Source of the DNA: Candidatus Collierbacteria bacterium
Lineage (GTDB): Bacteria; Patescibacteriota; Microgenomatia; UBA1400; JACPES01
Assembly: GCA_016219325.1 (NCBI GenBank)
Contig: JACRNH010000007.1
Coordinates: 1-58,482, forward strand
Direction of reading: 5' to 3'
Length of the DNA: 58,482 nt
Shown: one piece after another, positions 1 through 58,482 of the stretch
Position numbering within the stretch: the first letter of the stretch is position 1
How the letters are laid out: each line of letters begins with the position of its first letter
Translations under genes and position numbers: made by a program
Notes under the pieces: model-generated
The model's database searches: none
Told to the model about the DNA's origin: nothing
What the model saw: only the letters and a program-made list of their open reading frames with translations

Positions 1-179
1 GGCGGTAATGTCGCTTAAGAAACACCGGAGTAAAAGGCGAAATTTCAGCGAAGAAATTTTAACTCGTTTTATGAATCTGGATTTGCCCTTCATACAGCTC
101 TTAACACTATATCAGTAAGCTGTTATCTGGGCAAGACCCTTATTTATATATATCAACTTATCAATTTTCCATCTATCAT

Positions 180-219
180 AAAAAACAAGGTTAAATGATT
201 CGAATCATTTAACCTTGTT
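180..219 (-). terminator. Rho-independent terminator candidate for the NTase gene
   Basis: Perfect 36-bp palindrome AACAAGGTTAAATGATTC/GAATCATTTAACCTTGTT at 184-219. It overlaps the stop codon of the 218-1003 ORF and is followed on the minus strand by a short T-run. Confidence 0.5.
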
Positions 220-1003
220 ATGATTTATGGATTATTTGATCAATTAATTCTTTTTGGTTTGGAGTTAGCGAGAGTTTTTGCACGCTGATACTACCAAAGT
301 GGTCGCGATAATAAGTTAGTAAAGAATGAAATGAGTGATTGACTAATTGTTTATTTAAAATCGGGTAGGTTGGGATTAAGGCGGCGATGATGGAATTATC
401 TGCGATTTTTTCAAAATCAAGAAACCGATCGACTGCCCTGGAGTTAGCGTAAATCTCGATTAGGAGCTGACGCATTTTATTTAAGAAGAAAGCGGCGTTG
501 ATTAGTTTCTCTCGGCGAAGAGAGATAGGGATATAAATGGCGAGTTCAAGAAATTTATTTTGCATTAATTCGAGATTTGGGTGAGCGCCGATTTTTTTCG
601 GCGAAAGTTTTCTCGTAATGTCATTTTTGGTTAAATCTCCGAAAATTATTTTCATCGAGTCCAGTATTTTCCAGTTGGTGTCTTCGATCAGATGAAAACG
701 GATACTCATCCGGTCCAGAGTCGCAAATACAATAGTAATTTCATGGGGCGCTTCATTAAAATGAAGTAGAGTCTTTTGATGATTTTTTGCGAACTCATCC
801 AAAAGTTTTTTAATCTCTTCTGACACGATTTTATCGGAGTCGTCTTTGACGATAATATCGAGATCGATGTCGGAGTCGCTATCCCAGTCGCCTCTTCCAA
901 GCGAGCCGAACAAAATAATGGAACGGACATTTCTGTCCTTGGTAAAAGTGGCAAGGGTAAAGTTGAGAAGTCGCTGGTGGTTTTTGTTTCCGGGGAGTTC
1001 CAT
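218..1003 (-). CDS. Nucleotidyltransferase-domain protein (Pol-beta superfamily NTase plus helical C-terminal domain)
   Basis: N-terminal motif ILFGSLGRGDWDSDSDIDLDIIV (GS...DxD) is typical of minimal nucleotidyltransferases. Uninterrupted 261-aa ORF. Confidence 0.7.
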   Translation of the reverse strand: MELPGNKNHQRLLNFTLATFTKDRNVRSIILFGSLGRGDWDSDSDIDLDIIVKDDSDKIVSEEIKKLLDEFAKNHQKTLLHFNEAPHEITIVFATLDRMSIRFHLIEDTNWKILDSMKIIFGDLTKNDITRKLSPKKIGAHPNLELMQNKFLELAIYIPISLRREKLINAAFFLNKMRQLLIEIYANSRAVDRFLDFEKIADNSIIAALIPTYPILNKQLVNHSFHSLLTYYRDHFGSISVQKLSLTPNQKELIDQIIHKS

Positions 1004-1028
1004 TGATTTCTTTATGGTAGCACAGCTT

Positions 1029-1859
1029 TTAATTCAGGAGTTTTTTGTTTTGCGGAGACCTAAGGAAGTTGCGGCGGGTGGAAACTTTTTGGCCTGATTT
1101 TTGTTCCAACTCTTTTCTGGCATTTCCAGCGATGGTTCCGCCCTGACGGGAGACGCGCTTATTTTCCGGAAAGCCGATGGCATTTTTGGCTTTGGCAATT
1201 CTGGTGGTTGCGGCTTCGCCAAGCATGGTAAAAATAAGTTCCATATCATCCATGTGATCGCGTAAATTTTCTCTTTTTAGGCGTTTGAATTTCTTATACT
1301 GTGATGGGGTCATCCCGAAAGTGGCTTTAGAGATTTCGGCGGTGAGAATAGCGTATTCCCTGTCGGCGCCGACGTTCCGTTTTCTCCATTCGTCGGTTAA
1401 AGTCTCCCGGATTTCAATTCCCCGCATCCGCTTTTCGATCCAGTCGTCGGAGTATCCTTTAGCTTTGTAAAGAGCCCTTGTTCTTTTGGTCGCAAGTTCA
1501 GGATCTTCAATTTCCTGGACTCTTTCGTATCCGACTCGGGCGAGCCAACGCTTAAACGGTTCAGCCTTGGGGGATGGAATTGATTGAATAATACGAAATA
1601 TTCCTTCTGTATTGGCACAATTCATTAACTGTTTCCCCCCCAAAGTTTTAACTGGAAGGATATGTACAATTTGTACCCATCCTTTAGAAAGTTCTGGATC
1701 GCGAAGCTTCATACGTTGGACATACTGTTTGGAATCATTAGAATCAATTAAGGCCAAAACCACATCTTCAACAACAAACCACCATTCGTTGAGATGAATA
1801 GTTTTCCTAATCTTCCTGCCTTTGAAAATGGCTATTTTAGTGACTTCAATCACATCCAT
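1029..1859 (-). CDS. Bro-N domain / DinD-like DNA-binding protein
   Basis: The N-terminus IAIFKGRKIRKTIHLNEWWFVVEDVVLAL fits the Bro-N pattern. Length and C-terminal region resemble DNA-damage-inducible protein D. Confidence 0.55.
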   Translation of the reverse strand: MDVIEVTKIAIFKGRKIRKTIHLNEWWFVVEDVVLALIDSNDSKQYVQRMKLRDPELSKGWVQIVHILPVKTLGGKQLMNCANTEGIFRIIQSIPSPKAEPFKRWLARVGYERVQEIEDPELATKRTRALYKAKGYSDDWIEKRMRGIEIRETLTDEWRKRNVGADREYAILTAEISKATFGMTPSQYKKFKRLKRENLRDHMDDMELIFTMLGEAATTRIAKAKNAIGFPENKRVSRQGGTIAGNARKELEQKSGQKVSTRRNFLRSPQNKKLLN

Positions 1860-1883
1860 ATTTGTATCAACCTCGGGAGAATA

Positions 1884-2453
1884 TTACAACCCCAATTCCG
1901 CCGCGATGTCTTTCATCCCCGCTAGCACAATCTCAATATGCCTCTCCAGCGGCACGCCTAAGTCTGCCGCGCCGCGCTCGATGTCTTGGCGATTCACCCC
2001 GGCGGCAAAAGATTTTTGTTTAAATTTTTTTAAGACTGACTCTACTGCCACATTTTCCAGCTTTCTGCCTTTCATTAAGGCTACGGCCACAATTAAACCG
2101 GATAATTCGTCCACCGCAAACAGCGTTTTCTCCATTAAATTTTCTCTTGATACGCCGGTATGTTCGGCATGGGATAAAATCGCCCTCCTTAAATTTCCCG
2201 GTAGGCCCTCTTTCTCTAAAATCGCCTCGCCTTTTTGCGGATGTTCATCCAATGACGGATGTATTTCCCAATCAAAATCATGCAGTAACCCGACAATTTT
2301 CCAGTCTTCCTTACTCCCTACTCCAGACTTCTTACTCTTGGAGAAATATTCCCAATATTTCTCCATCGCTGCTTCCACCGCCAGCATGTGCCTTCTTAGA
2401 TTTTCGTTTTTAACATAAGTTTTAACGATTTCCCAAGCTTTGTCTCTGGTCAT
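1884..2453 (-). CDS. HD-domain phosphohydrolase
   Basis: HD signature (GLLHDFDWE) and downstream His residues. 189-aa ORF. Confidence 0.7.
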   Translation of the reverse strand: MTRDKAWEIVKTYVKNENLRRHMLAVEAAMEKYWEYFSKSKKSGVGSKEDWKIVGLLHDFDWEIHPSLDEHPQKGEAILEKEGLPGNLRRAILSHAEHTGVSRENLMEKTLFAVDELSGLIVAVALMKGRKLENVAVESVLKKFKQKSFAAGVNRQDIERGAADLGVPLERHIEIVLAGMKDIAAELGL

Positions 2454-2469
2454 ACTAAATTGAAAATAT

Positions 2470-3915
2470 TTAAGCCTTTAATTTAAGAGTGGGGAAGGCG
2501 ATAGTTTCGCGGATGGACCAGGTGTTTGTCAAAAACATCACCAATCTATCAATCCCGATCCCAATTCCGCCCAAAGGCGGCATCCCGTATTCCAAGGCTT
2601 CCAAAAAATCTTCGTCGGTTGGTTGGGCTTCGGCGTTTCCGGCCTTAAGATTCTTTTGCTCATTTTCAAACCGCGATCTTTGATCTAAGGGATCGTTAAT
2701 CTCCGACCAGCCGTCGAAAATTTCCCGGCCGCCGATATAACCCTCAAATCTTTCCACAAACCTGTCGTCGTTCCGATGTTGTTTGGAGAGGGGACTGACT
2801 TCCTTGGGATAATCAATTACCCAAGTCGGTTCAACTAATTTATGCGACACTAAATGATCAAATAAGGTAAAAAACGCCAATCCTTTTGACCAAACTCCCT
2901 CAACCTTAAGATTATTTTTCTTTAATAAATCTTTCAGCTCCTTGTCAGAGACGGTTTCGTAATCAATGTCTAAATATTGCTTCACCAACGACACCATCGA
3001 AATTCTGGGCCATTTACCGGATAAATCCACTTCATGATCCCCGACTTTAATTTTTGCGGTTCCGGTAGTGGCCGTGACCAAATGTTTCATTAAGCCTTCG
3101 GCCACATCCATTACCCGCTGATAATCGGCGTAAGCTTCATACCATTCCATCATGGTAAATTCCGGCTGATGGGTGGTATCAATTCCTTCGTTTCTGAAAT
3201 TCCGGGCGATTTCAAAAACTTTTTCATATCCGCCGACAATCAATCTTTTCAAATAAAGTTCCGGCGCCACCCGCAAATAAAAGTCCTGGCCCAAAGCATT
3301 CATGTGAGTGTTAAACGGCCGAGCATTGGTTCCGCCGTAAAGCGGCTGAAGGATTGGGGTCTCAACTTCGGTAAATCCCAAACTCCATAAATACTTTCTG
3401 GTTTCCTTCTCAATTGTCCATCTTGAATCAAGTAATTTTTTGACCTCCGGATTTAACAGCGTGTCCAAATATCTTTTACGGAATCTTTCGTCAACATCTT
3501 TCAGTCCATGCCACATTGACGGCAAAGGCCTAATTGCCTTAGACAGTAACTTAATTTCTTTGGCTTGGACAGTAATCTCTCCGGTTCTTGTCGTCACAAT
3601 TTCGCCGGCAACCCCGACAAAATCGCCAAGATCTAAAGACTCAATCAATAAAAAACCTTCGCCCAAATCATCCGGCCGCAGAAGAGCCTGAATTTTTCCC
3701 GATTCATCAGAGACGTCGACAAAAATTATCTTCCCGTGCTCCCGCAGAGCCACAATTCTGCCGGCTATTGAGACTTTTTCACCGCTTAAATTCCGGGCTT
3801 CATCAATAACATGACTCCGCTCAAAATTCGGAGGAAAAGGATTAATCCCTTTTTCCTTAAGTTCCTGCAATTTTTTAAGGCGGATATCTTTAATCGTCGA
3901 AAGTCTGGTAGCCAT
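2470..3915 (-). CDS. lysS: Lysine--tRNA ligase, class II
   Basis: OB-fold N-terminus followed by class II core motifs (FRNEGID..., GGIGIGIDRLVM). 481 aa. Confidence 0.95.
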   Translation of the reverse strand: MATRLSTIKDIRLKKLQELKEKGINPFPPNFERSHVIDEARNLSGEKVSIAGRIVALREHGKIIFVDVSDESGKIQALLRPDDLGEGFLLIESLDLGDFVGVAGEIVTTRTGEITVQAKEIKLLSKAIRPLPSMWHGLKDVDERFRKRYLDTLLNPEVKKLLDSRWTIEKETRKYLWSLGFTEVETPILQPLYGGTNARPFNTHMNALGQDFYLRVAPELYLKRLIVGGYEKVFEIARNFRNEGIDTTHQPEFTMMEWYEAYADYQRVMDVAEGLMKHLVTATTGTAKIKVGDHEVDLSGKWPRISMVSLVKQYLDIDYETVSDKELKDLLKKNNLKVEGVWSKGLAFFTLFDHLVSHKLVEPTWVIDYPKEVSPLSKQHRNDDRFVERFEGYIGGREIFDGWSEINDPLDQRSRFENEQKNLKAGNAEAQPTDEDFLEALEYGMPPLGGIGIGIDRLVMFLTNTWSIRETIAFPTLKLKA

Positions 3916-3959
3916 TAAAGAAGATTATAACCGATATGATCTGACGATATCAGAAGGTG

Positions 3960-4424
3960 TTAGTGGATTTTTTTGACTGTATAGAGGATTTTCCCCGCCG
4001 GTGCCTCAACTTCAACTTTGTCGCCGACTTTTTTACCAAGCAAGGCTTTTCCCAAAGGGGAATCGTGGCTAATCTTCTTTTCCATTGGGTTGGCTTCCCA
4101 CTCTCCGACAATGTGAAAAATGTGGCTGGAGCCATTAACGGCTACAGTAACCTTGCAGCCAATTCCGACAGAATTCTTAGAAGTTGTAGTTTTAACTACC
4201 TTCGATCTGGACAAAATGTCCTCCAACTCCTCAATCCGGCCGTCTATAAAATTTAATTCTTCCCGGGCATCATGATACTCGGCATTCTCCGATAAGTCGC
4301 CGAATTCTCTGGCGGTTTGTAGTCTTTTAACTGATTGCGGGCGCTTCACTGTCCGCAATTCGTCCAGTTCTTTTTCCAGCTCCTTCCGGCCGTCTATGGT
4401 TAATTGAACAATATGATTTGTCAT
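3960..4424 (-). CDS. greA: Transcription elongation factor GreA
   Basis: Coiled-coil N-terminus (LTIDGRKELEKELDEL...REFGDLSENAEYHDAREE) and a GreA C-terminal domain. Start trimmed to the ATG at 4424 (MTNHIVQL) instead of the ORF-track start at 4499. Confidence 0.9.
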   Translation of the reverse strand: MTNHIVQLTIDGRKELEKELDELRTVKRPQSVKRLQTAREFGDLSENAEYHDAREELNFIDGRIEELEDILSRSKVVKTTTSKNSVGIGCKVTVAVNGSSHIFHIVGEWEANPMEKKISHDSPLGKALLGKKVGDKVEVEAPAGKILYTVKKIH

Positions 4425-4608
4425 AAAGCTATTTTCCTTGTAATCGTCATATTTTACTAGAAGTTTTATATCCTTCAATACACATCGGCAACGCATCAAT
4501 ACACAGAATAGGCTAATGCGCGCAAAAACGAGGTGTTAAAGAAGCTTGCTGCTTCCAAAGGGGTATTTTATCATATGGCTGTCCCGTATGCTAAAATACA
4601 GTTTGCTT

Positions 4609-5061
4609 ATGCCAACAATTAATCAGCTCATCAGAAAACCAAGACGCCAGAAGATCAGGCAAATCAAAGCTACTGCTTTGCATAAAAACTTTAATGCCAA
4701 GACCAGAGAAATCAGCAATACCCCAAATCCGCAGAAACGGGGAGTTTGCGTGATTGTAAAAACCATGACTCCTAAAAAACCAAACTCTGCTTTACGGAAA
4801 GTCGCCAGAGTCAGGCTATCCAACCGCCAGGAAGTTACCGCTTACATCATGGGAGAAGGCCATAGTTTAGCCGAGCACTCTATCGTATTAATCAGGGGAG
4901 GCCGGGTTAAAGACCTTCCGGGGGTTAAATATCATATCGTCAGAGGCAAATTTGATGCTGCCGGAGTTGCCAACCGCAAAACCAGCCGCAGCAAATATGG
5001 GGTTCGTTTGGGCGGAGCCGCAGCTGTTGCCGGAGCGCCGGCTGTAGCCGCCAAAGTTTAA
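4609..5061 (+). CDS. rpsL: 30S ribosomal protein S12
   Basis: [13 protein letters not shown]...[16 protein letters not shown] are classic S12 motifs. Start trimmed to the ATG at 4609. Ala/Gly-rich C-terminal extension ([16 protein letters not shown]). Confidence 0.95.
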
Positions 5062-5077
5062 AATAGGATCTTTATAT

Positions 5078-5560
5078 ATGGCCAGAAATAATAAAAAAAT
5101 AAAAATCAGGATTCCGGAACCGGACCAGGTTTATGGAAATCGCCAATTAACGAAGCTTATAAATCAGGTTATGAAAGACGGCAAGAAAACTATTGCCCAA
5201 ACTCAAGTTTACCGCGGACTTGAAATCGCCGCTAAATCGGCGAAAAAGACTCCTGTCCAGGTGTTTGAAGAAGCCGTAGCCCAGATTACTCCTAAAATGG
5301 AAGTTAGGAGCCGACGCATCGGTGGAGCAGCCTATCAGGTCCCGACCCCCGTCAGAGGCCCGCGTGGATTTTCATTGGCTCTCCGTTGGCTGGTTGACGA
5401 GGCCAGAAAACGACCGAATAAAGAATATAAAACTTTCGGAGAAAAATTGGCAGCCGAAATGACAGCGGCAATCGGCGGAACCGGCGGAGCAGTTGAAAAG
5501 AAAATTACCATGCACCGTCAAGCTGAAGCCAATAAAGCTTTTGCACATTTTAGATGGTAG
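5078..5560 (+). CDS. rpsG: 30S ribosomal protein S7
   Basis: S7 motifs (VMKDGKK...EVRSRRIGGAAYQVP...AFAHFRW) and str-operon position. Confidence 0.95.
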   Translation: MARNNKKIKIRIPEPDQVYGNRQLTKLINQVMKDGKKTIAQTQVYRGLEIAAKSAKKTPVQVFEEAVAQITPKMEVRSRRIGGAAYQVPTPVRGPRGFSLALRWLVDEARKRPNKEYKTFGEKLAAEMTAAIGGTGGAVEKKITMHRQAEANKAFAHFRW

Positions 5561-5642
5561 CATCAACACTTTATAGTCTCCTGACAATTTTCCTTTTAAC
5601 CTTTTAACCAATAACAAACAGCCAATAACCAACAACTAATTT

Positions 5643-7784
5643 ATGGCCCAACAAACTTCCACCAACCGCACTCTTCCCATGAATCAAATCCGAAACATCG
5701 GAATTATCGCCCATATTGACGCCGGCAAAACCACCACCACCGAAAGAATTCTTTTTTATACCGGCAAAAGTTATAAGATCGGCGACATTGACGAAGGCAC
5801 CACTCAAATGGACTGGATGGAACAGGAAAAAGAACGCGGGATTACCATCGTTTCTGCCGCCACCACCACCTTCTGGACTCCGACTATGGAGGCTTTCTCG
5901 CCTCTGATCCCACACCGGATAAATATTATTGATACTCCCGGACATGTTGACTTTACTGCCGAAGTTGAAAGAAGTTTAAGAGTTTTAGACGGCGGAGTCA
6001 CGGTCTTGGACGCCGAAGAAGGAGTTCAGTCGCAATCAGAAACCGTTTGGCATCAGGCTGATAAATATAATGTCCCCCGGATTTGTTTTATAAATAAGAT
6101 GGACAAGCTCGGAGCCAATTTCTTGGCAACTGTGACTGATATCCGCGACAGGCTCGGAGCCAATCCGGCGATTATGGCCTTGCCAATCGGAGCGGAACAA
6201 AATTTTAAAGGAGTCGTTTTATTGTTGGAAAGAAGAGCTCTGATCTGGGCAGGCGATGAAACCGGAGCCATGTATGCTGAACAACCGATTCCTGAAGAAA
6301 TGAAGGGGGAAGTTGAAGAATACCGCCAAAAATTAATTGAACAGATTTCCGAAACGAATGACGCCTTATTGGCCCAATATCTGGAAGGAAAAGAGCCGAC
6401 TCTGCCGGAATTACATCAGGCCTTGCGGGCAGCGACTATTGCCTATAAGCTAGTCCCGATTTACTGCGGCTCCAGCTTAAGAAACAAAGGCGTCCAACCT
6501 CTTTTAGACGCAGTCGTCAATTATTTGCCGTCGCCTATGGACATTCCGCCTGCCAAAGGCATAATTCCGCAAACCGGTCAGACCGAAGAAAGAGCTCCCG
6601 ATCCGGACGGGCCATTTGCCGGATTGGCTTTTAAAATTCAAACAGATCCTCACGTCGGCCGTTTAACCTACGTTAGAATTTATTCCGGAAAATTAAAAGC
6701 CGGATCATATCTCCTAAATGTGACTCAACGGGAAAAAGAGCGGGTCGGTCGCGTTTTATTAATGCACGCCAATGACCGAGAACAAATTGATGAAGCGATA
6801 GCCGGAGAAATTGTAGCCATCGTCGGACTTTCCAAAACCAAAACCGGAGACACTCTAACCGACGACAACCATCAAATCATTTTAGAGGGAATTGAATTTA
6901 CCGAACCGGTTATTTCTTTGGCAATTGAACCAAAAACAAAAGCCGATCAGGAAAAAATGGGAACAGCCTTACAACGATTAGCGGAAGAGGATCCGACTTT
7001 CAAAATAAAATCCAATCCCGAAACCGGCCAAACCATTATTGCCGGAATGGGAGAGCTGCACTTGGAAGTTTTGGTTGACAGAATGAAGCGTGAATTTAAA
7101 GTCGAAGCCACCACGGGCAAGCCTCAAGTGGCCTATAAAGAAACTATCGGAAAAATTGCCGAAGGAGAAGGCAAATATATCCGCCAAACCGGAGGCCGCG
7201 GGCAATACGGCCACTGTTTGTTGCGGATAGAGCCGAAGGGCAGGGGCGAAGGCAATGAATTTGTAAATGAAGTTAAAGGCGGAGCCATCCCGCGGGAATT
7301 TATTCCGGCAATTGAAAAAGGCGTTAAAGAAGCAATGGAAAACGGAATTTTCGCCGGCTTTCCAATGGTTGATGTTCAGATCGCCGTCTATGACGGGACA
7401 TTCCATGAGGTTGATTCCTCCGAAATGGCTTTCAAGATAGCCGGATCTATGGCTCTGCAAGACGCGGTTAAAAGAGCTTCTCCGGTTTTACTGGAACCGA
7501 TTATGAAGATCGAGGTTACCACTCCGGAAGAATTTATGGGGGACGTTATCGGAGATTTGTCCAGCAAGAGGGCCCAAATCCTGGGAACTAAAAACCGCGG
7601 CAAGGCAGTCGTCATCAACTCATTAGTCCCTTTGGCTGAAATGAGCGGCTACGTCACTACCTTACGCGGAATGACAAAGGGCCGGGCCAGCTATTATATG
7701 GAACCATCGCACTATCAGGAGGTCCCAAATAATATCGCTTTAAAGATAATTGAAGTTTCAAAACCAAATTCCCTATTGCACTAA
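5643..7784 (+). CDS. fusA: Elongation factor G
   Basis: GTPase G1-G4 ([21 protein letters not shown]) and EF-G domains IV/V. 713 aa. Confidence 0.97.
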
Positions 7785-7816
7785 AAATAGATTTCATTTA
7801 AAATAACAAATTACTT

Positions 7817-9010
7817 ATGGCAGAAGGCGTTTATAAAAGAAACAAAGTTCATGTCAACGTCGGTACTATCGGGCACGTTGACCACGGCAAGACCACTTTA
7901 TCGGCGGCGATTACTTCCGTCTTGTCCAAACAGCCGGGAAATAAAACTAAATCCATGGCGTTTGCGGATATTGACAACGCTCCGGAAGAAAGGGAACGCG
8001 GAGTTACTATCAATATTAGCCATTTGGAATACGAAACCGAAAAAAGGCACTACGCCCACATCGATGCCCCGGGCCATGCCGATTATATTAAGAACATGAT
8101 TACCGGCGCCGCCCAGATGGACGGAGCTATTTTAGTCGTAGCCGCGACTGACGGCCCGATGCCTCAAACCAGAGAGCATATTTTATTAGCAAAACAAGTA
8201 AACGTTCCAAAAATTATTGTTGCCCTTAATAAATGCGATGCGGTTGACGATCCGGAGCTTCTAGATTTGGTAGAAATGGAAATCCGCGATCTATTAACTA
8301 AATATGAATACCCGGGTCAGGAAGTCCCGATTATCCGGGTTTCCGCCCTTAAAGCCCTAGAAGGCGATGCCGAAGCCGAAAAACAAATCATGGCCTTAAT
8401 GAACAAGGTTGACGAATATATTCCGGTTCCGGACAGGCCGACGGATAAGCCGTTCCTGATGCCGGTAGAAGATGTCTTTTCTATTAAAGGCAGAGGAACT
8501 GTAGCCACCGGTAGAATTGAGCGCGGAATTGTTAAAGTCGGCGAAGAAATTGAAATTTTGGGGCTTGAAGCGGCGCCTAAGAAATCAGTCGTCACCGGGG
8601 TTGAAATGTTTAGGAAAACTCTGGACGAAGGCCAAGCCGGAGATAACGTCGGAATTTTACTTCGGGGCGTTGAAAAAGACGATATCCAGAGAGGCCAGGT
8701 ATTGGCAAAGCCCGGATCAGTCACTTCCCATACTGAGTTTGACGCCGAAATTTATATCCTCACCAAAGAAGAGGGCGGACGGCACACTCCTTTCTTTACC
8801 GGATATAAACCTCAATTTTATATCCGCACTACTGACGTTACCGGAGAAGTTAAATTGGCCGAGGGGGTAGAAATGATCATGCCGGGAGACAGCGCCAAAA
8901 TCTCTGTTAAATTAATCGCCCCTGTTGCTATGGAAGAAGGATTGAGATTTGCTATAAGAGAAGGCGGCCACACTGTTGGGGCCGGAGTTATTACTAAAGT
9001 TAACAAATAA
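7817..9010 (+). CDS. tuf: Elongation factor Tu
   Basis: [22 protein letters not shown] motifs. 397 aa. Confidence 0.97.
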
Positions 9011-9040
9011 TCGGTTTTAGCCCTATCGTGTGTTATAATT

Positions 9041-9065
9041 AGCCTCGTTACAGAGGCTTTTTTAT
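9041..9065 (+). terminator. Rho-independent terminator or attenuator after tuf
   Basis: Stem AGCCTC / GAGGCT with loop GTTACA, followed by TTTTTTATTT. Confidence 0.6.
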
Positions 9066-9089
9066 TTATTAAAGCTCTTTTAAAAAAAC

Positions 9090-9398
9090 ATGGCAGCAGG
9101 ATCAATTAAAATCAAGCTTAAATCATTTGACTACCGCGTCATCGACGAGGCGGTTCAGAAGATTGTTGATACAGCCATGGCCAGCGGGGCCCAAATAATC
9201 GGCCCCATTCCTTTACCGACTCACCGCCGCTTAATCACAGTTACCACCAGTCCGCATGTAGACAAAAATGCCCGCGAACATTTTGAAATTTTAACCCATA
9301 AAAGGGTAATTATTCTCGACAAACCGACTTCTAAAACCATTGATTCCCTGTCCCACCTCGACCTCCCGGCCGGAGTGGGGATTGAAATAAAAATGTAA
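9090..9398 (+). CDS. rpsJ: 30S ribosomal protein S10
   Basis: IKIKLKSFDYRVIDEA...PLPT...TVTTSPHVDKNAREHFE is the S10 signature. 102 aa. Confidence 0.95.
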   Translation: MAAGSIKIKLKSFDYRVIDEAVQKIVDTAMASGAQIIGPIPLPTHRRLITVTTSPHVDKNAREHFEILTHKRVIILDKPTSKTIDSLSHLDLPAGVGIEIKM

Positions 9399-9400
9399 CT

Positions 9401-9679
9401 ATGGCACAACCAGATTCGTCGCCACGACCATTAACTCTAGAAGAAATCGCGATTGCTCTAAATGAACTACCGGATGAAGTAATCGAAGTTGCTAAAATCT
9501 CATCTTTGTTTAACGATGTAACCATGCTTGGGAAGCGCATGGAAAATGATCCACAACTCTGTTTGCTTGGAAATTCTCTGATGGTGGCGTTCGGAACTCC
9601 CGAAAAAGCCGCTTATGCGATGGCCAACGCAAAAAATACAGTGTTTGAAAATGGAAAACTTGTCATCCGCTCAACCTGA
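9401..9679 (+). CDS. Hypothetical protein occupying the position where rplC is expected
   Basis: 92-aa ORF starting 2 nt after the rpsJ stop. No recognisable motif. Confidence 0.4.
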   Translation: MAQPDSSPRPLTLEEIAIALNELPDEVIEVAKISSLFNDVTMLGKRMENDPQLCLLGNSLMVAFGTPEKAAYAMANAKNTVFENGKLVIRST

Positions 9680-9820
9680 TAAATTATATCCTTCGACGAT
9701 CATATTGCTTCTCTCCAGCCACAAATTCACAATCTCTTGCGTCATTCGTCGGCCGACTCCTGACAAAACAATTTCTAAAAAAATAAACGCCCATGTTTAA
9801 TTTTAATTTCATCGACAAGA

Positions 9821-9844
9821 CTTCAATTATTTAAATAATTGAAG
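9821..9844. repeat. Perfect 24-bp palindrome CTTCAATTATTT/AAATAATTGAAG
   Basis: Read directly from the sequence. Intergenic. Confidence 0.9.
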
Positions 9845-9865
9845 TTATTCGCCGGTTTCGTGGAT

Positions 9866-9899
9866 ATTTATATCGATATTTTAAAATATCGATATAAAT
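9866..9899. repeat. Perfect 34-bp palindrome ATTTATATCGATATTTT/AAAATATCGATATAAAT
   Basis: Read directly from the sequence. Intergenic, 21 nt after the 24-bp palindrome. Confidence 0.9.
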
Positions 9900-9969
9900 C
9901 GCCTGATACAATAATAAAGATTCGAAATATTTAACCTCTTTTAATTGACCGTATGCTAAAATCCAAAAA

Positions 9970-10308
9970 GTGAAAACTCCAAAATATCGCGATTACCAGA
10001 AACAGTCTAGGAAAACCTGGAATTATGTCAAAACCGAACACCCGATCACATATCCCACTCTTGGCCTTATTAATGAAGCCGGCGAATTTGCCGGAAAAAT
10101 CAAGAAAATTTTTCGAGACAAGGGGGGAAAGATTTCCAAACAAGACCGGGCGGCGTTAAAAGACGAATTGGGCGACGTGTTGTGGTATTTCACTCAACTC
10201 TGCACCGAGCTCAAGTTTTCTATTGAAGAAATCGCCGAGGCCAACCTTGACAAATTATTTTCCCGGCTGAAACGTGGCAAAATCCGCGGCAGCGGCGACA
10301 CGCGATAG
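9970..10308 (+). CDS. MazG-like nucleotide pyrophosphohydrolase (small single-domain type)
   Basis: EAGEFAGKIKK...ELGDVLWYFTQL...EIAEANLDKL matches the MazG/all-alpha NTP-PPase EExxE/D helices. GTG start. Confidence 0.7.
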   Translation: MKTPKYRDYQKQSRKTWNYVKTEHPITYPTLGLINEAGEFAGKIKKIFRDKGGKISKQDRAALKDELGDVLWYFTQLCTELKFSIEEIAEANLDKLFSRLKRGKIRGSGDTR

Positions 10309-10334
10309 GCTATAGTATTATCTTGATACAATAT

Positions 10335-10360
10335 ATTTCAATTAATTGATTAATTGAAAT
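10335..10360 (+). terminator. AT-rich hairpin after the mazG-like gene
   Basis: ATTTCAATTAA-TTGA-TTAATTGAAAT: 11-bp stem, 4-nt loop. No clear T-run. Confidence 0.3.
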
Positions 10361-10368
10361 AATCTTGT

Positions 10369-10512
10369 ATGAAAAAACTGTTAATTTTCTTCTTTATAAT
10401 TGTTTTAACCCATACTATTAAAGACTTCTTCCAGGATTTTCTGGAAACCGATTTTTTATATTTTGCCGATGCTAATGAAAATTTGATGGCAGTGCCGAAA
10501 TTGGGGAGATAG
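10369..10512 (+). CDS. Possible small membrane or secreted peptide (47 aa)
   Basis: ATG ORF below the ORF-track size cutoff. Translates to MKKLLIFFFIIVLTHTIKDFF..., with a hydrophobic N-terminus. Confidence 0.25.
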   Translation: MKKLLIFFFIIVLTHTIKDFFQDFLETDFLYFADANENLMAVPKLGR

Positions 10513-10594
10513 GCGTTGGCTATGGCAAACCAACCCGCATCCCCGCTTCACAAATGAAAATGAAATATAAGACGATTCTCCGTCAGGGACCGTT

Positions 10595-11626
10595 TTAATT
10601 CTTTATCGCCTCTAAAAAGGGGAGAGTTCCATTGGCCAAATAGTACAACATCGCCCCGCCGCCACTGGAAATCCAGTCAATTCCACTTTCCAAACCAAAA
10701 GCTGTTAAAACCGCCTCGGTGTCTCCGCCGCCAACCACGGTGTAAGCTTTCGTTTGATTCATGGCCTTAGCTACAATCTCTGTTCCGGCTGAATGTTTAC
10801 CATCCTCAAACTTTCCCATTGGTCCATTCCAAACCACTGTACCGGCGGTCATAATTTTATCGGCAAACATCTTGGCTGACGCTTCAGTAACATCCATACC
10901 GCTATCGTTTAATTTAGCTGCCTTAATGCAGCCGCCGCCCGGCAAACAAACAGATCTCAGTTTCGTTGGCAATAATCCGCCTATCAGGACCTCGTCCGAC
11001 CGCTTCGCCAGCTTCGGAATTAGGGTTATTTTGGTGTCAACTTTGGCTCCTCCTAGAATAAATATTACCGGTTTCTTCGGATTTTCCAGAACTTTTGATA
11101 AATGGGATATTTCAACTTCAAATCTAAAACCAACTGCAACCCTACAGACTAATTTAGGCACCAAAACCACCGAAGCATGCGAACGATAAGAAGCAAAGGC
11201 ATCAAAGATATAAACGTCCGGAGACAAACGTCGCACAATATTTTGAGCGAAAGTGGGGGAGTTGCCTTCCTCTCCCGGATCGAAACGCAGATTTTCTTCT
11301 ACCTTGATCCCCGCCCCCGGAAATCTGCTCTCAAACCAATCCGCTACTAGCCTTAAACTTAACTCTTCTACCCTCTTTCCGCCAGGTCTGCCCAAGTGGC
11401 CAATTATAGTAATTTTTGCCTGTCTATCAACCAAATATTTAATAGTTGGCAGAGAATTTAACAATCTGGTATCGTCTGCAACTTTTGCCTTTTGCCTTTT
11501 GCCTTTTGCCTTTTTCACTGGCACATCCAAGTCCAGCCTAACCAAGACCTTTTTACCGTTGACGTCAACGTCCGCTATGGTTTTCAATTGCCTATGACTT
11601 TCGGGTTTTCTTGACATTTTGGTCAT
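10595..11626 (-). CDS. pgk: Phosphoglycerate kinase (short form, 343 aa)
   Basis: KKVLVRLDLDVPV...DDTRLLNSLPTIKYL and C-terminal GGGDTEA...ISSGGGAMLYYL motifs. Contains an in-frame hexamer microsatellite. Confidence 0.9.
   Translation of the reverse strand: MTKMSRKPESHRQLKTIADVDVNGKKVLVRLDLDVPVKKAKGKRQKAKVADDTRLLNSLPTIKYLVDRQAKITIIGHLGRPGGKRVEELSLRLVADWFESRFPGAGIKVEENLRFDPGEEGNSPTFAQNIVRRLSPDVYIFDAFASYRSHASVVLVPKLVCRVAVGFRFEVEISHLSKVLENPKKPVIFILGGAKVDTKITLIPKLAKRSDEVLIGGLLPTKLRSVCLPGGGCIKAAKLNDSGMDVTEASAKMFADKIMTAGTVVWNGPMGKFEDGKHSAGTEIVAKAMNQTKAYTVVGGGDTEAVLTAFGLESGIDWISSGGGAMLYYLANGTLPFLEAIKN
11483..11516. repeat. Hexanucleotide microsatellite (TTTTGC/GCAAAA, about 4-5 units) inside pgk
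   Basis: Read directly. Encodes KAKGKRQKAK inside the conserved N-terminal segment of PGK. Confidence 0.9.
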
Positions 11627-11652
11627 TTTAATATATCATACACGTATCTTTT

Positions 11653-11681
11653 AACCTACGCCACCAAGCGTAGGTTTTTTT
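11653..11681 (+). terminator. Orphan terminator-like hairpin (plus strand)
   Basis: AACCTACGC-CACCAA-GCGTAGGTT followed by TTTTTTT. No plus-strand gene lies upstream, because the pgk start is adjacent on the minus strand. Confidence 0.45.
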
Positions 11682-11832
11682 ATGATGAGCCTTGATTTTT
11701 CTGGTAAGAAAAATCAGCCGGCGCATCATACCCGCCGACCAGCCGCTCTTCAGGCCGTAAACGAATAGTTCACGCAGTAGGCATGAAGTAGGGCTAGGCG
11801 GGGCTCAACCAAGGCCTAAATTAAGCCCAACT

Positions 11833-12402
11833 ATGTTATGGAAAAAAAGCCATTTTCTATCCAAAAAACTGCGGCCGGTCTTTGAAAGCCGCAAAATTAA
11901 AGCTATAGTCGGCGGAAACTTAGCCCTGTCTATATTCTTGGTCAATCTGATGGGCCCGATCGGAGGTCAAACACCGGCAGGGTCCATTGAAGTCACCACC
12001 CTAACCCCTGATACAGTCAAAGTCATTACCGAAACAACCTTCAGAATCCCTTTAGCCGAAAATAACGGTTACTCTCAAGGTTTCTACGATAAACATCCCG
12101 GAGTAGATATCAAATCTAAACTGGGAACCAAGATCTTGGCTGCGGCCCCAGGAACCGTTATTGAGGTTGAACGTAAAAAAATGGGATATGGGCATAAACT
12201 GGTAATCGGGCATTCTGGGCGAATAAGCACGCTTTATGCCCATTTGGACACTATTAATGTTAACGTTGGCGATTATGTAACTAAGGAAACAGTTTTAGGA
12301 ACAGTTGGATTGACAGGCTGGACCACCGGTCCGCATTTACACTTTGAAGTCAGAAATGATTCCGGATACATTAATCCTAAACAGATTTTACCGGAGCTTT
12401 AA
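11833..12402 (+). CDS. M23/LytM-family peptidase with N-terminal membrane anchor
   Basis: HPGVDI (HxxxD) and GWTTGPHLHFEV (HxH) motifs. TM segment near the N-terminus. Confidence 0.85.
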   Translation: MLWKKSHFLSKKLRPVFESRKIKAIVGGNLALSIFLVNLMGPIGGQTPAGSIEVTTLTPDTVKVITETTFRIPLAENNGYSQGFYDKHPGVDIKSKLGTKILAAAPGTVIEVERKKMGYGHKLVIGHSGRISTLYAHLDTINVNVGDYVTKETVLGTVGLTGWTTGPHLHFEVRNDSGYINPKQILPEL

Positions 12403-12417
12403 TTAAGGTACAAGAAA

Positions 12418-12439
12418 GTACGCGCCTTCGGCGCAGTAC
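12418..12439. terminator. GC hairpin between the convergent M23 peptidase and cmk genes
   Basis: GTACGCGCC-TTC-GGCGCAGTAC. No flanking T-run on either strand. Confidence 0.35.
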
Positions 12440-12470
12440 AAAAATGTACAACAAGCTAAGTCTTCTTTCT

Positions 12471-12520
12471 TTTATTTTCTTTTACTTTCTTTTACTTTCT
12501 TGTACTTTCTTGTACTTCAC
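12471..12520. repeat. Five tandem units of about 10 nt (TTTACTTTCT / TGTACTTTCT)
   Basis: Read directly. Overlaps the 3' end of cmk and encodes the KYKKVQESKRK tail. An inverted copy, GTACAAGAAAGTAC, lies at 12407-12420. Confidence 0.85.
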
Positions 12521-13216
12521 TTCAAAGTATTCTTCCGGTACTAACTTCAAAATCATATCTACAACTTCATTTACAGTCTTTCCTGTCGTGTCAACCAGCA
12601 CGGCATCATCGGCTTTCCGCAAGGGGGCATAGGCCCGGCGCATGTCCAATTCGTCTCTTTCCTTTAAAGCCCTGATTATCTCTCCGTGAGGAGTGGTATC
12701 GCCCTTATTCTGATATTCCTGGAAACGCCTTTTTGCCCTTTCTCTGGGATCGGCAGTCAGATAAACCTTTACTTGAGCTTTCGGTAAAACCATGGTTCCG
12801 ATTTCCCGCCCCTCTATAACCACGCTTTGGCCTTTTGCCAACAGCTTTTCCTTTGCATGAACTGCATTAATAACAACCTTATTAACCGCAATTTTAGCCA
12901 CCAGATCATCAATTCCATGACCTCTTATCTCCCAAGAAATATCCTTTCCGTCCAGCAATACGGTGATCTTTCTACCGTCTTGTTCTTTTGGTAAGGCCTG
13001 CCTTTCAACCAATTCTGAATTTCTTAGCTTTTTGGCAATATCTCCCGCTTGATTTGGATTTAAATTGTCCCGTAGAGCAATATAGGCTGCAGTCCGGTAG
13101 ATTGCTCCGGCATCGATTAAAAAAATGTCCAGGCGGCGGGAAATTTCTTTGGCAACAGTGCTTTTCCCCGACCCTATGGGCCCATCTATAGCAATGTGCA
13201 GAGATTTTACGGGCAT
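12482..13216 (-). CDS. cmk: Cytidylate kinase
   Basis: IAIDGPIGSGKSTVAK P-loop, and IDAGAIYR is typical of CMP kinase type 1. Confidence 0.9.
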   Translation of the reverse strand: MPVKSLHIAIDGPIGSGKSTVAKEISRRLDIFLIDAGAIYRTAAYIALRDNLNPNQAGDIAKKLRNSELVERQALPKEQDGRKITVLLDGKDISWEIRGHGIDDLVAKIAVNKVVINAVHAKEKLLAKGQSVVIEGREIGTMVLPKAQVKVYLTADPRERAKRRFQEYQNKGDTTPHGEIIRALKERDELDMRRAYAPLRKADDAVLVDTTGKTVNEVVDMILKLVPEEYFEVKYKKVQESKRK

Positions 13217-13241
13217 AAAAAAACCCCGACCTAAGTCGGGG
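13217..13241 (-). terminator. Rho-independent terminator after groEL
   Basis: On the minus strand: CCCCGAC-TTAG-GTCGGGG followed by TTTTTTT. Confidence 0.75.
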
Positions 13242-13253
13242 TTAAGGTTTAAA

Positions 13254-14876
13254 TTACATGTCCATCCCGGACATGTCCGGAGTTGGTAATTTATCGTCTT
13301 TCTTTTCCGGAATATCCGTAACTAAGGCTTCGGTAGTTAAAATCATTGAACCAACCGATGCCGCGTTTTGCAAAGCGCTTCTGGTAACTTTAACCGGGTC
13401 AATTATGCCTTGCTTAAGCATGGAGCCGAATTCTAAGGTCAGAGCGTTGAAACCATAATCAGCCACAGCCGAATCAGCCACTTTTTTAACCACCCATCCA
13501 GCGTCAGCCCCTGAATTTACCGCCAACCACCTTAGGGGTTGACTGCAAGCGTCACGCATAATATCCACGCCTACTTTTTCGTCATTACCATCAAAAATTA
13601 ATTTGTCCAGAACCTTGGCCGACCTTAACAAGGCCACTCCGCCCCCCGGAACGATTCCCTCTTCAATTGCCGCCTTGGTAGCTTCAACCGCGTCTTTGAC
13701 TCTCTCCTGAAGCTCCTTAAGCTCAACTTCTGTGGCTGCTCCGACGCTGATTACAGCTACCCCGCCGGACAGTTTGGCCAATCTTTCCTGAAGTTTCTCT
13801 TTGTCGAAATCGCTAGTGGTTCTGTCCATTTCTGAACGGATTGACTGAATTCTGGCCTGAATCGCCGCTTTAGTTCCGCCGCCGCCAATAATTCTGGTAT
13901 TATCCTTGTCTGCGACAACTCTATCGGCTCTGCCCAAGTCTTCGACGGTAACGGAATCCAATTTTCTGCCGGTATCTTCTGAAATAAACGATCCTCCCGT
14001 CAAAATCGCAATGTCTTCCAACATGGCCTTGCGCCTGTCGCCGAATCCAGGGGCTTTAACTGCCAAAACGTTAAACGATCCGCGCATTTTGTTGACAACC
14101 AATGTTGCTAAAGCCTCTCCTTCAACTTCATCGGCCACAATCACCAAGTTCTTGCTGATTTTGACGAACTTTTCCAAGAAAGGCAAAAGATCGGAGATAG
14201 AGCTGACTTTTTGATCAGTGATTAGAATATATGCGTCGCTGATTTCAGATTCCATCGTGTCGGCATTGGTAGAAAAATATGGCGATGCGTAGCCCTTATC
14301 GAAAGACATGCCTTCTTTATGATCAATTTCTATTTCAAAACCTTTGCCTTCTTCAACCTCAACCAAACCATCCCGGCCAACTAGTTTAAGAGCCTCGGCG
14401 ATCTTCTTGCCAACTTTCTGATCTCCGGCTGATATTGTAGCCACAGACTCCCAATCTTCAGGCTTAACGTCTTTAGCTATTCGCTTTAATTCTGTTACCA
14501 AAGCCTCAACTGCCTTATCGATACCGTGTTTAATCAGCATCGGGTTGGCTCCGGCAGTAATATTCTTCATTCCCGAAGAAACGATCGTTTGAGCCAGAAC
14601 TGTAGCCGTAGTAGTCCCGTCTCCGGCAACGTCATTTGTTTTGCTGGCGGCTTCTTTCACCAGCTGGGCGCCCATATTTTCAAACGGATCTATTAATTCA
14701 ATTTCTTTAGCCACCGAAACTCCGTCATGGACAACGGTCGGAGCACCCCATTTTTTATCCAAAGCTACGTTTCTGCCTCGTGGACCGAGAGTAGTAATAA
14801 CGGCTTTAGCGAGCTGATTAACCCCAGAAAGAAGCTTGTTTCGGGCTTGATCGGAAAATAATAATTGTTTTGGCAT
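13254..14876 (-). CDS. groEL: Chaperonin GroEL
   Basis: [12 protein letters not shown] and the C-terminal GGM-like tail (MSGMDM). 540 aa. Confidence 0.97.
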
Positions 14877-14877
14877 A

Positions 14878-15189
14878 TTAAATTACTGCGAGAACGTCCT
14901 CAAATTTCAAGAACTGATATTCTACATCACCAATTTTAACATCATTCCCGCCCCATTTTTTGTAAATCACATGATCGCCCTTTTTAACCGGACAAACAAT
15001 TTTCGCCCCGTGCTCAGTTGACCAATCCCCTCCAACCGCCAAAACCATGCCCTGCTGGGGTTTTTCATCATGAGAATCAGGTAAATAAATTCCGGAAATT
15101 GTTTTCTTGTCTGCCTTTACCGGTTCAACCAGGATATATCCAGGCAATGGTTTAAGCGATTTGGGGTCAATGATTTTCGCGGTTGCCAT
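14878..15189 (-). CDS. groES: Co-chaperonin GroES
   Basis: 103 aa, [12 protein letters not shown]...GIYLPD mobile-loop region, immediately upstream of groEL. Confidence 0.95.
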
Positions 15190-15201
15190 ATCTTTTATAT
15201 C

Positions 15202-15228
15202 TTATCACTCTTTTATCTAAACTGCTAG
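15202..15228 (-). promoter_or_regulatory. Degenerate CIRCE-like inverted repeat upstream of groES
   Basis: The minus strand reads CTAGCAGTT-N9-GAGTGATAA, versus the CIRCE consensus TTAGCACTC-N9-GAGTGCTAA. That is 6/9 and 8/9 matches with correct 9-nt spacing. Confidence 0.45.
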
Positions 15229-15270
15229 AGGGTAATATAAAACAGAATAAAAATTCTGTCAAGGGGCGGA

Positions 15271-15672
15271 TTATTGTGGATATAATGTAAGATTGGGAAA
15301 TCTGCGGAAATGTTTCTGATTGTCTGTCACCAACATGCTCCCGCTAGCTACCGCCGTTGCGCCGATTAATAAATCAAACTCATCCAGCCGGTTTCCGGCT
15401 TTTTCCAACTGGGTTTTTGCGACTGCATACAGATCAACAATATCGTCGTTAAGCGGTGCAATCCCAATATTAAAGTCAGAAATCAAGTCTAATGTTTTTT
15501 TCTTTTCTGCATTTGGATTCCCCGATCTGTATGTCCCATACAACAGTTCCGCTTTGGTAATTATGCTAACAAATAGATCTCCTTTGCTATTTATTTCTCT
15601 CCATAAAATATCGCTTCCCTGTTTGCCCCGGAGAAAATTGACGATAGAACTTGTGTCAATTAACAATTTCAT
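15271..15672 (-). CDS. vapC: PIN-domain toxin (VapC family)
   Basis: MKLLIDTSSIV... with conserved acidic residues. 133 aa, overlaps the upstream antitoxin gene. Confidence 0.85.
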   Translation of the reverse strand: MKLLIDTSSIVNFLRGKQGSDILWREINSKGDLFVSIITKAELLYGTYRSGNPNAEKKKTLDLISDFNIGIAPLNDDIVDLYAVAKTQLEKAGNRLDEFDLLIGATAVASGSMLVTDNQKHFRRFPNLTLYPQ

Positions 15673-15928
15673 CTGTTAACGATCTGGAACGGAAATATCT
15701 AGATGGTTTACCTATAACAGCAGCCCATTTTTCCCCTTTCCAGACGCCAAAATATTTTTTCACCATTCCGACTACATCTTTTTTTCCCGATTCCCCTTTG
15801 ACCGGAATTACCTTGGCGATCGGCCGACCGTGCCTTTCAATCGTCACCGTTTCCCCCCGGAACAATACCGCGCTCAATATCTCGGAGAACTCGTTTCTGG
15901 CATCACTGGCCGTATAAGTAGAATTCAT
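15656..15928 (-). CDS. Phd/YefM-type antitoxin
   Basis: ARNEFSEILSAV...GETVTIERHGRPIAKVIP is the Phd/YefM N-terminal pattern. 17-nt overlap with vapC. Confidence 0.75.
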   Translation of the reverse strand: MNSTYTASDARNEFSEILSAVLFRGETVTIERHGRPIAKVIPVKGESGKKDVVGMVKKYFGVWKGEKWAAVIGKPSRYFRSRSLTDEIVN

Positions 15929-15934
15929 AAAACC

Positions 15935-15963
15935 ATTTTATACAAATTGTACAAAACTGTCAA
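15935..15963 (-). promoter_or_regulatory. Sigma70-type promoter TTGACA-N17-TAAAAT, 6 nt before the antitoxin ATG
   Basis: Read on the minus strand: -35 at 15958-15963, -10 at 15935-15940, ATG at 15928. Confidence 0.55.
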
Positions 15964-16156
15964 TATGCGGACATTATTGAAAGGACATTAGCTTAAATGT
16001 CGATACGAATTGATTAACGTCATCGTCCCCAACGCCCGAAAGCGTCATTTCAATAATTTGCCCATCGTTTTCAAAATATATTTTTCTGACCATAATAACA
16101 AGAGGGATGTTGCCTAAAGTCAATCCTTGTCTTCCCAAAAGTCAAATCAAAAATCA

Positions 16157-16192
16157 TGTAGATTGACTCTGCTATAGCAGAGTCAATCTACA
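16157..16192. repeat. Perfect 36-bp palindrome TGTAGATTGACTCTGCTA/TAGCAGAGTCAATCTACA
   Basis: Read directly. Lies 42 nt upstream of the -35 of the downstream TA operon. Confidence 0.9.
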
Positions 16193-16233
16193 CAGTTGTA
16201 TGGATAAGCAAGCTATTAATTCTCAATCTAATA

Positions 16234-16262
16234 TTGACAATAGCTACCTTTTGTCATACAAT
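16234..16262 (+). promoter_or_regulatory. Sigma70-type promoter TTGACA-N17-TACAAT, 8 nt before the ATG
   Basis: -35 at 16234-16239, -10 at 16257-16262, ATG at 16271. Confidence 0.55.
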
Positions 16263-16270
16263 CATTTGCA

Positions 16271-16543
16271 ATGCCGCACTTTGATTGGAATGAAGAAAAG
16301 AACTCTTATTTAAAAGAAACAAGGAAAATAGGTTTTGAAGATGTTGTGACAGCTTTTAGAGAAAACAAGTTGGTTGATGTGGTTGACCATCCAAATCAAA
16401 AAAAATATAAGGGACAAAAAATTATGTTTCTGTTAATTAACGATTATGTTTATGCCGTACCCTATATTGAAGACTCTAACAAATTGTTCTTAAAAACCAT
16501 ATATCCGTCAAGAACGGCAACGCAAAAATATCTTAGGAAATGA
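16271..16543 (+). CDS. BrnT-like (DUF497) toxin
   Basis: FDWNEEKNSYLKETRKIGFEDVV at the N-terminus resembles the DUF497/BrnT signature. 90 aa, followed directly by an RHH protein gene. Confidence 0.55.
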   Translation: MPHFDWNEEKNSYLKETRKIGFEDVVTAFRENKLVDVVDHPNQKKYKGQKIMFLLINDYVYAVPYIEDSNKLFLKTIYPSRTATQKYLRK

Positions 16544-16556
16544 GGTGAGAAATACT

Positions 16557-16835
16557 ATGAACAAAATTAAATTGGATAAATATGAACAGACAATAGAGAA
16601 AGCTTTAGCGGCTGGCAATTTTAAACGGATAAAGAATTTCGCTGATGAAAAGGATAAATTGGCTAAGGCTGCGGAAAATACCCTTAATAAAATGCGGAAT
16701 ATCAATTTAAGAGTTTCGATTAGGGACCTGATGAAAGTCAAATCCCGGGCCGAAGAAACCGGAATTCCCTACCAAACTTTAGTCCGCTCTCTAATCCGCC
16801 AATACGCTTCCGGTCAAGTTCAGCTGAGGGTATAA
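16557..16835 (+). CDS. BrnA-like CopG/RHH antitoxin
   Basis: C-terminal INLRVSIRDLMKVKSRAEETGIPYQTLVRSLIRQYA is a ribbon-helix-helix. The ATG at 16557 is preceded by a GGTGA SD-like motif; the ORF track starts at GTG 16545. Confidence 0.55.
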   Translation: MNKIKLDKYEQTIEKALAAGNFKRIKNFADEKDKLAKAAENTLNKMRNINLRVSIRDLMKVKSRAEETGIPYQTLVRSLIRQYASGQVQLRV

Positions 16836-16854
16836 TTGAAATTAATTTACGGAT

Positions 16855-17409
16855 TTAGGAAACTTTGTTGATCTCGGACAATAAAACGCCTTCGCAGGAG
16901 AGGCCTTTATCCAGAAATTGAGCGTTTAGTTCTTCCCTTAATTGCTTTTCTAGCATTGGGCGGTCATTTTTGAGCTGGTCAAAATTCAAAGTACTCCCGA
17001 CTGAAGCAATCTTGGACCGGCTAATAGGACGGACAACTTTAGACACAAAATTTTCACCTATGCTTTCCCATAATTCCGGCGCATTATTCTTGTCAATCTT
17101 AAACAGAATGGAACCGGTAATCACTATGTTTATTCCATCTTTGGTGGTAGCATGAATCGGAGTGTCCCCCAGCGCTTCTTTATTGCTCAGGTCAACGCCT
17201 TCAACAATCGTATATTCCAAAATCTGGGCATTGAATAGCTTGGCCACTTGCCAAAACGGAATTTTTAAGTGCAGCCCCGGCCCCCAAATATGCGGCAAAA
17301 CTCCGCGGCCACGGTCATAAACACAAGCTATGTGGCCGGGGGGAACGGAAATAAAGAAGCCGCCGACGACTTCATCAACAAAAAAGCTGACTACCAATTT
17401 ATCAAACAT
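16855..17409 (-). CDS. SPFH/band-7 (prohibitin-like) domain protein
   Basis: PGLHLKIPFWQVAKLFNAQILEY...TKDGINIVITGSILFKI is typical of the SPFH fold. N-terminal TM segment. Confidence 0.7.
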   Translation of the reverse strand: MFDKLVVSFFVDEVVGGFFISVPPGHIACVYDRGRGVLPHIWGPGLHLKIPFWQVAKLFNAQILEYTIVEGVDLSNKEALGDTPIHATTKDGINIVITGSILFKIDKNNAPELWESIGENFVSKVVRPISRSKIASVGSTLNFDQLKNDRPMLEKQLREELNAQFLDKGLSCEGVLLSEINKVS

Positions 17410-17440
17410 AAAACAAGATTCTTAATTGCATATTGTACTC

Positions 17441-18208
17441 TCAATCAGACTTCGGGGGCAAATCGCCAACGACTTCTGTTTTCTTGTCCATCGCTCTTCC
17501 CAATCTATACCACCAATATTTAATCTGGCGGATTGAAATATAGACGATACTAAAAAGCAAAGTTGTTATGATAAACAATTTTTTTCCGGCCGGAAGCTGG
17601 GAAAAAATAATGTAGGAACCTATCGGCAAAGTAAATTGGGCAAGAATCATCTCCTTTCTGGTAATCGGGAATAACGAAAACAGACTCGCCTCAACTTCAA
17701 AAATAAAAATCACAATTGACTGAATCGCGTTTAGAGTGGCGTTAGGATGAGTCAAGTCATATTTTCCCATGAAGGTCAGATTAAATGCTTCCTTTGGCTG
17801 CGGAATAAAATCATAAAGCAAATGAAAATCTTCTCCCAATAGCCCCTTGGCGAAAATCCGCCACAACATTAGAGCCACAATGGTTTGAATGACCAAATTA
17901 AGACCGGATACAAATACAATCTTCCTGTTTGCTTTTAATAAATTTTTAACATGGGCATCGCGGGCCACCGGATCAGCAGAAAACTTTTTCTTTAATTCTT
18001 CAGCCTCGCCGGACAGCCTGTATCTTTCAGACTCGCTTCTGTCTCCGGAAATTGTCAGCGGCATCAAAATAATTCTGATGGCAATAGTAAATATAATCAC
18101 TGCTATCCCCATGTCAGCGCCTGAACCAAGAATAAAATGCAAAAAATAATAAATAACCACCAGTAGGTTTAAAAACGGCTGATAGAAGATTTGGGTAAAT
18201 AAATTCAA
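17441..18208 (-). CDS. YidC/Oxa1-family membrane insertase (second paralogue)
   Basis: FYQPFLNLLVVIY...GIAVIIFTIAIRIILMPLT is the YidC core TM1/TM2 pattern. 255 aa. Confidence 0.75.
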   Translation of the reverse strand: MNLFTQIFYQPFLNLLVVIYYFLHFILGSGADMGIAVIIFTIAIRIILMPLTISGDRSESERYRLSGEAEELKKKFSADPVARDAHVKNLLKANRKIVFVSGLNLVIQTIVALMLWRIFAKGLLGEDFHLLYDFIPQPKEAFNLTFMGKYDLTHPNATLNAIQSIVIFIFEVEASLFSLFPITRKEMILAQFTLPIGSYIIFSQLPAGKKLFIITTLLFSIVYISIRQIKYWWYRLGRAMDKKTEVVGDLPPKSD

Positions 18209-18212
18209 AGCA

Positions 18213-18629
18213 TTATGATCTCAATTTGGCGATTAATTTTGTTGTTGAATATTCAGGATTATACTTGTTTACCACCCTAAGCTTAACTCCGGCCTTTCGG
18301 CATATTTCTTTTTTATTTTCCATAAACGGGCTATTCCCTGACACCGCATAAATATCCGCTTTTACCGATAGAAGCATTTTCTCATATTCCCGGTTTGAAT
18401 TAAATTCATTCGGCAAGATTATAACTTCGTCAACACATTCCAGGGCCTCAAGCATTTGTTTTCTTTCAGATTGGTTCATAATTGGCCGTTGTGAGCCTTT
18501 AAGTTCTTTAGTCCTGAAATCAGATTCGATACCAACCACCAACTTCCCTCCCAATTTTTTAGCAGCCTGTAAAAAGTTTAAGTGCTCAATATGCAAAAGA
18601 TCAAAAATTCCGGTGGCAAAGACGATCAT
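18213..18629 (-). CDS. Cytidylyltransferase-family protein (TagD/RfaE-II-like)
   Basis: GIFDLLHIEHLNFLQAAKKLG contains the HxGH-type nucleotidyltransferase motif. 138 aa. Confidence 0.75.
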   Translation of the reverse strand: MIVFATGIFDLLHIEHLNFLQAAKKLGGKLVVGIESDFRTKELKGSQRPIMNQSERKQMLEALECVDEVIILPNEFNSNREYEKMLLSVKADIYAVSGNSPFMENKKEICRKAGVKLRVVNKYNPEYSTTKLIAKLRS

Positions 18630-19500
18630 ATTCGGAAAGAATTGTATCAGTCCTATTTACAGGATGAAAGAAAGCAGAATGAATCGAGACGCGCTCGTTG
18701 GTCATTTTGGATTTCATAAACTGAAACTGCAGGTTAAAGGCTAGAAAGTTTAAAAGGCTGAAAAGGTCAAAAGCATGAAAATTATTGGACCTTTTTAACC
18801 TGTTGACCTGCCAACCTTCAAACCTTTCCCATGCGTTCGCCAGATATTTCATCCCCCATCGATTTCCCCACATCATTTTTTCATAAGTTCCGTCTTTATT
18901 AACAACCGGTTTCATTTGAGCCAATTCGTGAGCGGTATAGAGATTGCGCTGGTCAACCGGAATCGCTAAGGCCGACTTGTCAAGCCAAAGATTTAGACAA
19001 ACGGCGTTTTTTAATTCTGAATTTTGAATACTGAATACTGAATTGGAATGCCGGCGTCGTTTGAAAAAAATGGAAACTAAGATCGTCGCCAGCGGACGGA
19101 CAATCCATAGACGATTTTTTGACGTCACCACCATCAAGTCAATATCATCGTTTTCATCGGTATTTTCCATCGCCAGCGCTCCGGTTACCGCCACCATTTT
19201 TATCCAAGGAATTATGGATATCGTTTTTGCGGCCCTGCGGGCAATTGTCAATTTCTTTGCGCTTATTTTTTGCCGGCGGAGGCGGAGAGAAACAAGGGCT
19301 AAGGGTTGAGGGCTAAGGGTTGAGGGTAGAAAAAAATCGTTCCATTGTGAGATTTTTTTAGCTTTGAGCAAATTTTCAATTTCTTTTTTTAATGCCTTTA
19401 CCGAAACCTGTTTATCGGAAATTAAATAATGGTGAAGTTCTTCAATATTTAAGGGATAATCAAAAATAGAATGATACAACAGGGTGGAAAGGACGCTCAC
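18601..19500 (-). CDS. Hypothetical protein with an NTase-like motif
   Basis: VAVTGALAMENTDENDDIDLMVV resembles G(S/A)...DxD of Pol-beta-type NTases. Contains two low-complexity word repeats. Confidence 0.45.
   Translation of the reverse strand: MSVLSTLLYHSIFDYPLNIEELHHYLISDKQVSVKALKKEIENLLKAKKISQWNDFFLPSTLSPQPLALVSLRLRRQKISAKKLTIARRAAKTISIIPWIKMVAVTGALAMENTDENDDIDLMVVTSKNRLWIVRPLATILVSIFFKRRRHSNSVFSIQNSELKNAVCLNLWLDKSALAIPVDQRNLYTAHELAQMKPVVNKDGTYEKMMWGNRWGMKYLANAWERFEGWQVNRLKRSNNFHAFDLFSLLNFLAFNLQFQFMKSKMTNERVSIHSAFFHPVNRTDTILSEYDRLCHRNF
19015..19046. repeat. Low-complexity word repeat (GAATACT units) inside a CDS
   Basis: Read directly. Encodes SVFSIQNSELK in the 18601-19500 ORF. Confidence 0.8.
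19296..19327. repeat. Tandem 14-nt repeat GGGCTAAGGGTTGA (x2.3) inside a CDS
   Basis: Read directly. Encodes LSPQPLALVS in the 18601-19500 ORF. Confidence 0.85.
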
Positions 19501-20876
19501 TTTACTCCGAATTTCGTCAACACCTGTTTTACGCCCAAGGCAACCGTCTCAATAACCGCTTCGGGGCTGGCTTGTTTTTCTACGATTCCATTAACGGCAT
19601 CTTCGTAATAGGCAATTATTTCATCGTTGATCCCCTTATCTCCGGTTCTGGAGGCCATATACCAAGACTTGGCAAACTCTGACTGTTTGGCGAATGCCGC
19701 AGCGTGTTTAGCCCCGGATAGAGATTGTGCCATGTCACGGCGGGGATAAATTTCTCCGAAAGGCCGGACTTTAGCCGCTTCTGTATACATTGTCTGCAAA
19801 GATTCCTGCGAAGATAAATATTTCAGAAATTCCCAGGCCTGCTTTTTGTATTTTGAACTTTTCGACACCCCTTCTACCCAAGCCGACGACCAAGTAATCT
19901 GACGCTGGCTGGTTAGCTGGGGAACAGGATGAACAGAAAAATCCAATTTGGGGTTTAAAGTTACGATTTCATGGACTTGCCACGAAGGGGCGATCATCAT
20001 CGCCGCCTTTCCGGTCGCGAATGCCACAACATCAGGAGGCAAGGTTTTATCCCAGATCCTGTCTTGAGTAGCAAAAATAGTGTAAAACCTCAAGGCGTCG
20101 GCTCCCAGATTCCGGCCTCTGGCATCTATGGTTGCATTCGGCCGAGACAAATCAACACTGTTTTGCAACATCAACAAAGCCAAAATGTCCGGCCAAAAGC
20201 CGACATTATTGGTCGTCCCCATCGCCATTCCGGATCTAACAATTCTTCCCTGTTCATCCCACTTAGTCAGAGAGAAGGCTGTCTTCCGCAGATCGTCCCA
20301 GGTCGCCGGAACTCCCGAATTGGTTGCCGCCAAAATTTCGTTGTTGACAAATAGCCCCAATCCTTCCGTCATCAGGGGAATTGCCATCACTTTACCGCCG
20401 ACAATAACCTCCGGCAAAGAATCCCGGTAAAACGATTTTCCGAATTCGTCGACAGAAAATGTCTCCGCCGGAGCCGGCTCCATTTCGGAAACAAACATCG
20501 GCATCCAAGTTTGGTGGATTCTCATGATGTCCGGCATATTCTGAACGTCTTTCCTGGCCAGTATTGACTGCAATCTTTCCCTGTAATCAATTTTCGACTG
20601 CATTTGGTAATTAATTTTCACTCCGGGATGGGAAGATTCATATTTGGCAATTACCGGAGCCATCACCTCTGCCGGTTCCCATAGCCCCCAATAAGTTAAA
20701 GTTACCGCTTGTTTGGACAGCCGCGGTAAAATCAGCAGTTTGGTTATAAGAAATCCGGCCAGGCCCAAAACTATGGCTGCGGCCACCGGAACTAAAATTC
20801 CTAAAGCCGGTTTTTTAACATCGGCCACATTCAAATGCGACCCCATCTCTAAAGTCGGATCTGGCAATTTTGGCAT
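19497..20876 (-). CDS. ABC-transporter extracellular solute-binding protein (family 1, sugar type)
   Basis: N-terminal TM/signal anchor, then TLTYWGLWEP...; length is typical of SBP_bac_1. 459 aa. Confidence 0.7.
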   Translation of the reverse strand: MPKLPDPTLEMGSHLNVADVKKPALGILVPVAAAIVLGLAGFLITKLLILPRLSKQAVTLTYWGLWEPAEVMAPVIAKYESSHPGVKINYQMQSKIDYRERLQSILARKDVQNMPDIMRIHQTWMPMFVSEMEPAPAETFSVDEFGKSFYRDSLPEVIVGGKVMAIPLMTEGLGLFVNNEILAATNSGVPATWDDLRKTAFSLTKWDEQGRIVRSGMAMGTTNNVGFWPDILALLMLQNSVDLSRPNATIDARGRNLGADALRFYTIFATQDRIWDKTLPPDVVAFATGKAAMMIAPSWQVHEIVTLNPKLDFSVHPVPQLTSQRQITWSSAWVEGVSKSSKYKKQAWEFLKYLSSQESLQTMYTEAAKVRPFGEIYPRRDMAQSLSGAKHAAAFAKQSEFAKSWYMASRTGDKGINDEIIAYYEDAVNGIVEKQASPEAVIETVALGVKQVLTKFGVK

Positions 20877-20902
20877 ACAGGTAAAATATACCAGAATAGA
20901 CT

Positions 20903-22249
20903 ATGAAGATGCCAGCCTTTATTAATAAATTGCGGAAACTGCTAAAACGGCACTGGAAAATATTCGCCGGCTTTACGATTACATTTATTGTTTTGTTGCC
21001 GCCGACTATTTATATATCTTTTGAAATGGCATTTAGGGGCCGGCCTTATCCCGGAGTTAAAGTCTCGCCGGCATTTTCCATAATTTATAATAAGCAAATT
21101 TCAGTTGGCGAGTTCGTATTTACCCCCAGAGATATTAATGTCACTGTTGATTGGCCGGAAACTAGAAAAAGAATTGTGGCAGTCGGTAGAAATGGTAATT
21201 TTATTGACAATTTAACCGCTAAATATTCCGCCTACCACCATTCAGTCTCTATCGATCCGGTTATCAATTACGATTCCGGCTTATTGGAAAATTTCATCGT
21301 TGTCACCGCCGAAAAAATAAATAGGCCGGTAGTGGAGCCAAAATTTAAACTTCAAGATAACAAAGTAACTGAATTTCAGCCGGGATCTTCCGGAAAACAG
21401 GTTGATCAAGAATTGCTAAAGGCCAGAATCTTAACCGCCATTTTCGGCGGAGCCGATTATCAAACAGTAGAAATCCCAACATCTGTTATTGAGCCGTCAA
21501 TCCCGGCCGGAGAAATGACTGCCGAAAATTTAGGAGTTAAATCTTTAATCGGCCGCGGCGCTTCAACTTACAAGGGTTCAATCCCGGGCAGAAAACACAA
21601 TGTGGCCTTAACTGCCACCAAAATTGACGGAGCCCTGATTTCCCCCGGGGCTGTTTTTTCATTCAACGACACCGTCGGAGATATTAGCCGCGAAACCGGC
21701 TTTCAGGAAGCGTATGTGATTAAAGAGGGCCGGACAGTTTTAGGCGATGGAGGCGGAGTTTGCCAGGATTCAACCACTCTTTTCCGGGCGGTATTAGCAG
21801 CCGGATTGCCGGTAATTGAAAGGCGAGCCCACGCTTACCGCGTCAGCTATTATGAACAAAATTCCCCCCCGGGGTTTGACGCCACAGTTTATTCTCCAAC
21901 AACTGATTTTAAATTTATAAACGATACACCGGCATATATATTAATTCAAGCCAAAGCGGACAACCCAACCTCAACTTTAACTATTGAGCTTTGGGGGACC
22001 AGCGACGGCCGGGTGGCGACGACTACTAAACCCATAATCACCGATCAGTCTCCGCCGCCGCCGGACCTGTATCAAGACGATCCAACTTTGCGTTCAGGCC
22101 AAATTAAGCAGGTTGACTGGAACGCGTATGGAGCTAAAGTAAAATTTGATTACCACGTTGAGCGCCACGGAGAAACTTTAAGCCATAAAACATTTTTATC
22201 CAATTACCGTCCCTGGCAGGCGGTGTTTTTGAGAGGAACCGGCGGATAA
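20903..22249 (+). CDS. VanW-family protein
   Basis: GAVFSFNDTVGDISRETGFQEAYVI...GGGVCQDSTTLFRAVLAAGLPVIERRAHAY is the VanW domain signature. N-terminal TM. Confidence 0.85.
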   Translation: MKMPAFINKLRKLLKRHWKIFAGFTITFIVLLPPTIYISFEMAFRGRPYPGVKVSPAFSIIYNKQISVGEFVFTPRDINVTVDWPETRKRIVAVGRNGNFIDNLTAKYSAYHHSVSIDPVINYDSGLLENFIVVTAEKINRPVVEPKFKLQDNKVTEFQPGSSGKQVDQELLKARILTAIFGGADYQTVEIPTSVIEPSIPAGEMTAENLGVKSLIGRGASTYKGSIPGRKHNVALTATKIDGALISPGAVFSFNDTVGDISRETGFQEAYVIKEGRTVLGDGGGVCQDSTTLFRAVLAAGLPVIERRAHAYRVSYYEQNSPPGFDATVYSPTTDFKFINDTPAYILIQAKADNPTSTLTIELWGTSDGRVATTTKPIITDQSPPPPDLYQDDPTLRSGQIKQVDWNAYGAKVKFDYHVERHGETLSHKTFLSNYRPWQAVFLRGTGG

Positions 22250-22264
22250 CCCGATTATTCGCGA

Positions 22265-22702
22265 TCAATCAAAGCCAATAGGCTTGTTAGATTTCTGCCC
22301 TGTACGGACGCGGATCATCCCAAGACTGGCTGCCGCTTTTAAATCCGGCTCAAGTGGGCTAAATACAGCAACTTTTTTATTTTCAGAAATTCCCATGCCG
22401 GTAGCAGCTCTCAAAGCCAAACGTGATAACTCATCTTCCGGCGTATCAACAGCTGCTCCCCCAATCGCCACGGCAACTAACTTATTTCCGTCACTATTAA
22501 ATAAGTCTGCATATTTTAAATTAACCGATTCTTGAAAGTCGGCGGACAAAACACCAGCTGCCATGCCGGTCTGTCTGAGATTTTCCAATTGCTGTTCCAG
22601 ATATCTTGAACTTCTCTTGTGCGACTCTTGTGCCTCAACTATTGCCCCTTCTTCCCTGATTATTACCCCAAGAGCTTCTTTCCCGCCGATTCTATTTTTC
22701 AT
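22265..22702 (-). CDS. Hypothetical protein
   Basis: 145-aa ORF with no confident motif. Confidence 0.4.
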   Translation of the reverse strand: MKNRIGGKEALGVIIREEGAIVEAQESHKRSSRYLEQQLENLRQTGMAAGVLSADFQESVNLKYADLFNSDGNKLVAVAIGGAAVDTPEDELSRLALRAATGMGISENKKVAVFSPLEPDLKAAASLGMIRVRTGQKSNKPIGFD

Positions 22703-22731
22703 AAAGGCGGATTATACCATTAAAAATACAA

Positions 22732-23280
22732 TTAAATAATTCTTAATCCCTCTAGCTTGGCCTTAATTTCATGCATATGATCCCAACGGTAATATTGTTT
22801 AATCAGCGGATGGCCCCTATCAAACATTTCTTTTGCCGGGACCAATACTATGGTCCCGATTTCAGTTGAAAGCATTTTTCTGTTTTTGGGCTCTACCATT
22901 CTAAGCCCGTGAGCCCAAGACCATTTCCCAATCTGTCCCCATTCTTCTTCCACGAGATAAGAATATACAATTTGAGCCGTTCCTTTAGTTGACGATAAGC
23001 CAAACAACCATTCTTTTAAGCGATTGGGGCTAATTTCCATGCCGGTTTCTTCTTTTACTTCTCTAACAGCAGCTAGTTTTGGATCAATCTCGTCAACTTC
23101 CACGTGCCCAGCCGGAATTCCCCAAGGCTTATTGGGTTGATCAACTTGTTCTAGTAAAAGCAGCGACGGACAGCCTTCTCTTATAAGTTCGCCTGTATGT
23201 ACCAATACTCCAACCGAGGTGATTTTTAAGGGGTCGTCGCCAAATAACCATCTATCGGGAACAAAATGCTCAAGGTGCAT
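22732..23280 (-). CDS. NUDIX hydrolase
   Basis: Nudix box GHVEVDEIDPKLAAVREVKEETGM (GX5EX7REUXEEXGU). ATG at 23280, one codon inside the GTG of the ORF track. Confidence 0.85.
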   Translation of the reverse strand: MHLEHFVPDRWLFGDDPLKITSVGVLVHTGELIREGCPSLLLLEQVDQPNKPWGIPAGHVEVDEIDPKLAAVREVKEETGMEISPNRLKEWLFGLSSTKGTAQIVYSYLVEEEWGQIGKWSWAHGLRMVEPKNRKMLSTEIGTIVLVPAKEMFDRGHPLIKQYYRWDHMHEIKAKLEGLRII

Positions 23281-23444
23281 CACGGTATGTGCAATTAAAT
23301 ATCCGACACTAAGGCCTTCAAAAATTGATTAGGTATTTGCAAGTTAAGTCCCATGTGTAATCTGACATTATGGTACCACAAGAGATAATTTTGCAGTTCG
23401 TTTATGAGTTCAGGTGTTTAACTTTAATTAAACGGATCAAGGCC

Positions 23445-23472
23445 TTGACAGAATGTTATAACGGGTTATAAT
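23445..23472 (+). promoter_or_regulatory. Sigma70-type promoter TTGACA-N16-TATAAT, 6 nt before the ATG
   Basis: -35 at 23445-23450, -10 at 23467-23472, ATG at 23479. The spacer carries a direct repeat GTTATAA x2, a possible operator. Confidence 0.6.
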
Positions 23473-23478
23473 TAAATC

Positions 23479-23742
23479 ATGATTACGCCGGTTGCCCATA
23501 AAATTATTCAGGTGGGGAATTCTTTGGCGGTAACTCTGCCGACTGATTTCGTGAAGCGCTATCGGCTTAAGGCCGGCGGAACGGCGTTTTCTCAATCAGT
23601 AAATGGAGAAATTAAATACGCTACGTCGAGGGGAAAAGCGACAAACTATCAGAGAATACCGGATGAAGAATTCGCCCGGCTGATACTTCGGGTTGAGTCA
23701 ATTTATGGAGAAGCCTTGGAGAAATTGGCTAAACTTCCGTGA
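23479..23742 (+). CDS. AbrB/MazE/SpoVT-type antitoxin (Doc partner)
   Basis: KIIQVGNSLAVTLPTDFVKRYRLKAG is a swapped-hairpin AbrB-like motif. Overlaps doc by 4 nt. Confidence 0.75.
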   Translation: MITPVAHKIIQVGNSLAVTLPTDFVKRYRLKAGGTAFSQSVNGEIKYATSRGKATNYQRIPDEEFARLILRVESIYGEALEKLAKLP

Positions 23743-24134
23743 AAGTTTTCACTGTTAGGCAAGTTTTAATTCTTCACGAGCGGATGATCCAAAAATACGG
23801 CGGATCTTCCGGTGTCCGCGATATGGGAATGTTGGAGTCGGCGGTGGGAAGGCCGTTTGCGACGTTTGGCGGCGAAGACCTTTATTCTGATGTTTTTATG
23901 AAAGCGGGAGCTTTCATCCAATCTATTGTTAAAAATCATCCTTTTATTGATGGAAATAAAAGAACAGCTTTCACGGGAACAATAGCGTTTCTTTTAGCAA
24001 GCGGGGTAATTATTTCTGCCGGCACTAACCAGGTGGTGAAATTTATGCTTAGAGTTGCCAACGAAAATTTATCTGTTGATGAAATTGCCAAATGGCTGGA
24101 GAAAAATACTAAAAGTGCTATTATCGCGTCATGA
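23739..24134 (+). CDS. doc: Doc (death-on-curing) Fic-family toxin
   Basis: ILHERMIQKYGG...GVRDMGMLESAV...HPFIDGNKRTAF (Fic motif HxFxDGNKR). GTG start. Confidence 0.9.
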   Translation: MKVFTVRQVLILHERMIQKYGGSSGVRDMGMLESAVGRPFATFGGEDLYSDVFMKAGAFIQSIVKNHPFIDGNKRTAFTGTIAFLLASGVIISAGTNQVVKFMLRVANENLSVDEIAKWLEKNTKSAIIAS

Positions 24135-24330
24135 AAGGGAGTTGATTCCAACTTGCGAGGCCCTTTTTATTACGCCGGATATCGCTTTTTTTTGGCCGCA
24201 AAAGACACTCCGCTAATTGCTAAAACCGAACTAGAGTCCGGTGAGAATGGATTAATCGCCGCAATTGCGTTTCTTGGAAAAAGCTTCTAGCCTAAACTAA
24301 ATACGCTCTTCAAGTGCTACAATTGGCTTC

Positions 24331-26424
24331 ATGGAATCTAAATACGATCATCAAAAATTTGAAAGGGAAATTTATAGAAAGTGGGAAGATCCGGGGGCAT
24401 TCAAGCCGGGAAATGGCAAAAAACCGTTTTGTATTATCATGCCGCCGCCAAACGCAAATGACCCATTGCACGTTGGACACGCGATGTTTGTAGCCATAGA
24501 AGATATTTTAATCCGTTATCAGAGGATGTTGGGAAGGAAAACATTATGGCTGCCGGGAACCGACCACGCCGGAATTGAAACTCAATATGTATTTGAAAAA
24601 AAATTGGCCAAAGAAGGTAAAAGCCGGTTTGATTTTGACCGGGAAACTTTATATAAAATGATCTGGAATTATGTTCAAGATAATTCAAATGTGGCCATAG
24701 ATCAAATCAAAAGATTGGGCGCCAGCGCGGATTGGTCAAGAAAAAAATTTACCCTTGATCCGGAAATCGTCGATTTTGTCCTGGATACTTTTATTAAATT
24801 ACATCAGGATGGATTGATTTATCGGGATCTAAAGTTAGTTAATTACTGCGTCAAATGCGGAACGGCATTTTCAAATTTGGAAGTGGGGCATGAAGAGAGA
24901 AAAACCCCTCTTTACTATCTAAAATATGGTCCCTTTACCCTAGCGACAGTCAGGCCTGAAACCAAATTTGGGGATACGGCAATAGCTGTGCATCCGGACG
25001 ACAAACGATATAAAAAATATGTTGGGCAAGAAATAGGGGCCGAGGGGTTGTTGGGCAAATTTAAAATTAAGGTAATTGCCGACAGTTCTGTCGATCCCAA
25101 ATTTGGCACTGGAGCCGTAAAAGTTACCCCATACCACGACCACAATGATTTCGCTATCTGGAAAAGGCATCCGGAACTGCCAAAGCCTGCTCAGGTAATA
25201 GGTCAATCCGGAAAATTAAATCAAAACGCAGGCAAATATTCCGGCCTGAGAGTTATGAAGGCGCGAGAGGTAATTGTTGAAGATTTGAAAAGGCTAGGAT
25301 TATTAGTAAAAGTAGATGAAAATTATCATAATTCAGTCGGGGTCTGCTATAGATGCGGCGCGGTTATAGAGCCGCTGCCAATGAAACAATGGTTTTTAAG
25401 AGTAAAACCTTTAACCGAAAAAGCCTTGGAGGCTCTGTCAAAAAAGCAAGTCAGGGTGTATGGGTCCGGACACGACAAAATTTTAAAGCACTGGCTGGAA
25501 AACCTCGAAGATTGGAATATCAGCCGGCAAATTGTCTGGGGAATCAGAATTCCTGTTTGGTATCAAAAAAATTCAACCGAATATGTTGTGGCCAAAGAAT
25601 CGCCCGGAAAAAATTTCGTTCAGGAAACCGACACTTTTGATACCTGGTTTTCGTCAAGCCAATGGCCGGTGGTTACTTTGAAAACTAATCAACCGAAAGA
25701 TTTTGAAACTTTTTATCCGACAGATGTAACGGAAACCGGATATGACATTCTCCCTTTTTGGGTAATGAGGATGTTAATGATGGGAATTTATTTAACGGGC
25801 GAGGTCCCGTTTAAAAAAGTTTATTTGCACGGACTAATCAGGGATGAGAAGGGACAAAAGATGAGCAAATCCAAGGGAAATGTAATTAATCCATTGGTGA
25901 TGATAGATAAATACGGCGCGGATGCTTTAAGAATGGCCCTTGTTATCCGCTCAACTCCGGGGCAGGACAAAGGCATGGGCGAAGGAGACGTTCGGGGAAT
26001 GCGGAATTTTTCCAATAAAATCTGGAACGCAGCGCGATATATCAATCTCAAATCTCAAAACTCAAATCTCAAAACCACAATTCAAAACCCAAAACCGGAT
26101 AGGGAGTTTTATAAAAGATTAAGCCAGACAGCGTCATTGGCAACAAAGCATCTAAGCAACTATAGGATTGGACTAGCAGCTGAAACTGTTTATAACGAAT
26201 TCTGGCACTGGTTTTGCGATGAAGCGATTGAAAAAAATAAAAGACAGGAAATTTCCGACAAAGCAATTTTTGAAGGCCTGGTTACTTTTCTCAAGCTCCT
26301 CCACCCTTTTATGCCTTTTGTGACAGAAGCGGCGTGGGGAGAAATCAAAAAACAGAAAACAAAGAACAATGAACAGAGAACAATGATGGAAGAAATGTTG
26401 ATCAGCGCAGAATGGCCGAAATAA
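24331..26424 (+). CDS. valS: Valine--tRNA ligase (short form, 697 aa)
   Basis: PPPNANDPLHVGHA (HIGH) and KMSKSKGN (KMSKS). It ends soon after the anticodon-binding helices, so no C-terminal coiled coil is apparent. Confidence 0.92.
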   Translation: MESKYDHQKFEREIYRKWEDPGAFKPGNGKKPFCIIMPPPNANDPLHVGHAMFVAIEDILIRYQRMLGRKTLWLPGTDHAGIETQYVFEKKLAKEGKSRFDFDRETLYKMIWNYVQDNSNVAIDQIKRLGASADWSRKKFTLDPEIVDFVLDTFIKLHQDGLIYRDLKLVNYCVKCGTAFSNLEVGHEERKTPLYYLKYGPFTLATVRPETKFGDTAIAVHPDDKRYKKYVGQEIGAEGLLGKFKIKVIADSSVDPKFGTGAVKVTPYHDHNDFAIWKRHPELPKPAQVIGQSGKLNQNAGKYSGLRVMKAREVIVEDLKRLGLLVKVDENYHNSVGVCYRCGAVIEPLPMKQWFLRVKPLTEKALEALSKKQVRVYGSGHDKILKHWLENLEDWNISRQIVWGIRIPVWYQKNSTEYVVAKESPGKNFVQETDTFDTWFSSSQWPVVTLKTNQPKDFETFYPTDVTETGYDILPFWVMRMLMMGIYLTGEVPFKKVYLHGLIRDEKGQKMSKSKGNVINPLVMIDKYGADALRMALVIRSTPGQDKGMGEGDVRGMRNFSNKIWNAARYINLKSQNSNLKTTIQNPKPDREFYKRLSQTASLATKHLSNYRIGLAAETVYNEFWHWFCDEAIEKNKRQEISDKAIFEGLVTFLKLLHPFMPFVTEAAWGEIKKQKTKNNEQRTMMEEMLISAEWPK
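26044..26096 (+). repeat. CTCAAA(A/T)CTCAAA word repeat, in frame inside valS
   Basis: CTCAAATCTCAAAACTCAAATCTCAAAACCACAATTCAAAACCCAAAAC encodes NLKSQNSNLKTTIQNPKP. Confidence 0.9.
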
Positions 26425-26759
26425 AAATAATTATTCATCAAAACCGTTTAGCAGCTTTACTTGTCCTCCTACTGACCATCATATTTATGACGTCTTTGGC
26501 AACTATTTTCAAAGAAAAAAGAATTGCGCAATTATGGGAAACCCGCCGCGATAAAGAAGACAAATTAGAAAAATTAGTGGAACTGTCAATCCAATATCCC
26601 GATTATCGCGATCTTTTATACCGTCTGGCTATCTCTCAATCAGAATTGGGAAATGACGAAGCTGCCAAAGAGGCCTTCGCCCGGGCCAGATATTTGGACC
26701 CCAACAATGAAACCTTGATTAAAATTGCCGATAGTCTGGGTATTTCCCTATCTAATTAA
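26412..26759 (+). CDS. Membrane-anchored TPR-like protein
   Basis: N-terminal TM, then YRLAISQSELGNDEAAKEAFARARYLDPNN, a TPR-type helix pair. Confidence 0.5.
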   Translation: MAEIKIIIHQNRLAALLVLLLTIIFMTSLATIFKEKRIAQLWETRRDKEDKLEKLVELSIQYPDYRDLLYRLAISQSELGNDEAAKEAFARARYLDPNNETLIKIADSLGISLSN

Positions 26760-27149
26760 GAATTTTTTAGGGTAAAATTTGTCAAACGATACAATTCCAT
26801 CCAGACCATATTTATCTATAAATGCTAAATTCGCACAGTCCACAAAAGATGTTCCCTTCTTGGCCTGTTTCAAAAATATGTTCCATGCCAATTTTTCAAG
26901 AGCATCATCCAGAGTTATTTCCTGATCAATAACTCTGTCTCTCTTCAAATAAAAGTCTTTGGCCTCTTCCTGCCCTACTTTCATACTTATCACCGTAGCC
27001 GTCTCTTGGGCCACAAGGTTCAAAATCATAAAAATATCACCTTGGTTGTGAAGCCTTCTGGTTATTTCTTTAGCCTTCTGATGGGTTGAGTCGTCAAATT
27101 TATACAAGGCCACTAACACATTTGAATCCAAGGCTATCTTCCTGCCCAT
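26748..27149 (-). CDS. vapC: PIN-domain toxin (VapC family)
   Basis: IALDSNVLVAL... with PIN acidic residues. 133 aa, overlaps the upstream RHH antitoxin gene. Confidence 0.8.
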   Translation of the reverse strand: MGRKIALDSNVLVALYKFDDSTHQKAKEITRRLHNQGDIFMILNLVAQETATVISMKVGQEEAKDFYLKRDRVIDQEITLDDALEKLAWNIFLKQAKKGTSFVDCANLAFIDKYGLDGIVSFDKFYPKKFLIR

Positions 27150-27388
27150 TTTGGGTTACCCTTTCCATATAAATAATAATCAATCCTTGAAGACAAATTT
27201 TTTGGCCCGCCTTTTGCCGCCCCGATAAACCCTTCCCCCCATTTCTTAACTCTCTTCATTTTTTTATTTTTTATTACCGTTTTTACTCCTTCTCTAACCA
27301 ATTGAGAAAAATTCATTCCTTCTTGTCTCATCAAGAAGGCCATGTCCTTGTGCAAATCGTCCGGAATATATACTTGCGTTCTAATCAT
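27134..27388 (-). CDS. vapB: RHH (CopG/VapB-like) antitoxin
   Basis: MIRTQVYIPDDLHKDMAFLMRQEGMNFSQLVREGV is a ribbon-helix-helix. Confidence 0.7.
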   Translation of the reverse strand: MIRTQVYIPDDLHKDMAFLMRQEGMNFSQLVREGVKTVIKNKKMKRVKKWGEGFIGAAKGGPKNLSSRIDYYLYGKGNPKWAGR

Positions 27389-27394
27389 GCTTTA

Positions 27395-27423
27395 ATTGTA
27401 TGTTGTATGTTGTATGTTGTCAA
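27395..27423 (-). promoter_or_regulatory. Sigma70-type promoter TTGACA-N17-TACAAT, 6 nt before the vapB ATG
   Basis: Minus strand: -35 at 27418-27423, -10 at 27395-27400. The 17-nt spacer is the heptamer repeat ACATACA (plus strand TGTATGT x3.4). Confidence 0.55.
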
Positions 27424-28541
27424 GACGGAAAATTCAGGCCCGGCTGACGGTCAATGGCGGCGATTTCGTTTAAGCTCCGGGCAACCTCTCCTCTGTTAAA
27501 TGAGAATTGGGCTGCCATGCCTATCATGGCGGCATTGTCGCCGCTAAATTTCTTGGGGGCGGCGTAAAATCGACCTCCCGATGAACGGACCAGCGCTCCG
27601 GCTCTGCGGCGCAACTGATTGTTGGCCGATACGCCGCCGGTTAAAAAAACTGTTTTTAATCCTGTAGCCGTCATCGCTCTTTTCAGTTTCAAAAGCAAAG
27701 CATCTATCACGGTTTTCTGAAATGAAGCGCAGAAGTTGCAAATCTCTTGTTTTGACAGCTCTTTTGTTTGCCTCAAGCTGACTTTACTGATACTGTGGGA
27801 CTTATAAAGCGTCTGGATCGCGGCGGTTTTTAATCCGGAAAAACTAAAGTTTAAATTTTCCCGCGGACTTCTTTCCATCGGCACCGGTAATTTATACTTT
27901 TCCGGATCTCCGTCTTTGGCAAAACGCTCCAGAACCGGTCCGGCCGGATAACCAAGTCCCAATTCCCGGCCAATTTTATCAATGCACTCGCCAGCAGCAT
28001 CATCCAACGTGTGCCCAATCAAAAAATGTTGCATTATTAGTTTTGAGTTTTGAGATTTGAGATTTGAGCTTACCAGTTCCGTGTGACCGCCGGAGACGAT
28101 GAGACTTAAAAAATGATCAGAAAGATTAAAAAGGTTAAAAGGCTCAAAATTGTTGATGAATGGCTGACAAGATTTTCTTTGTAAGAATAAACTCGCGATG
28201 TGGCCTTCAAGATGATTTACCGGAATTAATGGCTTTTTTTGTTCCAAAGCTAATTTTTTCGCAAATTCGATCCCTGCTTCCAATGCCGGGGCCAAGCCCG
28301 GTCCCACCGTCACCGCAATGGCATTAATTTCGCCAATCGTTAACCGTGAATCGTTAAGCACCCTAGAAACAATCTCCGGCAATCGGTCTTCGTGGGCCCG
28401 GCGGGCAATGCTGGGGACAACTCCGCCCCACCTGAAATGATCTTTAATCTGGCTCCAAACAACATTTGAGAGAAGCTTGTTCCCTTCAACCACGGCCGCA
28501 GAGGTTTCGTCGCAAGAAGTTTCGATTGCCAAAACAATCAC
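27420..28541 (-). CDS. tsaD: tRNA N6-adenosine threonylcarbamoyltransferase TsaD (Kae1/Gcp)
   Basis: LAIETSCDETSAAV...VNHLEGH...SGGHTEL motifs. 373 aa. Confidence 0.93.
   Translation of the reverse strand: MIVLAIETSCDETSAAVVEGNKLLSNVVWSQIKDHFRWGGVVPSIARRAHEDRLPEIVSRVLNDSRLTIGEINAIAVTVGPGLAPALEAGIEFAKKLALEQKKPLIPVNHLEGHIASLFLQRKSCQPFINNFEPFNLFNLSDHFLSLIVSGGHTELVSSNLKSQNSKLIMQHFLIGHTLDDAAGECIDKIGRELGLGYPAGPVLERFAKDGDPEKYKLPVPMERSPRENLNFSFSGLKTAAIQTLYKSHSISKVSLRQTKELSKQEICNFCASFQKTVIDALLLKLKRAMTATGLKTVFLTGGVSANNQLRRRAGALVRSSGGRFYAAPKKFSGDNAAMIGMAAQFSFNRGEVARSLNEIAAIDRQPGLNFPS
28039..28069 (-). repeat. CTCAAATCTCAAAACTCAAA word repeat, in frame inside tsaD
   Basis: In the sense orientation it reads GCTCAAATCTCAAATCTCAAAACTCAAAACT and encodes SNLKSQNSKL. 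Confidence 0.9.
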
Positions 28542-29611
28542 TTAACCCCCCAACTTATTATTCTTTCATTATCCGATTTTCCATATTTAATTTTTATCCA
28601 AATAATAACTGCTTCGTCGTTTTGACGGCGGATAACGTTAACAACCTTATCCGCCCACTCAATCGCAATTACAGACTTGTCAGAGATTATTTTTTTAAAG
28701 CCTAAATCTTCCAACTCTTTCTCTGTCTCAATTCTCCAAACATCGATATGGAGTAAAGAGTAGGGAGTAGAGAGTAATGAGTAATGATTCATCAAATTGA
28801 AAGTTGGAGAAGTAACCGCGGTATCAATTCCCATAGCTCTGGCCAAACCTTTGACAAATTGAGTTTTGCCTGCCCCAAGCTGGCCTTCGAGAGCAAAAAC
28901 AATCGCTCTCTTGCCGGCAAACTGTTCATATTTTTGCCACATCTCTTTCCCAAAATTTTGAGTATTTTCCTCGGAACGGCTAAGGATTTTATTTTCTTTA
29001 GTCAATTTAATTTTTCCAATCCTCAAGGCCACCGGATCATCCATTGTGGTATCAATAACCGTTGAAGGTTCTCTTTTTGGAAGTCTGCCGGCGTCAACGA
29101 TTAGATCAATCAATTTCTTCTTTTTATCTGATATATTATTTAAAATATCTGAGATCTGATATGGCTTTTTCTTGTAAGCCTCGTTTGCTGAAGTGGCAGT
29201 AATCGGCCGCCCTAGCGATTTAACAATTTGTTTAACCAGCGGATACGACGACATCCTAATTCCAAGTGATCCGGTCTCCGACTCTACCCCCGCCGCGGTA
29301 AAATGTTTTCCTTTAGAAATTACCGTCAGCGGTCCAGGCAAAAATTGGCGGTAAAGTTTCTTGGCGGTGGTATTTAATTCCGCGTATTTTTCTGCCATTT
29401 TCTGATCTGCCACAGCCACAGAATAAGGCTTGCCAAAAGGTCTGGATTTATATTCGCTTAATTTTTTAACCGCTTCGGGGTTTGTAGCGTCGGCGCCAAT
29501 CCCATACACGGTTTCCGTAGGATAGATAAGAAGGCCGCCGGTCTGAAGGACGGAAACGGCTTGGGGGATAATCTTGGATTGAGGGATTTTTTTAAGTGAA
29601 ATAACTTTCAT
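28538..29611 (-). CDS. Fused TsaC/Sua5 (YrdC domain) - TsaE protein
   Basis: N-terminal half LIYPTETVYGIGADA...KSRPFGKPYSV (YrdC). C-terminal half ALEGQLGAGKTQFVKGLA...VTSPTFNL (TsaE P-loop). Start trimmed to the ATG at 29611 to avoid overlap with the HIT gene. Confidence 0.85.
   Translation of the reverse strand: MKVISLKKIPQSKIIPQAVSVLQTGGLLIYPTETVYGIGADATNPEAVKKLSEYKSRPFGKPYSVAVADQKMAEKYAELNTTAKKLYRQFLPGPLTVISKGKHFTAAGVESETGSLGIRMSSYPLVKQIVKSLGRPITATSANEAYKKKPYQISDILNNISDKKKKLIDLIVDAGRLPKREPSTVIDTTMDDPVALRIGKIKLTKENKILSRSEENTQNFGKEMWQKYEQFAGKRAIVFALEGQLGAGKTQFVKGLARAMGIDTAVTSPTFNLMNHYSLLSTPYSLLHIDVWRIETEKELEDLGFKKIISDKSVIAIEWADKVVNVIRRQNDEAVIIWIKIKYGKSDNERIISWGVK
28751..28787. repeat. GAGTAAAGAGTA...GAGTAATGAGTAATGA word repeat inside the tsaE part
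   Basis: Read directly. Encodes HYSLLSTPYSLL on the minus strand. The 12-mer GAGTAAAGAGTA is also present at 41581-41592. Confidence 0.85.
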
Positions 29612-29643
29612 AAAGATTATAAAAATTATAACCGATATGAAAG

Positions 29644-30036
29644 TTATAAATTGGAGCGGATCAACGAGGAAATTTCTGAAAGTTGTTGGCTTGTAAAGGA
29701 AAGAGGTTTTGACCAATCGGGGTGTTCTTTGTTTCTTGATTCCATTGGTAAGACGTGAACATGGGCATGAGGAACTGCTAATCCCAGTGTTCTAATCTGA
29801 ACGTAAGCGGAATTCAGGGCCTTTTTGGAGGCAAGGCTAACTTTCTTGACGACTTCAAAAAGTTTTCCAACCTTGGGAACATCATAAAAAAATTCGGAGT
29901 GTTTCTTTGGGATAACTAGGCTGTGGCCTTTTACTACTGGTCGGATATCTAAAAAAGCCAAGAAATTATCGTCTTCGAAGACTTTGTATGAGGGGATTTT
30001 GGCTGCGGCGATCAGGCAAAAAATACATTGTTGCAT
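29644..30036 (-). CDS. HIT-family (histidine triad) protein
   Basis: CIFCLI...GHSLVIPKKH...VPHAHVHVLP (HxHxHxx motif). Confidence 0.9.
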   Translation of the reverse strand: MQQCIFCLIAAAKIPSYKVFEDDNFLAFLDIRPVVKGHSLVIPKKHSEFFYDVPKVGKLFEVVKKVSLASKKALNSAYVQIRTLGLAVPHAHVHVLPMESRNKEHPDWSKPLSFTSQQLSEISSLIRSNL

Positions 30037-30068
30037 TGCTAAGTTGCTAGATTGTTAGATTGCTAATC
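30037..30068. repeat. Low-complexity 7-nt word repeat (TTGCTAG/ATTGTTA/GATTGCT)
   Basis: Read directly. Fills the gap between the HIT gene start and the rplY stop. Confidence 0.75.
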
Positions 30069-30797
30069 TTTTTTATCAGTTTGATTTTTGGTTTCCGGAC
30101 CGGGGACCGGTTTTTCAGCTTGCGGCAGTTTTCCGACAGCGGGTTTTTCGCCTTCGACCTTGACGCCTTCTTCTCCCTCAACCACGGCAACTTCAGCGAC
30201 GGGTTTAACCTCAATTTCTTCTTTCTTGGGCTCCTGGATAATCACTACCGTTTCATCTTCCGCGGCTTCAATCTTAACTTTAGATTTATCTAGATTAATA
30301 TCCTTGATATGAAGGCTTTGGCCGATTTCGGTCAATCCTTGAATGCTGATTTCCAAAAATTCCGGAAGATCGGCAGGCAGGGCTTCTACCATTACCTGCG
30401 ACAAAACTGAAACCAAAACTCCGTTTTTGTCCTTAACTGCCAAAGACTCCCCGATGATTTTAATCGGAACTTCAGCCTTAACTTTTTGAGTTAAATCTAC
30501 TTGCCTGAAATCAATATGAAGAAGGGTTCCTTTAAGTGGACTTTTTTGGGCAGAAGAAACCAGTACGGGACGGATGTCTTTTTCGCCTTCAACTTCCAAA
30601 TAAATAATTCCTGTCGCCCCTGCTTTTGAAAAAATCTTTCTAAAGTCCACAGATTTAACGGATATTGCTAAAGACTTGACCTTTTTCCCGAATACATTTG
30701 CCGGAACCAATCCCTGTTTCCTTAAAGATTTAACCTTTCGGCCAACAACGGTTCTCTTAACGCCTGATAATAATAACTTTTGTGAGCTCATTTGCAA
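30063..30797 (-). CDS. rplY: 50S ribosomal protein L25 (Ctc form, long C-terminal tail)
   Basis: R...GKKVKSLRKQGLVPANVFGK...LHIDFRQV are L25/Ctc motifs. Glu/Lys/Val-rich tail. Confidence 0.85.
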   Translation of the reverse strand: MQMSSQKLLLSGVKRTVVGRKVKSLRKQGLVPANVFGKKVKSLAISVKSVDFRKIFSKAGATGIIYLEVEGEKDIRPVLVSSAQKSPLKGTLLHIDFRQVDLTQKVKAEVPIKIIGESLAVKDKNGVLVSVLSQVMVEALPADLPEFLEISIQGLTEIGQSLHIKDINLDKSKVKIEAAEDETVVIIQEPKKEEIEVKPVAEVAVVEGEEGVKVEGEKPAVGKLPQAEKPVPGPETKNQTDKKD

Positions 30798-30820
30798 TTA
30801 AGATTATACCATGTCAGTTT

Positions 30821-32413
30821 TTAGCGGAATAAACTATCTATGGCGAACTCAACCATCACCGAATCTGATTTAACCATTGGGAATTTAAAGCTCAAATCGC
30901 CTCCGGAAACCTTGGCCTGCGGATAAACAGACAAAGGAGTAATTCCGTCGGAAAGCTTAATGTTTATTTCAGTCGAAACCGAATCTCCCGGTTGTTTTTT
31001 TAAACCCAGAACATAACTGCCTGTTCCTCTCTCAATCGGGATTTTAGAAGTTGAAGAATAAGCAATTTTTATCATTTTTGACTCGCCGGGCTTGACCTCA
31101 AGCATGAATCCGACAATATGCTGTCCCGATTCAATAAAATTATCAGTTGGAATTTGAACAGCCTCTCCATTTTCTACTGAAACTACAGACTTGACTATGC
31201 TTGAGAGAGGAATAACAACTCTGGTATAACCTCTATAGACAGAGGAAGAATTCTCAACCGTAGAAGTATTCAAATACGCCAAGTCCAAAATAGTTGAAGA
31301 CGTAGTCAGGGGGGCTATAATAACTGACGCGCGCCGGCTTTTTTTCATAAAATAATCAGCCCTGTTCGCTCCCAAATTGGAGTCAACCACATAAATGGAA
31401 TTAATCCCGCATTCTGATAAGCGAACCTGTGAAGGGCAGAGCGTTTTTTTATTTCCCCCATCAATCCCAGACAAAGACGCTATTTTAGCCTGTTCAGGAT
31501 CAAACGGAACTATAAAAATATTTTCGTTTTGCAAACCGGTCAACAAACCCTTAATGACCTGAAACGGGGAACTTTTTAAGCTTCCAGTTAAACCGGAGGC
31601 AATTTGTGAAACAAATTCAGGGCCGGAGAATGCTGATTTTTCTTTTATTGGATCTTTCCCAATCGCCAAAAGGACGTCTTCAAGTCCTGCCGTTGAAAAA
31701 AATATGGCTCCGTCTATTCCGCGCCCCGTAGCCCTCTCGTACATTTTTTTTAGTTGAACAGCGGCCCCGGGGCCGTCAATCGGCCAATTGGCATCCCGGA
31801 ACAGAAGTTTTTCCTGACCAAGCATTGATCTTATAGGCTGCGGAGCATCTTCAGATCCGGACAAAGACGCCTCAACGTCGTCAGGCCCAACCCAGGAAGT
31901 GTCCAAAAGCTTTCCTTTGTCAATAACGGCAATCCCAATTCCCTCAATCAGCCCGCCGGTCGGCCTTTGTTCCATAGAATTCTGCAGAACAATTAAAAAT
32001 GTTTTTTTTCTGTCAAATCCCATTGACCATTTTGCCAATGGCAACAATTCCCTGCCGAACGCGATCATCGTCCGGTCTTTTTCAGAAGAATCCAATTGTT
32101 TCAACAAATTGTTGGCTCTAAGCTCTATCTCAGAAAATATGGCCAGGGTGTTTCCCGGCCCTACCAGTCCTTGGGAGATTGACAAGCCGACTTGATTTTT
32201 TAAATCATGGATCAACAGATTGGATAAATATTTTTTTTCCGCTGTTTTAAAAAAAAATCCTAACCTTTCCGGCAACACCGGAGAATATAAGCTTGTTAAA
32301 ATTGACCCTGCCCGGGAAAGACCCGAGACCGCCATTAGCCCGCGCTCCGAAGGAGATAATTCCATGAGTCGATTCGCCGCAACTCTGACGCTGAATAATG
32401 ATATTAGCGGCAA
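30821..32413 (-). CDS. Secreted or membrane-anchored DUF4012-like protein
   Basis: LQNSMEQRPTGGLIEGIG resembles the DUF4012 E-x-R-P/x-TGG-F/L-I-G-S motif. 530 aa with an N-terminal anchor. Confidence 0.45.
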   Translation of the reverse strand: MPLISLFSVRVAANRLMELSPSERGLMAVSGLSRAGSILTSLYSPVLPERLGFFFKTAEKKYLSNLLIHDLKNQVGLSISQGLVGPGNTLAIFSEIELRANNLLKQLDSSEKDRTMIAFGRELLPLAKWSMGFDRKKTFLIVLQNSMEQRPTGGLIEGIGIAVIDKGKLLDTSWVGPDDVEASLSGSEDAPQPIRSMLGQEKLLFRDANWPIDGPGAAVQLKKMYERATGRGIDGAIFFSTAGLEDVLLAIGKDPIKEKSAFSGPEFVSQIASGLTGSLKSSPFQVIKGLLTGLQNENIFIVPFDPEQAKIASLSGIDGGNKKTLCPSQVRLSECGINSIYVVDSNLGANRADYFMKKSRRASVIIAPLTTSSTILDLAYLNTSTVENSSSVYRGYTRVVIPLSSIVKSVVSVENGEAVQIPTDNFIESGQHIVGFMLEVKPGESKMIKIAYSSTSKIPIERGTGSYVLGLKKQPGDSVSTEINIKLSDGITPLSVYPQAKVSGGDLSFKFPMVKSDSVMVEFAIDSLFR

Positions 32414-32490
32414 AAAAACTATGCTAACGAATAAAATTGCCAGCGCAATAATTTTTTTCGGTATTTTAGCCTGCGGACTTGCTGAAGACT

Positions 32491-33309
32491 TTATGGGTTT
32501 AATGTCATTTTTTTTTTAACTTCCGGCAACGGGTCCTCTTTTTCAATTAGCTGGCTACCTAGGGCCAATTTAATCCCCTGGACCAAATCGATTTCCGGCT
32601 TCCAGCTCAAAAGCGAAAATGATTCGTCTCTTTTTATAATTTTCTCATGCCGGGCCATCGATTCAGGATATTCCTCTCCATGCTCTTCAGACTTAAGCAA
32701 CACGCCTGATGAGCTCGCCGCCTCTACGCCAACCTTTTGGACAAAGCCTACCAAAGGAATTTCATCCTTTCCTGTCAACGCAAAATTTTTCTTATAAGTT
32801 TGGGTGGCAAAGGCAACCCGGCAAAGCGCCTCAACAGCATCATCAACAAAAATAGGAGTAATTATTATCTGATCGTTTTTAAAAGATATTAACTTCTTTT
32901 TTCTCACCCCCAAAAAAATATTTTCCAGCGCCGAACCGGATCCGCTTCCATCAAACAAGTCATAAATTGAAGCGCAGCAATAGTCAATGTCTTTTTCTAA
33001 ACATTGTTTAACTAAATTATCGCCGCAGATCATGTCTAAAGAAACAATTATCAACTTCGATTTTATTGATTCAACGAAATTTAAAACTGCTTCCGGGATG
33101 CTTTCATTATTATTGTTAAAAAGAAAAATAAATTCCAACGTTGAAGACAAGTCAAGGTCTCTGGCCCTCGGTATAACCGAACATGCCATTTTCCGGTTAT
33201 ATAAAACTGAAGATAATTTTTTGACGATATGTCCCCCTCCAATAACCGCCACTTTAATCTCTCCCTCGATTGTTTCAACCTCCATTAAATAATTTTTCAT
33301 CGCTTTCAT
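32491..33309 (-). CDS. Divergent NAD-dependent epimerase/dehydratase-like protein
   Basis: VAVIGGGHIV is a Rossmann-like start, and the C-terminal LLSWKPEIDLVQGIKLAL is typical of SDR epimerases. The catalytic YxxxK is not obvious. Confidence 0.45.
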   Translation of the reverse strand: MKAMKNYLMEVETIEGEIKVAVIGGGHIVKKLSSVLYNRKMACSVIPRARDLDLSSTLEFIFLFNNNNESIPEAVLNFVESIKSKLIIVSLDMICGDNLVKQCLEKDIDYCCASIYDLFDGSGSGSALENIFLGVRKKKLISFKNDQIIITPIFVDDAVEALCRVAFATQTYKKNFALTGKDEIPLVGFVQKVGVEAASSSGVLLKSEEHGEEYPESMARHEKIIKRDESFSLLSWKPEIDLVQGIKLALGSQLIEKEDPLPEVKKKMTLNP

Positions 33310-33318
33310 ATTACTCTA

Positions 33319-33416
33319 CCAGAATTTTTTGCGTCTGTCATTAGTTGCGAAAAATTCTGGATTTTCGGGTCGCTCTCGGGAGAGTTTTGACTACTTTCGC
33401 CAGCGAAAGTAGTCAA
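33319..33416. other. Two strong hairpins in the rnhA / epimerase intergenic region
   Basis: CCAGAATTTTT...AAAAATTCTGG (33319-33360) and TTGACTACTTTCGC-CA-GCGAAAGTAGTCAA (33387-33416). Confidence 0.6.
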
Positions 33417-33463
33417 GTTCGTTAATATTTAGGTTGTTTGATAATTATATAGATTGGCCGGAT

Positions 33464-33908
33464 TCAAAAAAAATCAGTTTCATATACGGACATTTTCGAA
33501 TCAAGCACCTGATTAACAATTTTATCAGCCATTTTATTCTGCTCCCGGGGAACTTGTTTATAAATAATGTCAATTGAAATTTTTTTTTTCCAAGTTTTTT
33601 GCTTTTATTGCCAGCATCGCCAACTCCGGAGATTTAATTTTATATTTTCCTGATAATTGGTTTACTATCAAATCAGAATCTAAATAAAATTCAATTGCCG
33701 AAATTCGCCCGGCCTGCTTAAAAAATTTATTAATAAATTCCAGCGCTCCAATCACCCCGCCGTATTCCGCCTGATTGTTAGTTCTAATGCCAAGATCTTT
33801 TCCTAGTTTGGCAATTACTTTCCCGGTTTCATTTTCAATGATCACCCCATAAGCGGCCGCCCCCGGATTTCCGCGCGCGCCGCCATCGGTATGGACGATT
33901 AATTTCAT
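33464..33908 (-). pseudogene. rnhA: RNase HI with the reading frame broken at an A10 tract
   Basis: The 33570-33908 ORF (DGGARGNPG...NNQAEY...LDSDL) stops right after a run of 10 A (33580-33589). Removing one A continues into ISIDIIYKQVPREQNKMADKIVNQVLD..., which holds the conserved C-terminal RNase H motif with the last catalytic Asp. The stop is then at 33464. Confidence 0.8.
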
Positions 33909-33932
33909 TTAATGATATTGTATCAATATTAA

Positions 33933-35141
33933 ATGAAAATTAACTATTGGCTGATACTGCTGCTGATTATTTTTTCCCCAACGCAGCTAGGGCTTCATTT
34001 TTGGCCGGAATGGAGTTTTGTCAACGGTATAAAAATTGACTATTTGGCTCCGACAATATATTTAACCGATTTATTTCTTGTCGGGCTAATCATTATGACT
34101 GCGGCAAAATTCAGGGGTTCAAAATTTCTTAAAACCCTAACCGCCATTTTTTTAATCCTCCTTTTTCTTTCCGGAAGGGGCGATGCCTTATCTGCCTATT
34201 GGTCATTAAGATATCTCCAAATCCCAATAATAACCTGGTTAATTTATGTTAACGGAAAAGATCTGTCTTTCCCAAAAGTTATTAATAAGTGTTTATCAGT
34301 CTCTTTGATATTTATTTTATTTTTGGAGGCTTGGCAATTCATAATTAAAAAATCCACCGGCTGGTGGTGGGTTTTTGGCGAAAGGTCTTTCTCTTTATCA
34401 ACTCCCAATGTCGCGACAATTGGCCTTTTAGGACAAAAATTTTTAAGGCCCTATGCCACCTTTTCCCATCCAAACGCTTTGGCCGGCTGGTTATTATTGG
34501 CTTTATTTATTTTATGGGAGAGCAAGCCTAGACGATTTTTGGCGATTGCTGGAATTTTATTAACTTTTTCCAGAAATGCGATTTTGGCAGGGTTGATTGG
34601 AATAATCTCTTATTCGGTCTTTGCCAACAGAATTTTAGCCCAATCCATTATCGTTTTTTCAGAGGATTCTTCCGCAGAAAGGATTATCCTTAATCAAGCG
34701 GCTTTAAGAATATTCCAGGATCATCCTGTTTTTGGTATTGGTCCGGGAAAATTGCTGCCGGCTCTGCCCGGATATTTTCCTCTCGGTTTCTGGAAACTTC
34801 AGCCTCCACACAATATTTATTATCTGGTTTTAGCTGAAACTGGAATTGTTGGATTGGTAATATTGGCAATCGGGCTATTATCTTTCTATCCTTTTTTGAA
34901 AAAAAATCCTGTCTTCTTTCCCGGACTGATCGCAGTGTTTTCCACGTCAATTTTAGACCATTACTGGTTAACCTCGCAACAGAATAGAATATTGTTGGGA
35001 ATTTTTTTAGGCCTGTGTTTGATCCGCGGTTTTAGGAGCGATCACCAATCTTCTGTCCCGACCTTCGCCTTCAGAAAAAGAAGTAATGTCAGATCGGGCA
35101 GAAAGCTCCATGTGGATAATTCTTCTTTCAGAAGGAGTTAA
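33933..35141 (+). CDS. O-antigen ligase / polymerase (Wzy_C-like) polytopic membrane protein
   Basis: Multi-TM protein with FSHPNALAGW and PPHNIYYLVLAETGIVG motifs. The last 135 nt overlap the convergent jag gene, so the true C-terminus is uncertain. Confidence 0.7.
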   Translation: MKINYWLILLLIIFSPTQLGLHFWPEWSFVNGIKIDYLAPTIYLTDLFLVGLIIMTAAKFRGSKFLKTLTAIFLILLFLSGRGDALSAYWSLRYLQIPIITWLIYVNGKDLSFPKVINKCLSVSLIFILFLEAWQFIIKKSTGWWWVFGERSFSLSTPNVATIGLLGQKFLRPYATFSHPNALAGWLLLALFILWESKPRRFLAIAGILLTFSRNAILAGLIGIISYSVFANRILAQSIIVFSEDSSAERIILNQAALRIFQDHPVFGIGPGKLLPALPGYFPLGFWKLQPPHNIYYLVLAETGIVGLVILAIGLLSFYPFLKKNPVFFPGLIAVFSTSILDHYWLTSQQNRILLGIFLGLCLIRGFRSDHQSSVPTFAFRKRSNVRSGRKLHVDNSSFRRS

Positions 35142-35486
35142 AAAGGGCATTTCAATTTCATTTCCTGACGCCAAAGCCCTATCGGCGGCGTTATTTGCCA
35201 TTTGTTTTAGTTGAGCCTCGCGCTGATCGCGATATCCGTTAACATTAACAATGATCCTTTCCCATTTTTCCTGGCCCTTATTGACAATCTGCCCGGTTAA
35301 ATATTGCAAGGCGCTTTGAGTTTCTCCGTGATAACCGATTAAAATCCCCGACTCTTCCTGAGGAACGGTTATGGCGGCCACAAATTCTTCTTCTTTCTTC
35401 TCAACTTCAACCGTAAAGTCGGTTATGCCCATCAGGGTTAAAAGTTTTTCTAAAACCTTTTTTATGTTTTTATTCATTTTTTCCAT
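35007..35486 (-). CDS. jag: Jag/KhpB RNA-binding protein (KH + R3H)
   Basis: ILIGYHGETQSALQYL (KH-like) and PFLTPSERRIIHMEL (R3H). Start trimmed to the ATG at 35486, which is preceded by TGGTATAAT. Confidence 0.85.
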   Translation of the reverse strand: MEKMNKNIKKVLEKLLTLMGITDFTVEVEKKEEEFVAAITVPQEESGILIGYHGETQSALQYLTGQIVNKGQEKWERIIVNVNGYRDQREAQLKQMANNAADRALASGNEIEMPFLTPSERRIIHMELSARSDITSFSEGEGRDRRLVIAPKTADQTQA

Positions 35487-35492
35487 ACGCCA

Positions 35493-35501
35493 ATTATACC
35501 A
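35493..35501 (-). promoter_or_regulatory. Extended -10 (TGGTATAAT) 6 nt upstream of the jag ATG
   Basis: Read on the minus strand. Confidence 0.5.
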
Positions 35502-35522
35502 ACCCAGCCATCCGTTTACCAT

Positions 35523-35620
35523 TCGCCTTACTCCGCCAGCTGGCGGGCGCGGCCCCGCCCGCCAACGCTTCGCCGCAAGCGATGCGGGAGGTCATGGTGC
35601 ACTCCGGCGGGGCAGGGTTA
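35523..35620. other. GC-rich structured island at the yidC / jag junction
   Basis: Locally very GC-rich against an AT-rich background. Contains the palindrome CCGCCAGCTGGCGG and, on the minus strand, an 8-bp GC stem GGCGGGCG/CGCCCGCC that shares an arm with it. Confidence 0.6.
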
Positions 35621-36359
35621 ATTTTAATTTTGTAAAATAATATTTTAGCCCGCCCGGACCGGTCATTGTCCACTGCTGGATAATTGAAAAAACAGTCGTC
35701 ATTACCCAATATAAGGCCAGGCCCGAAGGGAACTTCAGGGAAATTATTCCCGTCATCAACGGCATCATAAACAGCATTTGATTTTGAATTTCGGTCGCCA
35801 TGTCCATTTCAGACTTCTCTTCCTTAATATCTTTCGGCTTGACAATCTTTTCAATCTTGTGCGGGTGTTCCGTTCCCGGCTTCAGCATCATTGAAAAAAT
35901 TAACTGGGAAACTCCTGCCATAACCGGCAAGATGTAAAATTTATCCGGCTTTGACAGATCCAGCCACCAAAAGTTCATATTGATTGTTTGGCCATCAATA
36001 ACTCCACCGTTCAAAAAATTCATAAACACCTGATAAAGAGCAATTAAAATCACAATCTGAACTATTTGCGGCAAACATCCTGCCCCGGGATTAACCCCGT
36101 GCTGTTTATAAAGTTCAAGCTGGGCTTTTTGAAATTCTTTTTTGTCGGTATGGATTTTCTTAAGCTTGTCCATTTCCGGCTGAAGCTTCTGAAGCTTTTG
36201 CTGAACTTTCATTGCCGGAATGGTTAAGGGGGCAGAAAGCAATCTTATCGCAAAAGTTATGCCGATAATCGCCCAACCGAAAGATTCGCCCAAAAGGTGA
36301 TAGAAGAAAATTAAAGACAATAAAATTGGTTGATATAAATAGGTATTAAATAAGGCCAT
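35592..36359 (-). CDS. yidC: Membrane protein insertase YidC (short, Gram-positive-like form)
   Basis: YQPILLSLIFFY...AIIGITFAIRLLSAPLT...GCLPQIVQIVILIALY motifs. Located in the rnpA-yidD-yidC-jag operon. Confidence 0.9.
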   Translation of the reverse strand: MALFNTYLYQPILLSLIFFYHLLGESFGWAIIGITFAIRLLSAPLTIPAMKVQQKLQKLQPEMDKLKKIHTDKKEFQKAQLELYKQHGVNPGAGCLPQIVQIVILIALYQVFMNFLNGGVIDGQTINMNFWWLDLSKPDKFYILPVMAGVSQLIFSMMLKPGTEHPHKIEKIVKPKDIKEEKSEMDMATEIQNQMLFMMPLMTGIISLKFPSGLALYWVMTTVFSIIQQWTMTGPGGLKYYFTKLKLTLPRRSAP

Positions 36360-36365
36360 AATAAA

Positions 36366-36584
36366 TTATTTTGGAACCGGGTCAAATCCGCCGCTATTCC
36401 AAGGATGACATCTAAAAATCCGATTTAACCCTAAAACCGATCCTCTGATGATACCATGCCGGACAATCGCCTGTTTTACATATTCTGAACAAGTAGGGGA
36501 GAAGCGGCAGGGAGAAGGGAGGCCTAAGCAACGTTTAAATTGTTGATAAGCGTCGATCAAAAAAATAAATATTTTGGAGAGCAT
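36366..36584 (-). CDS. yidD: Membrane protein insertion efficiency factor YidD
   Basis: [10 protein letters not shown]...[14 protein letters not shown] is the signature motif. 72 aa. Confidence 0.93.
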
Positions 36585-36592
36585 GAGAATTC

Positions 36593-36931
36593 TTAATTTT
36601 TAATTATTAAATGGCCAATTTCTTTTTTTAGGTCCTCAACGGTTGCGTCAATCGTCCGGCGGTTGGGGAGAATAACCAAATGAATGCCAAGTGTCTCCGG
36701 TAAAATATTTTGCAGGGCTGCCCGCAGCCGCCGTTTTAATTTATTCCTAACCACCGCCTTATTTGACAATTTTTTTGAAACTATTATTCCTGCTTTCGGC
36801 AATAGGTTTTGAGTTTTGACTTTTGAGTTTTGGGCTATCAATATCCCCATCAACTTCCCCGACGCCATTTTCCCGTCTTTCATTACGTCTTTGAATTCCT
36901 GCCTGGAAAGCCTGAACTTTTTCGGAAGCAT
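36593..36931 (-). CDS. rnpA: RNase P protein component
   Basis: [12 protein letters not shown]...[12 protein letters not shown] (RNR motif). 112 aa. Confidence 0.9.
36805..36833 (-). repeat. CAAAACTCAAAAGTCAAAACTCAAAAC word repeat, in frame inside rnpA
   Basis: In the sense orientation it encodes [11 protein letters not shown]. Confidence 0.9.
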
Positions 36932-36939
36932 ATAAAATG

Positions 36940-36961
36940 AATAATATCATTTTTTTCTCCT
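36940..36961. repeat. Left copy of the 22-bp target-site duplication AATAATATCATTTTTTTCTCCT
   Basis: Identical to 38492-38513. Abuts the IS terminal inverted repeat. Confidence 0.9.
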
Positions 36962-38491
36962 CCTGAGTTTCCCATTTTTGTAAATTGATTTACACTTGAG
37001 CCTAAATTTGGTTAAAATTAGGTGTGAAACCGCACTACGCTAGTATCCGTCGGGTAAAAACTAAATCTGGAGCTGTTGCTATTCAAGTAGGTCAATATCA
37101 AGGAAAAAGATTTAAACTTCTTAAACATCTTGGTTCGGCTAAAGAATCAACAAGAATCACAGAACTTGTGGAGTTGGCCTCAAAATATATTGAAACAAAT
37201 TCTCCTCAGTTATCTTTAAACTTTAGTCCTCACTCAGAGGAAGTGTTGTTTAAACGAGGTATTCAGGCTCAAAAAAGCAGACTGACAACAGCCTACGACT
37301 ATCTGGAAAAGACATACCAAAAGCTTGGTTTTAATCAATTAAACAGTGAGATACTCAAACATTTTTGTTTAATCAGAGTCTTGGAACCAGCCTCCAAAAT
37401 TAAATCACTATACCTGCTACAAAAATATTTTAGCTTGAACTACAAAAAGACCACAGTATTTAGAAAACTGCACGAATTAATCAGTCTCAAAGAAAAAGTG
37501 GTGGGTTTGGCTATTTCGTATGCCAAAGAAAATCTGGAGTTTGATTTCTCTCTGGTTTTTTATGATGTCACCACTTTGTATTTTGAAACCCATCAAAGTG
37601 ATGATTTTAGGCTGAATGGTTTTTCCAAAGACAACAAGATCAATCAACCACAAATTCTAGTAGGGCTAATGGTTAATCACACTGGCTTCCCAGTTTATTA
37701 CGATATTTTTCCAGGTAATACCTTTGAGGGTCATACTATTATCCCCGTAATTACCAGTATTAAAGCCAAATACAACATTAGCAGATTAACAGTGGTTGCT
37801 GATGCGGGAATGTTATCTGAAGAAAATTTATCAGCTCTGCAAAACAATCAAATTGACTATATTGTGGGTGCCAGAATCAAGAAATTAAAGCTGGATCAGA
37901 TTAAACTGGTTGCTAAGGAATTAAATCAGGTTGACGGCAAAGTAATCAGACGAGACAGTGTCCTTTACGACTATTCCAGCAAAAGAGCCAAAAAGGACAA
38001 ATCTGATAATGACAAACAACTACAAAAAGCTGAATATCTTATTACTCACCCTGCAAAGGCTTTAAAACGCTCTAGTTTTATTGCCTCACCTAAAAACCAG
38101 GACTTATTATTAAATCTGGAAACTATTGAGAAATACCGGCTGCTGGAAGGTGTTAAGGGATACAAAACCAATATCACTGATATTCCAGACCAATTATTGA
38201 TTAACAGATACAAAGACCTCTGGCATGTAGAACAGTCATTTAGAATTGCCAAATCAGACTTGCAGGCCAGACCAATTTATCACAGGAAAAAAGACTCCAT
38301 TGAATATCATTTATTGATGTCTTTATGGCTCTTTGTCTCACTAAAGTCATTGAACAGGAAAAGCAAACTACAATTCAAAAAGTAGTGGATGACCTTAAAG
38401 ACGTTTGGACAGTCACTCTAAAAGACGAGATCTCTGGCAACACCATGGATTTGATTATCAATACAAAACCGCACTAATTGGGAAACTCAGG
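36962..38491 (+). mobile_element. IS1634-family (IS4-superfamily) insertion sequence, 1530 bp
   Basis: 13-bp perfect terminal inverted repeats CCTGAGTTTCCCA (36962-36974 and the reverse complement of 38479-38491), 22-bp flanking direct repeats, and a single DDE transposase gene. Confidence 0.85.
37024..38385 (+). CDS. IS1634-family DDE transposase with a frameshifted C-terminus
   Basis: The N-terminus RRVKTKSGAVAIQVGQYQGKRFKLLKHLGSA is typical of IS1634-type transposases. DDE region: FYDVTTLYFE, VVADAGMLSEEN, LWHVEQSFRIAKSDL. After about 38310 the expected tail (FIDVFMALCLTKVIEQEKQTTIQKVVDDLKDVW...NTKPH, stop at 38477) is in another frame. Confidence 0.8.
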   Translation: MKPHYASIRRVKTKSGAVAIQVGQYQGKRFKLLKHLGSAKESTRITELVELASKYIETNSPQLSLNFSPHSEEVLFKRGIQAQKSRLTTAYDYLEKTYQKLGFNQLNSEILKHFCLIRVLEPASKIKSLYLLQKYFSLNYKKTTVFRKLHELISLKEKVVGLAISYAKENLEFDFSLVFYDVTTLYFETHQSDDFRLNGFSKDNKINQPQILVGLMVNHTGFPVYYDIFPGNTFEGHTIIPVITSIKAKYNISRLTVVADAGMLSEENLSALQNNQIDYIVGARIKKLKLDQIKLVAKELNQVDGKVIRRDSVLYDYSSKRAKKDKSDNDKQLQKAEYLITHPAKALKRSSFIASPKNQDLLLNLETIEKYRLLEGVKGYKTNITDIPDQLLINRYKDLWHVEQSFRIAKSDLQARPIYHRKKDSIEYHLLMSLWLFVSLKSLNRKSKLQFKK

Positions 38492-38513
38492 AATAATATC
38501 ATTTTTTTCTCCT
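38492..38513. repeat. Right copy of the 22-bp target-site duplication
   Basis: Identical to 36940-36961. Confidence 0.9.
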
Positions 38514-38517
38514 TGAT

Positions 38518-39684
38518 TTGACAACAAAAACCGGAGTGCTAGAATCGGTTATCAATACTATGATAGACACAGAAAATGAATTTTCATTTAATCCTGCAGG
38601 ACTTCTCCATTCAGAAGGAGTAGAAGGACTTAGCGCTTTTACCAACGAATTAATTAAGAAAGCTTTGGGGACAGATTCCAAAGCTGTTACCTTGGACACA
38701 AGGGAATTAGCAAAAATTGCTGTCGATTCTAAATTAAATCCAAAAGAGCTCGGTCGGGCCAATCTTTCCGCAATAGGCGCTATTTTTGCCGATATTGGGA
38801 TTTGGTCGCTTCAATGCGAAGACCGAACGGCAACTAGCTTTGTACCCGGATCGCATCAAAGGCAAATCGGCTACGTTGATAGATTGGTTAAAAATGTTTT
38901 AATCGGACCAGTTAAGGATCCATTTCAACTTAAATATGATTGGGAACTAAAATCTATCGTCAAGCCGGATCAAACATATGCACTTCGGGTAAATCTGGAG
39001 GACGACCTCTATGCTGACGGGAACGGGCTTATTGGTGGTGGGGACGGAAATATTCCCACCGGCAGTTTCCGACTTTTTCAATACCATGAAAAGGACAAAT
39101 CCGGCAAGCCGATTCTTTCTCTTGATATCCATAAAGACGAAGCTGAGAAACAAAAAAATGAGCCTGGAGTAGATTTTGTGCAATATAAAGGAGCGCCGGC
39201 ATTTTCAGCACGAGGACGACCCCTTGTCCCCCGAAAGGCCACTCTTAGAATTGACAAAGACTCTCAAGTCTTTCTTGGTCTAAATATTCCTTCAAGCAGG
39301 GGCAGTGGGGCAGTTGACCATACTTTCGATTTAGCAATCGACCCTCTTGTCCCAAGAGTTTATGGGGTAGATCATTTGGTGGGCGACGAAACTGGGTTTA
39401 TGCCTATGGTTGGATATTCTGTCCGAGACGCAAAAAATAAGCCTGTTAAAGAAAGCTACGGAACTCAGCTTGTTGGAGTAAAAAAGATATCTGGTTCAAC
39501 CGGATGTCAAGGATTTCAAGCTATTCACTGGGATAACCGAAAGCAACGCTCTGCGGTCGTCAGCTTTCCCAGATTACCCTCGCATCTTCTTTTGGCCACC
39601 GAAGACAAATTAGAGGAAGCAATAGACGGACTCAAAAATTACGCCTGGCTTCTGGAAATACTGTTCTCCGTAGAAACCGGATAG
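38518..39684 (+). CDS. Hypothetical protein (ORFan) between rnpA and rpmH
   Basis: Uninterrupted 388-codon ORF (TTG at 38518; first ATG at 38560) with no motif I recognise. Confidence 0.5.
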   Translation: MTTKTGVLESVINTMIDTENEFSFNPAGLLHSEGVEGLSAFTNELIKKALGTDSKAVTLDTRELAKIAVDSKLNPKELGRANLSAIGAIFADIGIWSLQCEDRTATSFVPGSHQRQIGYVDRLVKNVLIGPVKDPFQLKYDWELKSIVKPDQTYALRVNLEDDLYADGNGLIGGGDGNIPTGSFRLFQYHEKDKSGKPILSLDIHKDEAEKQKNEPGVDFVQYKGAPAFSARGRPLVPRKATLRIDKDSQVFLGLNIPSSRGSGAVDHTFDLAIDPLVPRVYGVDHLVGDETGFMPMVGYSVRDAKNKPVKESYGTQLVGVKKISGSTGCQGFQAIHWDNRKQRSAVVSFPRLPSHLLLATEDKLEEAIDGLKNYAWLLEILFSVETG

Positions 39685-39687
39685 TCT

Positions 39688-39852
39688 TTATCTGCCTTTT
39701 CTGCTGGTTTTTACCGCCATTTTAATCCGGCCTTTACGGCGGCGATCGCGTAAAATATTCCGCCCGCTTTTAGTCGCGGTTCTTTTTCTGAATCCATGAA
39801 CCCTGGCCCGGTGGATTTTTGAAGGCTGATATGTCCTTTTAGTTTTTGCCAT
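39688..39852 (-). CDS. rpmH: 50S ribosomal protein L34
   Basis: Not in the ORF track (54 aa). My translation is [54 protein letters not shown], which matches the L34 signature KRTYQPS...HGFR.R..T..GR. Confidence 0.9.
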
Positions 39853-39923
39853 AATCTAAATAATATTGTACTTTATCTTAACCTACTTAACAAGGGCTTC
39901 GTCTTTTTTTCTTCTTGACTTAA

Positions 39924-39932
39924 TGTGGAAAA
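39924..39932 (-). promoter_or_regulatory. DnaA box (TTTTCCACA, 1 mismatch) in the rpmH/dnaA divergent promoter region
   Basis: The plus strand reads TGTGGAAAA. Confidence 0.5.
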
Positions 39933-39953
39933 CTTTATAGATTGACGGCAGAT

Positions 39954-41342
39954 ATGAATACGGACGAGCTGTGGAAAACTGTTCAAGGAGACTTACAAGT
40001 GGAGCTGTCTGCCGGAAAATTTAGTTCCTTCATCTCTCAAACCAAATTGGCGAAAGTTGAAGAGAACGAAAACCGGGTTTTAGCCAGTCTGGCCGCAACC
40101 TCAAATTTTCATCGCAAGTGGATCGTGGACCATTGCGAAAAACAAATCAAAGACGCTTTTGAAAGGGCAACCCGCAAACATTGCGAATTACAATTTATTT
40201 TAACTACGCCCGATTCCAAGCCTTCCCTGCCATTGTCTTCGTATGGGCCTCTTTTTTCAGCAGAAGAAGACTCAAAAGTCTCATACCGCCGCAGCGCCGC
40301 CGCAGCTCATTTAAGACCCGATTTTACTTTTGAGCAATTTGCCGTTAGTTCCACCAACGAAATGGCCTATGCCGCCGCCCAGGCAGTCAGCCGGAATCCG
40401 GGCCAGGCCTATCATTTATTATTTCTGTTCGGCGGAGTGGGGGTGGGAAAGACTCACTTAATGCAGGGAATCGGCCACCGGATTCTGGAAGCCGACCCTC
40501 AAACAAAAGTTATGTATCGCAGCTCCGAGGAATTTACCAATGAAATCGTGGAAGCAATCCAATACAAAACCACCGCCGAATTCCGTAAAAGATACCGCTC
40601 GGTTAAAGCCCTGATGCTTGACGATATTCAGTTTATCGGCGGAAAAGACAAGGTTCAGGAAGAATTTTTCCATACTTTTAACGCCATTCATCAGGAAGGC
40701 GGCCAAATCGTGCTAACCAGCGACAAATTTCCCAGCGAAATTTTAGGGCTGGAAGCCAGATTAAAAAGCCGGTTTGAAGGCGGGCTGACTATTGATATTC
40801 AACAACCAAGCTTTGAATTAAGGGCTGCGATTGTATTAATTAAGGCTAAAGCGTGGGGAATAGATGTCCCAATGGATGCCGCCCAACTGATTGCAGGGAA
40901 TATCGAGAGCACCAGATTCCTGGAAGGAGTTCTAAAAAGGCTGCTGGCAGAAACCCAAATCCATGGAAACACTATCACTCTTGAGGTTGCCGAAAAAGTG
41001 GTTAAATCCTTCAAGACCAATATGCTCGAGGGGAACAACCAAATTCAAGCGTTAACCAAGGCCTCTCCCAATAGCGTAATTTCCGCCGTCTGCGAAGTGT
41101 TTGGGATTAAACCCGCCGAGATCAAAGGGGAAAGAAGACAAAAAGACTTGATTATTCCCCGTCATTTAGCTATGTATATCCTGAAAACCGAAGCCCAGCT
41201 GCCGCTGGTTTCTATCGGGCGGATTTTTGGAGGCAGAGACCATTCCACCGTAATTCACGCTACCGACAAAATAACCGCAGAATTAGCTTCAAACGCGCAC
41301 TTAAGAGGGGCCTTGGACGAAGTCAGAAAAAGAATGGTTTAA
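39954..41342 (+). CDS. dnaA: Chromosomal replication initiator DnaA
   Basis: FLFGGVGVGKTHLMQ (Walker A), LMLDDIQF (Walker B), and C-terminal domain IV GGRDHSTVIHA. Start trimmed to the ATG at 39954. Confidence 0.95.
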   Translation: MNTDELWKTVQGDLQVELSAGKFSSFISQTKLAKVEENENRVLASLAATSNFHRKWIVDHCEKQIKDAFERATRKHCELQFILTTPDSKPSLPLSSYGPLFSAEEDSKVSYRRSAAAAHLRPDFTFEQFAVSSTNEMAYAAAQAVSRNPGQAYHLLFLFGGVGVGKTHLMQGIGHRILEADPQTKVMYRSSEEFTNEIVEAIQYKTTAEFRKRYRSVKALMLDDIQFIGGKDKVQEEFFHTFNAIHQEGGQIVLTSDKFPSEILGLEARLKSRFEGGLTIDIQQPSFELRAAIVLIKAKAWGIDVPMDAAQLIAGNIESTRFLEGVLKRLLAETQIHGNTITLEVAEKVVKSFKTNMLEGNNQIQALTKASPNSVISAVCEVFGIKPAEIKGERRQKDLIIPRHLAMYILKTEAQLPLVSIGRIFGGRDHSTVIHATDKITAELASNAHLRGALDEVRKRMV

Positions 41343-41648
41343 GTTATCCACAACTCGTGGAAAACTATGTGGATAACCGGTGAATTAGTCGCGGAAAACT
41401 AGGAGAATATGTTGAAAAGAATCAGGATGTTTAAGAAGTTAACAATTTGTCCACTTATTTATAAACAAGTGTTGATAATCAAAAAGAGCAATATAAAGAG
41501 TATTTTTGAGGGTTCTCGACAAATCCGCATTCCTATATACTAGGACTAATTAATATAAGAAAAACGAAATAGAAAATAATGAGTAAAGAGTAATGAGTAA
41601 TGAAATGAAAATCATTACTTTCTACTTTCTACTCATTACTCATTAATA
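41343..41648. promoter_or_regulatory. Candidate oriC (DnaA-box cluster plus AT-rich stretch) between dnaA and dnaN
   Basis: Perfect TTATCCACA at 41344-41352 and its inverted copy TGTGGATAA at 41368-41376. Near-boxes at 41356-41364, 41447-41455 and 41470-41478. AT-rich run at 41521-41580. Confidence 0.65.
41577..41645. repeat. Imperfect hairpin built from GAGTAATGA / GTAGAAAGTA words, upstream of dnaN
   Basis: Left arm GAGTAAAGAGTAATGAGTAATGA, right arm TCATTACTTTCTACTTTCTACTCATTACTCATTA. Confidence 0.8.
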
Positions 41649-42731
41649 ATGAAAATATCGATTTTGCAGGAAAATCTATCTAAGGCGGCTTTATCAATTT
41701 CTAAAATTGTTTCATCAAAGCCGCAACTCCCAATTTTATCAAATATCCTAATAAAAGCAGAGAAAGGGAAAATTGTATTTTTGGCTACAGACCTGTCAAT
41801 TTCAATGGGCCTAACTGTTGGGGGCAAAATTGAAGAAGACGGAGAGGTCTCTGTCCCGGCCAAAGAATTTACGGCCCTGATTTCCCAATTGCCGGCAGGG
41901 AAAATTGATTTGTTTTCAGAGAAGGACTCCTTGTCGATTAAATCCGGCTCATTTAAGGCCCGGTTGGTCGGATTATCCGGCGGAGAGTTTCCCAGGGTTG
42001 ATCCGCCGTCAGGCAAAGGCCTTGAAATAAAAGCCGGAGACCTGTCTTTATTATTAAGGAGGACTCTATTCGTAACAGCCAAAGACGATTCCCGGCCGAT
42101 ATTGACCGGAATTAAATTAACCGGGCCGGAGAAGGGGGAAGTAAAAGCCATGGCGACAGACGGTTACAGGCTTAGTGTTGTAACTGTCCCCGCGGGCGGA
42201 TCCATTGACGCGGCGGCCGTTATCCCGGCAAAATTTTTGTCCGAAGCCGATAAATTTTCCGGGGATGCCGGGATTGGATTAAGTATTAACAAATCAGGCG
42301 AAGCCGGGGTCGCCGGAGAAGACGGTTGGCTTTCGGGGAGGACTCTGGCAGGAGAATTCCCCCCGGCCGAGAAAATAATCCCTGAGGAGTTTGAGTTGGA
42401 AATTTCCGTAAACCGCTCCGATCTGGAGAGGGCGGTTAAAATTGCGGTAATTTTTGCCCGGAGCGCTGCCAATATAATTAAATGGGAAATTAAGTCAGGG
42501 AAATTAAAAGTTTCGGCCAACTCTCCGCAAGTCGGAGAAAACGAGACTGTCCTGGATGTTGAAGGCAAGGGAGAGGGGGAGATCGCTTTCAACGGCCGCT
42601 ATCTTTTGGACTACCTGGGATCGACGGACGAAGAGAGCGTAAATTTCGACATGATAAATTCCTTAAAGCCCGGAGTCTTTAAGGCAAAAAATTATCTCCA
42701 TGTGATTATGCCGGTGAGGGTGCAAAAATAA
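41649..42731 (+). CDS. dnaN: DNA polymerase III beta sliding clamp
   Basis: Position after dnaA, 360 aa, three-domain clamp pattern (ATDGYRLS...). Confidence 0.92.
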   Translation: MKISILQENLSKAALSISKIVSSKPQLPILSNILIKAEKGKIVFLATDLSISMGLTVGGKIEEDGEVSVPAKEFTALISQLPAGKIDLFSEKDSLSIKSGSFKARLVGLSGGEFPRVDPPSGKGLEIKAGDLSLLLRRTLFVTAKDDSRPILTGIKLTGPEKGEVKAMATDGYRLSVVTVPAGGSIDAAAVIPAKFLSEADKFSGDAGIGLSINKSGEAGVAGEDGWLSGRTLAGEFPPAEKIIPEEFELEISVNRSDLERAVKIAVIFARSAANIIKWEIKSGKLKVSANSPQVGENETVLDVEGKGEGEIAFNGRYLLDYLGSTDEESVNFDMINSLKPGVFKAKNYLHVIMPVRVQK

Positions 42732-42732
42732 C

Positions 42733-42808
42733 GAGTAATGAATAGAAAGCAATGAGCAATGACTAACGTGTCCATTATTTTCTACTTTCTACTTTCTACT
42801 CATTATTT
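42733..42808. repeat. Imperfect hairpin of the same word family between the convergent dnaN and virB4-like genes
   Basis: GAGTAATGAATAGAAAGCAATGAGCAATGA ... CCATTATTTTCTACTTTCTACTTTCTACTCATTATT. Confidence 0.8.
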
Positions 42809-45800
42809 ATTTTTGGCTTCGTCTCAAAGATCGAAGTAAACTCGATTGACGGTTGGACGGCCGCCCCCGGAACCAGCGGCTTTTCATTGTTCTCTGTCTC
42901 TTGTTTCTTGTTTTCTGCTTTCTGCTCTCTACTTTCTACTTTCTGCGCCTTATTCACATCCACCTCAATCTCATTCAGGGCCAAGGGCTCGGACTCAACA
43001 GACTTTTGTGGTTTCCAATAATTGCTTTCCGGAGAAATCTTTTGTTCTCCAGTATCCATTCCGGCCTTAATGTCTAAGATCTCCTGTGGTTTGCTGGTAA
43101 TTAATTTATGCTCTTCTGGGCTGGCAATAACTTTGATGGCCACGTGATTTTGGCCGGCAAAGAAAAGCCCTTCTCCGATTTCTGATGCCATTAGCAATTG
43201 CTTTTCGCCGGCGGACAAATAAAAGGCTTCCTGTAGAGAATCGACGGCAGCAGCTGATTGTTTCATTAGGATTTGGATGCTGGAGTTGGTAACAATAGCT
43301 TTCCCATAATCAGAATGGAGGAAATCTTCAACGTCTTGAGTAATTGTTGTTAGCCCTAAATAATATTTCCGGGCCCGTTTGGCCATTGAGTATAGAAACA
43401 GGGCAGAGTCCTGATTTTTCATTAAATACCAGGCTTCGTCAACGATTAGCAGCCGGCGCTTTAATTGAGATTTAACTTTGGTCCAGATGAAGTCCAGAAT
43501 CATAAACATGGCTACGGGTCTAAGCTCATCTTCCAGATTTTTAATTCCGAAAACGATAAAATCAGCAGTCAGATTGACGTTGGTTTTTTGGTCTACCAAT
43601 CCGCGGAAACTGCCTTTGACAAATTTTTCCAGCCGGGCCGCCAGATTCGCGGCCTCCGGCGTTTCCATTCCGGCTAGGGCTTTATACAGATCTTCTAAAA
43701 GCGGAGGTTCGTTATTAAAAGTCTCCGGATTCGGGCTGATGCCATTGGCCTTATAAGCTGCGATTAAAGCCCTGTCTAAAATCGCTTCTTGGCTGGCGTC
43801 CATTGTCCCGAGCATTATTTTCATTAAAGCGTGGAGAGACAGCAGTTTTTGAGATAATTCGTTTTCGGAAGCGACGCCGGAAGATCCTCGAGCATAAGAG
43901 GGGAGGTCAAAAGGATTGATTTTAGCGGTTGAGGCAAAACTGAAATCAATATATTGGCCATTGACGGCATCTGACATCCGGTGATATTCGTCTTCCGGAT
44001 CAATCACGATAACTTCGGTGTCAAACATTAGAGAACGTAGAGCCTCAAGTTTGACGAAATAAGAATTATGGACAAACATTCCGCCATGACCGGCCAAGAA
44101 AACTCCATTGTCAACCTGTAGGTCGTAGACATATTTTTCATGGTGTTTTATTTTCTCAACAGAAACGATTGGATCCCAGAATAGGTTGGAATTAGCGAGT
44201 AGTTTTAATTGACTCAATTTTTCTTTGGCATGACGGATTTTCAGCTGGGTAGAACGATATTTTTGAGAGATATATCTGGCCGCTTTAAACAATGTCTGAT
44301 ATTTTGGATTTTTCGATTTTTCTAAAACGACAGCGTTCCATAATGATTTATCGTATTGTCGCATGGATTGGCCTTGTTGCTTGAAGGCCTCGTAAAGAAC
44401 GGAAGACAATAGCGACGCGGTTAGCGTTTTCCCTGAAACCGTTTGGTAGACAAAGAGGGCGTTTTGAGTCAATGGCGGATGTAAAAATCGTTTAATATTG
44501 CGCCAGGAGTCGCCGAGTTTTTCCCAAAGTAGGCGGTTAAATTGTTTGCTTTTTGATCCCAAACGGACAAGTCGGGAAACAGAGGGTAGTTCTCTTAATA
44601 GTTTTATGTATGGCGCGAGAGAGCGAAGCTGGTTGAGGCGAATCTCGCACAAAGAAATGGCATGTAAAAGTTGCTTTCTAGACGGATTATAGTTTCCATT
44701 TTTGATGTCAATAATGACTTGAGGAGTTTTGATTTCGGAAGTGGGATAGATAGATTTGGATAAATGTTTAAAAATTGGCTGCAGGCCGGGGACAGTATCG
44801 ACGTTAGTGTTACCGTTCCCGGTCCTCTGGAGTAAGAAAGCAAGTTTTTGGTTTTTGGTTTTAGTCAGGAAGCCGATTTTATCGGCAAATTTTTGAATTT
44901 GATCTTTTCCGGAAATGGTTATCTGAAAATAGGTGTTTTTGGTTTGTTTTTTGGTGTTGATGGCCGCTTTTCTCTTGGAATGGATTCTGGCGATAATTCC
45001 AAATCTTAACAAGATATAGGCCATATCAGAGGCAAGGTCTTTAGATTTAGTAGTGGCGGCGACTTCATGATTTTCAACTCCGCCGTCGCCCTCATAATAC
45101 GCGCGGAGATATTGGGCGATTTGATCGTTAGAGAGTGAAAAAATTCTTGGAGGAATTCGTTTTTCGCCGGATTTACCGCCGGCGCCATCGGCAATTACTT
45201 TTGTCGCGAAATCCTTCCCAGAAGAAATGCCGATCCGTTTTCCTCCAGAGCGGAGAAGATAATGTTTAATTTTAAGCGCGTTAAAAGAGTCTTTTATAAT
45301 CGAGAGAACAGCCGGATCTGTATTGAAAATTCGGACGAATTTTTGATAAATAAGCCCTTCGCTGGTAATTAACCCAAGTAAAGTTAGATACTCTTGAGAA
45401 AGAGAAAAATTGGATGCAGGCTTAGGAATAAAACGAGGGAGGGGAACGCATTCGCCAGCGGCGACAGCTTCGGCTCGTATGGTGCGGATTTTCCCGTTTC
45501 TCATAATAATCATTTGGTGATCCGGAGTTACGGTAATTTCGCGGCCGCTTTTCGTGCTGATTTTGTAAATTTTCCGGCGTTTATTGAAAGTTTTTCTAGC
45601 TGCTATCTCAACGTTTGCCCAGATCGGTTTTTGATTTTGATCGTAGGTGAGGACTTGAAGTTTAGGGTTGACGACTCCATCAGACTCGTTGCTAAATGTT
45701 ACGACTTTTTTTTGAGACATCAGATTATTGATAAGCTGCCCGATTTCGCAGATTTTGACCTCACCAGTATTGTGTCTAACGATAACTTTTGACTGATACA

Positions 45801-46614
45801 TCAGGCATTTTCCAGCTCCAGATTTTGCGAACACGACCATGTTGGCATTCTCTCTGGAAAAGCGGTCAAACACAACCAGGCTGTCATTATGCTCGTTGAT
45901 TCCGTATAAAATTCCTTCATTGGCCGAAAGCTCACTTGAGGTAAACGGAAAAGTTGTTGCCAGAGAAGTGGTGTCCATATTCCTGGTGATATTCAAAAAG
46001 TCCTGTCCCAAGGGTTGAGTGGTTTTGAAGGCCTGCTCCATTACAAATGACGCCGGTTTGGCGATAATTAATAGCGACCCCAGCGTGGATTGAATTTGTT
46101 TGGTAATATGATTTAATTCTTCTTCGTTGTCCGCCCCGATAGTTACGTATAGGCCAAACTGATAGAAGCGCTCCGAGCCTTTTGCCAATTGTTCCTGCAG
46201 GGCTTTGGCGTCTTCGAGCTTAACTTGAGTATCAATATTGGCAATCCGGCCCCGTTGCATATCGGAGTTTATCTCGGCTTCCATTTCTGTAATTTTCCGG
46301 CGCAGGTTTTCCAAAACTCCTTTGCCTTCAACCGGGTAAATAAACATTGAGACATCCAGCGAATGGTCAAAGTTGATAAGCGGCGACAGCCAGTTGGCGG
46401 CCACAAACCGCGGATATCCGGCCACAAACAGAGTCCTAACCAAGCGGTTGCCGATTTTGAGATTGGTAAAATCTACTTCAATCGCGTCCGGGGCCAAGAT
46501 GTCCTGGATAGTGGTAATTCCCTGGGCAAACTGGGTAACCGGTGAAAATTCCTTGGATTTTGGATCCTCGGACTTCTTTGGTTTAAACGGATTCACTAAA
46601 AACGGGATGTTCAT
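42796..46614 (-). CDS. virB4: VirB4/TraC/TrsE-family T4SS ATPase precursor containing an intein
   Basis: Walker A FAKSGAGK is interrupted at aa 270. After aa 850 come SYFVKLEAL..., Walker B RLLIVDEAWY, ARKYYLGLTTITQ and the C-terminal VirB4 pattern. Extein length is 691 aa. Confidence 0.85.
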   Translation of the reverse strand: MNIPFLVNPFKPKKSEDPKSKEFSPVTQFAQGITTIQDILAPDAIEVDFTNLKIGNRLVRTLFVAGYPRFVAANWLSPLINFDHSLDVSMFIYPVEGKGVLENLRRKITEMEAEINSDMQRGRIANIDTQVKLEDAKALQEQLAKGSERFYQFGLYVTIGADNEEELNHITKQIQSTLGSLLIIAKPASFVMEQAFKTTQPLGQDFLNITRNMDTTSLATTFPFTSSELSANEGILYGINEHNDSLVVFDRFSRENANMVVFAKSGAGKCLMYQSKVIVRHNTGEVKICEIGQLINNLMSQKKVVTFSNESDGVVNPKLQVLTYDQNQKPIWANVEIAARKTFNKRRKIYKISTKSGREITVTPDHQMIIMRNGKIRTIRAEAVAAGECVPLPRFIPKPASNFSLSQEYLTLLGLITSEGLIYQKFVRIFNTDPAVLSIIKDSFNALKIKHYLLRSGGKRIGISSGKDFATKVIADGAGGKSGEKRIPPRIFSLSNDQIAQYLRAYYEGDGGVENHEVAATTKSKDLASDMAYILLRFGIIARIHSKRKAAINTKKQTKNTYFQITISGKDQIQKFADKIGFLTKTKNQKLAFLLQRTGNGNTNVDTVPGLQPIFKHLSKSIYPTSEIKTPQVIIDIKNGNYNPSRKQLLHAISLCEIRLNQLRSLAPYIKLLRELPSVSRLVRLGSKSKQFNRLLWEKLGDSWRNIKRFLHPPLTQNALFVYQTVSGKTLTASLLSSVLYEAFKQQGQSMRQYDKSLWNAVVLEKSKNPKYQTLFKAARYISQKYRSTQLKIRHAKEKLSQLKLLANSNLFWDPIVSVEKIKHHEKYVYDLQVDNGVFLAGHGGMFVHNSYFVKLEALRSLMFDTEVIVIDPEDEYHRMSDAVNGQYIDFSFASTAKINPFDLPSYARGSSGVASENELSQKLLSLHALMKIMLGTMDASQEAILDRALIAAYKANGISPNPETFNNEPPLLEDLYKALAGMETPEAANLAARLEKFVKGSFRGLVDQKTNVNLTADFIVFGIKNLEDELRPVAMFMILDFIWTKVKSQLKRRLLIVDEAWYLMKNQDSALFLYSMAKRARKYYLGLTTITQDVEDFLHSDYGKAIVTNSSIQILMKQSAAAVDSLQEAFYLSAGEKQLLMASEIGEGLFFAGQNHVAIKVIASPEEHKLITSKPQEILDIKAGMDTGEQKISPESNYWKPQKSVESEPLALNEIEVDVNKAQKVESREQKAENKKQETENNEKPLVPGAAVQPSIEFTSIFETKPKINNE
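44065..45807 (-). mobile_element. 581-aa intein with a LAGLIDADG homing-endonuclease domain, inserted in the VirB4 P-loop
   Basis: Starts with Cys (GAGK|CLMYQSKVIV). Block B is TVTPDHQM. LAGLIDADG motifs are LLGLITSEG and YLRAYYEGDGG. Ends ...GMFVHN|S, with Ser as the +1 extein residue. Excision restores GKSGAGKS. Confidence 0.85.
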
Positions 46615-46645
46615 TGTTTCTTGTTCATTGTTTCTTGCTCATTGG
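46610..46645. repeat. Tandem 14-nt repeat TTCATTGTTTCTTG x2 plus a partial unit, at the junction of two T4SS genes
   Basis: Read directly. Encodes the NEQETMNKKQ tail of the upstream ORF and carries the virB4 start codon. Confidence 0.85.
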
Positions 46646-47315
46646 TTTTTATAATCGGTTCTACCAAAGGAGCGGTTAAGTTGACGGTGTCGATCTCCGG
46701 GGCGGCGTAGCCTGGATTATAAGTTCGGTATAAAAGAGATAATAGTTCTTTATTGGTTAATTGTCTCGCGGTCAGGCCGATTCTCTCCAACTGTTTGACG
46801 ACGTGATCTCTTTTTGGGCCTAAGGAAACCTGGGCCTTTTTAACGATTTCAGTTAGCGGAGCAGGGAGCCGGTTTTGATTGGCAACAGCCAGCCCCAGAG
46901 ATTTAACAGAACCTAGCTCCAGCGACGAGAAGGGCAATATTATATAAAACTTTTTATCCAAAACATTTCGGCGTTGGACGGTATCGGCCACAAATTGGCG
47001 GTAAGACTCAATCCATGACCGCTTGGTCGGAGACATTTGTTTTTTAGCGGCCGCCGCCAGCAACCCTAAATACGCGCTGATGTCTTTTCTTTCGGAGCGG
47101 ATTAAAATTTGAACCGGGAAATTCAGTGAATTGAGGAGGGCGGCGTAAGCGTAAATAATCGCGTCCTGCTCCTCCTGCGACAGTAGGCCGAAATTTACCG
47201 CCGAAGTTTCAATCACCATGGCGGCGGAACCGTTTTTCAATATAACCAGATTTTCCAGGATATCATGAATTGGAAGATGGTCTTGAGTGGTAGAAAGGAT
47301 TGGTTGGACAGACAT
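46611..47315 (-). CDS. T4SS-associated protein resembling the N-terminal region of VirB4/TraC
   Basis: LPIHDILENLVILKNGSAAMVIETSAVNFGLLSQEEQDAIIYAYAALLNSLNFPVQILI matches the pattern at the N-terminus of Gram-positive VirB4-like ATPases. No P-loop. Start trimmed to the ATG at 47315. Confidence 0.45.
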   Translation of the reverse strand: MSVQPILSTTQDHLPIHDILENLVILKNGSAAMVIETSAVNFGLLSQEEQDAIIYAYAALLNSLNFPVQILIRSERKDISAYLGLLAAAAKKQMSPTKRSWIESYRQFVADTVQRRNVLDKKFYIILPFSSLELGSVKSLGLAVANQNRLPAPLTEIVKKAQVSLGPKRDHVVKQLERIGLTARQLTNKELLSLLYRTYNPGYAAPEIDTVNLTAPLVEPIIKTNEQETMNKKQ

Positions 47316-47320
47316 TTTAT

Positions 47321-47397
47321 AATGAGTAATGAGTAGGAAGTAGAAAGTAATGAAATTATTTTGCATTACTCATTATTTTCTACTCATTGTTTTCTGT
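47321..47397. repeat. Imperfect hairpin of the GAGTAATGA / GTAGAAAGTA word family
   Basis: AATGAGTAATGAGTAGGAAGTAGAAAGTAATGA - loop - ATTACTCATTATTTTCTACTCATTGTTTTCTG. Lies between the PrgI-like and 234-aa genes. Confidence 0.8.
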
Positions 47398-48516
47398 TTT
47401 TTTAGCTCGGATTTCAATCGGCGGAATTACAAACCCTCCGGCTTCAATTTTAAGTATATCAAAGGTAAGGTTGTCTTTTTCCGTAATAACCTCATAGCTT
47501 CCGTTTTCAAGAGGAGTGGCGATGGCAAAATGGCCGAGTTTGTTAGATTTTACGGCTCTGACGGGCAAATGATCACTAAGTCTTCTGATTTCAATAATCG
47601 CTCCGTCGGCTATTTGTCCGTCTGCGGCGACTACTATTCCGGCTAAAATATTCGGGGAAGTGGGAGCCGACGGCAAAATTAAAGATTGCATAACGGTGGC
47701 GGAGATTGCGCCTGCTCCGGACTTACTCTCTTGAGTATTGAAGGCGGGGAGTTTAATTGAAGACAACCCAAGCCTTTCTAGTTGAGCCGATTCCTCTTTA
47801 AATTTCTTTTCTGTCGTTGGAGCAATAGGAACGTCTCCGATCGCCACGGGTTGATTTTTGGGAATTTGGAGGTGGTGGGGGGGGAGAGTAATTTCCCCGC
47901 GCAGAACAGCTTCCGGATCATCAGGAGGATCTAAAGGATGAAGTACGGGAATTAAATCAGAAAGATGATGTCCGGAATCCACCGGCCTAATTTGGGGAAA
48001 AGTTGTTTGATTAATTATTTGCTGGGATACGGTTACTTCAGAAAACATTTGCGGTACAGCCGCCATTTTTTTATCCCAATCAGACAACAATGGATCTTCA
48101 GCAGTTTCTTCAGCGATTTTATAGGCTGAAAGTAAAGATTCTAATTTTGCGGTGGGCATCTTTATTGCCGAGTCTAAAACCGATTTTGATTCCGTTGGTT
48201 TGGCCTGAAAACTTAAAATGTCATCGCGGGAAGTTTTTTTCCACACAAAAATAGTCGGGCGGTAAATCGCCCGGAAAAAAGCGATGAACCACTGGTCCAA
48301 AGGTCGGTCCTCCAAAGGCATAAACGCCAGGCCGAAACCCAGCATGACTGCCAAAATTATCAGAGGCCAGCGGATAAAAGCGGGAAGATCCATTCCCCAA
48401 ATCAGCCAGCCGGCCACGACTCCGCCGGCCAATTCAAGGAATTGTTTTAGGGTCATATCGCCGACCAGGCGGAATTGATAACTAGTTACATTCTGTGGTA
48501 TTGGATGCTCAATCAC
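47380..48516 (-). CDS. PrgI-family (VirB3-analogue) membrane protein with an extracellular beta-sandwich C-terminal region
   Basis: IPQNVTSYQFRLVGDMTLKQFLELAGGVVAG...two TM...MPLEDRPLDQWFIAFFRAIYRP fits the PrgI family layout. The C-terminus GIVVAADGQIADGAIIEI...SNKLGHFAI...ENGSYEV looks CarboxypepD_reg-like. Confidence 0.6.
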   Translation of the reverse strand: MIEHPIPQNVTSYQFRLVGDMTLKQFLELAGGVVAGWLIWGMDLPAFIRWPLIILAVMLGFGLAFMPLEDRPLDQWFIAFFRAIYRPTIFVWKKTSRDDILSFQAKPTESKSVLDSAIKMPTAKLESLLSAYKIAEETAEDPLLSDWDKKMAAVPQMFSEVTVSQQIINQTTFPQIRPVDSGHHLSDLIPVLHPLDPPDDPEAVLRGEITLPPHHLQIPKNQPVAIGDVPIAPTTEKKFKEESAQLERLGLSSIKLPAFNTQESKSGAGAISATVMQSLILPSAPTSPNILAGIVVAADGQIADGAIIEIRRLSDHLPVRAVKSNKLGHFAIATPLENGSYEVITEKDNLTFDILKIEAGGFVIPPIEIRAKKTENNE

Positions 48517-48657
48517 GGTAATTCCTTTCTTTGTCGGATTGTCCTGCGAAGCAGGATCTGGCTCTGCCAGAGATGTTCAATCATTCAATCTAATTTTATA
48601 CTGGAAAAGAGGGAGGGGCAAGGTCGGCGAATATTACGTTTTACGGTTGGCGGTTGG

Positions 48658-48686
48658 TTGACTTTTGTATGACATTGTTATACGAT
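48658..48686 (+). promoter_or_regulatory. Sigma70-type promoter TTGACT-N17-TACGAT, 8 nt before the ATG
   Basis: -35 at 48658-48663, -10 at 48681-48686, ATG at 48695. Confidence 0.45.
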
Positions 48687-48694
48687 TGAAAAGA

Positions 48695-48964
48695 ATGACT
48701 TTTGTTGTCAAAGAAGTTGTTTGGGACGATTTTAATATCGCGCACATTGGAGAGTACGATGTTAGCGTTGATGAAGTAGAGGAGGTTTGCAACGGAAAAG
48801 TTGAGGCATATTTGGGCCACTCGGATCGGTTTATGATTATCGGCAAAACTGTGGCCGGTAGGATTTTATCAATCGTATTGGCGCAAAAATCAAAAGGGGT
48901 AGTTTATCCGGTAACCGCCAGAGATGCCAGCCGGAAAGAAAGGGGGTGGATTAAAAATGACTAA
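48695..48964 (+). CDS. BrnT-like (DUF497) toxin
   Basis: VVWDDFNIAHIGEYDVSVDEVEEV...RILSIVL...VYPVTARDASRKER fits the DUF497 pattern. Start trimmed to the ATG at 48695. Confidence 0.6.
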   Translation: MTFVVKEVVWDDFNIAHIGEYDVSVDEVEEVCNGKVEAYLGHSDRFMIIGKTVAGRILSIVLAQKSKGVVYPVTARDASRKERGWIKND

Positions 48965-49217
48965 AAAACATTTACCAAAATTTAAATCTAACCAAGAAGA
49001 AGCCCGATTTTGGGACAGTCATGACATGACCGATTATTTTGACCGGAACAAAAAAGTAGTGCTGGATTTTTCCGGCGCCAAAAAAAAGAAAGAGAGTATT
49101 TTAACCGTCAGATTACAGCCGGAGATAAAAATGAGGCTGGGGGCGGTAGCGGAAGAAATGGGAATTCAGACCTCAACTTTGGCCAGAATGTGGTTGGTGG
49201 AGAAATTGAGAGGTTAG
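48957..49217 (+). CDS. BrnA-like CopG/RHH antitoxin
   Basis: FKSNQEEARFWDSHDMTDYFD...ILTVRLQPEIKMRLGAVAEEMGIQTSTLARMWLVEKL. GGGGGTGG SD-like motif upstream. Overlaps the toxin stop by 8 nt. Confidence 0.6.
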   Translation: MTKKHLPKFKSNQEEARFWDSHDMTDYFDRNKKVVLDFSGAKKKKESILTVRLQPEIKMRLGAVAEEMGIQTSTLARMWLVEKLRG

Positions 49218-49366
49218 TTGGCAAAGCGGCATTTTATCGCCCTCGGGACGCATGGACAATTGTATTTCAGACCTCAACTTTGGCCAGAATGTGGTTGGTG
49301 GAGAAATTGAGAGGTTAGTTGGCAAAGCGGCATTTTATCGCCCTCGGGACGCATGGACAATTGTAT
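49165..49366 (+). repeat. Perfect tandem duplication of a 101-bp unit
   Basis: 49165-49265 is identical by eye to 49266-49366. The unit comprises the last 53 nt of brnA plus 48 nt downstream. Confidence 0.9.
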
Positions 49367-49378
49367 TAATGATTTTTG

Positions 49379-50425
49379 TTATTGTGCTGAATCAGCGAGA
49401 GCTGGAAGATAGAGCAGGGCAGAGACATTTTTACCATTACGAAATTGAGCGTGTCCGGTTAGAATAAAAATCGGCTGGAGGAATAATTGATTTTGAGAAA
49501 ACTCCTGATAATAGCCAATACTAGCACCTTCAACTACAATTTTATTGATTTCGTTTTCGCCCAACGAGGACAAATCAATATTTCCGTTATCTAAAGATAA
49601 AACTTTTGCATCTTTAAGACTGATTAAAAGTGTAGAGAAGGTTTTTAATTGACGCTCTCCTTCTATTTCAAGAATATTGGTTTGGTCAATATACGCCGAG
49701 ACAACAGAATTCTCTCTATTCAGCGTTACATTAATAGTCCCAACATCAGGAGTGGCGTTGACGACAGGGTATTGGCTTAATATTTCTTTAAAACGGATCT
49801 CAGCCACGCCTGCGTTTTCTTTCTCAGCCTCAATCAGCCCTTCTTCTACCATATTCAGATAACGGACCTGAGAAGAAGAGGAGATCTCTTCTGTTATTAA
49901 TCCGGTTCCGACAAGAAAACGTTTTGCCTTAGAAACAATTTCCTGTTCGCTTTTAAACGGACCTTTTCTTGTTTCTGGTTGAGATTGAGCTCTTTTATAG
50001 TCAATAATGCGGAGATTGGCAACAATTCTTAGATTTCCTATTTTGGTGTCTGACCAAATGTAAACTGGACCAAACCTAACGTCGTTAAGCGATTGCGGAT
50101 CATCGGAAAATCCGAAGAAGAAAGCAATTTTCACGCTCTCCTCAAGAGATAGGTTTGATTGACCAAGAGAATAAACAGGGAGCGAGGCCGGGATATTAAT
50201 ATCGCTTTTCTTTAATAAGGCCTCGATATTCAGTGATCCTTTGCTGTAATTTGACTCTATTATTGGTTTATGGACAGGCGGTTTCTGAAAAGAAGGTCTT
50301 TTTTGAAACGCTTTATTTAATATCAGCATTACGATAGTTATTCCAAGAGCTGCGATAACAACGATAGTAAGAGTTCTCTTTTTGGACATTTGTATTAATG
50401 TACTCATGGGATATTGATATTGCAA
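49379..50425 (-). CDS. Membrane-anchored secreted protein of the T4SS-like cluster
   Basis: 348-aa ORF with an N-terminal TM (RTLTIVVIAALGITIVMLIL). The likely true start is an internal ATG near 50389. No recognised motif. Confidence 0.5.
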   Translation of the reverse strand: MQYQYPMSTLIQMSKKRTLTIVVIAALGITIVMLILNKAFQKRPSFQKPPVHKPIIESNYSKGSLNIEALLKKSDINIPASLPVYSLGQSNLSLEESVKIAFFFGFSDDPQSLNDVRFGPVYIWSDTKIGNLRIVANLRIIDYKRAQSQPETRKGPFKSEQEIVSKAKRFLVGTGLITEEISSSSQVRYLNMVEEGLIEAEKENAGVAEIRFKEILSQYPVVNATPDVGTINVTLNRENSVVSAYIDQTNILEIEGERQLKTFSTLLISLKDAKVLSLDNGNIDLSSLGENEINKIVVEGASIGYYQEFSQNQLFLQPIFILTGHAQFRNGKNVSALLYLPALADSAQ

Positions 50426-53403
50426 TTACCAACACAGCCAATAGGAACAGTTATTGGGATATATGGTTTTATCATATGTGGCGGAGGATCTTGTCTGGAC
50501 TTGTAATTGCCACCAACATCTCTAAATTCATAATGAAGATGAGGACCAGAGCTTCTTCCTGTCGATCCGACAACGCCAATAACGTCGCCGCCTTTTACCG
50601 ATTGTCCTTCTGCAACAGATAAGACAGACATATGAACATAAACTGTTCGGAAGTTTCCACCGCAGCTATCTTTAATATGAACATAATTTGCGCCGTATCC
50701 GTCGACTCTCGCTTCGATAACTGTTCCCGGATGGGTTGCAATTACAACATTGTTTGACGTTACTGTCCCGGGAGGAGTGATGTCTAAAGCTTCTACATAA
50801 GGGCATTTGGCATTTGGGTCGTTGGCGGTCGGACAATTCGCGGGCTGGCTAGGGAGCGATGGGCCGTGAGTTGCCCATCCTCCCGGCCCTTGGGCGATAT
50901 AATATTTTTGCCCTCTTGAAATGTCGACAGGCCAGGCTTCCGCAGGACAACCCTGTAAAGAAATTCCACCAAATGGAGCATTTTCAGTCGGCACAAATAG
51001 TCCGGCGTTGGTGGTGGGCTGGACGAAAAAGACAGTGATAATTGCGCCTAAGGTGATGCCGGCAATTCCTGTGGCCGCAATTGTTGAACCAAGTCCGCCG
51101 ATTAAGCCGGGCGCTCCGAGAAGTGCGGCCATGTTTCCCAGCCCCAGCGCTCCTGATCCCAAAGCCGATCCGGCCCCCGCCAAAACATTTCCCAGCCCTC
51201 CGGCAGCTTGAATTCCAAGTCCGGTGGCAAACCCCAAACCGGCACCGATTGCTGTTCCGGCTCCGGGAAGGATTAATGTTCCGATCAGAGCTCCGCCGCC
51301 GGTGGAAAATGCCAGCCCTCCGAATTGGCCCAGAAGCCCAAATAATCCGGACAGCAAAGTTTGGCCAAAAAAGAATCCGCCGGCCAGAGCGGTGCCGATT
51401 CCTTCGCGGTTATTCCAGACAAACTGGCCGATGTCTCCAAGAATTGAAAGAGCGGTTATTACTCCGGCAACTTGGCCAACGACAGGAGCTGCTTGGGCTA
51501 TTAATGCGGCCGCGCCTTTGCCGACTGCCATCAAGCCTAGTTTTGTGGCCGCTTTGACGACGCCTTTTTTAGCCAACCAAGCTCCGGCTTTGGCCAAACC
51601 GGATTTAATTTGAGTTCCGGCCCAAGTTTTGGCATTATTAAATCCTGCGGATATAGCCGTTCCGACTGCTTTGAAAGGGCTGGCGGCGGCATTGCCTAAC
51701 TTTCCAAAACCTCCTCCGACAGTAGAAAAGAAATTAAAAATTGAATTAACGGCTTCCGATTGGACTCTTAATCCGGAAAACACGGCTTGAGCCGACGAAA
51801 ATATCCGGTTGACCGGCGGCAGGCGGTTTAAGTTATAGCGGACGGCTTTACCAATGTCTAAGGTCTGAATTATTGACCGCCAACTGTTTTGTAAGCCAAG
51901 ATTGATGGCGCGGAATTTTTCGCCGGACGATTGCATCTGATTTAATCCTGATTGAGCCGCGCCCAATTCTCTGTAGATAGGATTGTCAGGCGGAAGCGGC
52001 GGTTGAATCGGGATCCCGAAAATGGGTTTTCCGTTGGCCAGACTATTTAAATGCGCCTCAAGACTTTTTGGCGTGACTCCAGCCAATAACATTGTTACAT
52101 AATCGGGCGGTTGGCCTAATTGTTGAGATAGCCTGATTGTCAGGGCGGCGGCGTCTCCGGTTGAGAGTTTGTTGGCGCGGATGGCCGCGGACAATCTGAA
52201 AGGGAAAAGACCAGGATTTATCCGGGCCAGATTGATTAGAGAATTCTCGTCTATGGTTTCAGAAATTGAAGGATGATCAGAACTTTTGGCAAGAGTTAAA
52301 ATTGCAGGCCTAATGCCGTCTATTATTTCCTGCTCGGTTTCCGGAGTTGCTCCGCGGAGTACTTGTCTTAAAATCCGCAATTGTTGGTCAGGCCGGTCGT
52401 GGTATTTGGCCAAGGCTTCAGCCAGGCGCGGAGTTTGTTTTGTCTTCAGTGTTTGGCCATGTTTGGCTAAGGCGGCCTCGATTTCACCTTTGACGATATT
52501 TTCAGCGACATTTCTGTTTCTGGGAGAAGTTTTTTGTTCGGCTTGAAACGCTTTGGCGGCCGGATCGACTGTTTTGGCGGTTTCGTCGGCCAGATTTTTA
52601 GCGTCAGCCATGGCGTTTTTCCGGTCGGCCTTGGGAGTTTTTGCTAAAGCCACCGCCAAATTGCGGTCGCTTTTTAGATTTTTTTCCAATTGAGCGGAAA
52701 AATAGATGGCGGCATGAGACGGGTCGGCTATGCCGAGTTGATTGAGGGCTAAGGCCGTAATGGATTGATTGACAGCCAAATCAATTCTTTGAGCCAGAAA
52801 GCGGTTGACGGCTTCTTTCCCATAAATAGTTTGCAGGTCGCGGATATATGATGAATTGGTTAAAGTTGTAAATAAGCTTTTGGAAACGTTAACCCTCAAC
52901 AGTTGGGTGCGAATGCTGATTTCTTGGATTTGTTTGATTTGGGCTGCGAGTTGCATCGGCCGGCCAAGTTCTTGTTTTAATTTTTTAGTGGTTTTGGCTT
53001 GGGCCTCCAGTATGTCTTGGAGTTCCTGAAGCTTAGCCTTGGTCGGGACCACCGCGTCCATTGATTTTTCGGCTGGAGGAGGAGCCATTACAGCTTCCAG
53101 GCTCTTGCCCAATGTTTCAAGATGTTCTATTTTTAAGACGGATAAATCAGCAAAAAGTCCGTCGTCAAGAGGATTGTTTAATGCCCGGTTAAATTGGGAT
53201 AAATCCGCCAGCAATTGTTTAAAAAAAATAATTTGGCCGGCAACCGTAATTTGGGCGGTTAAATCCGGCCGGGGGGATTGAGCTAATATCTTTTTTAAGG
53301 CCTCAATTTCAGCTTTAACAGTTAATGGTTCAAACCAATCTCCAGAGCTTAATATCTGTCTGGCCGCGGCTAGCGCCTCCTGATCCGTTACGGTGGTTGC
53401 CAT
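50404..53403 (-). CDS. Large T4SS-associated membrane protein with a C-terminal M23/LytM-like peptidase domain
   Basis: 999 aa. About 550 aa of helical N-terminus, then a Gly/Ala-rich multi-TM block (aa about 560-790), then C-terminal GDVIGVVGSTGRSSGPHLHYEF (M23 HxH motif). The first HxxxD motif is not obvious. Confidence 0.65.
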   Translation of the reverse strand: MATTVTDQEALAAARQILSSGDWFEPLTVKAEIEALKKILAQSPRPDLTAQITVAGQIIFFKQLLADLSQFNRALNNPLDDGLFADLSVLKIEHLETLGKSLEAVMAPPPAEKSMDAVVPTKAKLQELQDILEAQAKTTKKLKQELGRPMQLAAQIKQIQEISIRTQLLRVNVSKSLFTTLTNSSYIRDLQTIYGKEAVNRFLAQRIDLAVNQSITALALNQLGIADPSHAAIYFSAQLEKNLKSDRNLAVALAKTPKADRKNAMADAKNLADETAKTVDPAAKAFQAEQKTSPRNRNVAENIVKGEIEAALAKHGQTLKTKQTPRLAEALAKYHDRPDQQLRILRQVLRGATPETEQEIIDGIRPAILTLAKSSDHPSISETIDENSLINLARINPGLFPFRLSAAIRANKLSTGDAAALTIRLSQQLGQPPDYVTMLLAGVTPKSLEAHLNSLANGKPIFGIPIQPPLPPDNPIYRELGAAQSGLNQMQSSGEKFRAINLGLQNSWRSIIQTLDIGKAVRYNLNRLPPVNRIFSSAQAVFSGLRVQSEAVNSIFNFFSTVGGGFGKLGNAAASPFKAVGTAISAGFNNAKTWAGTQIKSGLAKAGAWLAKKGVVKAATKLGLMAVGKGAAALIAQAAPVVGQVAGVITALSILGDIGQFVWNNREGIGTALAGGFFFGQTLLSGLFGLLGQFGGLAFSTGGGALIGTLILPGAGTAIGAGLGFATGLGIQAAGGLGNVLAGAGSALGSGALGLGNMAALLGAPGLIGGLGSTIAATGIAGITLGAIITVFFVQPTTNAGLFVPTENAPFGGISLQGCPAEAWPVDISRGQKYYIAQGPGGWATHGPSLPSQPANCPTANDPNAKCPYVEALDITPPGTVTSNNVVIATHPGTVIEARVDGYGANYVHIKDSCGGNFRTVYVHMSVLSVAEGQSVKGGDVIGVVGSTGRSSGPHLHYEFRDVGGNYKSRQDPPPHMIKPYIPITVPIGCVGNCNINIP

Positions 53404-53442
53404 ACGATTATCTTAGCATTTACCTCCCAGATTATCTGAATC

Positions 53443-53479
53443 TTGATTTAGTGCATAGTGCACTGTATACTATGCACTA
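53443..53479 (+). promoter_or_regulatory. Promoter TTGATT-N17-TATACT with an embedded 11-bp inverted repeat (putative operator)
   Basis: -35 at 53443-53448, -10 at 53466-53471, ATG at 53479 (7 nt after the -10). The inverted repeat TAGTGCATAGT (53449-53459) / ACTATGCACTA (53469-53479) brackets the -10. Confidence 0.55.
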
Positions 53480-54453
53480 TGATCACGGACACTAAGGAAA
53501 AAATCATTCAATTTATCAAGCTGAACGGCCGGGCCAGGATTATTGACTTGAAAGAATTTTTGGGAATAGGGAATACGGCCATTCATCGGCAGCTGAAGCG
53601 GTTGGTTTCAACCGGGGTTTTAATGAAAGCTGGGACAGCGCCGAAGGTGTTTTATGTTTTGGAGGAAGAAAATCGTGGATCAGACAGGAATGGGAAAACA
53701 AATGAACTAGTTGAAAAAACTTTTTTGTATGTTTCTCCGTCTGGAGAGATGCTGAGCGGCAGAAGAGGTTTTGAGATTTGGGCCAAAAAGGCGGACCGGG
53801 AAATAAATGCCGCAATGATTGAGTACGTAGAAACGAGAGGAAAAGCGAATACATTTATTGGGGAAAATGGATGGATTGACGCTACAGAAAAAATAAAAAA
53901 CACTTTCAAAAACGTTTATTTGGACAAAGTTTTATACAAAGATTTTTATGCCATGCCGGTTTTCGGTAAAACCCGGCTAGGTCAGTTGGTTTTATATGGA
54001 AAGCAATCGCAAGACTTGGGGATTATCAGGCAGACCGCCAAAGAATCAAAAGAGCTGATTGAGAAGATTATTGTTTTTTTTGGCATACAGGCGGTAAGCT
54101 TTTTGCCCCATAGTATTCCCCGTCGGCTTCAATATCTGAAAGAATTCAGAAAATTCCTAAATCTTAAATTGCCGGAAATCGATTTAGTTAAGGCTTATGC
54201 CGGCCAAATTCCGGTTGCTCAAAAATCATTGTCCAGCCTGGAAGAAAGAATAGAAAATGCCCGTAAAACGATTATGATTAGAGACTTAAAACCCAGATTT
54301 GAGTCTATACTATTAATTGACGATGCGGTCGGTTCAGGCGCGACTCTAAACGAAACCGCCAAAAAATTAAAAGCGATTGGAATAGCCAAAAAAGTAGTCG
54401 GGTTTGCCGTCGTTGGCAGTATGAAGGGGTTTGAGGTGATTAGAGAGGTGTAG
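53479..54453 (+). CDS. wHTH - ComF-like phosphoribosyltransferase-domain protein
   Basis: N-terminal winged helix (IIDLKEFLGIGNTAIHRQLKRLVSTGVL). C-terminal type-I PRTase motif ILLIDDAVGSGATLNETAKKLKAIG with ComF-like upstream spacing. Start trimmed to the ATG at 53479. Confidence 0.65.
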   Translation: MITDTKEKIIQFIKLNGRARIIDLKEFLGIGNTAIHRQLKRLVSTGVLMKAGTAPKVFYVLEEENRGSDRNGKTNELVEKTFLYVSPSGEMLSGRRGFEIWAKKADREINAAMIEYVETRGKANTFIGENGWIDATEKIKNTFKNVYLDKVLYKDFYAMPVFGKTRLGQLVLYGKQSQDLGIIRQTAKESKELIEKIIVFFGIQAVSFLPHSIPRRLQYLKEFRKFLNLKLPEIDLVKAYAGQIPVAQKSLSSLEERIENARKTIMIRDLKPRFESILLIDDAVGSGATLNETAKKLKAIGIAKKVVGFAVVGSMKGFEVIREV

Positions 54454-54465
54454 GCAAATTGCCGC

Positions 54466-54504
54466 TTGACACGATTCTATTTACTGCACATAATATGCAG
54501 TAAA
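54466..54504 (+). promoter_or_regulatory. Promoter TTGACA-N17-CATAAT with a 9-bp inverted repeat TTTACTGCA/TGCAGTAAA
   Basis: -35 at 54466-54471, -10 at 54489-54494, ATG at 54504. The inverted repeat at 54480-54504 brackets the -10. Confidence 0.55.
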
Positions 54505-55070
54505 TGGAAACGTATAATTTGGCTCAAGCTACTCAAATCCTGTTTACAACTCCGATTGCCGTCTTCTCTAGCGAATCGTTGGCCGCGACATTAAAAATAT
54601 CCAAGGAAAGGTCAGCGTTCTCTGTTATTTCCAGATTGCTAAAAAACGGTATTTTAGAAAAGGCAGGGAAAGATTGCTATATTCTTGCCCAAAAACCCGC
54701 CCATCAATTTTTAATCGCTAATTATTATTACAAGCCTTCTTATGTTTCATTTGAGTCAGCCCTCTCGCATTATGGAATTTTGTCTCAATTTCCGGTTGAG
54801 GTAACCAGCGCGACGCCGCTTAAAACAGCCAAATACTGCTCGAAAGATAAAATGTATTCTTATGCGCATCTAAAAAAAGATTTGTTTTGGGGTTATGATA
54901 AAAGCCAAGACGGATTTTTAATCGCCAGCCCGGAAAAAGCCGTCCTCGATCAGGCATATTTGGCCTCTAAAGGCCTAAAATCTTTTTCTAAAGACGAATT
55001 GGACTGGTCTCTGGTCGACAGAAAAAAGTTGTTAAATTACGCCAAAATGTATCCAGACCTTTCTCTATGA
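54504..55070 (+). CDS. abiEi: AbiEi-family antitoxin / transcriptional regulator (type IV TA)
   Basis: The N-terminal wHTH and PSYVSFESALSHYGILSQFP are typical of AbiEi. 4-nt overlap with the downstream NTase toxin gene. Confidence 0.75.
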   Translation: METYNLAQATQILFTTPIAVFSSESLAATLKISKERSAFSVISRLLKNGILEKAGKDCYILAQKPAHQFLIANYYYKPSYVSFESALSHYGILSQFPVEVTSATPLKTAKYCSKDKMYSYAHLKKDLFWGYDKSQDGFLIASPEKAVLDQAYLASKGLKSFSKDELDWSLVDRKKLLNYAKMYPDLSL

Positions 55071-55834
55071 TTACCTTGGTTCAGTTAAAATCATTTGCCA
55101 GGCAATATAAAACCAACGACGCCACGGTTTTTCGCGAATATTTACAGTTACTTTTTTTAAGCCGTCTTTATGGATATTCTGATAACCGGCAGATTGTTTT
55201 CAAGGGCGGGACAGCTATACATTTTATTTATAACGCTCCCCGATTTTCCGAAGATTTGGACTTTACTGTGGTCATGCCGGAAAAAGAATTTACACAGAGC
55301 TTAAAAAAAACTTTTGCAGCCCTGGAAAGCGAAGGCCAGATAAGTTTTAAGCAAAGGAAGACTTTAACCGGGAAAAGATTTTTGCTTACGGCGGCGCTTC
55401 CCGATTCGTCTCTAAAATCTTTTATTAATCTTGATTTTTCGTTCAGGGAAAAAGTTTTCGAATTTCAGTTCAGTTTTATCAAATCAGAATATCCAATATT
55501 ATTCACTTCGCAAGTTCCGCACATGTCTAAAAACGAAATTGTCGCTGACAAAATCAGGGCAATAATGCGGCGGAAAAAGGGAAGAGATATCTACGATTTA
55601 TGGTATTTATTGGCCCAAGGCGCGAGGGCGGACCAAAAATTGATTGCCGAAAAATTTAAATATTATGATGAAAAGTTTATTTTTAAAAAACTAATAGAAA
55701 GAATTGAAGAATTTCCAAAAACAAATTTTATAAACGACCTAAAGCCATTTGTTCAATTTCAAGAGCGCGAAAAATTGGGAGAACTGTTTGTTTACATTAT
55801 TGGATTTCTTAAACACGTTTCAACGTCTGCCTGA
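55067..55834 (+). CDS. abiEii: AbiEii/AbiGii-family nucleotidyltransferase toxin (DUF1814)
   Basis: FKGGTAIHFIYNAPRFSEDLDFT and RGRDIYDLWYL motifs. Confidence 0.85.
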   Translation: MITLVQLKSFARQYKTNDATVFREYLQLLFLSRLYGYSDNRQIVFKGGTAIHFIYNAPRFSEDLDFTVVMPEKEFTQSLKKTFAALESEGQISFKQRKTLTGKRFLLTAALPDSSLKSFINLDFSFREKVFEFQFSFIKSEYPILFTSQVPHMSKNEIVADKIRAIMRRKKGRDIYDLWYLLAQGARADQKLIAEKFKYYDEKFIFKKLIERIEEFPKTNFINDLKPFVQFQEREKLGELFVYIIGFLKHVSTSA

Positions 55835-55979
55835 TCTGTTAGGGTTGTTGCCATACAATTATCTTAACATTGTAGAGAAACCACACAAATTGTAGTTTGA
55901 TATTGGTGGGAATAATTAGGATAATTAAATTAGTCGAGAAGCCTTATTTCGATATAAATGCCTATTTTGTAAGGTTTAC

Positions 55980-56008
55980 TTGACAATAACAGTACTCTTA
56001 TGTAAGAT
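55980..56008 (+). promoter_or_regulatory. Sigma70-type promoter TTGACA-N17-TAAGAT, 6 nt before the ATG
   Basis: -35 at 55980-55985, -10 at 56003-56008, ATG at 56015. Confidence 0.55.
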
Positions 56009-56014
56009 AGTAAC

Positions 56015-57145
56015 ATGTTTAGGCACATAAAGAAGGAATTGGCAGACTTATTTAAGCGGCCGGATTCGCCGATTGTATTAATCCTCGGGCTACGTCAGGT
56101 GGGAAAATCAACTTTGGCCCAAGATTTGCTAGGTGAGGCAGAGCGCGTCCGGTTCGATTTCGATTTAGCAGGAGACAGACAAGAATTTCTAAAGCAAGAT
56201 CGTCACGCGCTGTCGCAATTCGCTCAAAGATATCAGGGGAGAATAATTATCATTGATGAAGTGCAGAAAATGCCGGAAGCGACTTCTGTAATTAAGCATT
56301 TATATGACACATATCACATGAAGTTTCTGCTGACCGGTTCATCGGAGCTGAAAATCCGGCAGCAAATGGGCGACAGTTTGGTGGGCAGGCTGCACGAATC
56401 TAGGCTTTATCCTTTATCTTTGGCGGAAATGAACATTCAAGAGGGATTAACTTTTGATCCTTCTTTGGAATTTAATAATTATGATGAAAACCAAAAATTA
56501 TTGCGTCGATGCTTAGTATATGGCTCATTGCCCCAGCTCTCGAATATCGCCATTCAGGCATATAAACAGTATTTAGACGATTTTGTGAACGGCTTGATTT
56601 CTAAGGACGTTTTAGAAATAGCCGGGACCCGCAAATCTTCTAGAATTTATTTGTTGGCTAAACTTTTGGCTCTGCAAATTGGCCACCTTGTTAATTTTAA
56701 TGAATTAGCGGCAAATACGGAAATGGCGCGGGAAAGCGTCCACAGGTACATCGACATTTTCGAACAAATGGGAATTGTCGTTAAAGCCAAGCCAATTTCT
56801 ACCAATGAAAGAGAAGCTATATCTAAAAAACTAAAGATTTATTTTACGGATTTGGGAGTCAGGAACAGCCTAGTGGGAAATTTTGAAGAAATCGACTGGA
56901 GAATGGACAGGGGCCAGCTTTTAGAGAACGCGGTTTTTATCGGCATTAAACGAGCCCGAACTTATGCCGGAATTCCGACAGAACTGGGGTTTTTCCGTTC
57001 GAGCATCGGGACAGAAATTGATATTGTGGAAAAAGCGGCCGGAATTGAACGGTTGTATGAAGTAAAAATGGGGAATAAAAAATCCAGAAGAAAAAAGGGC
57101 GTAGAAATAATTAGTTTTGAAACCGCCCAGAAATATTTATATTGA
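56015..57145 (+). CDS. AAA-family ATPase with a DUF4143-type C-terminal domain
   Basis: ILGLRQVGKSTLAQ (Walker A), IIIIDEVQKMPE (Walker B). Overall layout matches the AAA_14/DUF4143 family. Confidence 0.8.
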   Translation: MFRHIKKELADLFKRPDSPIVLILGLRQVGKSTLAQDLLGEAERVRFDFDLAGDRQEFLKQDRHALSQFAQRYQGRIIIIDEVQKMPEATSVIKHLYDTYHMKFLLTGSSELKIRQQMGDSLVGRLHESRLYPLSLAEMNIQEGLTFDPSLEFNNYDENQKLLRRCLVYGSLPQLSNIAIQAYKQYLDDFVNGLISKDVLEIAGTRKSSRIYLLAKLLALQIGHLVNFNELAANTEMARESVHRYIDIFEQMGIVVKAKPISTNEREAISKKLKIYFTDLGVRNSLVGNFEEIDWRMDRGQLLENAVFIGIKRARTYAGIPTELGFFRSSIGTEIDIVEKAAGIERLYEVKMGNKKSRRKKGVEIISFETAQKYLY

Positions 57146-57371
57146 AGGTTAAACGGCCAGAACGAATAGTGGGTAAGAAGGCGGAAAGTTAATTTCAGCT
57201 GGGAGCACAAATGTATGCTTTGCTGAAATGAGATTTTCTTACCAAAGCTGTATTGGGCCGTGATTGGGGATTTTAAAAAATGTCTTGTTAGGAGAAATTC
57301 TAAGATATAATTAAAGCTGTTTATTGAGCGGGAGAGAGTGACGTAAAACTAATGGTAAACTTATCGTCAAG

Positions 57372-58397
57372 ATGTCAGAATCTTCTTTGGACAATGCCAA
57401 TATTGGAAGCAAGCCTTCAATTTACGAAGAATTAAGCCATATAGAGCCGGTTACTAGAGTTGAGGTAAAGTCAGAAAAGGTCTCCACTTTAGGAATAGTA
57501 ACAGGAGTTTGGGGAGGGATTGGCGATAGCGCTATCGCCGCGAAAGCTGTCGAGGGGGGGGTAAAAATGGCGCTGATTGACGGCGTAGGCAACGACGAAA
57601 CCCAAGTTTTGACCCCTGAAAGAATTCATGCCGAAATTGTTGCCAAGGCAATTTTAGAGAAGCCGATAATGTCAGGACTGTCTTTGGCCGAGGCTCAGCT
57701 CCGGCAAATCAATAAAAATGGTTTAGGACCAAGAACGGTTTCGGTTTCTAATGACCCTCTTTATTGCATGATGGCCTTTGCTGAAATTGCCCAAAAAGAT
57801 GGACAGTTTTTTGTCGAGCCAATTGCCGTTGGAGACGTATCAATTCTTGCCTTGGTACCGGATGCAGAAGGAAAATTTGATTCTTCTTCATTGAGATTTC
57901 TTTATTTTAAACCCTTTGCCGATCGCAGTCAGGATAGTATTTTGACGCCGAGATTCCATGCTGTCCGCGAGAACGAACTGTGCGCTCCTAATCCGAGTAT
58001 TTTTCCGACCGGATCGATTATAATTATGGCGGATGATGGCGGGATGGATGCGATACTGAATCCGAGAATATTATTGGAAGCGGGATCTTCTTTCTCAAGA
58101 GGGAGTCTATTAAACTCGAGCTATGATTTTGAGAGAATGATATCTGAGCAGAACAAAGGAAAATATTCTATGACAGAGCTTCATGCCCAGCTTGCTCAAT
58201 CCTTAAATCCTTTGATGGAGCTTTTTAATCTTAAAGGACATCATGGGGCATCGTCAGCCTTATTTAATTCTTTAATCTCACAGCCTAAGGTAATAAATGA
58301 TGATGCAGCTTTGTTGATAACAGAGGTTGGGGGAGGCAAAGTAGCTGAATTCTATCTCGAAGCGCACCGCCTGAGCTGTTCTTCAAATACCTCTTGA
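57372..58397 (+). CDS. Hypothetical protein, possibly a PP2C/SpoIIE-like phosphatase
   Basis: Weak motif resemblance: GVWGGIGD, IIIMADDGGMDAI, DDAALLITEV. The last 15 or so codons overlap an antisense IS30-type transposase remnant. Confidence 0.3.
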   Translation: MSESSLDNANIGSKPSIYEELSHIEPVTRVEVKSEKVSTLGIVTGVWGGIGDSAIAAKAVEGGVKMALIDGVGNDETQVLTPERIHAEIVAKAILEKPIMSGLSLAEAQLRQINKNGLGPRTVSVSNDPLYCMMAFAEIAQKDGQFFVEPIAVGDVSILALVPDAEGKFDSSSLRFLYFKPFADRSQDSILTPRFHAVRENELCAPNPSIFPTGSIIIMADDGGMDAILNPRILLEAGSSFSRGSLLNSSYDFERMISEQNKGKYSMTELHAQLAQSLNPLMELFNLKGHHGASSALFNSLISQPKVINDDAALLITEVGGGKVAEFYLEAHRLSCSSNTS

Positions 58398-58482
58398 GAC
58401 GTATTGTACCCCAAACACTTTCTTGGCCGGTTGTTGATCTCTCAAACCATATCGTCAAGTTCTGCCTGGGTTAAATTCTGGA
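58352..58482 (-). pseudogene. 3' end of an IS30-family transposase gene with an in-frame TGA (partial, runs off the window)
   Basis: Minus-strand translation QNLTQAELDDMV*EINNRPRKCLGYNTSQEVFEEQLRRCASR* carries the IS30 C-terminal signature ELD..IA..LN.RPRK.LG..TP.EVF. In-frame stop at 58442-58444. Confidence 0.6.

Follow-up and report, generated by a model that had tools for sequence, protein, structure and literature searches.

The CTCAAA(A/T) runs in valS, tsaD and rnpA of the window (the whole 58,482-nucleotide stretch of DNA that was analysed) are, in the reading to which we assign a probability of roughly 70%, heptanucleotide simple-sequence repeats (long SSR or STRR-like) that would have arisen by slippage and by selection within open reading frames. 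As part of this explanation, and with the same degree of confidence, we consider it likely that no dedicated element copied the CTCAAAW array among the three genes. The kind of repeat is a known one; what is new is the lineage and the coding context. As three does not divide seven, the periodicity must originate at the level of the DNA, and the 7-nt period, being out of phase with the codons, upheld the proposal of an earlier note on this sequence that the runs originated at the DNA level rather than by convergent protein evolution.

The CTCAAAW runs in valS, tsaD and rnpA

All three runs were found where that note had placed them, in frame and in sense orientation. The valS array (26044..26096, + strand) reads AAT CTCAAAT CTCAAAA CTCAAAT CTCAAAA before decaying into CCACAAT TCAAAAC CCAAAAC, and encodes NLKSQNSNLKTTIQNPKP; the tsaD array (28039..28069, - strand) has two CTCAAAT and two CTCAAAA units and encodes SSNLKSQNSKL; and the rnpA array (36805..36833, - strand) reads CCCAAAA CTCAAAA GTCAAAA CTCAAAA. 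Copy numbers from TRF and a custom period scan were 4.3, 3.9 and 3.9, respectively. When up to one mismatch was allowed, CTCAAAWCTCAAA matched the window 10 times where 0.41 matches were expected, and none of 100 shuffles reached 10. The identity between valS and tsaD, previously put at 20 nt or more, is in fact 23 nt, AATCTCAAATCTCAAAACTCAAA, read in the same frame and giving NLKSQNS in both genes, and the stretch that rnpA has in common with these two is limited to 12-14 nt, its units being CTCAAAA and GTCAAAA. Pairwise identity among the three copies (23, 14 and 12 nt) is confined to the repeat unit, their flanks are unrelated, and the copies, which are 27-53 nt long, differ in the number and order of the T and A unit variants. 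An assembly artefact was considered and ruled out, as L081, a Logan contig obtained independently from SRR12113407, shows 100% identity to the window over 26047-29998, with the tsaD and tsaE arrays included. This contig breaks off at 26047, and a check for repeated k-mers as the reason showed that no 25-mer or 31-mer of the valS array recurs within the window; polymorphism at the break is only suggested.

The description of the segments as inserted holds for tsaD and rnpA, not for valS. Relative to solved structures the TsaD array adds exactly seven residues (8iey) and the RnpA array four (36uk_B), and the ValRS loop is only ~1 residue longer than that of T. thermophilus ValRS (1gax). In the AlphaFold model of TsaD the array is predicted to form the distal part of a beta-hairpin (E154-164/E167-176; mean pLDDT 89.8), and the valS array falls in a hypervariable linker from the KIWNAARY helix to the anticodon-binding domain. 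Orthologue alignments, together with gaps opposite the arrays in solved homologues, supported the expectation that the segments sit in lineage-variable surface loops.

The sense orientation noted earlier is indeed seen in all three genes, with no sign of directional insertion: CTCAAAT and CTCAAAA are stop-free in sense alone, and the TGA stop on the antisense strand accounts for the orientation of the CTCAAAW arrays. A further suggestion, that the valS and tsaD copies could support an inversion, did not hold up. Such an inversion would give two in-frame chimeras of essential genes, with the 5' part of each gene fused to the 3' part of the other, and the relatives L083 and L205 have the same gene orientation as the window.

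Heptamer arrays in the window and beyond

A scan of the 58-kb window for perfect period-7 arrays of at least 2.5 copies found seven where none (0) was expected; periods 2-6, 8, 9 and 11-15 showed no excess in the window, and a single period-10 array was found. The word of the three genes is part of this window-wide period-7 excess with its many units, which the earlier note had missed. In all, 12 or more arrays were found in the window, built from many different units, the families including CTCAAAW, GCAAAAG, GAGTAAW/TACTCAT, TTTCTAC, CAACATA and ATTCAGT. The arrays are not predominantly intergenic, seven of the ~12 lying within well-supported genes; intergenic regions are over-represented for arrays relative to their ~10% share of the window.

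Among the other coding arrays, that of pgk (11482..11514, - strand) has 4.7 copies of GCAAAAG, perfect over 33 nt, and encodes KKAKGKRQKAK, which is exactly seven residues more than T. maritima PGK (1vpe). A degenerate TACTCNN array encoding HYSLLSTPYSLLH lies in the TsaE half of a Sua5-TsaE fusion (tsaE, 28758..28787, - strand), and a mixed AGAAAGT/AGAAAGC/AAGAAAC array encoding QKVESREQKAENKKQE lies near the C-terminus of a TraG/VirD4-like ATPase (42899..42944, - strand). A weaker period-7/14 run, AGAAAAC AAAAAAC AAAGAAC AATGAAC, is found near the C-terminus of valS (26340..26386, + strand; encoding KKQKTKNNEQRTMM). As to a possible fourth gene with the CTCAAAW word, the run proposed for it is present at 19013..19046 on the - strand and encodes NSVFSIQNSELK, but its unit on the coding strand is ATTCAGT (with ATTCAAA), not CTCAAAW. 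The gene that contains it (18601-19500) is hypothetical, conserved and nucleotidyltransferase-like. Across 29 homologues the loop concerned, which follows FFKRRxP, is hypervariable and resembles a repeat.

The non-coding arrays include one that begins at the tsaD stop codon (27396..27420, - strand; 3.6 perfect copies of CAACATA), which is identical and in the same place in the relative L082 and missing in L205 and L083. The remaining three are inverted. Between dnaA and dnaN (41577..41645) a GAGTAAW arm is paired with a TACTTTC/TACTCAT arm, with a strong predicted hairpin (RNA fold -24.8 kcal/mol, z = -6.3); between the convergent dnaN and traG-like genes (42730..42800) a GAGTAAT/GAGCAAT arm faces an arm of three TTTCTAC units (fold z = -3.0); and where two type IV secretion genes adjoin (47320..47395) TAATGAG.../TACTCAT... 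arrays give a predicted hairpin of -26.1 kcal/mol (z = -5.6).

In 1.45 Mb of related Microgenomates loci we counted 24 period-7 arrays versus 1 of period 8 and 4 of period 9, and 31 and 13 of periods 5 and 6, all of these being raw counts without a shuffle expectation. The period-7 arrays were concentrated in a few genomes, and the excess is shared by some related Microgenomates; the contigs L080, L009, L010 and L205 come from array-rich relatives. Of the arrays in these loci, 8 of 51 were within one mismatch of CTCAAAA, a bias that is only partly explained. The word was also found in frame in LeuRS, GatB, ValRS, TopA, MutL and a molybdopterin oxidoreductase on unrelated metagenome contigs with GC contents of 0.38-0.67. 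The metagenome contigs that the word retrieved are densely populated with STRR-like arrays, frequently arranged in inverted pairs. The A-rich CTCAAAA arrays are present even in contigs of 60-67% GC, an awkward observation that fits poorly with purely local seeding. Arrays of the word were found in 76 viral contigs versus 38, 35 and 40 for arrays of three control heptamers that were composition-matched and stop-free; the control arrays are only ~2-fold rarer, which weakens the case for the word itself being special. Four of 13 independent contig ends of relatives lie inside arrays, which make up ~0.4% of 28-nt windows.

Turnover at orthologous loops and the origin of the arrays

The loop of rnpA holds six different units across six lineages, with conserved flanks; besides the window these are AAGGAAR (five copies, L205), AAGGAAG (2.5 copies, L208), AAAAGTT (L206), CATCATC (four copies, L082) and AATTCAG (4.5 copies, L207), the L205 and L208 arrays also differing from each other in copy number. 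The loop peptides RKKEEGRRKKE, RTKDEGRRTKE and RAKGEGRRAKE back-translate to AGGAAGA, AGGACGA and AGGGCGA, and the presence of the variant base in every copy of these arrays indicates homogenisation. Replacement of the unit at a fixed loop was seen in tsaD, valS and pgk as well. The valS loop has four AGGAGTC units in L205, AGAGAGC/AGAGAAC in L083 and four AAGCACG units in L010; L080 valS contains 3.9 copies of CAGAGAA, whose placement at the loop is unconfirmed as the loop alignment has almost no L080 sequence. At the pgk site L080 has a different heptamer-type peptide, EKPKIKNQKSKIT. The TsaE array is kept in L080 and L082, and the L083 form is six residues shorter. Checking orthologues thus favoured the DNA-level origin, since the same loops carry unrelated heptamer arrays and not one shared peptide. 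With regard to small dispersed repeats or MITE-like mini-elements, array lengths and unit order vary between copies, and no orthologous site was found empty, other arrays being present instead. In L205 and L082 the three sites of valS, tsaD and rnpA hold three unrelated units, so that sharing between sites is not the rule. Different units at the same loops, with conserved flanks and with variants present in every copy, point to repeated contraction and re-expansion of the arrays.

The tsaD site has homologous arrays in L083 and L205 (~79% protein identity) and different arrays in L082 and L084; judged by these alignments, the tsaD array of the window, L083 and L205 is vertically inherited. Since the units of the valS loop differ in L083 and L205, the window valS array appears younger than that of tsaD. 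The related AAAAGTT array at the L206 rnpA site suggests inheritance there too, and the rnpA array is probably old and inherited. The closest relative we found has ~79% TsaD identity. A strict quantum of 21 nt (seven residues) at all sites was tried and rejected; it fits TsaD and PGK and fails for RnpA (+4), TsaE (6) and ValRS (~+1), and length differences between relatives are likewise not always 21 nt (six residues in TsaE, 4-5 in RnpA).

We propose that the process most likely begins with replication slippage or misalignment on 7-nt units, which we infer would make, grow, shrink and homogenise short arrays. Because 7 is indivisible by 3, an array of at least three units passes through every reading frame and encodes a peptide with a 7-residue period, and for this reason only stop-free strands and loop positions would survive. 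Within open reading frames selection would limit persistence to the strand whose unit is stop-free in every frame, survival to net length changes divisible by 3 (the smallest whole-unit step being 21 nt, or seven residues), and acceptance to structurally tolerant surface loops, such as the tip of the TsaD beta-hairpin, the ValRS linker before the anticodon-binding domain, the RnpA loop and a loop in the PGK N-domain. The product would be a hydrophilic peptide with a 7-residue period (LKSQNSN/LKTQNSK), probably serving as neutral loop filler. The unit common to valS, tsaD and rnpA would be explained by NTCAAAW being an A-rich unit that is often tolerated, together with the old inherited tsaD array. 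Of the three DNA-level routes offered earlier (a mini-insertion, a slippage-prone seed and a gene-conversion template), the slippage-prone seed comes closest and a discrete mini-insertion is not supported. Stepwise slippage poorly explains full replacement of the unit in essential genes, where gaining or losing one or two units shifts the reading frame. To exchange the whole unit at a fixed site, an array would have to change in steps of 21 nt, collapse and expand anew, or be converted by another array.

The last of these touches on the alternative in which the CTCAAAW array of one gene, for example tsaD, was carried into valS and rnpA, either by ectopic gene conversion or by a tiny mobile or templated element resembling an RPE or the small dispersed repeats of Nostoc. 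The exact 23-nt identity of valS and tsaD in the same frame, the younger age of the valS array, the recurrence of unit families at several loci per genome, the A-rich arrays in high-GC contigs and the replacement of an entire unit at a site with nearly constant loop length would all suit such copying. We nevertheless consider it unlikely, as the three copies show no hairpin, conserved termini, shared flanks or target-site duplication and do not agree in how many T and A variants they have or in how these are ordered; rnpA has so little in common with the others, and has a seemingly inherited counterpart in L206; L205 and L082 have unrelated units at the three sites; and control heptamer arrays are nearly as common as the word. 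Still less probable is a process in which some dedicated activity (polymerase, primase or reverse transcriptase) writes 7-nt units at breaks or stalled forks, the loops being mutational hotspots. It would account for the specificity for period 7 in unrelated phyla of varied GC, the frequent pairing of arrays with an inverted copy, the different units at exactly the same sites and the contig ends of relatives inside arrays, but we found no candidate enzyme in the window, selection permitting few loops explains the recurrence of sites equally well, and assemblies commonly break off at repeats. We also hold it doubtful, about as much as copying by an element, that fixed loops of essential housekeeping proteins in a Patescibacteria clade are cassette-like sites where an active process at the DNA level has time and again removed heptamer arrays and written new ones with other unit sequences. 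Judged from the metagenome hits this reading could extend to other phyla, and the process could be slippage in 21-nt steps, conversion with intergenic arrays as donors, or an activity dedicated to adding repeats; if true, it would make heptamer arrays a general and hitherto unrecognised origin of lineage-specific insertions in the protein loops of streamlined genomes.

Two further readings have very little to recommend them. That NLKSQNS and similar peptides are a selected protein-level motif, convergent in three enzymes, would agree with the hydrophilic character and surface location of the common peptide and with the conservation of the TsaE array peptide in the window, L080 and L082. However, orthologues at 65-80% identity have unrelated peptides in the same loops, the nucleotide period is 7 and neither 3 nor 21, the nucleotides themselves are identical rather than synonymous codons, and non-coding arrays of the same type exist. 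It is just as improbable that the arrays are contingency loci for on/off switching by frameshift (phase variation), even though their unit length is indivisible by 3, like that of classical phase-variable SSRs, and the contig breaks at arrays hint at polymorphism: the arrays are short (3-5 units), they are in frame in every relative examined, and the hosts valS, tsaD, rnpA and pgk are not dispensable, switchable genes but single-copy essential housekeeping genes in which OFF is lethal.

With the preferred reading of slippage and selection, a 23-nt string common to two essential genes is explained by a simple rule, and part of the lineage-specific loop insertions in CPR proteins can stem from simple-sequence repeats and not from selection on protein function. 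The comparisons of orthologous sites (same flanks, different units, homogenised arrays) provide a data set for asking why prokaryotic long SSRs favour heptamers, and they bear on array turnover inside genes intolerant of frameshifts. In practical terms, arrays break short-read assemblies and risk being misread as mobile elements or conserved motifs.

Relation to known repeat systems

In the literature we found no report of heptamer repeats in Patescibacteria/CPR. Rickettsia palindromic elements (RPEs) are ~100-150 bp long and palindromic, with family consensus sequences. Like them, the window copies are repeated DNA placed in frame inside essential genes, in surface loops, with the fold intact. 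Unlike them, the window copies are tandem arrays of 27-53 nt, with neither a ~100-150 bp consensus with defined ends nor a stable hairpin (fold z-scores of +0.30 for valS, +1.17 for tsaD and +0.44 for rnpA). The notion of a discrete RPE-like mini-element, raised by the earlier comparison with Rickettsia, was thus not borne out, given the lack of a hairpin, defined ends or common flanks and the apparent vertical inheritance of the tsaD array.

The cyanobacterial STRRs of Calothrix and Nostoc belong strictly to heterocystous cyanobacteria and have G/C-rich units such as CCCCAGT. They share with the window families of heptamer units in tandem at many loci, but the window arrays have a Microgenomates host, A/T-rich units rather than those of STRR1-3, and coding copies. 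The best ValRS matches of the window are to Patescibacteria/Microgenomates metagenome-assembled genomes. STRRs are also mentioned in PMC4692102. Among the long SSRs of prokaryotes, heptanucleotide repeats have been described as the most abundant class, and polymerase slippage is the hypothesis for their origin (Mrazek et al. 2007, as cited in PMC4679880 and PMC4692102). As far as that work is represented in these two papers, the window arrays resemble prokaryotic long SSRs in their 7-nt tandem units, over-representation of period 7, many units per genome, patchy distribution and proposed slippage origin; head-to-tail 7-nt units, a period-7 excess, several unit families and variation between relatives, as expected of a heptanucleotide tandem repeat, were all found. 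They differ in that the cases described there are mainly intergenic, whereas many of ours are in frame within genes, in Patescibacteria; the hosts here are mostly single-copy housekeeping genes (valS, tsaD, tsaE, rnpA, pgk), and the units are replaced at orthologous loops.

The TAACTGA repeats of Beggiatoaceae, cyanobacteria and Bacteroidetes occur in 2-6 copies, some of them in open reading frames, and their spread is unexplained; one orientation gives stops and the other can be translated into a repeat of seven residues (MacGregor 2015, PMC4679880). These too are heptamer direct repeats with a logic of stop codons and orientation, in some cases inside open reading frames, but they have one dominant unit, lie mostly just upstream of start codons and have a proposed regulatory role, whereas the window arrays have many units, show no preference for 5' UTRs and lie in loops of essential enzymes. 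The GGGAATC/GGGGAYT repeats of Xanthomonas and Nostoc are likewise heptamers, sometimes in convergent inverted pairs, and vary in length and sequence at the same intergenic site between close relatives (Rehm 2015, PMC4692102); these are G-rich, quadruplex-forming and intergenic, in contrast to the A/T-rich and largely coding arrays of the window.

A period-7 array set in the window

The earlier note had described runs of CTCAAAW-type heptamers in valS (26044-26096, plus strand), tsaD (28039-28069, minus strand) and rnpA (36805-36833, minus strand), and we confirmed these in the sequence, within open reading frames that Pfam assigned to ValRS (24331-26424, plus), TsaD (27420-28541, minus) and RnpA (36593-36931, minus). 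With at most one mismatch allowed, CTCAAAWCTCAAA had 10 matches in the window versus 0.41 expected, a number attained in none of 100 dinucleotide-preserving shuffles of the window. As had been claimed, valS and tsaD share an identical string, here 23 bases (AATCTCAAATCTCAAAACTCAAA), read in a common frame as the peptide NLKSQNS. The interpretation was supported in part. The supposed third near-identical copy, in rnpA, does have an array of CTCAAAA and GTCAAAA units, but its identity to valS or tsaD is only 12-14 bases; the possible fourth gene, which encodes a conserved nucleotidyltransferase-like hypothetical protein, does contain a heptamer array (19013-19046, minus strand), but its unit is another one, ATTCAGT when read on the coding strand.

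The three copies belong to a far larger set of arrays. Tandem Repeats Finder listed many arrays of periods 7 and 14, and a period scan of the window found seven perfect period-7 arrays of at least 2.5 copies versus 0 expected, with essentially none at periods 2-6, 8, 9 and 11-15. A mismatch-tolerant scan gave about 12 arrays with many differing units, among them a pgk array of GCAAAAG (4.7 copies), a TACTCNN array in the TsaE portion of a Sua5-TsaE fusion and, near the C-terminal end of a TraG-like ATPase, an array of AGAAAGT type. Folding is not seen for the coding arrays (z-scores of +0.3, +1.2, +0.4 and -0.2), and three intergenic inverted-array pairs of the GAGTAAW/TACTCAT/TTTCTAC family are strong hairpins (z = -6.3, -5.6 and -3.0).

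The sole non-heptamer above the perfect-repeat threshold in the window was a period-10 array of CTTTCTTTTA (5.3 copies, 12465-12517) at the 3' end of the cytidylate kinase gene, which has an inverted partner at 12398-12421. A perfect non-coding array, CAACATA x3.6 (27396-27420), begins at the tsaD stop codon; it is identical in L082, a closer relative (11143-11167, also at the tsaD stop), and absent from two other relatives compared, L205 and L083. The two lineages that share it have TsaD proteins only 76% identical.

Heptamer units at fixed loops

The most informative result of the analysis is that units differ at fixed sites. Closer relatives (L082, L083, L084 and L205-L208) were found by searching with proteins and by exact-protein look-up. 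In the rnpA loop, the flanking codons are near-identical in DNA across lineages and the arrays differ: CTCAAAA/GTCAAAA in the window, AAGGAAR x5 in L205, AAGGAAG x2.5 in the shorter loop of L208, AAAAGTT in L206, CATCATC x4 in L082 and AATTCAG x4.5 in L207. From a 37-sequence alignment, we infer by back-translation that the RnpA loop peptides RKKEEGRRKKE, RTKDEGRRTKE and RAKGEGRRAKE derive from AGGAAGA, AGGACGA and AGGGCGA arrays, respectively (the DNA itself being checked for L205 and L208 only), and therefore that each unit variant fills every copy of its array. In the tsaD loop, the window, L083 and L205 have homologous NTCAAAW arrays of equal length, indicating inheritance from an ancestor at ~79% protein identity, and other units occur in L082 (AGGGCCA x3.5, then an inverted TTAGCC-type run, 10477-10560) and L084 (GAATKTC x4.5, then ATTCGTC x4, 6776-6860). 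In these last two loops the array and its partly complementary inverted array make a potential hairpin that is translated in frame.

The valS loop has AGGAGTC x4 in L205, AGAGAGC/AGAGAAC in L083 and AAGCACG x4 in the Microgenomates locus L010; in another such locus, L080, a CAGAGAA array lies within valS, its position unconfirmed because the loop alignment has almost no L080 sequence. The pgk site of L080 encodes EKPKIKNQKSKIT, a heptamer-type peptide of the same length as in the window, and the loop of the fourth gene behaves likewise, being hypervariable and repeat-like among 29 homologues. Relatives differ in both copy number and unit at fixed sites, with units homogenised within each array. 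That heptamer arrays turn over like cassettes, in loops of essential proteins whose positions stay fixed, is to us the most interesting aspect of the system.

Only tolerant loops, and only the strand free of stops, hold the arrays. In alignments with solved structures, gaps lie directly opposite the arrays of PGK (1vpe, 7 residues), TsaD (8iey, 7 residues) and RnpA (36uk_B, 4 residues). The idea that the arrays are insertions therefore stands for TsaD and RnpA but not for ValRS, where the array sits in a linker past the KMSKS region; since this linker is about equally long in T. thermophilus ValRS (1gax), there is no net insertion. It is hypervariable, ranging from 0 to ~70 residues among 80 Microgenomates ValRS sequences. 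The TsaD array (residues 157-167) forms the distal part of a beta-hairpin in the AlphaFold model (mean pLDDT 89.8). A second variable TsaD loop (QPFINNFEPFNLFNLSDH; residues ~125-145; 28110-28140, minus strand) has a period-9 DNA repeat, with NFPNLPNFPNF-type 3-residue repeats in relatives, so low-complexity loops are not all heptamer-derived.

Within 21 nt, an array built of 7-nt tandem units passes through all three reading frames, and ~62-69% of heptamers lack a stop on any one strand. Because CTCAAAT and CTCAAAA are stop-free in every sense frame and carry TGA in antisense, sense orientation is forced by selection, and the strand on which the three copies lie is uninformative on insertion mechanism. 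The same stop-codon and orientation argument has been made for TAACTGA repeats (PMC4679880).

Class and origin of the arrays

That the strings originated at the DNA level, as had been proposed, was borne out, the periodicity of the arrays being at that level. The proposal of a mobile mini-element like the Rickettsia palindromic element (RPE) fared worse: the window copies fail all three of its defining features (size, palindrome and consensus ends) and share solely the in-frame, loop-compatible outcome. The tsaD loops of L082 and L084 are nearer to an RPE-like architecture than the window copies are. The verdict also went against the valS and tsaD copies as an inversion substrate. The window arrays resemble heptanucleotide long simple-sequence repeats (SSRs) and the STRR-like repeats of cyanobacteria in unit length, in an excess specific to one period, in having several families of units and in varying from one relative to another; they differ from these in being largely coding and in another host lineage. 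We conclude that the arrays are most likely of this heptanucleotide SSR/STRR-like class and not a mobile mini-element; among the papers searched, none dealt with heptamer arrays in Patescibacteria. A phase-variation switch is implausible, since these are essential genes and the reading frame is intact in all orthologues.

Replication slippage or misalignment may create and resize such arrays, and an array that shrank to one or two units and then grew again would have its unit sequence renewed; in coding DNA, the changes kept would be those divisible by three. Essential genes cannot pass through frameshifted intermediates, and stepwise slippage does not easily account for complete unit replacement in them. 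Why 7 nt should be favored is reportedly addressed by a polymerase-footprint idea that later papers attribute to Mrazek (2007).

An exact scan of metagenome contigs found CTCAAAWCTCAAAWCTCAAA in at least 120 stretches. Among the matches listed, GC ranged from 0.26 to 0.67, the array in 74 of 122 fell within a sense frame open for at least 150 codons, and these 74 used all three phases (28, 27 and 19); some hosts, by Pfam, were LeuRS, GatB, ValRS, topoisomerase I, MutL and molybdopterin oxidoreductase, and many of the contigs listed were rich in further heptamer arrays, which often formed inverted pairs. Viral contigs had the word in 76 stretches, and three composition-matched, stop-free control heptamer arrays in 38, 35 and 40, making it only ~2-fold preferred. 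Within the Microgenomates loci, 8 of 51 arrays were within one mismatch of CTCAAAA, several of the 8 being orthologous.

Two metagenome contigs (L136 and L142, GC 0.38 and 0.46) have different LeuRS genes with an ISNLKSQISN array at the same position, just past an ...APEH motif. Two others (L129 and L178, both GC 0.67) have A/T-rich CTCAAAA and several other heptamer arrays, often in inverted pairs, one array being in frame in a molybdopterin oxidoreductase. A/T-rich arrays in such contigs are hard to reconcile with purely local seeding.

Relatives, assembly and neighboring features

Among species-representative genomes, the nearest ValRS proteins were from Microgenomates-group Patescibacteria (Beckwith-, Ames-, Chisholm- and Collierbacteria), at no more than 67% identity. 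In 1.45 Mb of Microgenomates loci, 24 perfect arrays had period 7, compared with a single one of period 8, 4 of period 9, 31 of period 5 and 13 of period 6 (counts without a shuffle expectation); those of period 7 cluster in a few genomes (L009, L080, L010 and L008). An independent Logan assembly, L081, matches 26047-29998 at 100% identity, which rules out an assembly artefact as the source of the arrays. Its end falls exactly at 26047, where the valS array starts, and 25-mers and 31-mers of this array do not recur elsewhere in the window. Of 13 independent true contig ends in relatives, all Logan assemblies, 4 (among L081-L084) lie inside a heptamer array; the array-like share of 28-nt windows in relatives is ~0.4%. 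These ends hint at population polymorphism.

ValRS is short (697 residues), its anticodon-binding domain reaching residue 696 and the ORF stopping soon after. Sua5/TsaC and TsaE are fused in a single ORF (28538-29716, minus), a fusion kept in relatives. Between a TPR gene and tsaD, a PIN-domain gene and an 84-residue ORF (26748-27388, minus) are likely a toxin-antitoxin pair, which is not at the corresponding position in L083 or L205. A DDE_Tnp_1 transposase (IS element; 37024-38385, plus) lies between rnpA and dnaA, at a place that in syntenic L205 holds a PemK toxin along with other genes; the transposase adjoins the cumulative GC-skew minimum (~36-40 kb), a likely replication origin. An intein with a LAGLIDADG homing-endonuclease domain interrupts the TraG/VirD4-like P-loop ATPase gene (42796-46614, minus), with the same architecture in L205, and next to it come type IV secretion genes, a PrgI-like one among them. 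At 49165-49367 a 101-bp unit is perfectly duplicated in tandem (2.0 copies at 100% identity). The repeat extends into the 3' end of a 97-residue ORF (48924-49217, plus), lies upstream of the ORF at 49379-50425 (minus), and may reflect either recent duplication or an error of assembly.

Follow-up and report, generated by a model that had tools for sequence, protein, structure and literature searches.

The window analysed here is a stretch of 58,482 nt from contig JACRNH010000007.1 (GCA_016219325.1) of a Candidatus Collierbacteria bacterium. A cluster on its minus strand, running from 53403 down to 42796, encodes two proteins of 999 and 348 aa, followed by PrgI/VirB3-like and TrsD-like proteins and a VirB4 ATPase of the CD1110 type (Table 1). 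A first-pass annotation had described these genes as a compact, relaxase-less T4SS-like module near dnaN and oriC, which is paired with a divergent ComF-like gene and might take up DNA in the manner of the Helicobacter pylori ComB system. All listed genes were present at their positions and the T4SS assignments and the location near the origin were borne out, whereas an intein in virB4 had been missed, the ComF label was weak, and neither the ComF pairing nor the ComB analogy was supported.

Table 1. Features of the T4SS cluster and its surroundings (nt positions within the window).
Feature	Position	Strand	Remarks
dnaA	39942..41342	+	DnaA motifs in translation; context, outside the machine
dnaA-dnaN spacer, likely oriC	41343..41648	.	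306 bp; DnaA boxes
dnaN	41649..42731	+	convergent with virB4
virB4 precursor	42796..46614	-	1272 aa; conju_CD1110, P-loop_TraG and PDB 4AG5 matches
virB4 C-extein	42796-44064	-	spliced product (both exteins) 691 aa
intein with LAGLIDADG homing endonuclease	44065..45807	-	581 aa, within Walker A (GAGK^C...VHN^S)
virB4 N-extein	45808-46614	-
TrsD-like protein	46611..47315	-	234 aa from conserved Met; ORF extends to 47366
PrgI/VirB3-like membrane protein	47380..48516	-	378 aa, extended C-terminal region
BrnT/BrnA toxin-antitoxin cassette	48665..49217	+	opposite strand to T4SS operon
348-aa membrane-anchored extracytoplasmic protein	49379..50425	-	YycI-like fold (moderate confidence), one TM
999-aa protein	50404..53403	-	helical N-terminal region, polytopic block, C-terminal M23 peptidase
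999-aa protein, M23 peptidase	50512-50757	-
999-aa protein, Gly/Ala-rich polytopic block	51025-51552	-
perfect 11-nt inverted repeat TAGTGCATAGT-N9-ACTATGCACTA	53449..53479	.	start of wHTH-PRTase gene
wHTH + type I PRTase protein	53458..54453	+	331-aa ORF; neighbour, not conserved module part

The identification of VirB4 was upheld by three concordant matches, to NCBIfam conju_CD1110 (358 bits, cut-off 325), Pfam P-loop_TraG (8e-25) and the VirB4 structure PDB 4AG5 (E 3.7e-45), and judged by its sequence the ATPase is of the monoderm (MPF-FATA, CD1110-like) type. The spliced protein shared 64-81% identity with patescibacterial VirB4 proteins, which numbered more than 100 by one count and thousands by another; several were encoded on contigs of 0.8-0.9 Mb, with Ca. 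Collierbacteria (81%) as the closest named genome, and 83 related VirB4 loci from several candidate phyla (VirB4 identity 58-81%) served as the synteny sample. The TrsD-like gene, which shares 4 nt at its stop with the start of virB4, encodes a 234/251-aa protein that matched NCBIfam TrsD below the cut-off (2.8e-10, 40 bits) and the VirB4 N-terminal region in profile searches, and Pfam TraC-like was found on its orthologues; the protein is TrsD/TraD-like and shows the previously noted resemblance to the VirB4 N terminus. The 378-aa protein, which contains a TM hairpin at aa 26-68, retained its assignment to the PrgI family, as the Pfam PrgI match at aa 5-87 (29.2 bits) passes the cut-off of 27.

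The virB4 reading frame reaches 1272 aa because the 581-aa intein is inserted into Walker A (GAGK|S). The intein matched Pfam Intein_splicing (1.4e-16), LAGLIDADG_3 (6.6e-19) and TIGR01445, and its junctions could be read directly from the sequence. Its motifs suggest that it is competent for self-splicing, and maturation of VirB4 would first need protein splicing of this P-loop intein. The element was absent at all of the 83 related loci. Among its best 14 matches in 1.84e9 representatives, 12 lay inside VirB4 homologues, and those that included the junction all had the same insertion site. The intein is a selfish element that recurs at exactly this VirB4 site within the lineage, which is a new detail. 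Five VirB4 inteins with hosts among Firmicutes and Proteobacteria have been catalogued earlier (Novikova et al., 2016; PMC4760082). The present intein shares with the P-loop inteins of that study the insertion within Walker A, the Cys1 / TxxH / HN+Ser architecture and the LAGLIDADG endonuclease, but its host is a chromosomal patescibacterial VirB4.

The layout predicted for the 999-aa protein was confirmed by a C-terminal Pfam Peptidase_M23 domain (3e-21) and about seven hydrophobic segments at aa 618-793 with 23% Gly, and no member of its family matched the VirB6, TrbL or PrgH models. Its N-terminal family occurred in 50 related loci, adjoining T4SS genes, and the orthologues exchange the C-terminal wall hydrolase, which is M23 in 28 of 40 and may also be CHAP, NAGPA or SLT_3. 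M23/LytM, SLT and CHAP belong to the domain classes known from PrgK/TraG-type hydrolases. This swapping among the enzyme classes of Gram-positive T4SS hydrolases (M23, CHAP, SLT, NAGPA) was counted in favour of a T4SS, with the difference from the Gram-positive conjugative systems that the hydrolase is here fused to a polytopic membrane block. The 348-aa protein possesses a single N-terminal TM helix (aa 16-41), in agreement with the proposed membrane anchor. Its AF2 model (pLDDT 78.5) gave in Foldseek a sole match under E 1e-3, YycI 2o3o (E 2.6e-6), of moderate similarity (TM 0.40/0.54), and no VirB8-like match, suggesting with moderate confidence a YycI-like fold. The family was present in 33 related loci, always alongside T4SS genes. 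The glycine-zipper/hydrolase protein and the YycI-like-fold protein represent two conserved extra components, a second new detail.

The spacer between dnaA and dnaN is likely oriC: its 306 bp contain two of the three perfect DnaA boxes of the window (41344-41352, 41368-41376) as well as a box with one mismatch (41470-41478), and the cumulative GC skew has its minimum nearby, at about 37-40 kb. The boxes and the skew support the earlier statement that the cluster is close to the origin. Among the 83 loci, dnaA (Pfam Bac_DnaA on the orthologues) adjoined VirB4 in 71, dnaN in 70 and the TrsD-like gene in 72, the PrgI-like gene was located upstream of TrsD in 66-68, and the trio PrgI-TrsD-VirB4 was found in 66-72. 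The order large protein, 348-like protein, PrgI, TrsD and VirB4 beside dnaA/dnaN was the commonest full pattern, with dnaA/dnaN on the same strand (n=16) or the opposite strand (n=6); in six further loci the genes for the large and the 348-like protein were placed downstream of VirB4. The conserved core consists of five genes, for the glycine-zipper/hydrolase protein, the YycI-like-fold protein, the PrgI/VirB3-like protein, the TrsD-like protein and VirB4. Profile matches, synteny and DnaA boxes together sustain the description as a compact, chromosomal module of the Gram-positive type beside dnaN/oriC.

The BrnTA-like cassette between the PrgI-like and the 348-aa genes was confirmed by its BrnA/CopG antitoxin (Pfam CopG_antitoxin, 55.5 bits), with BrnT under the cut-off (BrnT_toxin, 25.6 bits). 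The cassette was missing from all 83 relatives, in which the slot is a gap of 7-354 bp compared to 863 bp here, and other toxin-antitoxin (TA) genes occupy it in the relatives L001 and L090; it is a secondary insertion.

No relaxase, T4CP, VirB11, ComEC, type IV pilus gene or pilin-like ORF was found in the whole 58-kb window, which extends the absence of relaxase, coupling ATPase, VirB11 and pilin noted earlier beyond the cluster itself. VirB2-like pilins were likewise not found in the window; their genes may lie elsewhere in the genome, as may a T4CP gene outside the window, and T4CP-like genes were located within 10 kb of VirB4 in two of the 83 loci. Such a gene set might be what is left of an integrative conjugative element, or of the transfer region of a plasmid, whose relaxase and coupling protein were lost after insertion close to the origin. 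VirB4, TrsD and PrgI indeed have homologues in the conjugation machinery of Firmicutes elements. In addition, the vicinity contains TA cassettes, an AbiE pair, a defence-type ATPase and an IS transposase, and the intein inside VirB4 is itself mobile. However, each of the five ORFs is intact, the window contains neither an integrase nor repeats flanking the module, and the patescibacterial VirB4 proteins form a monophyletic clade, with 99.3% of nearest neighbours belonging to the same class (PMC12102498). Gene order and the position at dnaA/dnaN are conserved in 83 genomes that span several candidate phyla, which indicates long vertical inheritance under selection rather than decay. We therefore regard a decayed element as extremely improbable.

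The locus instead corresponds to a published system. The ultrasmall Patescibacteria have been described to possess a T4SS derived from monoderm conjugation machinery, located at dnaA/dnaN and lacking relaxases, for which import of DNA or other macromolecules was proposed (Quinonero-Coronel, 2025; PMC12102498), and in one Saccharibacteria species, S. epibionticum, the T4SS genes (SEML1_0006-0019) are essential for epibiotic growth (Wang, 2023; PMC10633639). With a probability of about 0.8, we assign the cluster to this chromosomal, relaxase-less Patescibacteria T4SS near the origin, a putative machine for moving macromolecules between epibiont and host that would be neither a conjugation system nor the competence machine. 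Common to both are the MPF-FATA-derived VirB4, the adjacent TrsD and PrgI/VirB3, the lack of a relaxase and T4CP nearby, the accompanying peptidoglycan hydrolases, and the chromosomal position beside dnaA/dnaN, as reported in Microgenomatia and Paceibacteria (PMC12102498; PMC10633639). In contrast to the published systems, in which VirB2-like pilins are common in Microgenomatia, the 58-kb window is devoid of a VirB2-like pilin array. Within that class PrgI was reported to be rarely VirB4-linked, VirB6 to be scarce and VirB8 almost absent (PMC12102498), whereas PrgI is linked in 66-68 of the 83 loci here and the glycine-zipper/hydrolase and YycI-like families fill the remaining slots; also, that paper does not mention inteins, of which VirB4 here carries one. 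The Gram-positive conjugative T4SSs (pCF10 Prg, pGO1 Trs, CTn2 CD1110, pIP501 Tra) share with the cluster a VirB4 above the CD1110 cut-off, homologous PrgI and TrsD proteins and the wall hydrolase domain classes of the PrgK/TraG type, but the cluster has no relaxase, T4CP, oriT, adhesin or detectable VirB8-like NTF2-fold protein and does not reside on a mobile element. In the machine, PrgI and TrsD would anchor the VirB4 hexamer at the membrane, while the 999-aa protein may supply the membrane channel and open the peptidoglycan of the cell itself or of its host, and the 348-aa protein would act as an extracytoplasmic scaffold, so that macromolecules would move between epibiont and host cell.

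The ComB analogy proposed that the T4SS imports DNA from the surroundings or the host, which the ComF-like PRTase would then receive for nucleotide supply or transformation. As in the H. pylori system with ComEC and ComFC, the T4SS here is non-plasmid and its cluster lacks relaxase and coupling protein; comparison of VirB4 to the archaeal DNA importer CedB gave a weak match (34 bits, cut-off 700). However, ComB belongs to the MPF-T systems of diderms and includes VirB7, VirB9 and VirB10, which are missing here. The role of ComB is the crossing of the outer membrane, which the monoderm Patescibacteria are not known to possess. In class ABY1, comF, recG and radA occur near T4SS genes, which would fit the import proposal (PMC12102498). 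Genetic tests are available for a single patescibacterium, S. epibionticum, in which cells deleted for comEC can no longer be transformed but remain viable. ComEC, ComF and DprA are dispensable for its growth and do not rank among its fitness genes, whereas its T4SS is essential (PMC10633639; PMC12857230). As transformation thus requires ComEC and the T4SS is independently essential, a ComB-like function is poorly supported.

Membership of the neighbouring PRTase in the ComF family was not borne out, as it scored 21.6 bits against TIGR00201 comF (cut-off 233) and 23.2 bits against Pribosyltran (cut-off 26.3) and does not contain the ComF 4-Cys zinc finger. In Foldseek, H. pylori ComF 7p0h was nominally the top match to its model (E 7e-6), near-tied with Bacillus subtilis PurR (E 9e-6); HGPRT, PyrR and ShosT scored nearly equally, and PADLOC returned the PsyrT PRTase domain as best match. 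This tie indicates a generic type I PRTase preceded by a wHTH domain. PurR (1p4a, 7rmw) and ComFC (7p0h) have the fold and an intact PRPP loop in common with the 331-aa protein, and PurR also the N-terminal winged helix; identity to both is 11-18%, and in the 331-aa protein about 100 additional residues separate the wHTH from the PRTase core. The gene, which probably starts at the ATG at 53479 (324 aa), adjoins the T4SS only in close relatives (window, L090 and L091, and at a distance in L084 and L089). It is absent from L001, the closest relative, fragmentary in L004 and was not found within 10 kb in the other 81 VirB4 loci; given its absence from L001, the gene does not fix the border of the cluster on this side. 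Distant members of the family, which judging by source names is largely confined to Patescibacteria, adjoin ATP synthase, RNR or TA genes. Even with the divergent arrangement recurring in L090 and L091, DNA uptake of the ComB type is therefore very unlikely.

A regulatory link might account for the same arrangement, with the PRTase protein sensing PRPP or (p)ppGpp in a PurR-like manner and repressing the divergent T4SS operon of this clade according to nucleotide status. The PurR-like architecture and fold and the invariant PRPP loop DDAxGSG would fit, and the perfect inverted repeat lies within the 75-bp spacer common to the PRTase and 999-aa genes and recurs ahead of the PRTase orthologues of L087, L090, L091 and L089 (five loci with the window). 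However, most of the family is not near T4SS genes, and L089 retains the repeat although its upstream neighbour is not a T4SS gene, suggesting that autoregulation alone suffices; we consider control of the T4SS unlikely. The repeat is a candidate operator of the PRTase gene, and its travelling with that gene fits a transcription factor and speaks further against a ComF-like role. By its sequence features, the protein appears to bind DNA and to regulate its own gene, with an architecture like that of PurR, and to be a chance neighbour of the T4SS in a genus-level clade.

ORF listing, translation and profile searches reproduced the gene list of the first-pass annotation (see table). For the VirB4 ORF, conju_CD1110 was the best curated NCBIfam model, passed with 358 bits (cut-off 325), Pfam P-loop_TraG matched at 8e-25, and the closest solved structure to the protein after removal of an intein (spliced VirB4) was the C-terminal domain of Thermoanaerobacter VirB4 (4AG5, E 3.7e-45). 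VirB4 is of the Gram-positive type. The C-terminal region of the PrgI-family protein, a putative beta-sandwich ectodomain in the first-pass annotation, and TrsD, used as queries against PDB sequences, gave no matches.

Genes and sequence elements of the T4SS cluster and its borders
Feature	Position in the window	Strand or orientation	Basis
999-aa ORF	within 53403-42796	minus	ORF listing and translation; C-terminal Peptidase_M23, 3e-21
348-aa ORF	within 53403-42796	minus	ORF listing and translation; single N-terminal TM helix
378-aa ORF (PrgI/VirB3-like)	within 53403-42796	minus	PrgI, 29.2 bits (cut-off 27)
251-aa ORF (234 aa from conserved Met; TrsD-like)	within 53403-42796	minus	weak TrsD/TraD and VirB4 N-terminal matches
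VirB4 ORF, 1272 aa	within 53403-42796	minus	conju_CD1110, P-loop_TraG
Intein in VirB4, 581 aa	44065-45807	minus	LAGLIDADG homing endonuclease inside Walker A
Two small ORFs (BrnTA)	48665-49217	plus	BrnT, 25.6 bits (below cut-off); CopG/BrnA antitoxin, 55.5 bits
dnaA and dnaN	39942-42731		just upstream
331-aa ORF (wHTH-PRTase)	53458-54453	divergent from cluster	
Inverted repeat	53449-53479		overlaps wHTH-PRTase start codon

The stop codon of virB4 lies 64 bp from dnaN. As the 306-bp spacer between dnaA and dnaN holds two of the window's three perfect DnaA boxes and the cumulative GC skew reaches its minimum at about 37-40 kb, the proposed position next to oriC and dnaN holds. A Pfam scan of every other window ORF of at least 120 aa revealed ordinary origin-proximal housekeeping genes (ribosomal proteins, EF-G, EF-Tu, GroEL, tRNA synthetases, TsaD/Sua5-TsaE, two YidC genes, KhpB and the rnpA/yidD/rpmH group) along with many toxin-antitoxin pairs. 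Among the window ORFs of at least 120 aa, Pfam identified no gene for a relaxase, a coupling protein, VirB11, ComEC or a type IV pilus, which confirmed that relaxase, coupling ATPase and VirB11 are absent from the cluster. A recognisable pilin was likewise lacking, as a heuristic search for free ORFs of 50-220 aa with at least two hydrophobic segments returned none in or beside the cluster; the sole free two-TM ORF of the window (77 aa, 16508-16741) is located about 26 kb away. Scans of the window for tRNAs and Rfam families found nothing.

Several further features of the surroundings were observed. The rpmH-rnpA-yidD-yidC origin cluster, contiguous in two related loci (L001 and L002), is interrupted in the window by a transposase gene (DDE_Tnp_1, 453 aa) and a 388-aa ORF lacking annotation (37024-39684, plus strand), which separate rnpA (36593-36931) from rpmH (39688-39852). 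The density of toxin-antitoxin genes (15271-16835, 23479-24134, 26748-27388) is unusual for a small genome and comprises two PIN toxins preceded by antitoxins, a Fic/antitoxin pair and a second BrnT/BrnA-like pair at 16271-16835. The window also encodes a free-standing 189-aa M23 peptidase (11833-12402, plus strand) and a divergent second YidC paralogue (17441-18208, minus strand), which scored 59 bits, the copy at 35592-36359 reaching 164 bits.

Thousands of homologues were found for spliced VirB4. The best 120 of these were 64-80% identical and belonged to Patescibacteria where named, several being encoded on contigs of 0.8-0.9 Mb. A scan of a genome collection yielded 80 loci, mostly from Microgenomates-type MAGs, with the nearest VirB4 (81%) on a Ca. 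Collierbacteria contig; the named genomes with relatives were Collier-, Woese-, Chisholm-, Shapiro- and Pacebacteria. To determine synteny, 83 loci were queried by tblastn with the proteins of the window; this detected TrsD in 72, PrgI in 68, dnaA in 71 and dnaN in 70 of them, the TrsD and PrgI/VirB3-like genes adjoining virB4 in 66-72 loci. The 348-aa and 999-aa proteins were barely detected by plain searches, and a word-indexed protein search returned only nine relatives of the former. The 348-aa family became visible only with HMMs iterated on ORFs from the related loci, which found it in 33 of them and detected the N-terminal region of the 999-aa protein in 50. The dominant order was large protein, 348-like protein, PrgI, TrsD and VirB4, followed by dnaA/dnaN; in a variant order, e.g., on the complete chromosome L030, the genes for the large and the 348-like protein are located downstream of VirB4. 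This recurrent gene order indicates that the conserved module consists of five genes, a core now defined for Microgenomates and relatives. It adds two families overlooked by profile searches, a glycine-zipper protein with a swappable wall hydrolase and a YycI-like anchored protein, and these could fill the 'missing' roles of VirB6, VirB1 and VirB8.

Conservation of both gene order and origin position across the loci argues against the cluster being the remnant of an ICE, a reading that was rejected on these grounds and that we regard as highly improbable, even more so than the DNA-uptake reading considered below. In conjugative MPF-FATA ICEs and plasmids, a relaxase, a T4CP, and integrase or replication functions are linked to the transfer genes, an arrangement not found in the window, and a T4CP-like gene no more than 10 kb from VirB4 was seen in just 2 of the 83 loci. 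In another patescibacterial genome, a T4CP-like gene (DUF8128/TrwB/TraG-D_C) is located in L086 at 12798-15128, the only case in which a T4CP accompanies a homologue of the wHTH-PRTase, 2 kb apart; related genes are present in L009 (20446-21711) and L034 (4814-6859).

The BrnTA cassette was not detected by tblastn in any of the 83 loci. As the gap between the 348-like and PrgI genes measures 863 bp in the window versus 7-354 bp in relatives, the cassette represents an insertion. The same gap is a hot spot of differing toxin-antitoxin insertions, being occupied by BrnTA in the window (48516-49379), by a PIN pair in L001 (7003-7663) and by other small genes in L090 (3065-4259). In L001, the 348-like gene has seemingly been replaced by ORFs of 136 and 112 aa.

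Residues 618-793 of the 999-aa protein, a stretch consisting of 23% Gly and 18% Ala, contain about seven hydrophobic segments, and its family members are about 900 to 1600 aa long. Among 40 members, the C-terminal enzyme was an M23 peptidase in 28, CHAP in two, NAGPA in two and an SLT-like lysozyme in one. M23/LytM, SLT and CHAP are hydrolase domain classes of Gram-positive T4SSs, e.g., in PrgK and TraG. None of the 40 members matched VirB6/TrbL models, so that a channel role of the polytopic block can only be proposed. Orthologues have swapped the C-terminal wall-degrading domain for M23 plus NAGPA, NAGPA alone or an SLT-like domain (L004 3300-6902, L084 1729-5487, L001 2808-5819), and such swapping may reflect adaptation to differing host cell walls.

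The 348-aa protein was first suspected to be TcpC/VirB8-like, given a shared N-terminal transmembrane helix and a comparable size. An exact-sequence look-up returned no record. A model was built from nine sequences (mean pLDDT 78.5). The only PDB matches below E 1e-3 were two chains of Bacillus subtilis YycI (2.6e-6, TM 0.40/0.54); no VirB8/TcpC/TraM-type chain was among the top 50 fold matches and an NTF2-like fold was not recovered, leading us to reject the initial assignment. The model thus suggests a membrane-anchored extracytoplasmic protein with a YycI-like fold and no recognisable VirB8. A literature search on YycI-like T4SS parts found nothing relevant.

The VirB4 ATPase gene of the first-pass annotation is real, although the intein within its ORF had been overlooked. 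The ORF extends to 1272 aa because the intein interrupts the Walker A motif (junctions ...AKSGAGK / CLMYQS ... GMFVHN / SYFVKLE), and removal of residues 270-850 restores GAGKS and a VirB4 of 691 aa. Pfam and TIGRFAM intein models passed their cut-offs on the ORF. With Cys1, a block B TPDH, the terminal HN (VHN/S), a +1 Ser and two LAGLIDADG motifs (LLGLITSEG and YYEGDGG), the intein looks splicing-competent, judged from these motifs. When the intein alone was searched against 1.84 billion representative proteins, 12 of its 14 best matches were located in VirB4 homologues of the same lineage and the other two in VirB4-like ATPases that are more distant. Wherever the junction was present in the best matches, the insertion point was the same, GxGK^(C/S)...HN^S. 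The nearest intein shared only 43% identity. By tblastn, the intein was not seen in the 83 related loci, including the two closest VirB4 relatives (80-81% identity). The Walker A site of patescibacterial VirB4 is targeted recurrently by homing and is sporadically occupied, and these sequence comparisons are evidence that a P-loop intein has repeatedly colonised this VirB4 lineage; an essential machine would thereby depend on protein splicing. Five VirB4 inteins have been listed in Firmicutes and Proteobacteria (Novikova et al., 2016; PMC4760082), and the survey of patescibacterial T4SSs by Quinonero-Coronel et al. (2025; PMC12102498) makes no mention of inteins. In another patescibacterial genome (L086 3230-6154), a ribonucleotide reductase gene contains a LAGLIDADG intein.

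The divergent 331-aa neighbour had been labelled 'ComF-like', which the present results do not bear out. TIGR00201 (comF) matched only the last 60 residues, at 21.6 bits versus a cut-off of 233.55, and the Pribosyltran match remained below the model cut-off. A PDB sequence search gave marginal MntR and HGPRT matches but no ComF. A winged helix forms the N-terminus (HTH_24; AF2 helices aa 9-51), and the four-cysteine ComF zinc finger is absent, the sole N-terminal cysteines lying within a doubtful 7-residue extension. In PADLOC, the best matches were to PRTase domains from defence proteins, namely PsyrT (38.8 bits), the retron type III-A PRTase and ShosT. The family comprises about 2000 proteins of 325-330 aa, from Patescibacteria where named, with an invariant PRPP loop DDAxGSG. 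Foldseek with a confident AF2 model (pLDDT 89.9) matched Helicobacter pylori ComF (7p0h, E 7e-6) and B. subtilis PurR (E 9e-6) about equally, and HGPRTs, PyrR and ShosT almost as well, so that the type I PRTase fold with its PRPP loop is present, though not ComF-specific. Taken together, fold and profile results identify a winged helix followed by a type I PRTase, i.e., the PurR architecture without the ComF zinc finger. The protein is not a ComF member, and its annotation as such is unwarranted.

The pairing of this gene with the T4SS is also not general. In the window, L090 and L091, it is the divergent neighbour of the 999-aa gene, and in L084/L089 it lies 4-7 kb away. Among the 83 VirB4 loci, it is absent from L001 (VirB4 80% identical), occurs only as a fragment in L004 and was missing by tblastn from the other 81. 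Adjacency was confined to family members at least 69% identical, and relatives of at most 60% identity adjoin genes for ATP synthase, ribonucleotide reductase or toxin-antitoxin systems. The pairing is therefore local synteny in a narrow clade rather than co-conservation of PRTase and module.

These findings bear directly on the earlier suggestion that the cluster is a ComB-like DNA-uptake apparatus. The H. pylori ComB system is an MPF-T with a VirB7/9/10 outer-membrane complex and VirB6/8, and no such domains were present in any window ORF. In addition to the failed ComF membership of the neighbour, Tn-seq has shown that epibiotic growth of the Saccharibacteria species Southlakia epibionticum requires the T4SS genes as essential ones, whereas ComEC, ComF and DprA are not fitness genes; deletion of comEC abolished its transformation while cells survived (Wang et al., 2023; PMC10633639). 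A 2025 review shares this conclusion (PMC12857230), and by this literature the T4SS acts independently of the com machinery. DNA uptake of the ComB type is accordingly an improbable function. The compact, relaxase-less T4SS beside dnaN and oriC stands; its ComF pairing and the ComB analogy are not supported.

The cluster is rather one more example of a published T4SS. In a survey of 3035 patescibacterial genomes, VirB4 formed a monophyletic patescibacterial clade nested in MPF-FATA, genes for TrsD, PrgI/VirB3, VirB6 and proteins resembling VirB2 were widespread and relaxases almost absent; the T4SS was located near dnaA/dnaN in Paceibacteria and Microgenomatia and near comF/recG/radA in class ABY1, and import of DNA or other macromolecules was proposed (Quinonero-Coronel et al., 2025). 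By sequence similarity, the window's VirB4 would belong to this clade. The cluster shares with it the TrsD- and PrgI/VirB3-like genes beside virB4, the chromosomal dnaA/dnaN site and the lack of a relaxase or coupling protein. It differs in that VirB2-like pilins, which are frequent but not universal near virB4 in the clade, were not found in or beside it by the heuristic search. We envisage a minimal monoderm T4SS in which VirB4 would be docked at the membrane by PrgI and TrsD, the 999-aa protein would serve as membrane conduit and peptidoglycan cutter, possibly of the host wall, and the 348-aa protein would act as a scaffold on the extracytoplasmic side, the whole exchanging macromolecules with the host cell. 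The cargo of the T4SS matters for the biology of ultrasmall epibiotic bacteria; the cluster itself opens no new question.

A perfect 11-nt inverted repeat, TAGTGCATAGT-N9-ACTATGCACTA, is kept upstream of wHTH-PRTase orthologues in four other loci (L087, L089, L090 and L091), in one of which the upstream neighbour of the PRTase gene is not a T4SS. The repeat is likely the operator of the wHTH-PRTase family, which would comprise patescibacterial regulators, and its conservation fits an autoregulated DNA-binding protein. A family with an operator of its own, widespread in Patescibacteria, is thus described more cleanly. A regulatory link to the T4SS through the shared divergent spacer, restricted to this clade, appears doubtful. 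Speculatively, with a probability of roughly 0.1, the T4SS might import host nucleic acids or nucleotide precursors, with the hydrolase head of the 999-aa protein breaching the host wall and, in the Collierbacteria-like clade, the PurR-like wHTH-PRTase tying import to nucleotide status via its operator in the 75-bp promoter region.

AbiEi/AbiEii pairs recur beside the wHTH-PRTase gene in the window, L084, L085 and L087/L088; in the window, the pair follows this gene together with a PDC-S01-type AAA_14/DUF4143 ATPase (54504-57145, plus strand). As the N-terminal wHTH also gave weak AbiEi matches, an association of the wHTH-PRTase with defence or toxin-antitoxin functions is hinted at.

Follow-up and report, generated by a model that had tools for sequence, protein, structure and literature searches.

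P-loop inteins and the VirB4 locus

P-loops are a preferred insertion site of inteins, and five inteins have been counted in VirB4 ATPases of Firmicutes and Proteobacteria (PMC4760082). The P-loop inteins of DnaB (site b), MCM (site a), RFC-S (site a), RecA/RadA and V-ATPase A, surveyed by Novikova et al. in 2016, interrupt Walker A after GK and before S, T or C, and the element described here occupies the same position. The hosts of those inteins belong to Actinobacteria, Cyanobacteria and Euryarchaeota, whereas the present clade, in a different protein family, is hosted by CPR bacteria and Micrarchaeota and carries a helical domain of its own. The previously counted VirB4 inteins share its host, the signature ATPase of T4SSs, but come from other phyla, and are likened to it by host only (PMC4760082). 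In architecture, the element resembles the archaeal inteins PI-PkoII (Tko Pol-2, 2cw7), PI-PfuI (1dq3) and TliVMA/PhoVMA (7qss, 7qst), in which a LAGLIDADG endonuclease with two motifs likewise divides the Hint domain, which have the same catalytic grammar (Cys/Ser1, TxxH, HN and a +1 nucleophile), and which likewise hold accessory domains beyond Hint and endonuclease. Identity to these inteins is only 11-18% over structural alignments, and the hosts of PI-PkoII, PI-PfuI and TliVMA are a polymerase, an RNR and a V-ATPase, in contrast to a CPR bacterial VirB4. The extra region of PI-PkoII lies before the endonuclease, whereas the present accessory domain, a basic all-alpha domain of about 200 aa, follows it.

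The patescibacterial type IV secretion system (T4SS) lies near dnaA and is reported to be essential for epibiotic growth, and the genes seen here are laid out as they were described to be in Microgenomatia and Paceibacteria (PMC12102498). Inteins are nowhere mentioned in that survey of patescibacterial VirB4, and a literature search found no paper linking inteins with CPR VirB4. The window, that is, the whole stretch of 58,482 nucleotides that was analysed, contains, on the chromosome and close to oriC, the gene of a VirB4-like T4SS ATPase of an ultra-small bacterium of the Patescibacteria (Microgenomatia-like). Its Walker A is interrupted by what is very probably a genuine canonical class 1 intein that encloses a LAGLIDADG homing endonuclease, for which splicing and cleavage are predicted. 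The features of the locus are as follows.

42796..46614, minus strand: precursor ORF (1272 aa, by translation), VirB4-like T4SS ATPase split by the intein
45808..46614, minus strand: N-extein, aa 1-269, ending ...VVFAKSGAGK with the first seven Walker A residues
45418..45807, minus strand: N-terminal splicing part of the intein (Hint region, intein aa 1-130), with Cys1 as block A and T94-x-x-H97 as block B
44821..45417, minus strand: homing-endonuclease domain with two LAGLIDADG motifs, intein aa 131-329 (Pfam LAGLIDADG_3, Foldseek)
44194..44820, minus strand: basic all-alpha domain specific to the family, intein aa 330-538 (AlphaFold)
44065..44193, minus strand: C-terminal splicing part of the intein (intein aa 539-581) with blocks F and G, ...VYDLQVDNGVFLAGHGGMFVHN, His580-Asn581 being the last residues
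42796..44064, minus strand: C-extein, aa 851-1272 and stop codon, starting with SYFVKLE, the Ser+1 of which completes Walker A
46611..47366, minus strand: TrsD/TraC-like protein, 251 aa, upstream operon partner (precomputed Pfam PF26593 TraC-like; syntenic in the related locus L002)
47380..48516, minus strand: PrgI/VirB3-like T4SS membrane protein, 378 aa (Pfam PrgI, E 1.4e-6, 29.2 bits against a cut-off of 27)

The exteins match NF045971 conju_CD1110 (VirB4-like) with 358 bits against a cut-off of 325 and Pfam P-loop_TraG with 87.7 bits against 25.8 (E 8e-25). The precursor ATG shares 4 nt with the stop codon of the TrsD/TraC-like gene, for which a direct Pfam scan gave no family at E<=0.01; with the PrgI/VirB3-like gene this forms the upstream neighbourhood, and dnaN and dnaA lie immediately downstream. 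Both the model match and the neighbours are those of the patescibacterial T4SS (MPF-FATA-related VirB4 clade), the great majority of whose alleles are without the intein that the present one carries.

The insert comprises residues 270-850 (44065-45807; 581 aa), in frame between K269 and S851 of Walker A, and re-translation returned the same bounds within the P-loop as the preliminary description. It begins with CLMYQS at aa 270 (45807-45805) and ends with GMFVHN at aa 850 (44067-44065), the junctions being NMVVFAKSGAGK/CLMYQS and GMFVHN/SYFVKLE, so that the loop reads FAKSGAGK/C...HN/SYF. The 1272-codon frame is intact, free of stops and frameshifts. Removal of aa 270-850 gives the loop FAKSGAGKSY, and the restored motif given earlier as GKSGAGKS has to be corrected to AKSGAGKS, which still matches the Walker A pattern [AG]xxxxGK[ST]. 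Walker B (LLIVDEAW) is in the C-extein, and both Walker motifs are invariant in intein-free homologues.

Searches for VirB4 homologues returned more than 8000 at E<1e-30, the best 120 of which are all 597-783 aa long and without intein domains. Alignment to intein-free VirB4, proposed in the preliminary description as a check, joined K269 directly to S851 with 0 aa between them in 8/8 homologues aligned. The exteins of more than 100 homologues are 64-80% identical. As regards the suggestion that an intein at this place points to strong functional constraint, the constraint is independently supported by this identity and by PMC12102498, whereas the step from intein to constraint is one of interpretation. 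Empty and occupied alleles, also sought as a check, both exist: the syntenic locus L002 of a related genome (AbiEii ... PrgI - TraC-like - VirB4 - dnaN - dnaA) presents a clean 1743-bp empty site. The N-extein (window 45808-46535) aligns with L002 10548-9820 at 85% nt identity and the C-extein (window 43070-44062) with L002 11542-10550 at 83%, the L002 coordinates at the insertion point being adjacent (10550 and 10548); no intein-like sequence is present in L002.

Splicing and endonuclease domains

Every motif named in the preliminary description (Cys1, TPDH, two LAGLIDADG-type motifs, His-Asn and a +1 Ser) was located in the translation: Cys1 directly after GAGK, T94-P-D-H97 as block B, H580-N581 and Ser+1 (S851). 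The proposed searches with Hint and LAGLIDADG profiles gave matches above the cut-off for Pfam Intein_splicing (61 bits against 35.8; E 1.4e-16), for TIGR01445 intein_Nterm over intein aa 1-100 (43 bits against 24.5) and for Pfam LAGLIDADG_3 (68 bits against 22.5; E 4e-20 to 6.6e-19). NCBIfam models of intein-containing RFC, DnaB, IF-2 and RNA polymerase A'' also match (E 1e-18 to 1e-36), and the best PDB sequence match by phmmer is PI-PkoII (E 6.6e-17). Since the Pfam, TIGR01445 and PDB phmmer scores are all above cut-off or significant, the intein match is not due to chance. The AlphaFold model of the intein (pLDDT 89.9, pTM 0.80) shows a beta-rich Hint fold and a double LAGLIDADG fold. The presence of a Hint fold in the predicted structure, on which the earlier identification had been made to depend, is borne out by Foldseek matches to the solved inteins TliVMA (7qss, 2e-20), PI-PfuI (1dq3, 1e-19) and PI-PkoII (2cw7, 1e-18), and by matches to mini-inteins (TFIIB, RadA, CDC21) with an rmsd of 1.7-2.5 A.

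The endonuclease, judged from sequence and model, has both LAGLIDADG hallmarks examined, namely two helices ending in an acidic residue and a pseudo-dimeric fold. Motif 1 is LLGLITSEG with the acidic E150, motif 2 is YLRAYYEGDGG with the acidic D241, and Lys254 is also conserved. The modelled secondary structure of aa 138-310 fits the pseudo-dimeric alpha-beta-beta-alpha-beta-beta-alpha fold, and Foldseek matched the domain to I-DmoI, I-Tsp061I and PI-SceI with a probability of 1.00. GC3 is 41.8% in the intein against 49.6% in the exteins, and this lower value, like the patchy distribution of the intein, is indirect evidence of homing. A search of viral contigs for a close copy of the intein able to act as a vector found none.

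A splicing mechanism is proposed from the conserved residues and established intein chemistry. The 1272-aa precursor would be translated with a split P-loop and would presumably be unable to bind ATP. An N-S acyl shift at Cys1 would be aided by T94 and H97 of block B, the thioester would be attacked by Ser851 (+1), and cyclisation of Asn581, aided by His580, would release the 581-aa intein, after which an O-N shift would produce a VirB4 of 691 aa whose loop, FAKSGAGKSY, is whole. Once free, the intein would be expected to act as a site-specific endonuclease that cuts intein-free virB4 near the junction of GGAGCTGGAAAA and TCTTATTTC, a candidate empty target site being, for example, GTCGTGTTCGCAAAATCTGGAGCTGGAAAATCTTATTTCGTCAAACTTGAGGCTCTACGT, and the intein would be copied into the cut gene by double-strand-break repair. 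Homing into intein-free virB4 alleles is proposed as the cause of its sporadic distribution.

The basic all-alpha domain

About 200 aa before the C-terminal splicing block had been described as devoid of obvious motifs, in agreement with a Pfam scan of intein aa ~330-540, which gave no match even at E<=10. The domain (aa 330-538) has about 12 helices and a net charge of +24, and modelled alone by AlphaFold it reaches a pLDDT of 89.9 and a pTM of 0.82. Its aa ~341-393 and its last helix are common to shorter Micrarchaeota relatives, relative to which the core of about 134 aa (aa ~394-527) represents additional inserted sequence. Foldseek with the isolated domain reached E 0.29 at best against the PDB, with TM <=0.24 and no intein structure in the top 50, and nothing better than E 0.49 against BFVD; in the PDB comparison, no structural similarity to the PI-SceI DRR, the PI-PfuI Stirrup or the PI-PkoII extra domains was found. 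The best profile lead is the BirA wHTH, which is weak (whole-sequence E 0.015, domain i-E 2). Exhaustive phmmer over 1.84 billion representatives yielded 13 matches, and all nine that were long enough for a Pfam scan have LAGLIDADG and intein-splicing domains. The domain is found only within this VirB4 P-loop intein family, where its conservation equals that of Hint-N (30-75% identity).

The charge of the domain, its conservation and its place, which in other inteins is taken by accessory DNA-binding domains, suggest that its most likely role is to provide further contacts with DNA when the target is recognised, comparable to the role of the DNA-recognition accessory regions in PI-SceI and of the PI-PfuI Stirrup. 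This role is the least certain part of the present interpretation. A bolder reading, possible but doubtful, is that the domain is a new intein accessory module, either a novel DNA-recognition fold or a splicing sensor, belonging to an undescribed phylum-wide lineage exchanged between episymbiotic bacteria and archaea. A novel DNA-recognition fold might help to explain two insertion sites 5 codons apart, two host ATPase families and two domains of life, while a sensor would make the splicing of an essential T4SS ATPase conditional.

Family distribution and alternative readings

Inteins of the same family occupy this P-loop in at least 76 species-representative genomes from many CPR lineages, with at least four Micrarchaeota (DPANN) genomes among the carriers, and their hosts are VirB4/HerA-type P-loop ATPases of CPR bacteria and Micrarchaeota. 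T94, H97, D562, H580 and N581 are present in 76/76 and Ser+1 in all; in the endonuclease, E150 and D241 are each kept in 74/76 and K254 in 75/76. Residue 1 is Ser in 71, Cys in three and Thr in two (n=76), the present intein having Cys1. The insert had been called unusually long; it is indeed long, but this is a trait of the family (median 603 aa, range 522-679), and with 581 aa it is shorter than the median. Some relatives use a second insertion site 5 codons (15 bp) upstream in the P-loop. A second tier of sequence relatives consists of DnaB and MCM inteins at ~25% identity. The family is widespread but seems to be undescribed.

The nearest extein relatives (68-80% identical) are without the intein, whereas the intein-bearing relatives are only 42-66% identical in their exteins, the patchy spread to be expected of a homing element. 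Across loci, however similar the inteins are, their exteins tend to be similar to a like degree (Spearman 0.71-0.73 between the two identities), implying that much of the spread could be vertical or within clades instead of by frequent homing. The intein is essentially an ordinary kind of selfish element in which only the helical domain and the second insertion site in relatives are unusual, and nothing here departs from known intein logic.

An unlikely alternative to the selfish element is a conditional or domesticated intein, in which splicing would respond, for instance, to the redox state of cysteines (Cys1 or others), to DNA or to a T4SS partner bound to the helical domain, and would make a post-translational switch of VirB4 activity. 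It would accord with the siting of the insert at the catalytic P-loop of an ATPase that the epibiotic lifestyle reportedly requires (PMC12102498), with persistence in many CPR classes with conserved splicing residues, with a conserved extra domain seen nowhere else, with an identity correlation suggestive of long co-residence, and with the argument of Novikova et al. that selection may retain inteins in P-loops (PMC4760082). However, retention of the endonuclease active-site residues in 74/76 points to selection for mobility, not regulation, the intein-free state of the closest extein relatives and of the great majority of homologues indicates that the host has no need of the element, and no regulatory features were identified.

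A splicing-dead insertion, leaving this virB4 copy a pseudogene or an inactive precursor only, is less probable still. Cys1 is a minority state (3/76) in a mostly Ser1 family, which would favour it, but inteins in general use Cys1 as nucleophile more often than any other residue, and C1, T94, H97, D562, H580, N581 and S+1 are all in place in a frame of 1272 codons without stops or frameshifts. The exteins, moreover, are 83-85% identical at the nucleotide level to the intein-free allele with Walker A and B kept, and the confidence of the modelled fold is high. An assembly error, a chimera or mis-join by which an intein-like gene was wrongly put into virB4, could be imagined from the metagenome-type assembly and from the sole other copy found being one 19-kb Logan contig, but has a negligible probability given the identical 1272-aa protein on that separate public contig, an insert exactly in frame and flanked by both halves of one P-loop, and homologous inteins at the same codon in at least 76 separately deposited assemblies.

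If an actively splicing intein is accepted, VirB4 in at least 76 species-level genomes would, as read from their sequences, need protein splicing before ATP binding, and repair by splicing would create a natural single-point control or vulnerability. The conserved accessory domain, the Ser1, Cys1 and Thr1 variants, the two sites 15 bp apart and the members in both CPR bacteria and Micrarchaeota make the family a useful subject for work on shifts of the homing site and on transfer between domains of life, and it may supply new splicing or endonuclease tools. For annotation, virB4 here should be treated as one functional gene with an intein, not as a fusion or a 'LAGLIDADG endonuclease'. The latter name is borne by several database relatives.

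The insertion in the Walker A loop of VirB4

The gene for the VirB4-like T4SS ATPase is interrupted by an in-frame insertion, and translation of the precursor ORF reproduced exactly the position and length assigned to this insert in the preliminary description.

42796-46614, reverse strand: VirB4 precursor ORF, 1272 codons (ORF call and translation)
44065-45807, reverse strand: insert (intein), 581 aa

In the translated ORF, CLMYQS begins at residue 270 and GMFVHN spans residues 845-850. With a slash marking the junction, the N-terminal boundary reads ...NMVVFAKSGAGK/CLMYQSKVIV... and the C-terminal boundary reads ...AGHGGMFVHN/SYFVKLEALR; the 60-bp restored, intein-free site is GTCGTGTTCGCAAAATCTGGAGCTGGAAAATCTTATTTCGTCAAACTTGAGGCTCTACGT. 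The restored loop had been given as GKSGAGKS, of which the Walker A assignment holds and the first letter is a one-letter slip, the real loop being FAKSGAGKSY (AxxxxGKS form). All the motifs listed earlier are present, namely Cys1, T94-P-D-H97, LLGLITSE150G, YLRAYYEGD241GG, H580-N581 and Ser+1. The intein differs from its exteins in GC content (41.4% vs 45.2%) and GC3 (41.8% vs 49.6%), and the basic intein contrasts with the acidic extein. No further copy of the intein turned up elsewhere in the window by tblastn.

Profile searches for Hint and LAGLIDADG domains returned matches above the cut-offs for Pfam Intein_splicing (E 1.4e-16, 61 bits; cut-off 35.8), Pfam LAGLIDADG_3 (E 6.6e-19, 68 bits; cut-off 22.5) and NCBIfam intein_Nterm TIGR01445 (43 bits; cut-off 24.5), together with strong partial NCBIfam matches to the intein portions of the RNA polymerase A'', RFC, DnaB, IF-2, GyrA and RNR models. 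Among PDB sequences searched by phmmer, PI-PkoII (2cw7) was matched at E 6.6e-17 in three segments corresponding to Hint-N, the endonuclease and Hint-C, and several mini-inteins were likewise matched. An AlphaFold2 model, built with a 19-sequence homologue alignment, reached a mean pLDDT of 89.9 and a pTM of 0.80, with every segment at 50 or above. In this model, aa 1-124 at the N-terminus are beta-rich, aa 138-310 form two alpha-beta-beta-alpha-beta-beta-alpha halves, aa 343-538 fold into about 12 consecutive helices, and aa 542-580 at the C-terminus are again beta-rich. The top Foldseek matches in the PDB are the TliVMA intein (7qss, E 2e-20), PI-PfuI (1dq3, 1e-19) and PI-PkoII (2cw7, 1e-18), followed at lower rank by PI-SceI, the free LAGLIDADG enzymes I-DmoI and I-Tsp061I, and mini-inteins (rmsd about 2 A). 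As the predicted structure matches solved inteins, the expected Hint fold is present in the model.

Other origins of the insert were considered and rejected. The window gave no match to Rfam families and no tRNA, which dismisses a group I/II intron or other RNA-level element. A pseudogene is made unlikely by the intact frame and the full splicing grammar, an assembly chimera by the identical protein on a separate Logan contig, and a BIL or Hint-only domain by the HN end plus the +1 nucleophile. The original observation is thus confirmed and its interpretation as an intein supported; the insert is almost certainly a bona fide intein. It is predicted with good confidence to be splicing-competent, and the predicted LAGLIDADG endonuclease is probably active.

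Empty alleles and the intein family

The search with the spliced extein yielded at least 8000 homologues, all listed at E<1e-30. The best 120 of these at least 8000 homologues are 597-783 aa long and 64-80% identical, and they lack the intein Pfam domains. In alignments of eight of these intein-free homologues to the precursor, K269 adjoins S851 with zero residues between them in every case, placing the insert at the P-loop junction as proposed. The closest homologue among the matches listed is P0073, encoded on L002, a contig of 21 kb on which the genes run AbiEii, large protein, toxin-antitoxin pair, PrgI, TraC-like, VirB4, dnaN, dnaA, rnpA and yidC; this order is also that of the window. 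Two collinear BLASTN blocks join the two loci:

window 43070-44062, L002 11542-10550: 83% identity
window 45808-46535, L002 10548-9820: 85% identity

Since the block coordinates are adjacent in L002, window 44065-45807 is a clean insertion; nothing intein-like was found in L002 at the DNA or protein level. The anticipated empty and occupied alleles both occur in related genomes. The intein-bearing exteins are 42-66% identical to that of the window, and the nearest extein relatives among the matches listed are all empty. This patchy occupancy is consistent with a homing cycle of gain and loss. The identities of inteins and of their exteins are correlated (Spearman about 0.72), suggesting that the intein has spread mostly within clades.

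ATPase P-loops are a textbook location for LAGLIDADG-bearing inteins. P-loop inteins have been catalogued in DnaB, MCM, RFC and others, and five VirB4 inteins have been counted, in Firmicutes and Proteobacteria (Novikova et al., PMC4760082). The literature searched yielded no account of an intein in a CPR VirB4, and the word "intein" is absent from a survey of Patescibacteria VirB4 (PMC12102498). The intein belongs to a sizeable family that has apparently not been described previously, and which stands out only for the helical domain, the Ser, Cys or Thr at position 1, a second insertion site in relatives, and the distribution over CPR and Micrarchaeota. A word-indexed search with the intein gave 19 close clusters at 35-59% identity; those named by source are of Patescibacteria type, the exception being a partial sequence with a Nitrospirota label. 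Inteins of DnaB and MCM come next, at about 25% identity. An intein-only profile run against one genome per GTDB species showed that 273 genomes encode relatives, from which the best 79 loci were kept. The best genome matches, from Candidatus Amesbacteria, reach 60% identity, and because the closest relative is no nearer than this, synonymous sites are saturated. These matches mark the host as a Microgenomatia-like member of the CPR. A scan of IMG/VR for a viral vector gave distant generic LAGLIDADG/Hint relatives only (22-39% identity), none of them covering the helical domain.

For 75 loci and the window (n=76), host ORFs were extracted and both junctions mapped. The insertion site is that of the window (GxGK/S[YF]...) in 70 members and lies five codons upstream in the other six. 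The His-Asn end and Ser+1 are found in 76/76, as are the T and H of block B and the D of block F; each LAGLIDADG acidic residue is kept in 74/76 and a conserved Lys in 75/76. Seventy-one members start with Ser, three (the window among them) with Cys and two with Thr. The insert had been called unusually long, a view not upheld here, as 581 aa falls below the family median of 603 (range 522-679 aa, n=76); an extra insertion of at least 25 aa follows aa 131 in 42/76 members. The CPR hosts span many lineages, namely Amesbacteria, Gottesmanbacteria, Woesebacteria, Collierbacteria, Kaiserbacteria, Uhrbacteria, Magasanikbacteria, Nealsonbacteria, Saccharibacteria and Paceibacterota. The family extends to Micrarchaeota (DPANN archaea; L078-L081), where it occupies a HerA/DUF87-type ATPase at the same junction, GSGK/S...HN/SY, a distribution suggestive of transfer between these archaea and CPR bacteria.

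Several members deserve separate description. The inteins at the upstream site (L010, L011, L014, L015, L026 and L068; proteins P0003 and P0004) are 42-45% identical to the window intein and have the junctions VVFGK/SLASWEP...FVHN/SG[SG]GKSY, as against GxGK/S...HN/SY at the site used in the window, the GK/S context being common to both. These six are coherent, sharing 62% identity with one another and no more than 50% with any intein at the other site, and the group looks like a 15-bp homing-site shift. The two Thr1 members, L069 (Woesebacteria; GAGK/TVEKNEPV) and L042 (Paceibacterales; GSGK/TLDYHSPV), retain the remaining splicing residues intact. Two relatives show mosaic identities to the window intein: for P0002 the identity is 44% over the LAGLIDADG domain and 74-86% over the helical domain, and for P0001 it is 65% over the LAGLIDADG domain and 49% over the helical core, suggesting recombination between intein lineages.

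The helical domain

The stretch of about 200 aa noted as motif-less (aa 330-538) is real and structured, and a Pfam scan at E<=10 gave nothing credible, only noise (IKKbetaNEMObind, 0.044). Modelled alone, aa 330-540 are all-alpha (pLDDT 89.9, pTM 0.82). The domain carries a net charge of +24 over 209 residues, and its degree of conservation is close to that of the N-terminal splicing region, with conserved positions at N333-T-N335-x-D337-x-x-P340, P375-S376, L407-P408, N424, L427 and W435. Exhaustive phmmer of 1.84 billion representative proteins recovered only 13 relatives, and LAGLIDADG and intein-splicing domains are present in all nine that are long enough for a Pfam scan. In a member-by-member Pfam scan of 20 diverse homologues, no family was matched by more than two members. 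A sequence-profile search of the PDB showed a "PSR..L..I" helix weakly like the BirA winged HTH (whole-sequence E 0.015, domain i-E 2), which serves as a lead only, and otherwise coiled-coil noise only, and Foldseek gave nothing significant in the PDB (best E 0.29) or BFVD (best E 0.49). The domain showed no structural likeness to known intein accessory domains. As Micrarchaeota members lack aa ~394-527 and retain the flanking helices, the core is an insertion of about 134 aa in a shorter linker. In PI-PfuI, the Stirrup sits between the endonuclease and Hint-C. The helical domain lies between these same parts, is strongly basic and conserved, and is confined to the intein; on this basis its best reading, a tentative one, is an extra DNA-recognition module.

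The host gene and its surroundings

The extein passes the VirB4-like model NF045971 (358 bits; cut-off 325) and is also matched by Pfam P-loop_TraG. Upstream of virB4, with a 4-nt overlap, lies a gene assigned as TraC/TrsD-like by precomputed Pfam family, for which a direct Pfam scan was empty, and beyond it a PrgI/VirB3-like gene. Immediately downstream are dnaN and dnaA, the virB4 stop codon being about 65 nt from the dnaN end. DnaA boxes occur as follows:

41344-41352, forward strand: perfect box TTATCCACA, dnaA-dnaN spacer
41368-41376, reverse strand: perfect box TTATCCACA, dnaA-dnaN spacer
41470: one-mismatch box, dnaA-dnaN spacer
39924 and 39970: one-mismatch boxes, around the dnaA start

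Cumulative GC skew reaches its minimum at about 38-40 kb of the window, and window 39900-41650 is likely oriC. The T4SS of Patescibacteria forms a monophyletic, MPF-FATA-related VirB4 clade that usually lacks a relaxase, in Microgenomatia and Paceibacteria often adjoins dnaA/dnaN, and in Southlakia is essential if the cells are to grow as epibionts (PMC12102498); the arrangement around virB4 in the window matches that described. The strong constraint on the T4SS module, previously read from the intein, finds support in extein conservation and the literature, and the presence of the intein as such is not the support.

Other genes lie in and around the T4SS cluster. A BrnT-like toxin and a CopG/BrnA-like antitoxin (48665-49217, forward strand) lie within the cluster on the opposite strand, and a PIN-domain toxin-antitoxin pair occupies the equivalent place in L002 (7003-7663), a difference suggestive of one cassette replacing another at a fixed position. 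The T4SS genes are adjoined by that for a 999-aa protein ending in an M23 peptidase domain (50404-53403, reverse strand), which is overlapped by a 348-aa ORF without a Pfam match (49379-50425, reverse strand). The position of both is conserved in L002, and they may represent a T4SS cell-wall hydrolase and a membrane component. The cluster is flanked by 54504-57145 (forward strand), which contains an AbiEii-type nucleotidyltransferase toxin (55067-55834) with a 188-aa partner ORF upstream, and an AAA_14/DUF4143 ATPase (56015-57145, forward strand); the AbiEii module is common to the window and L002.
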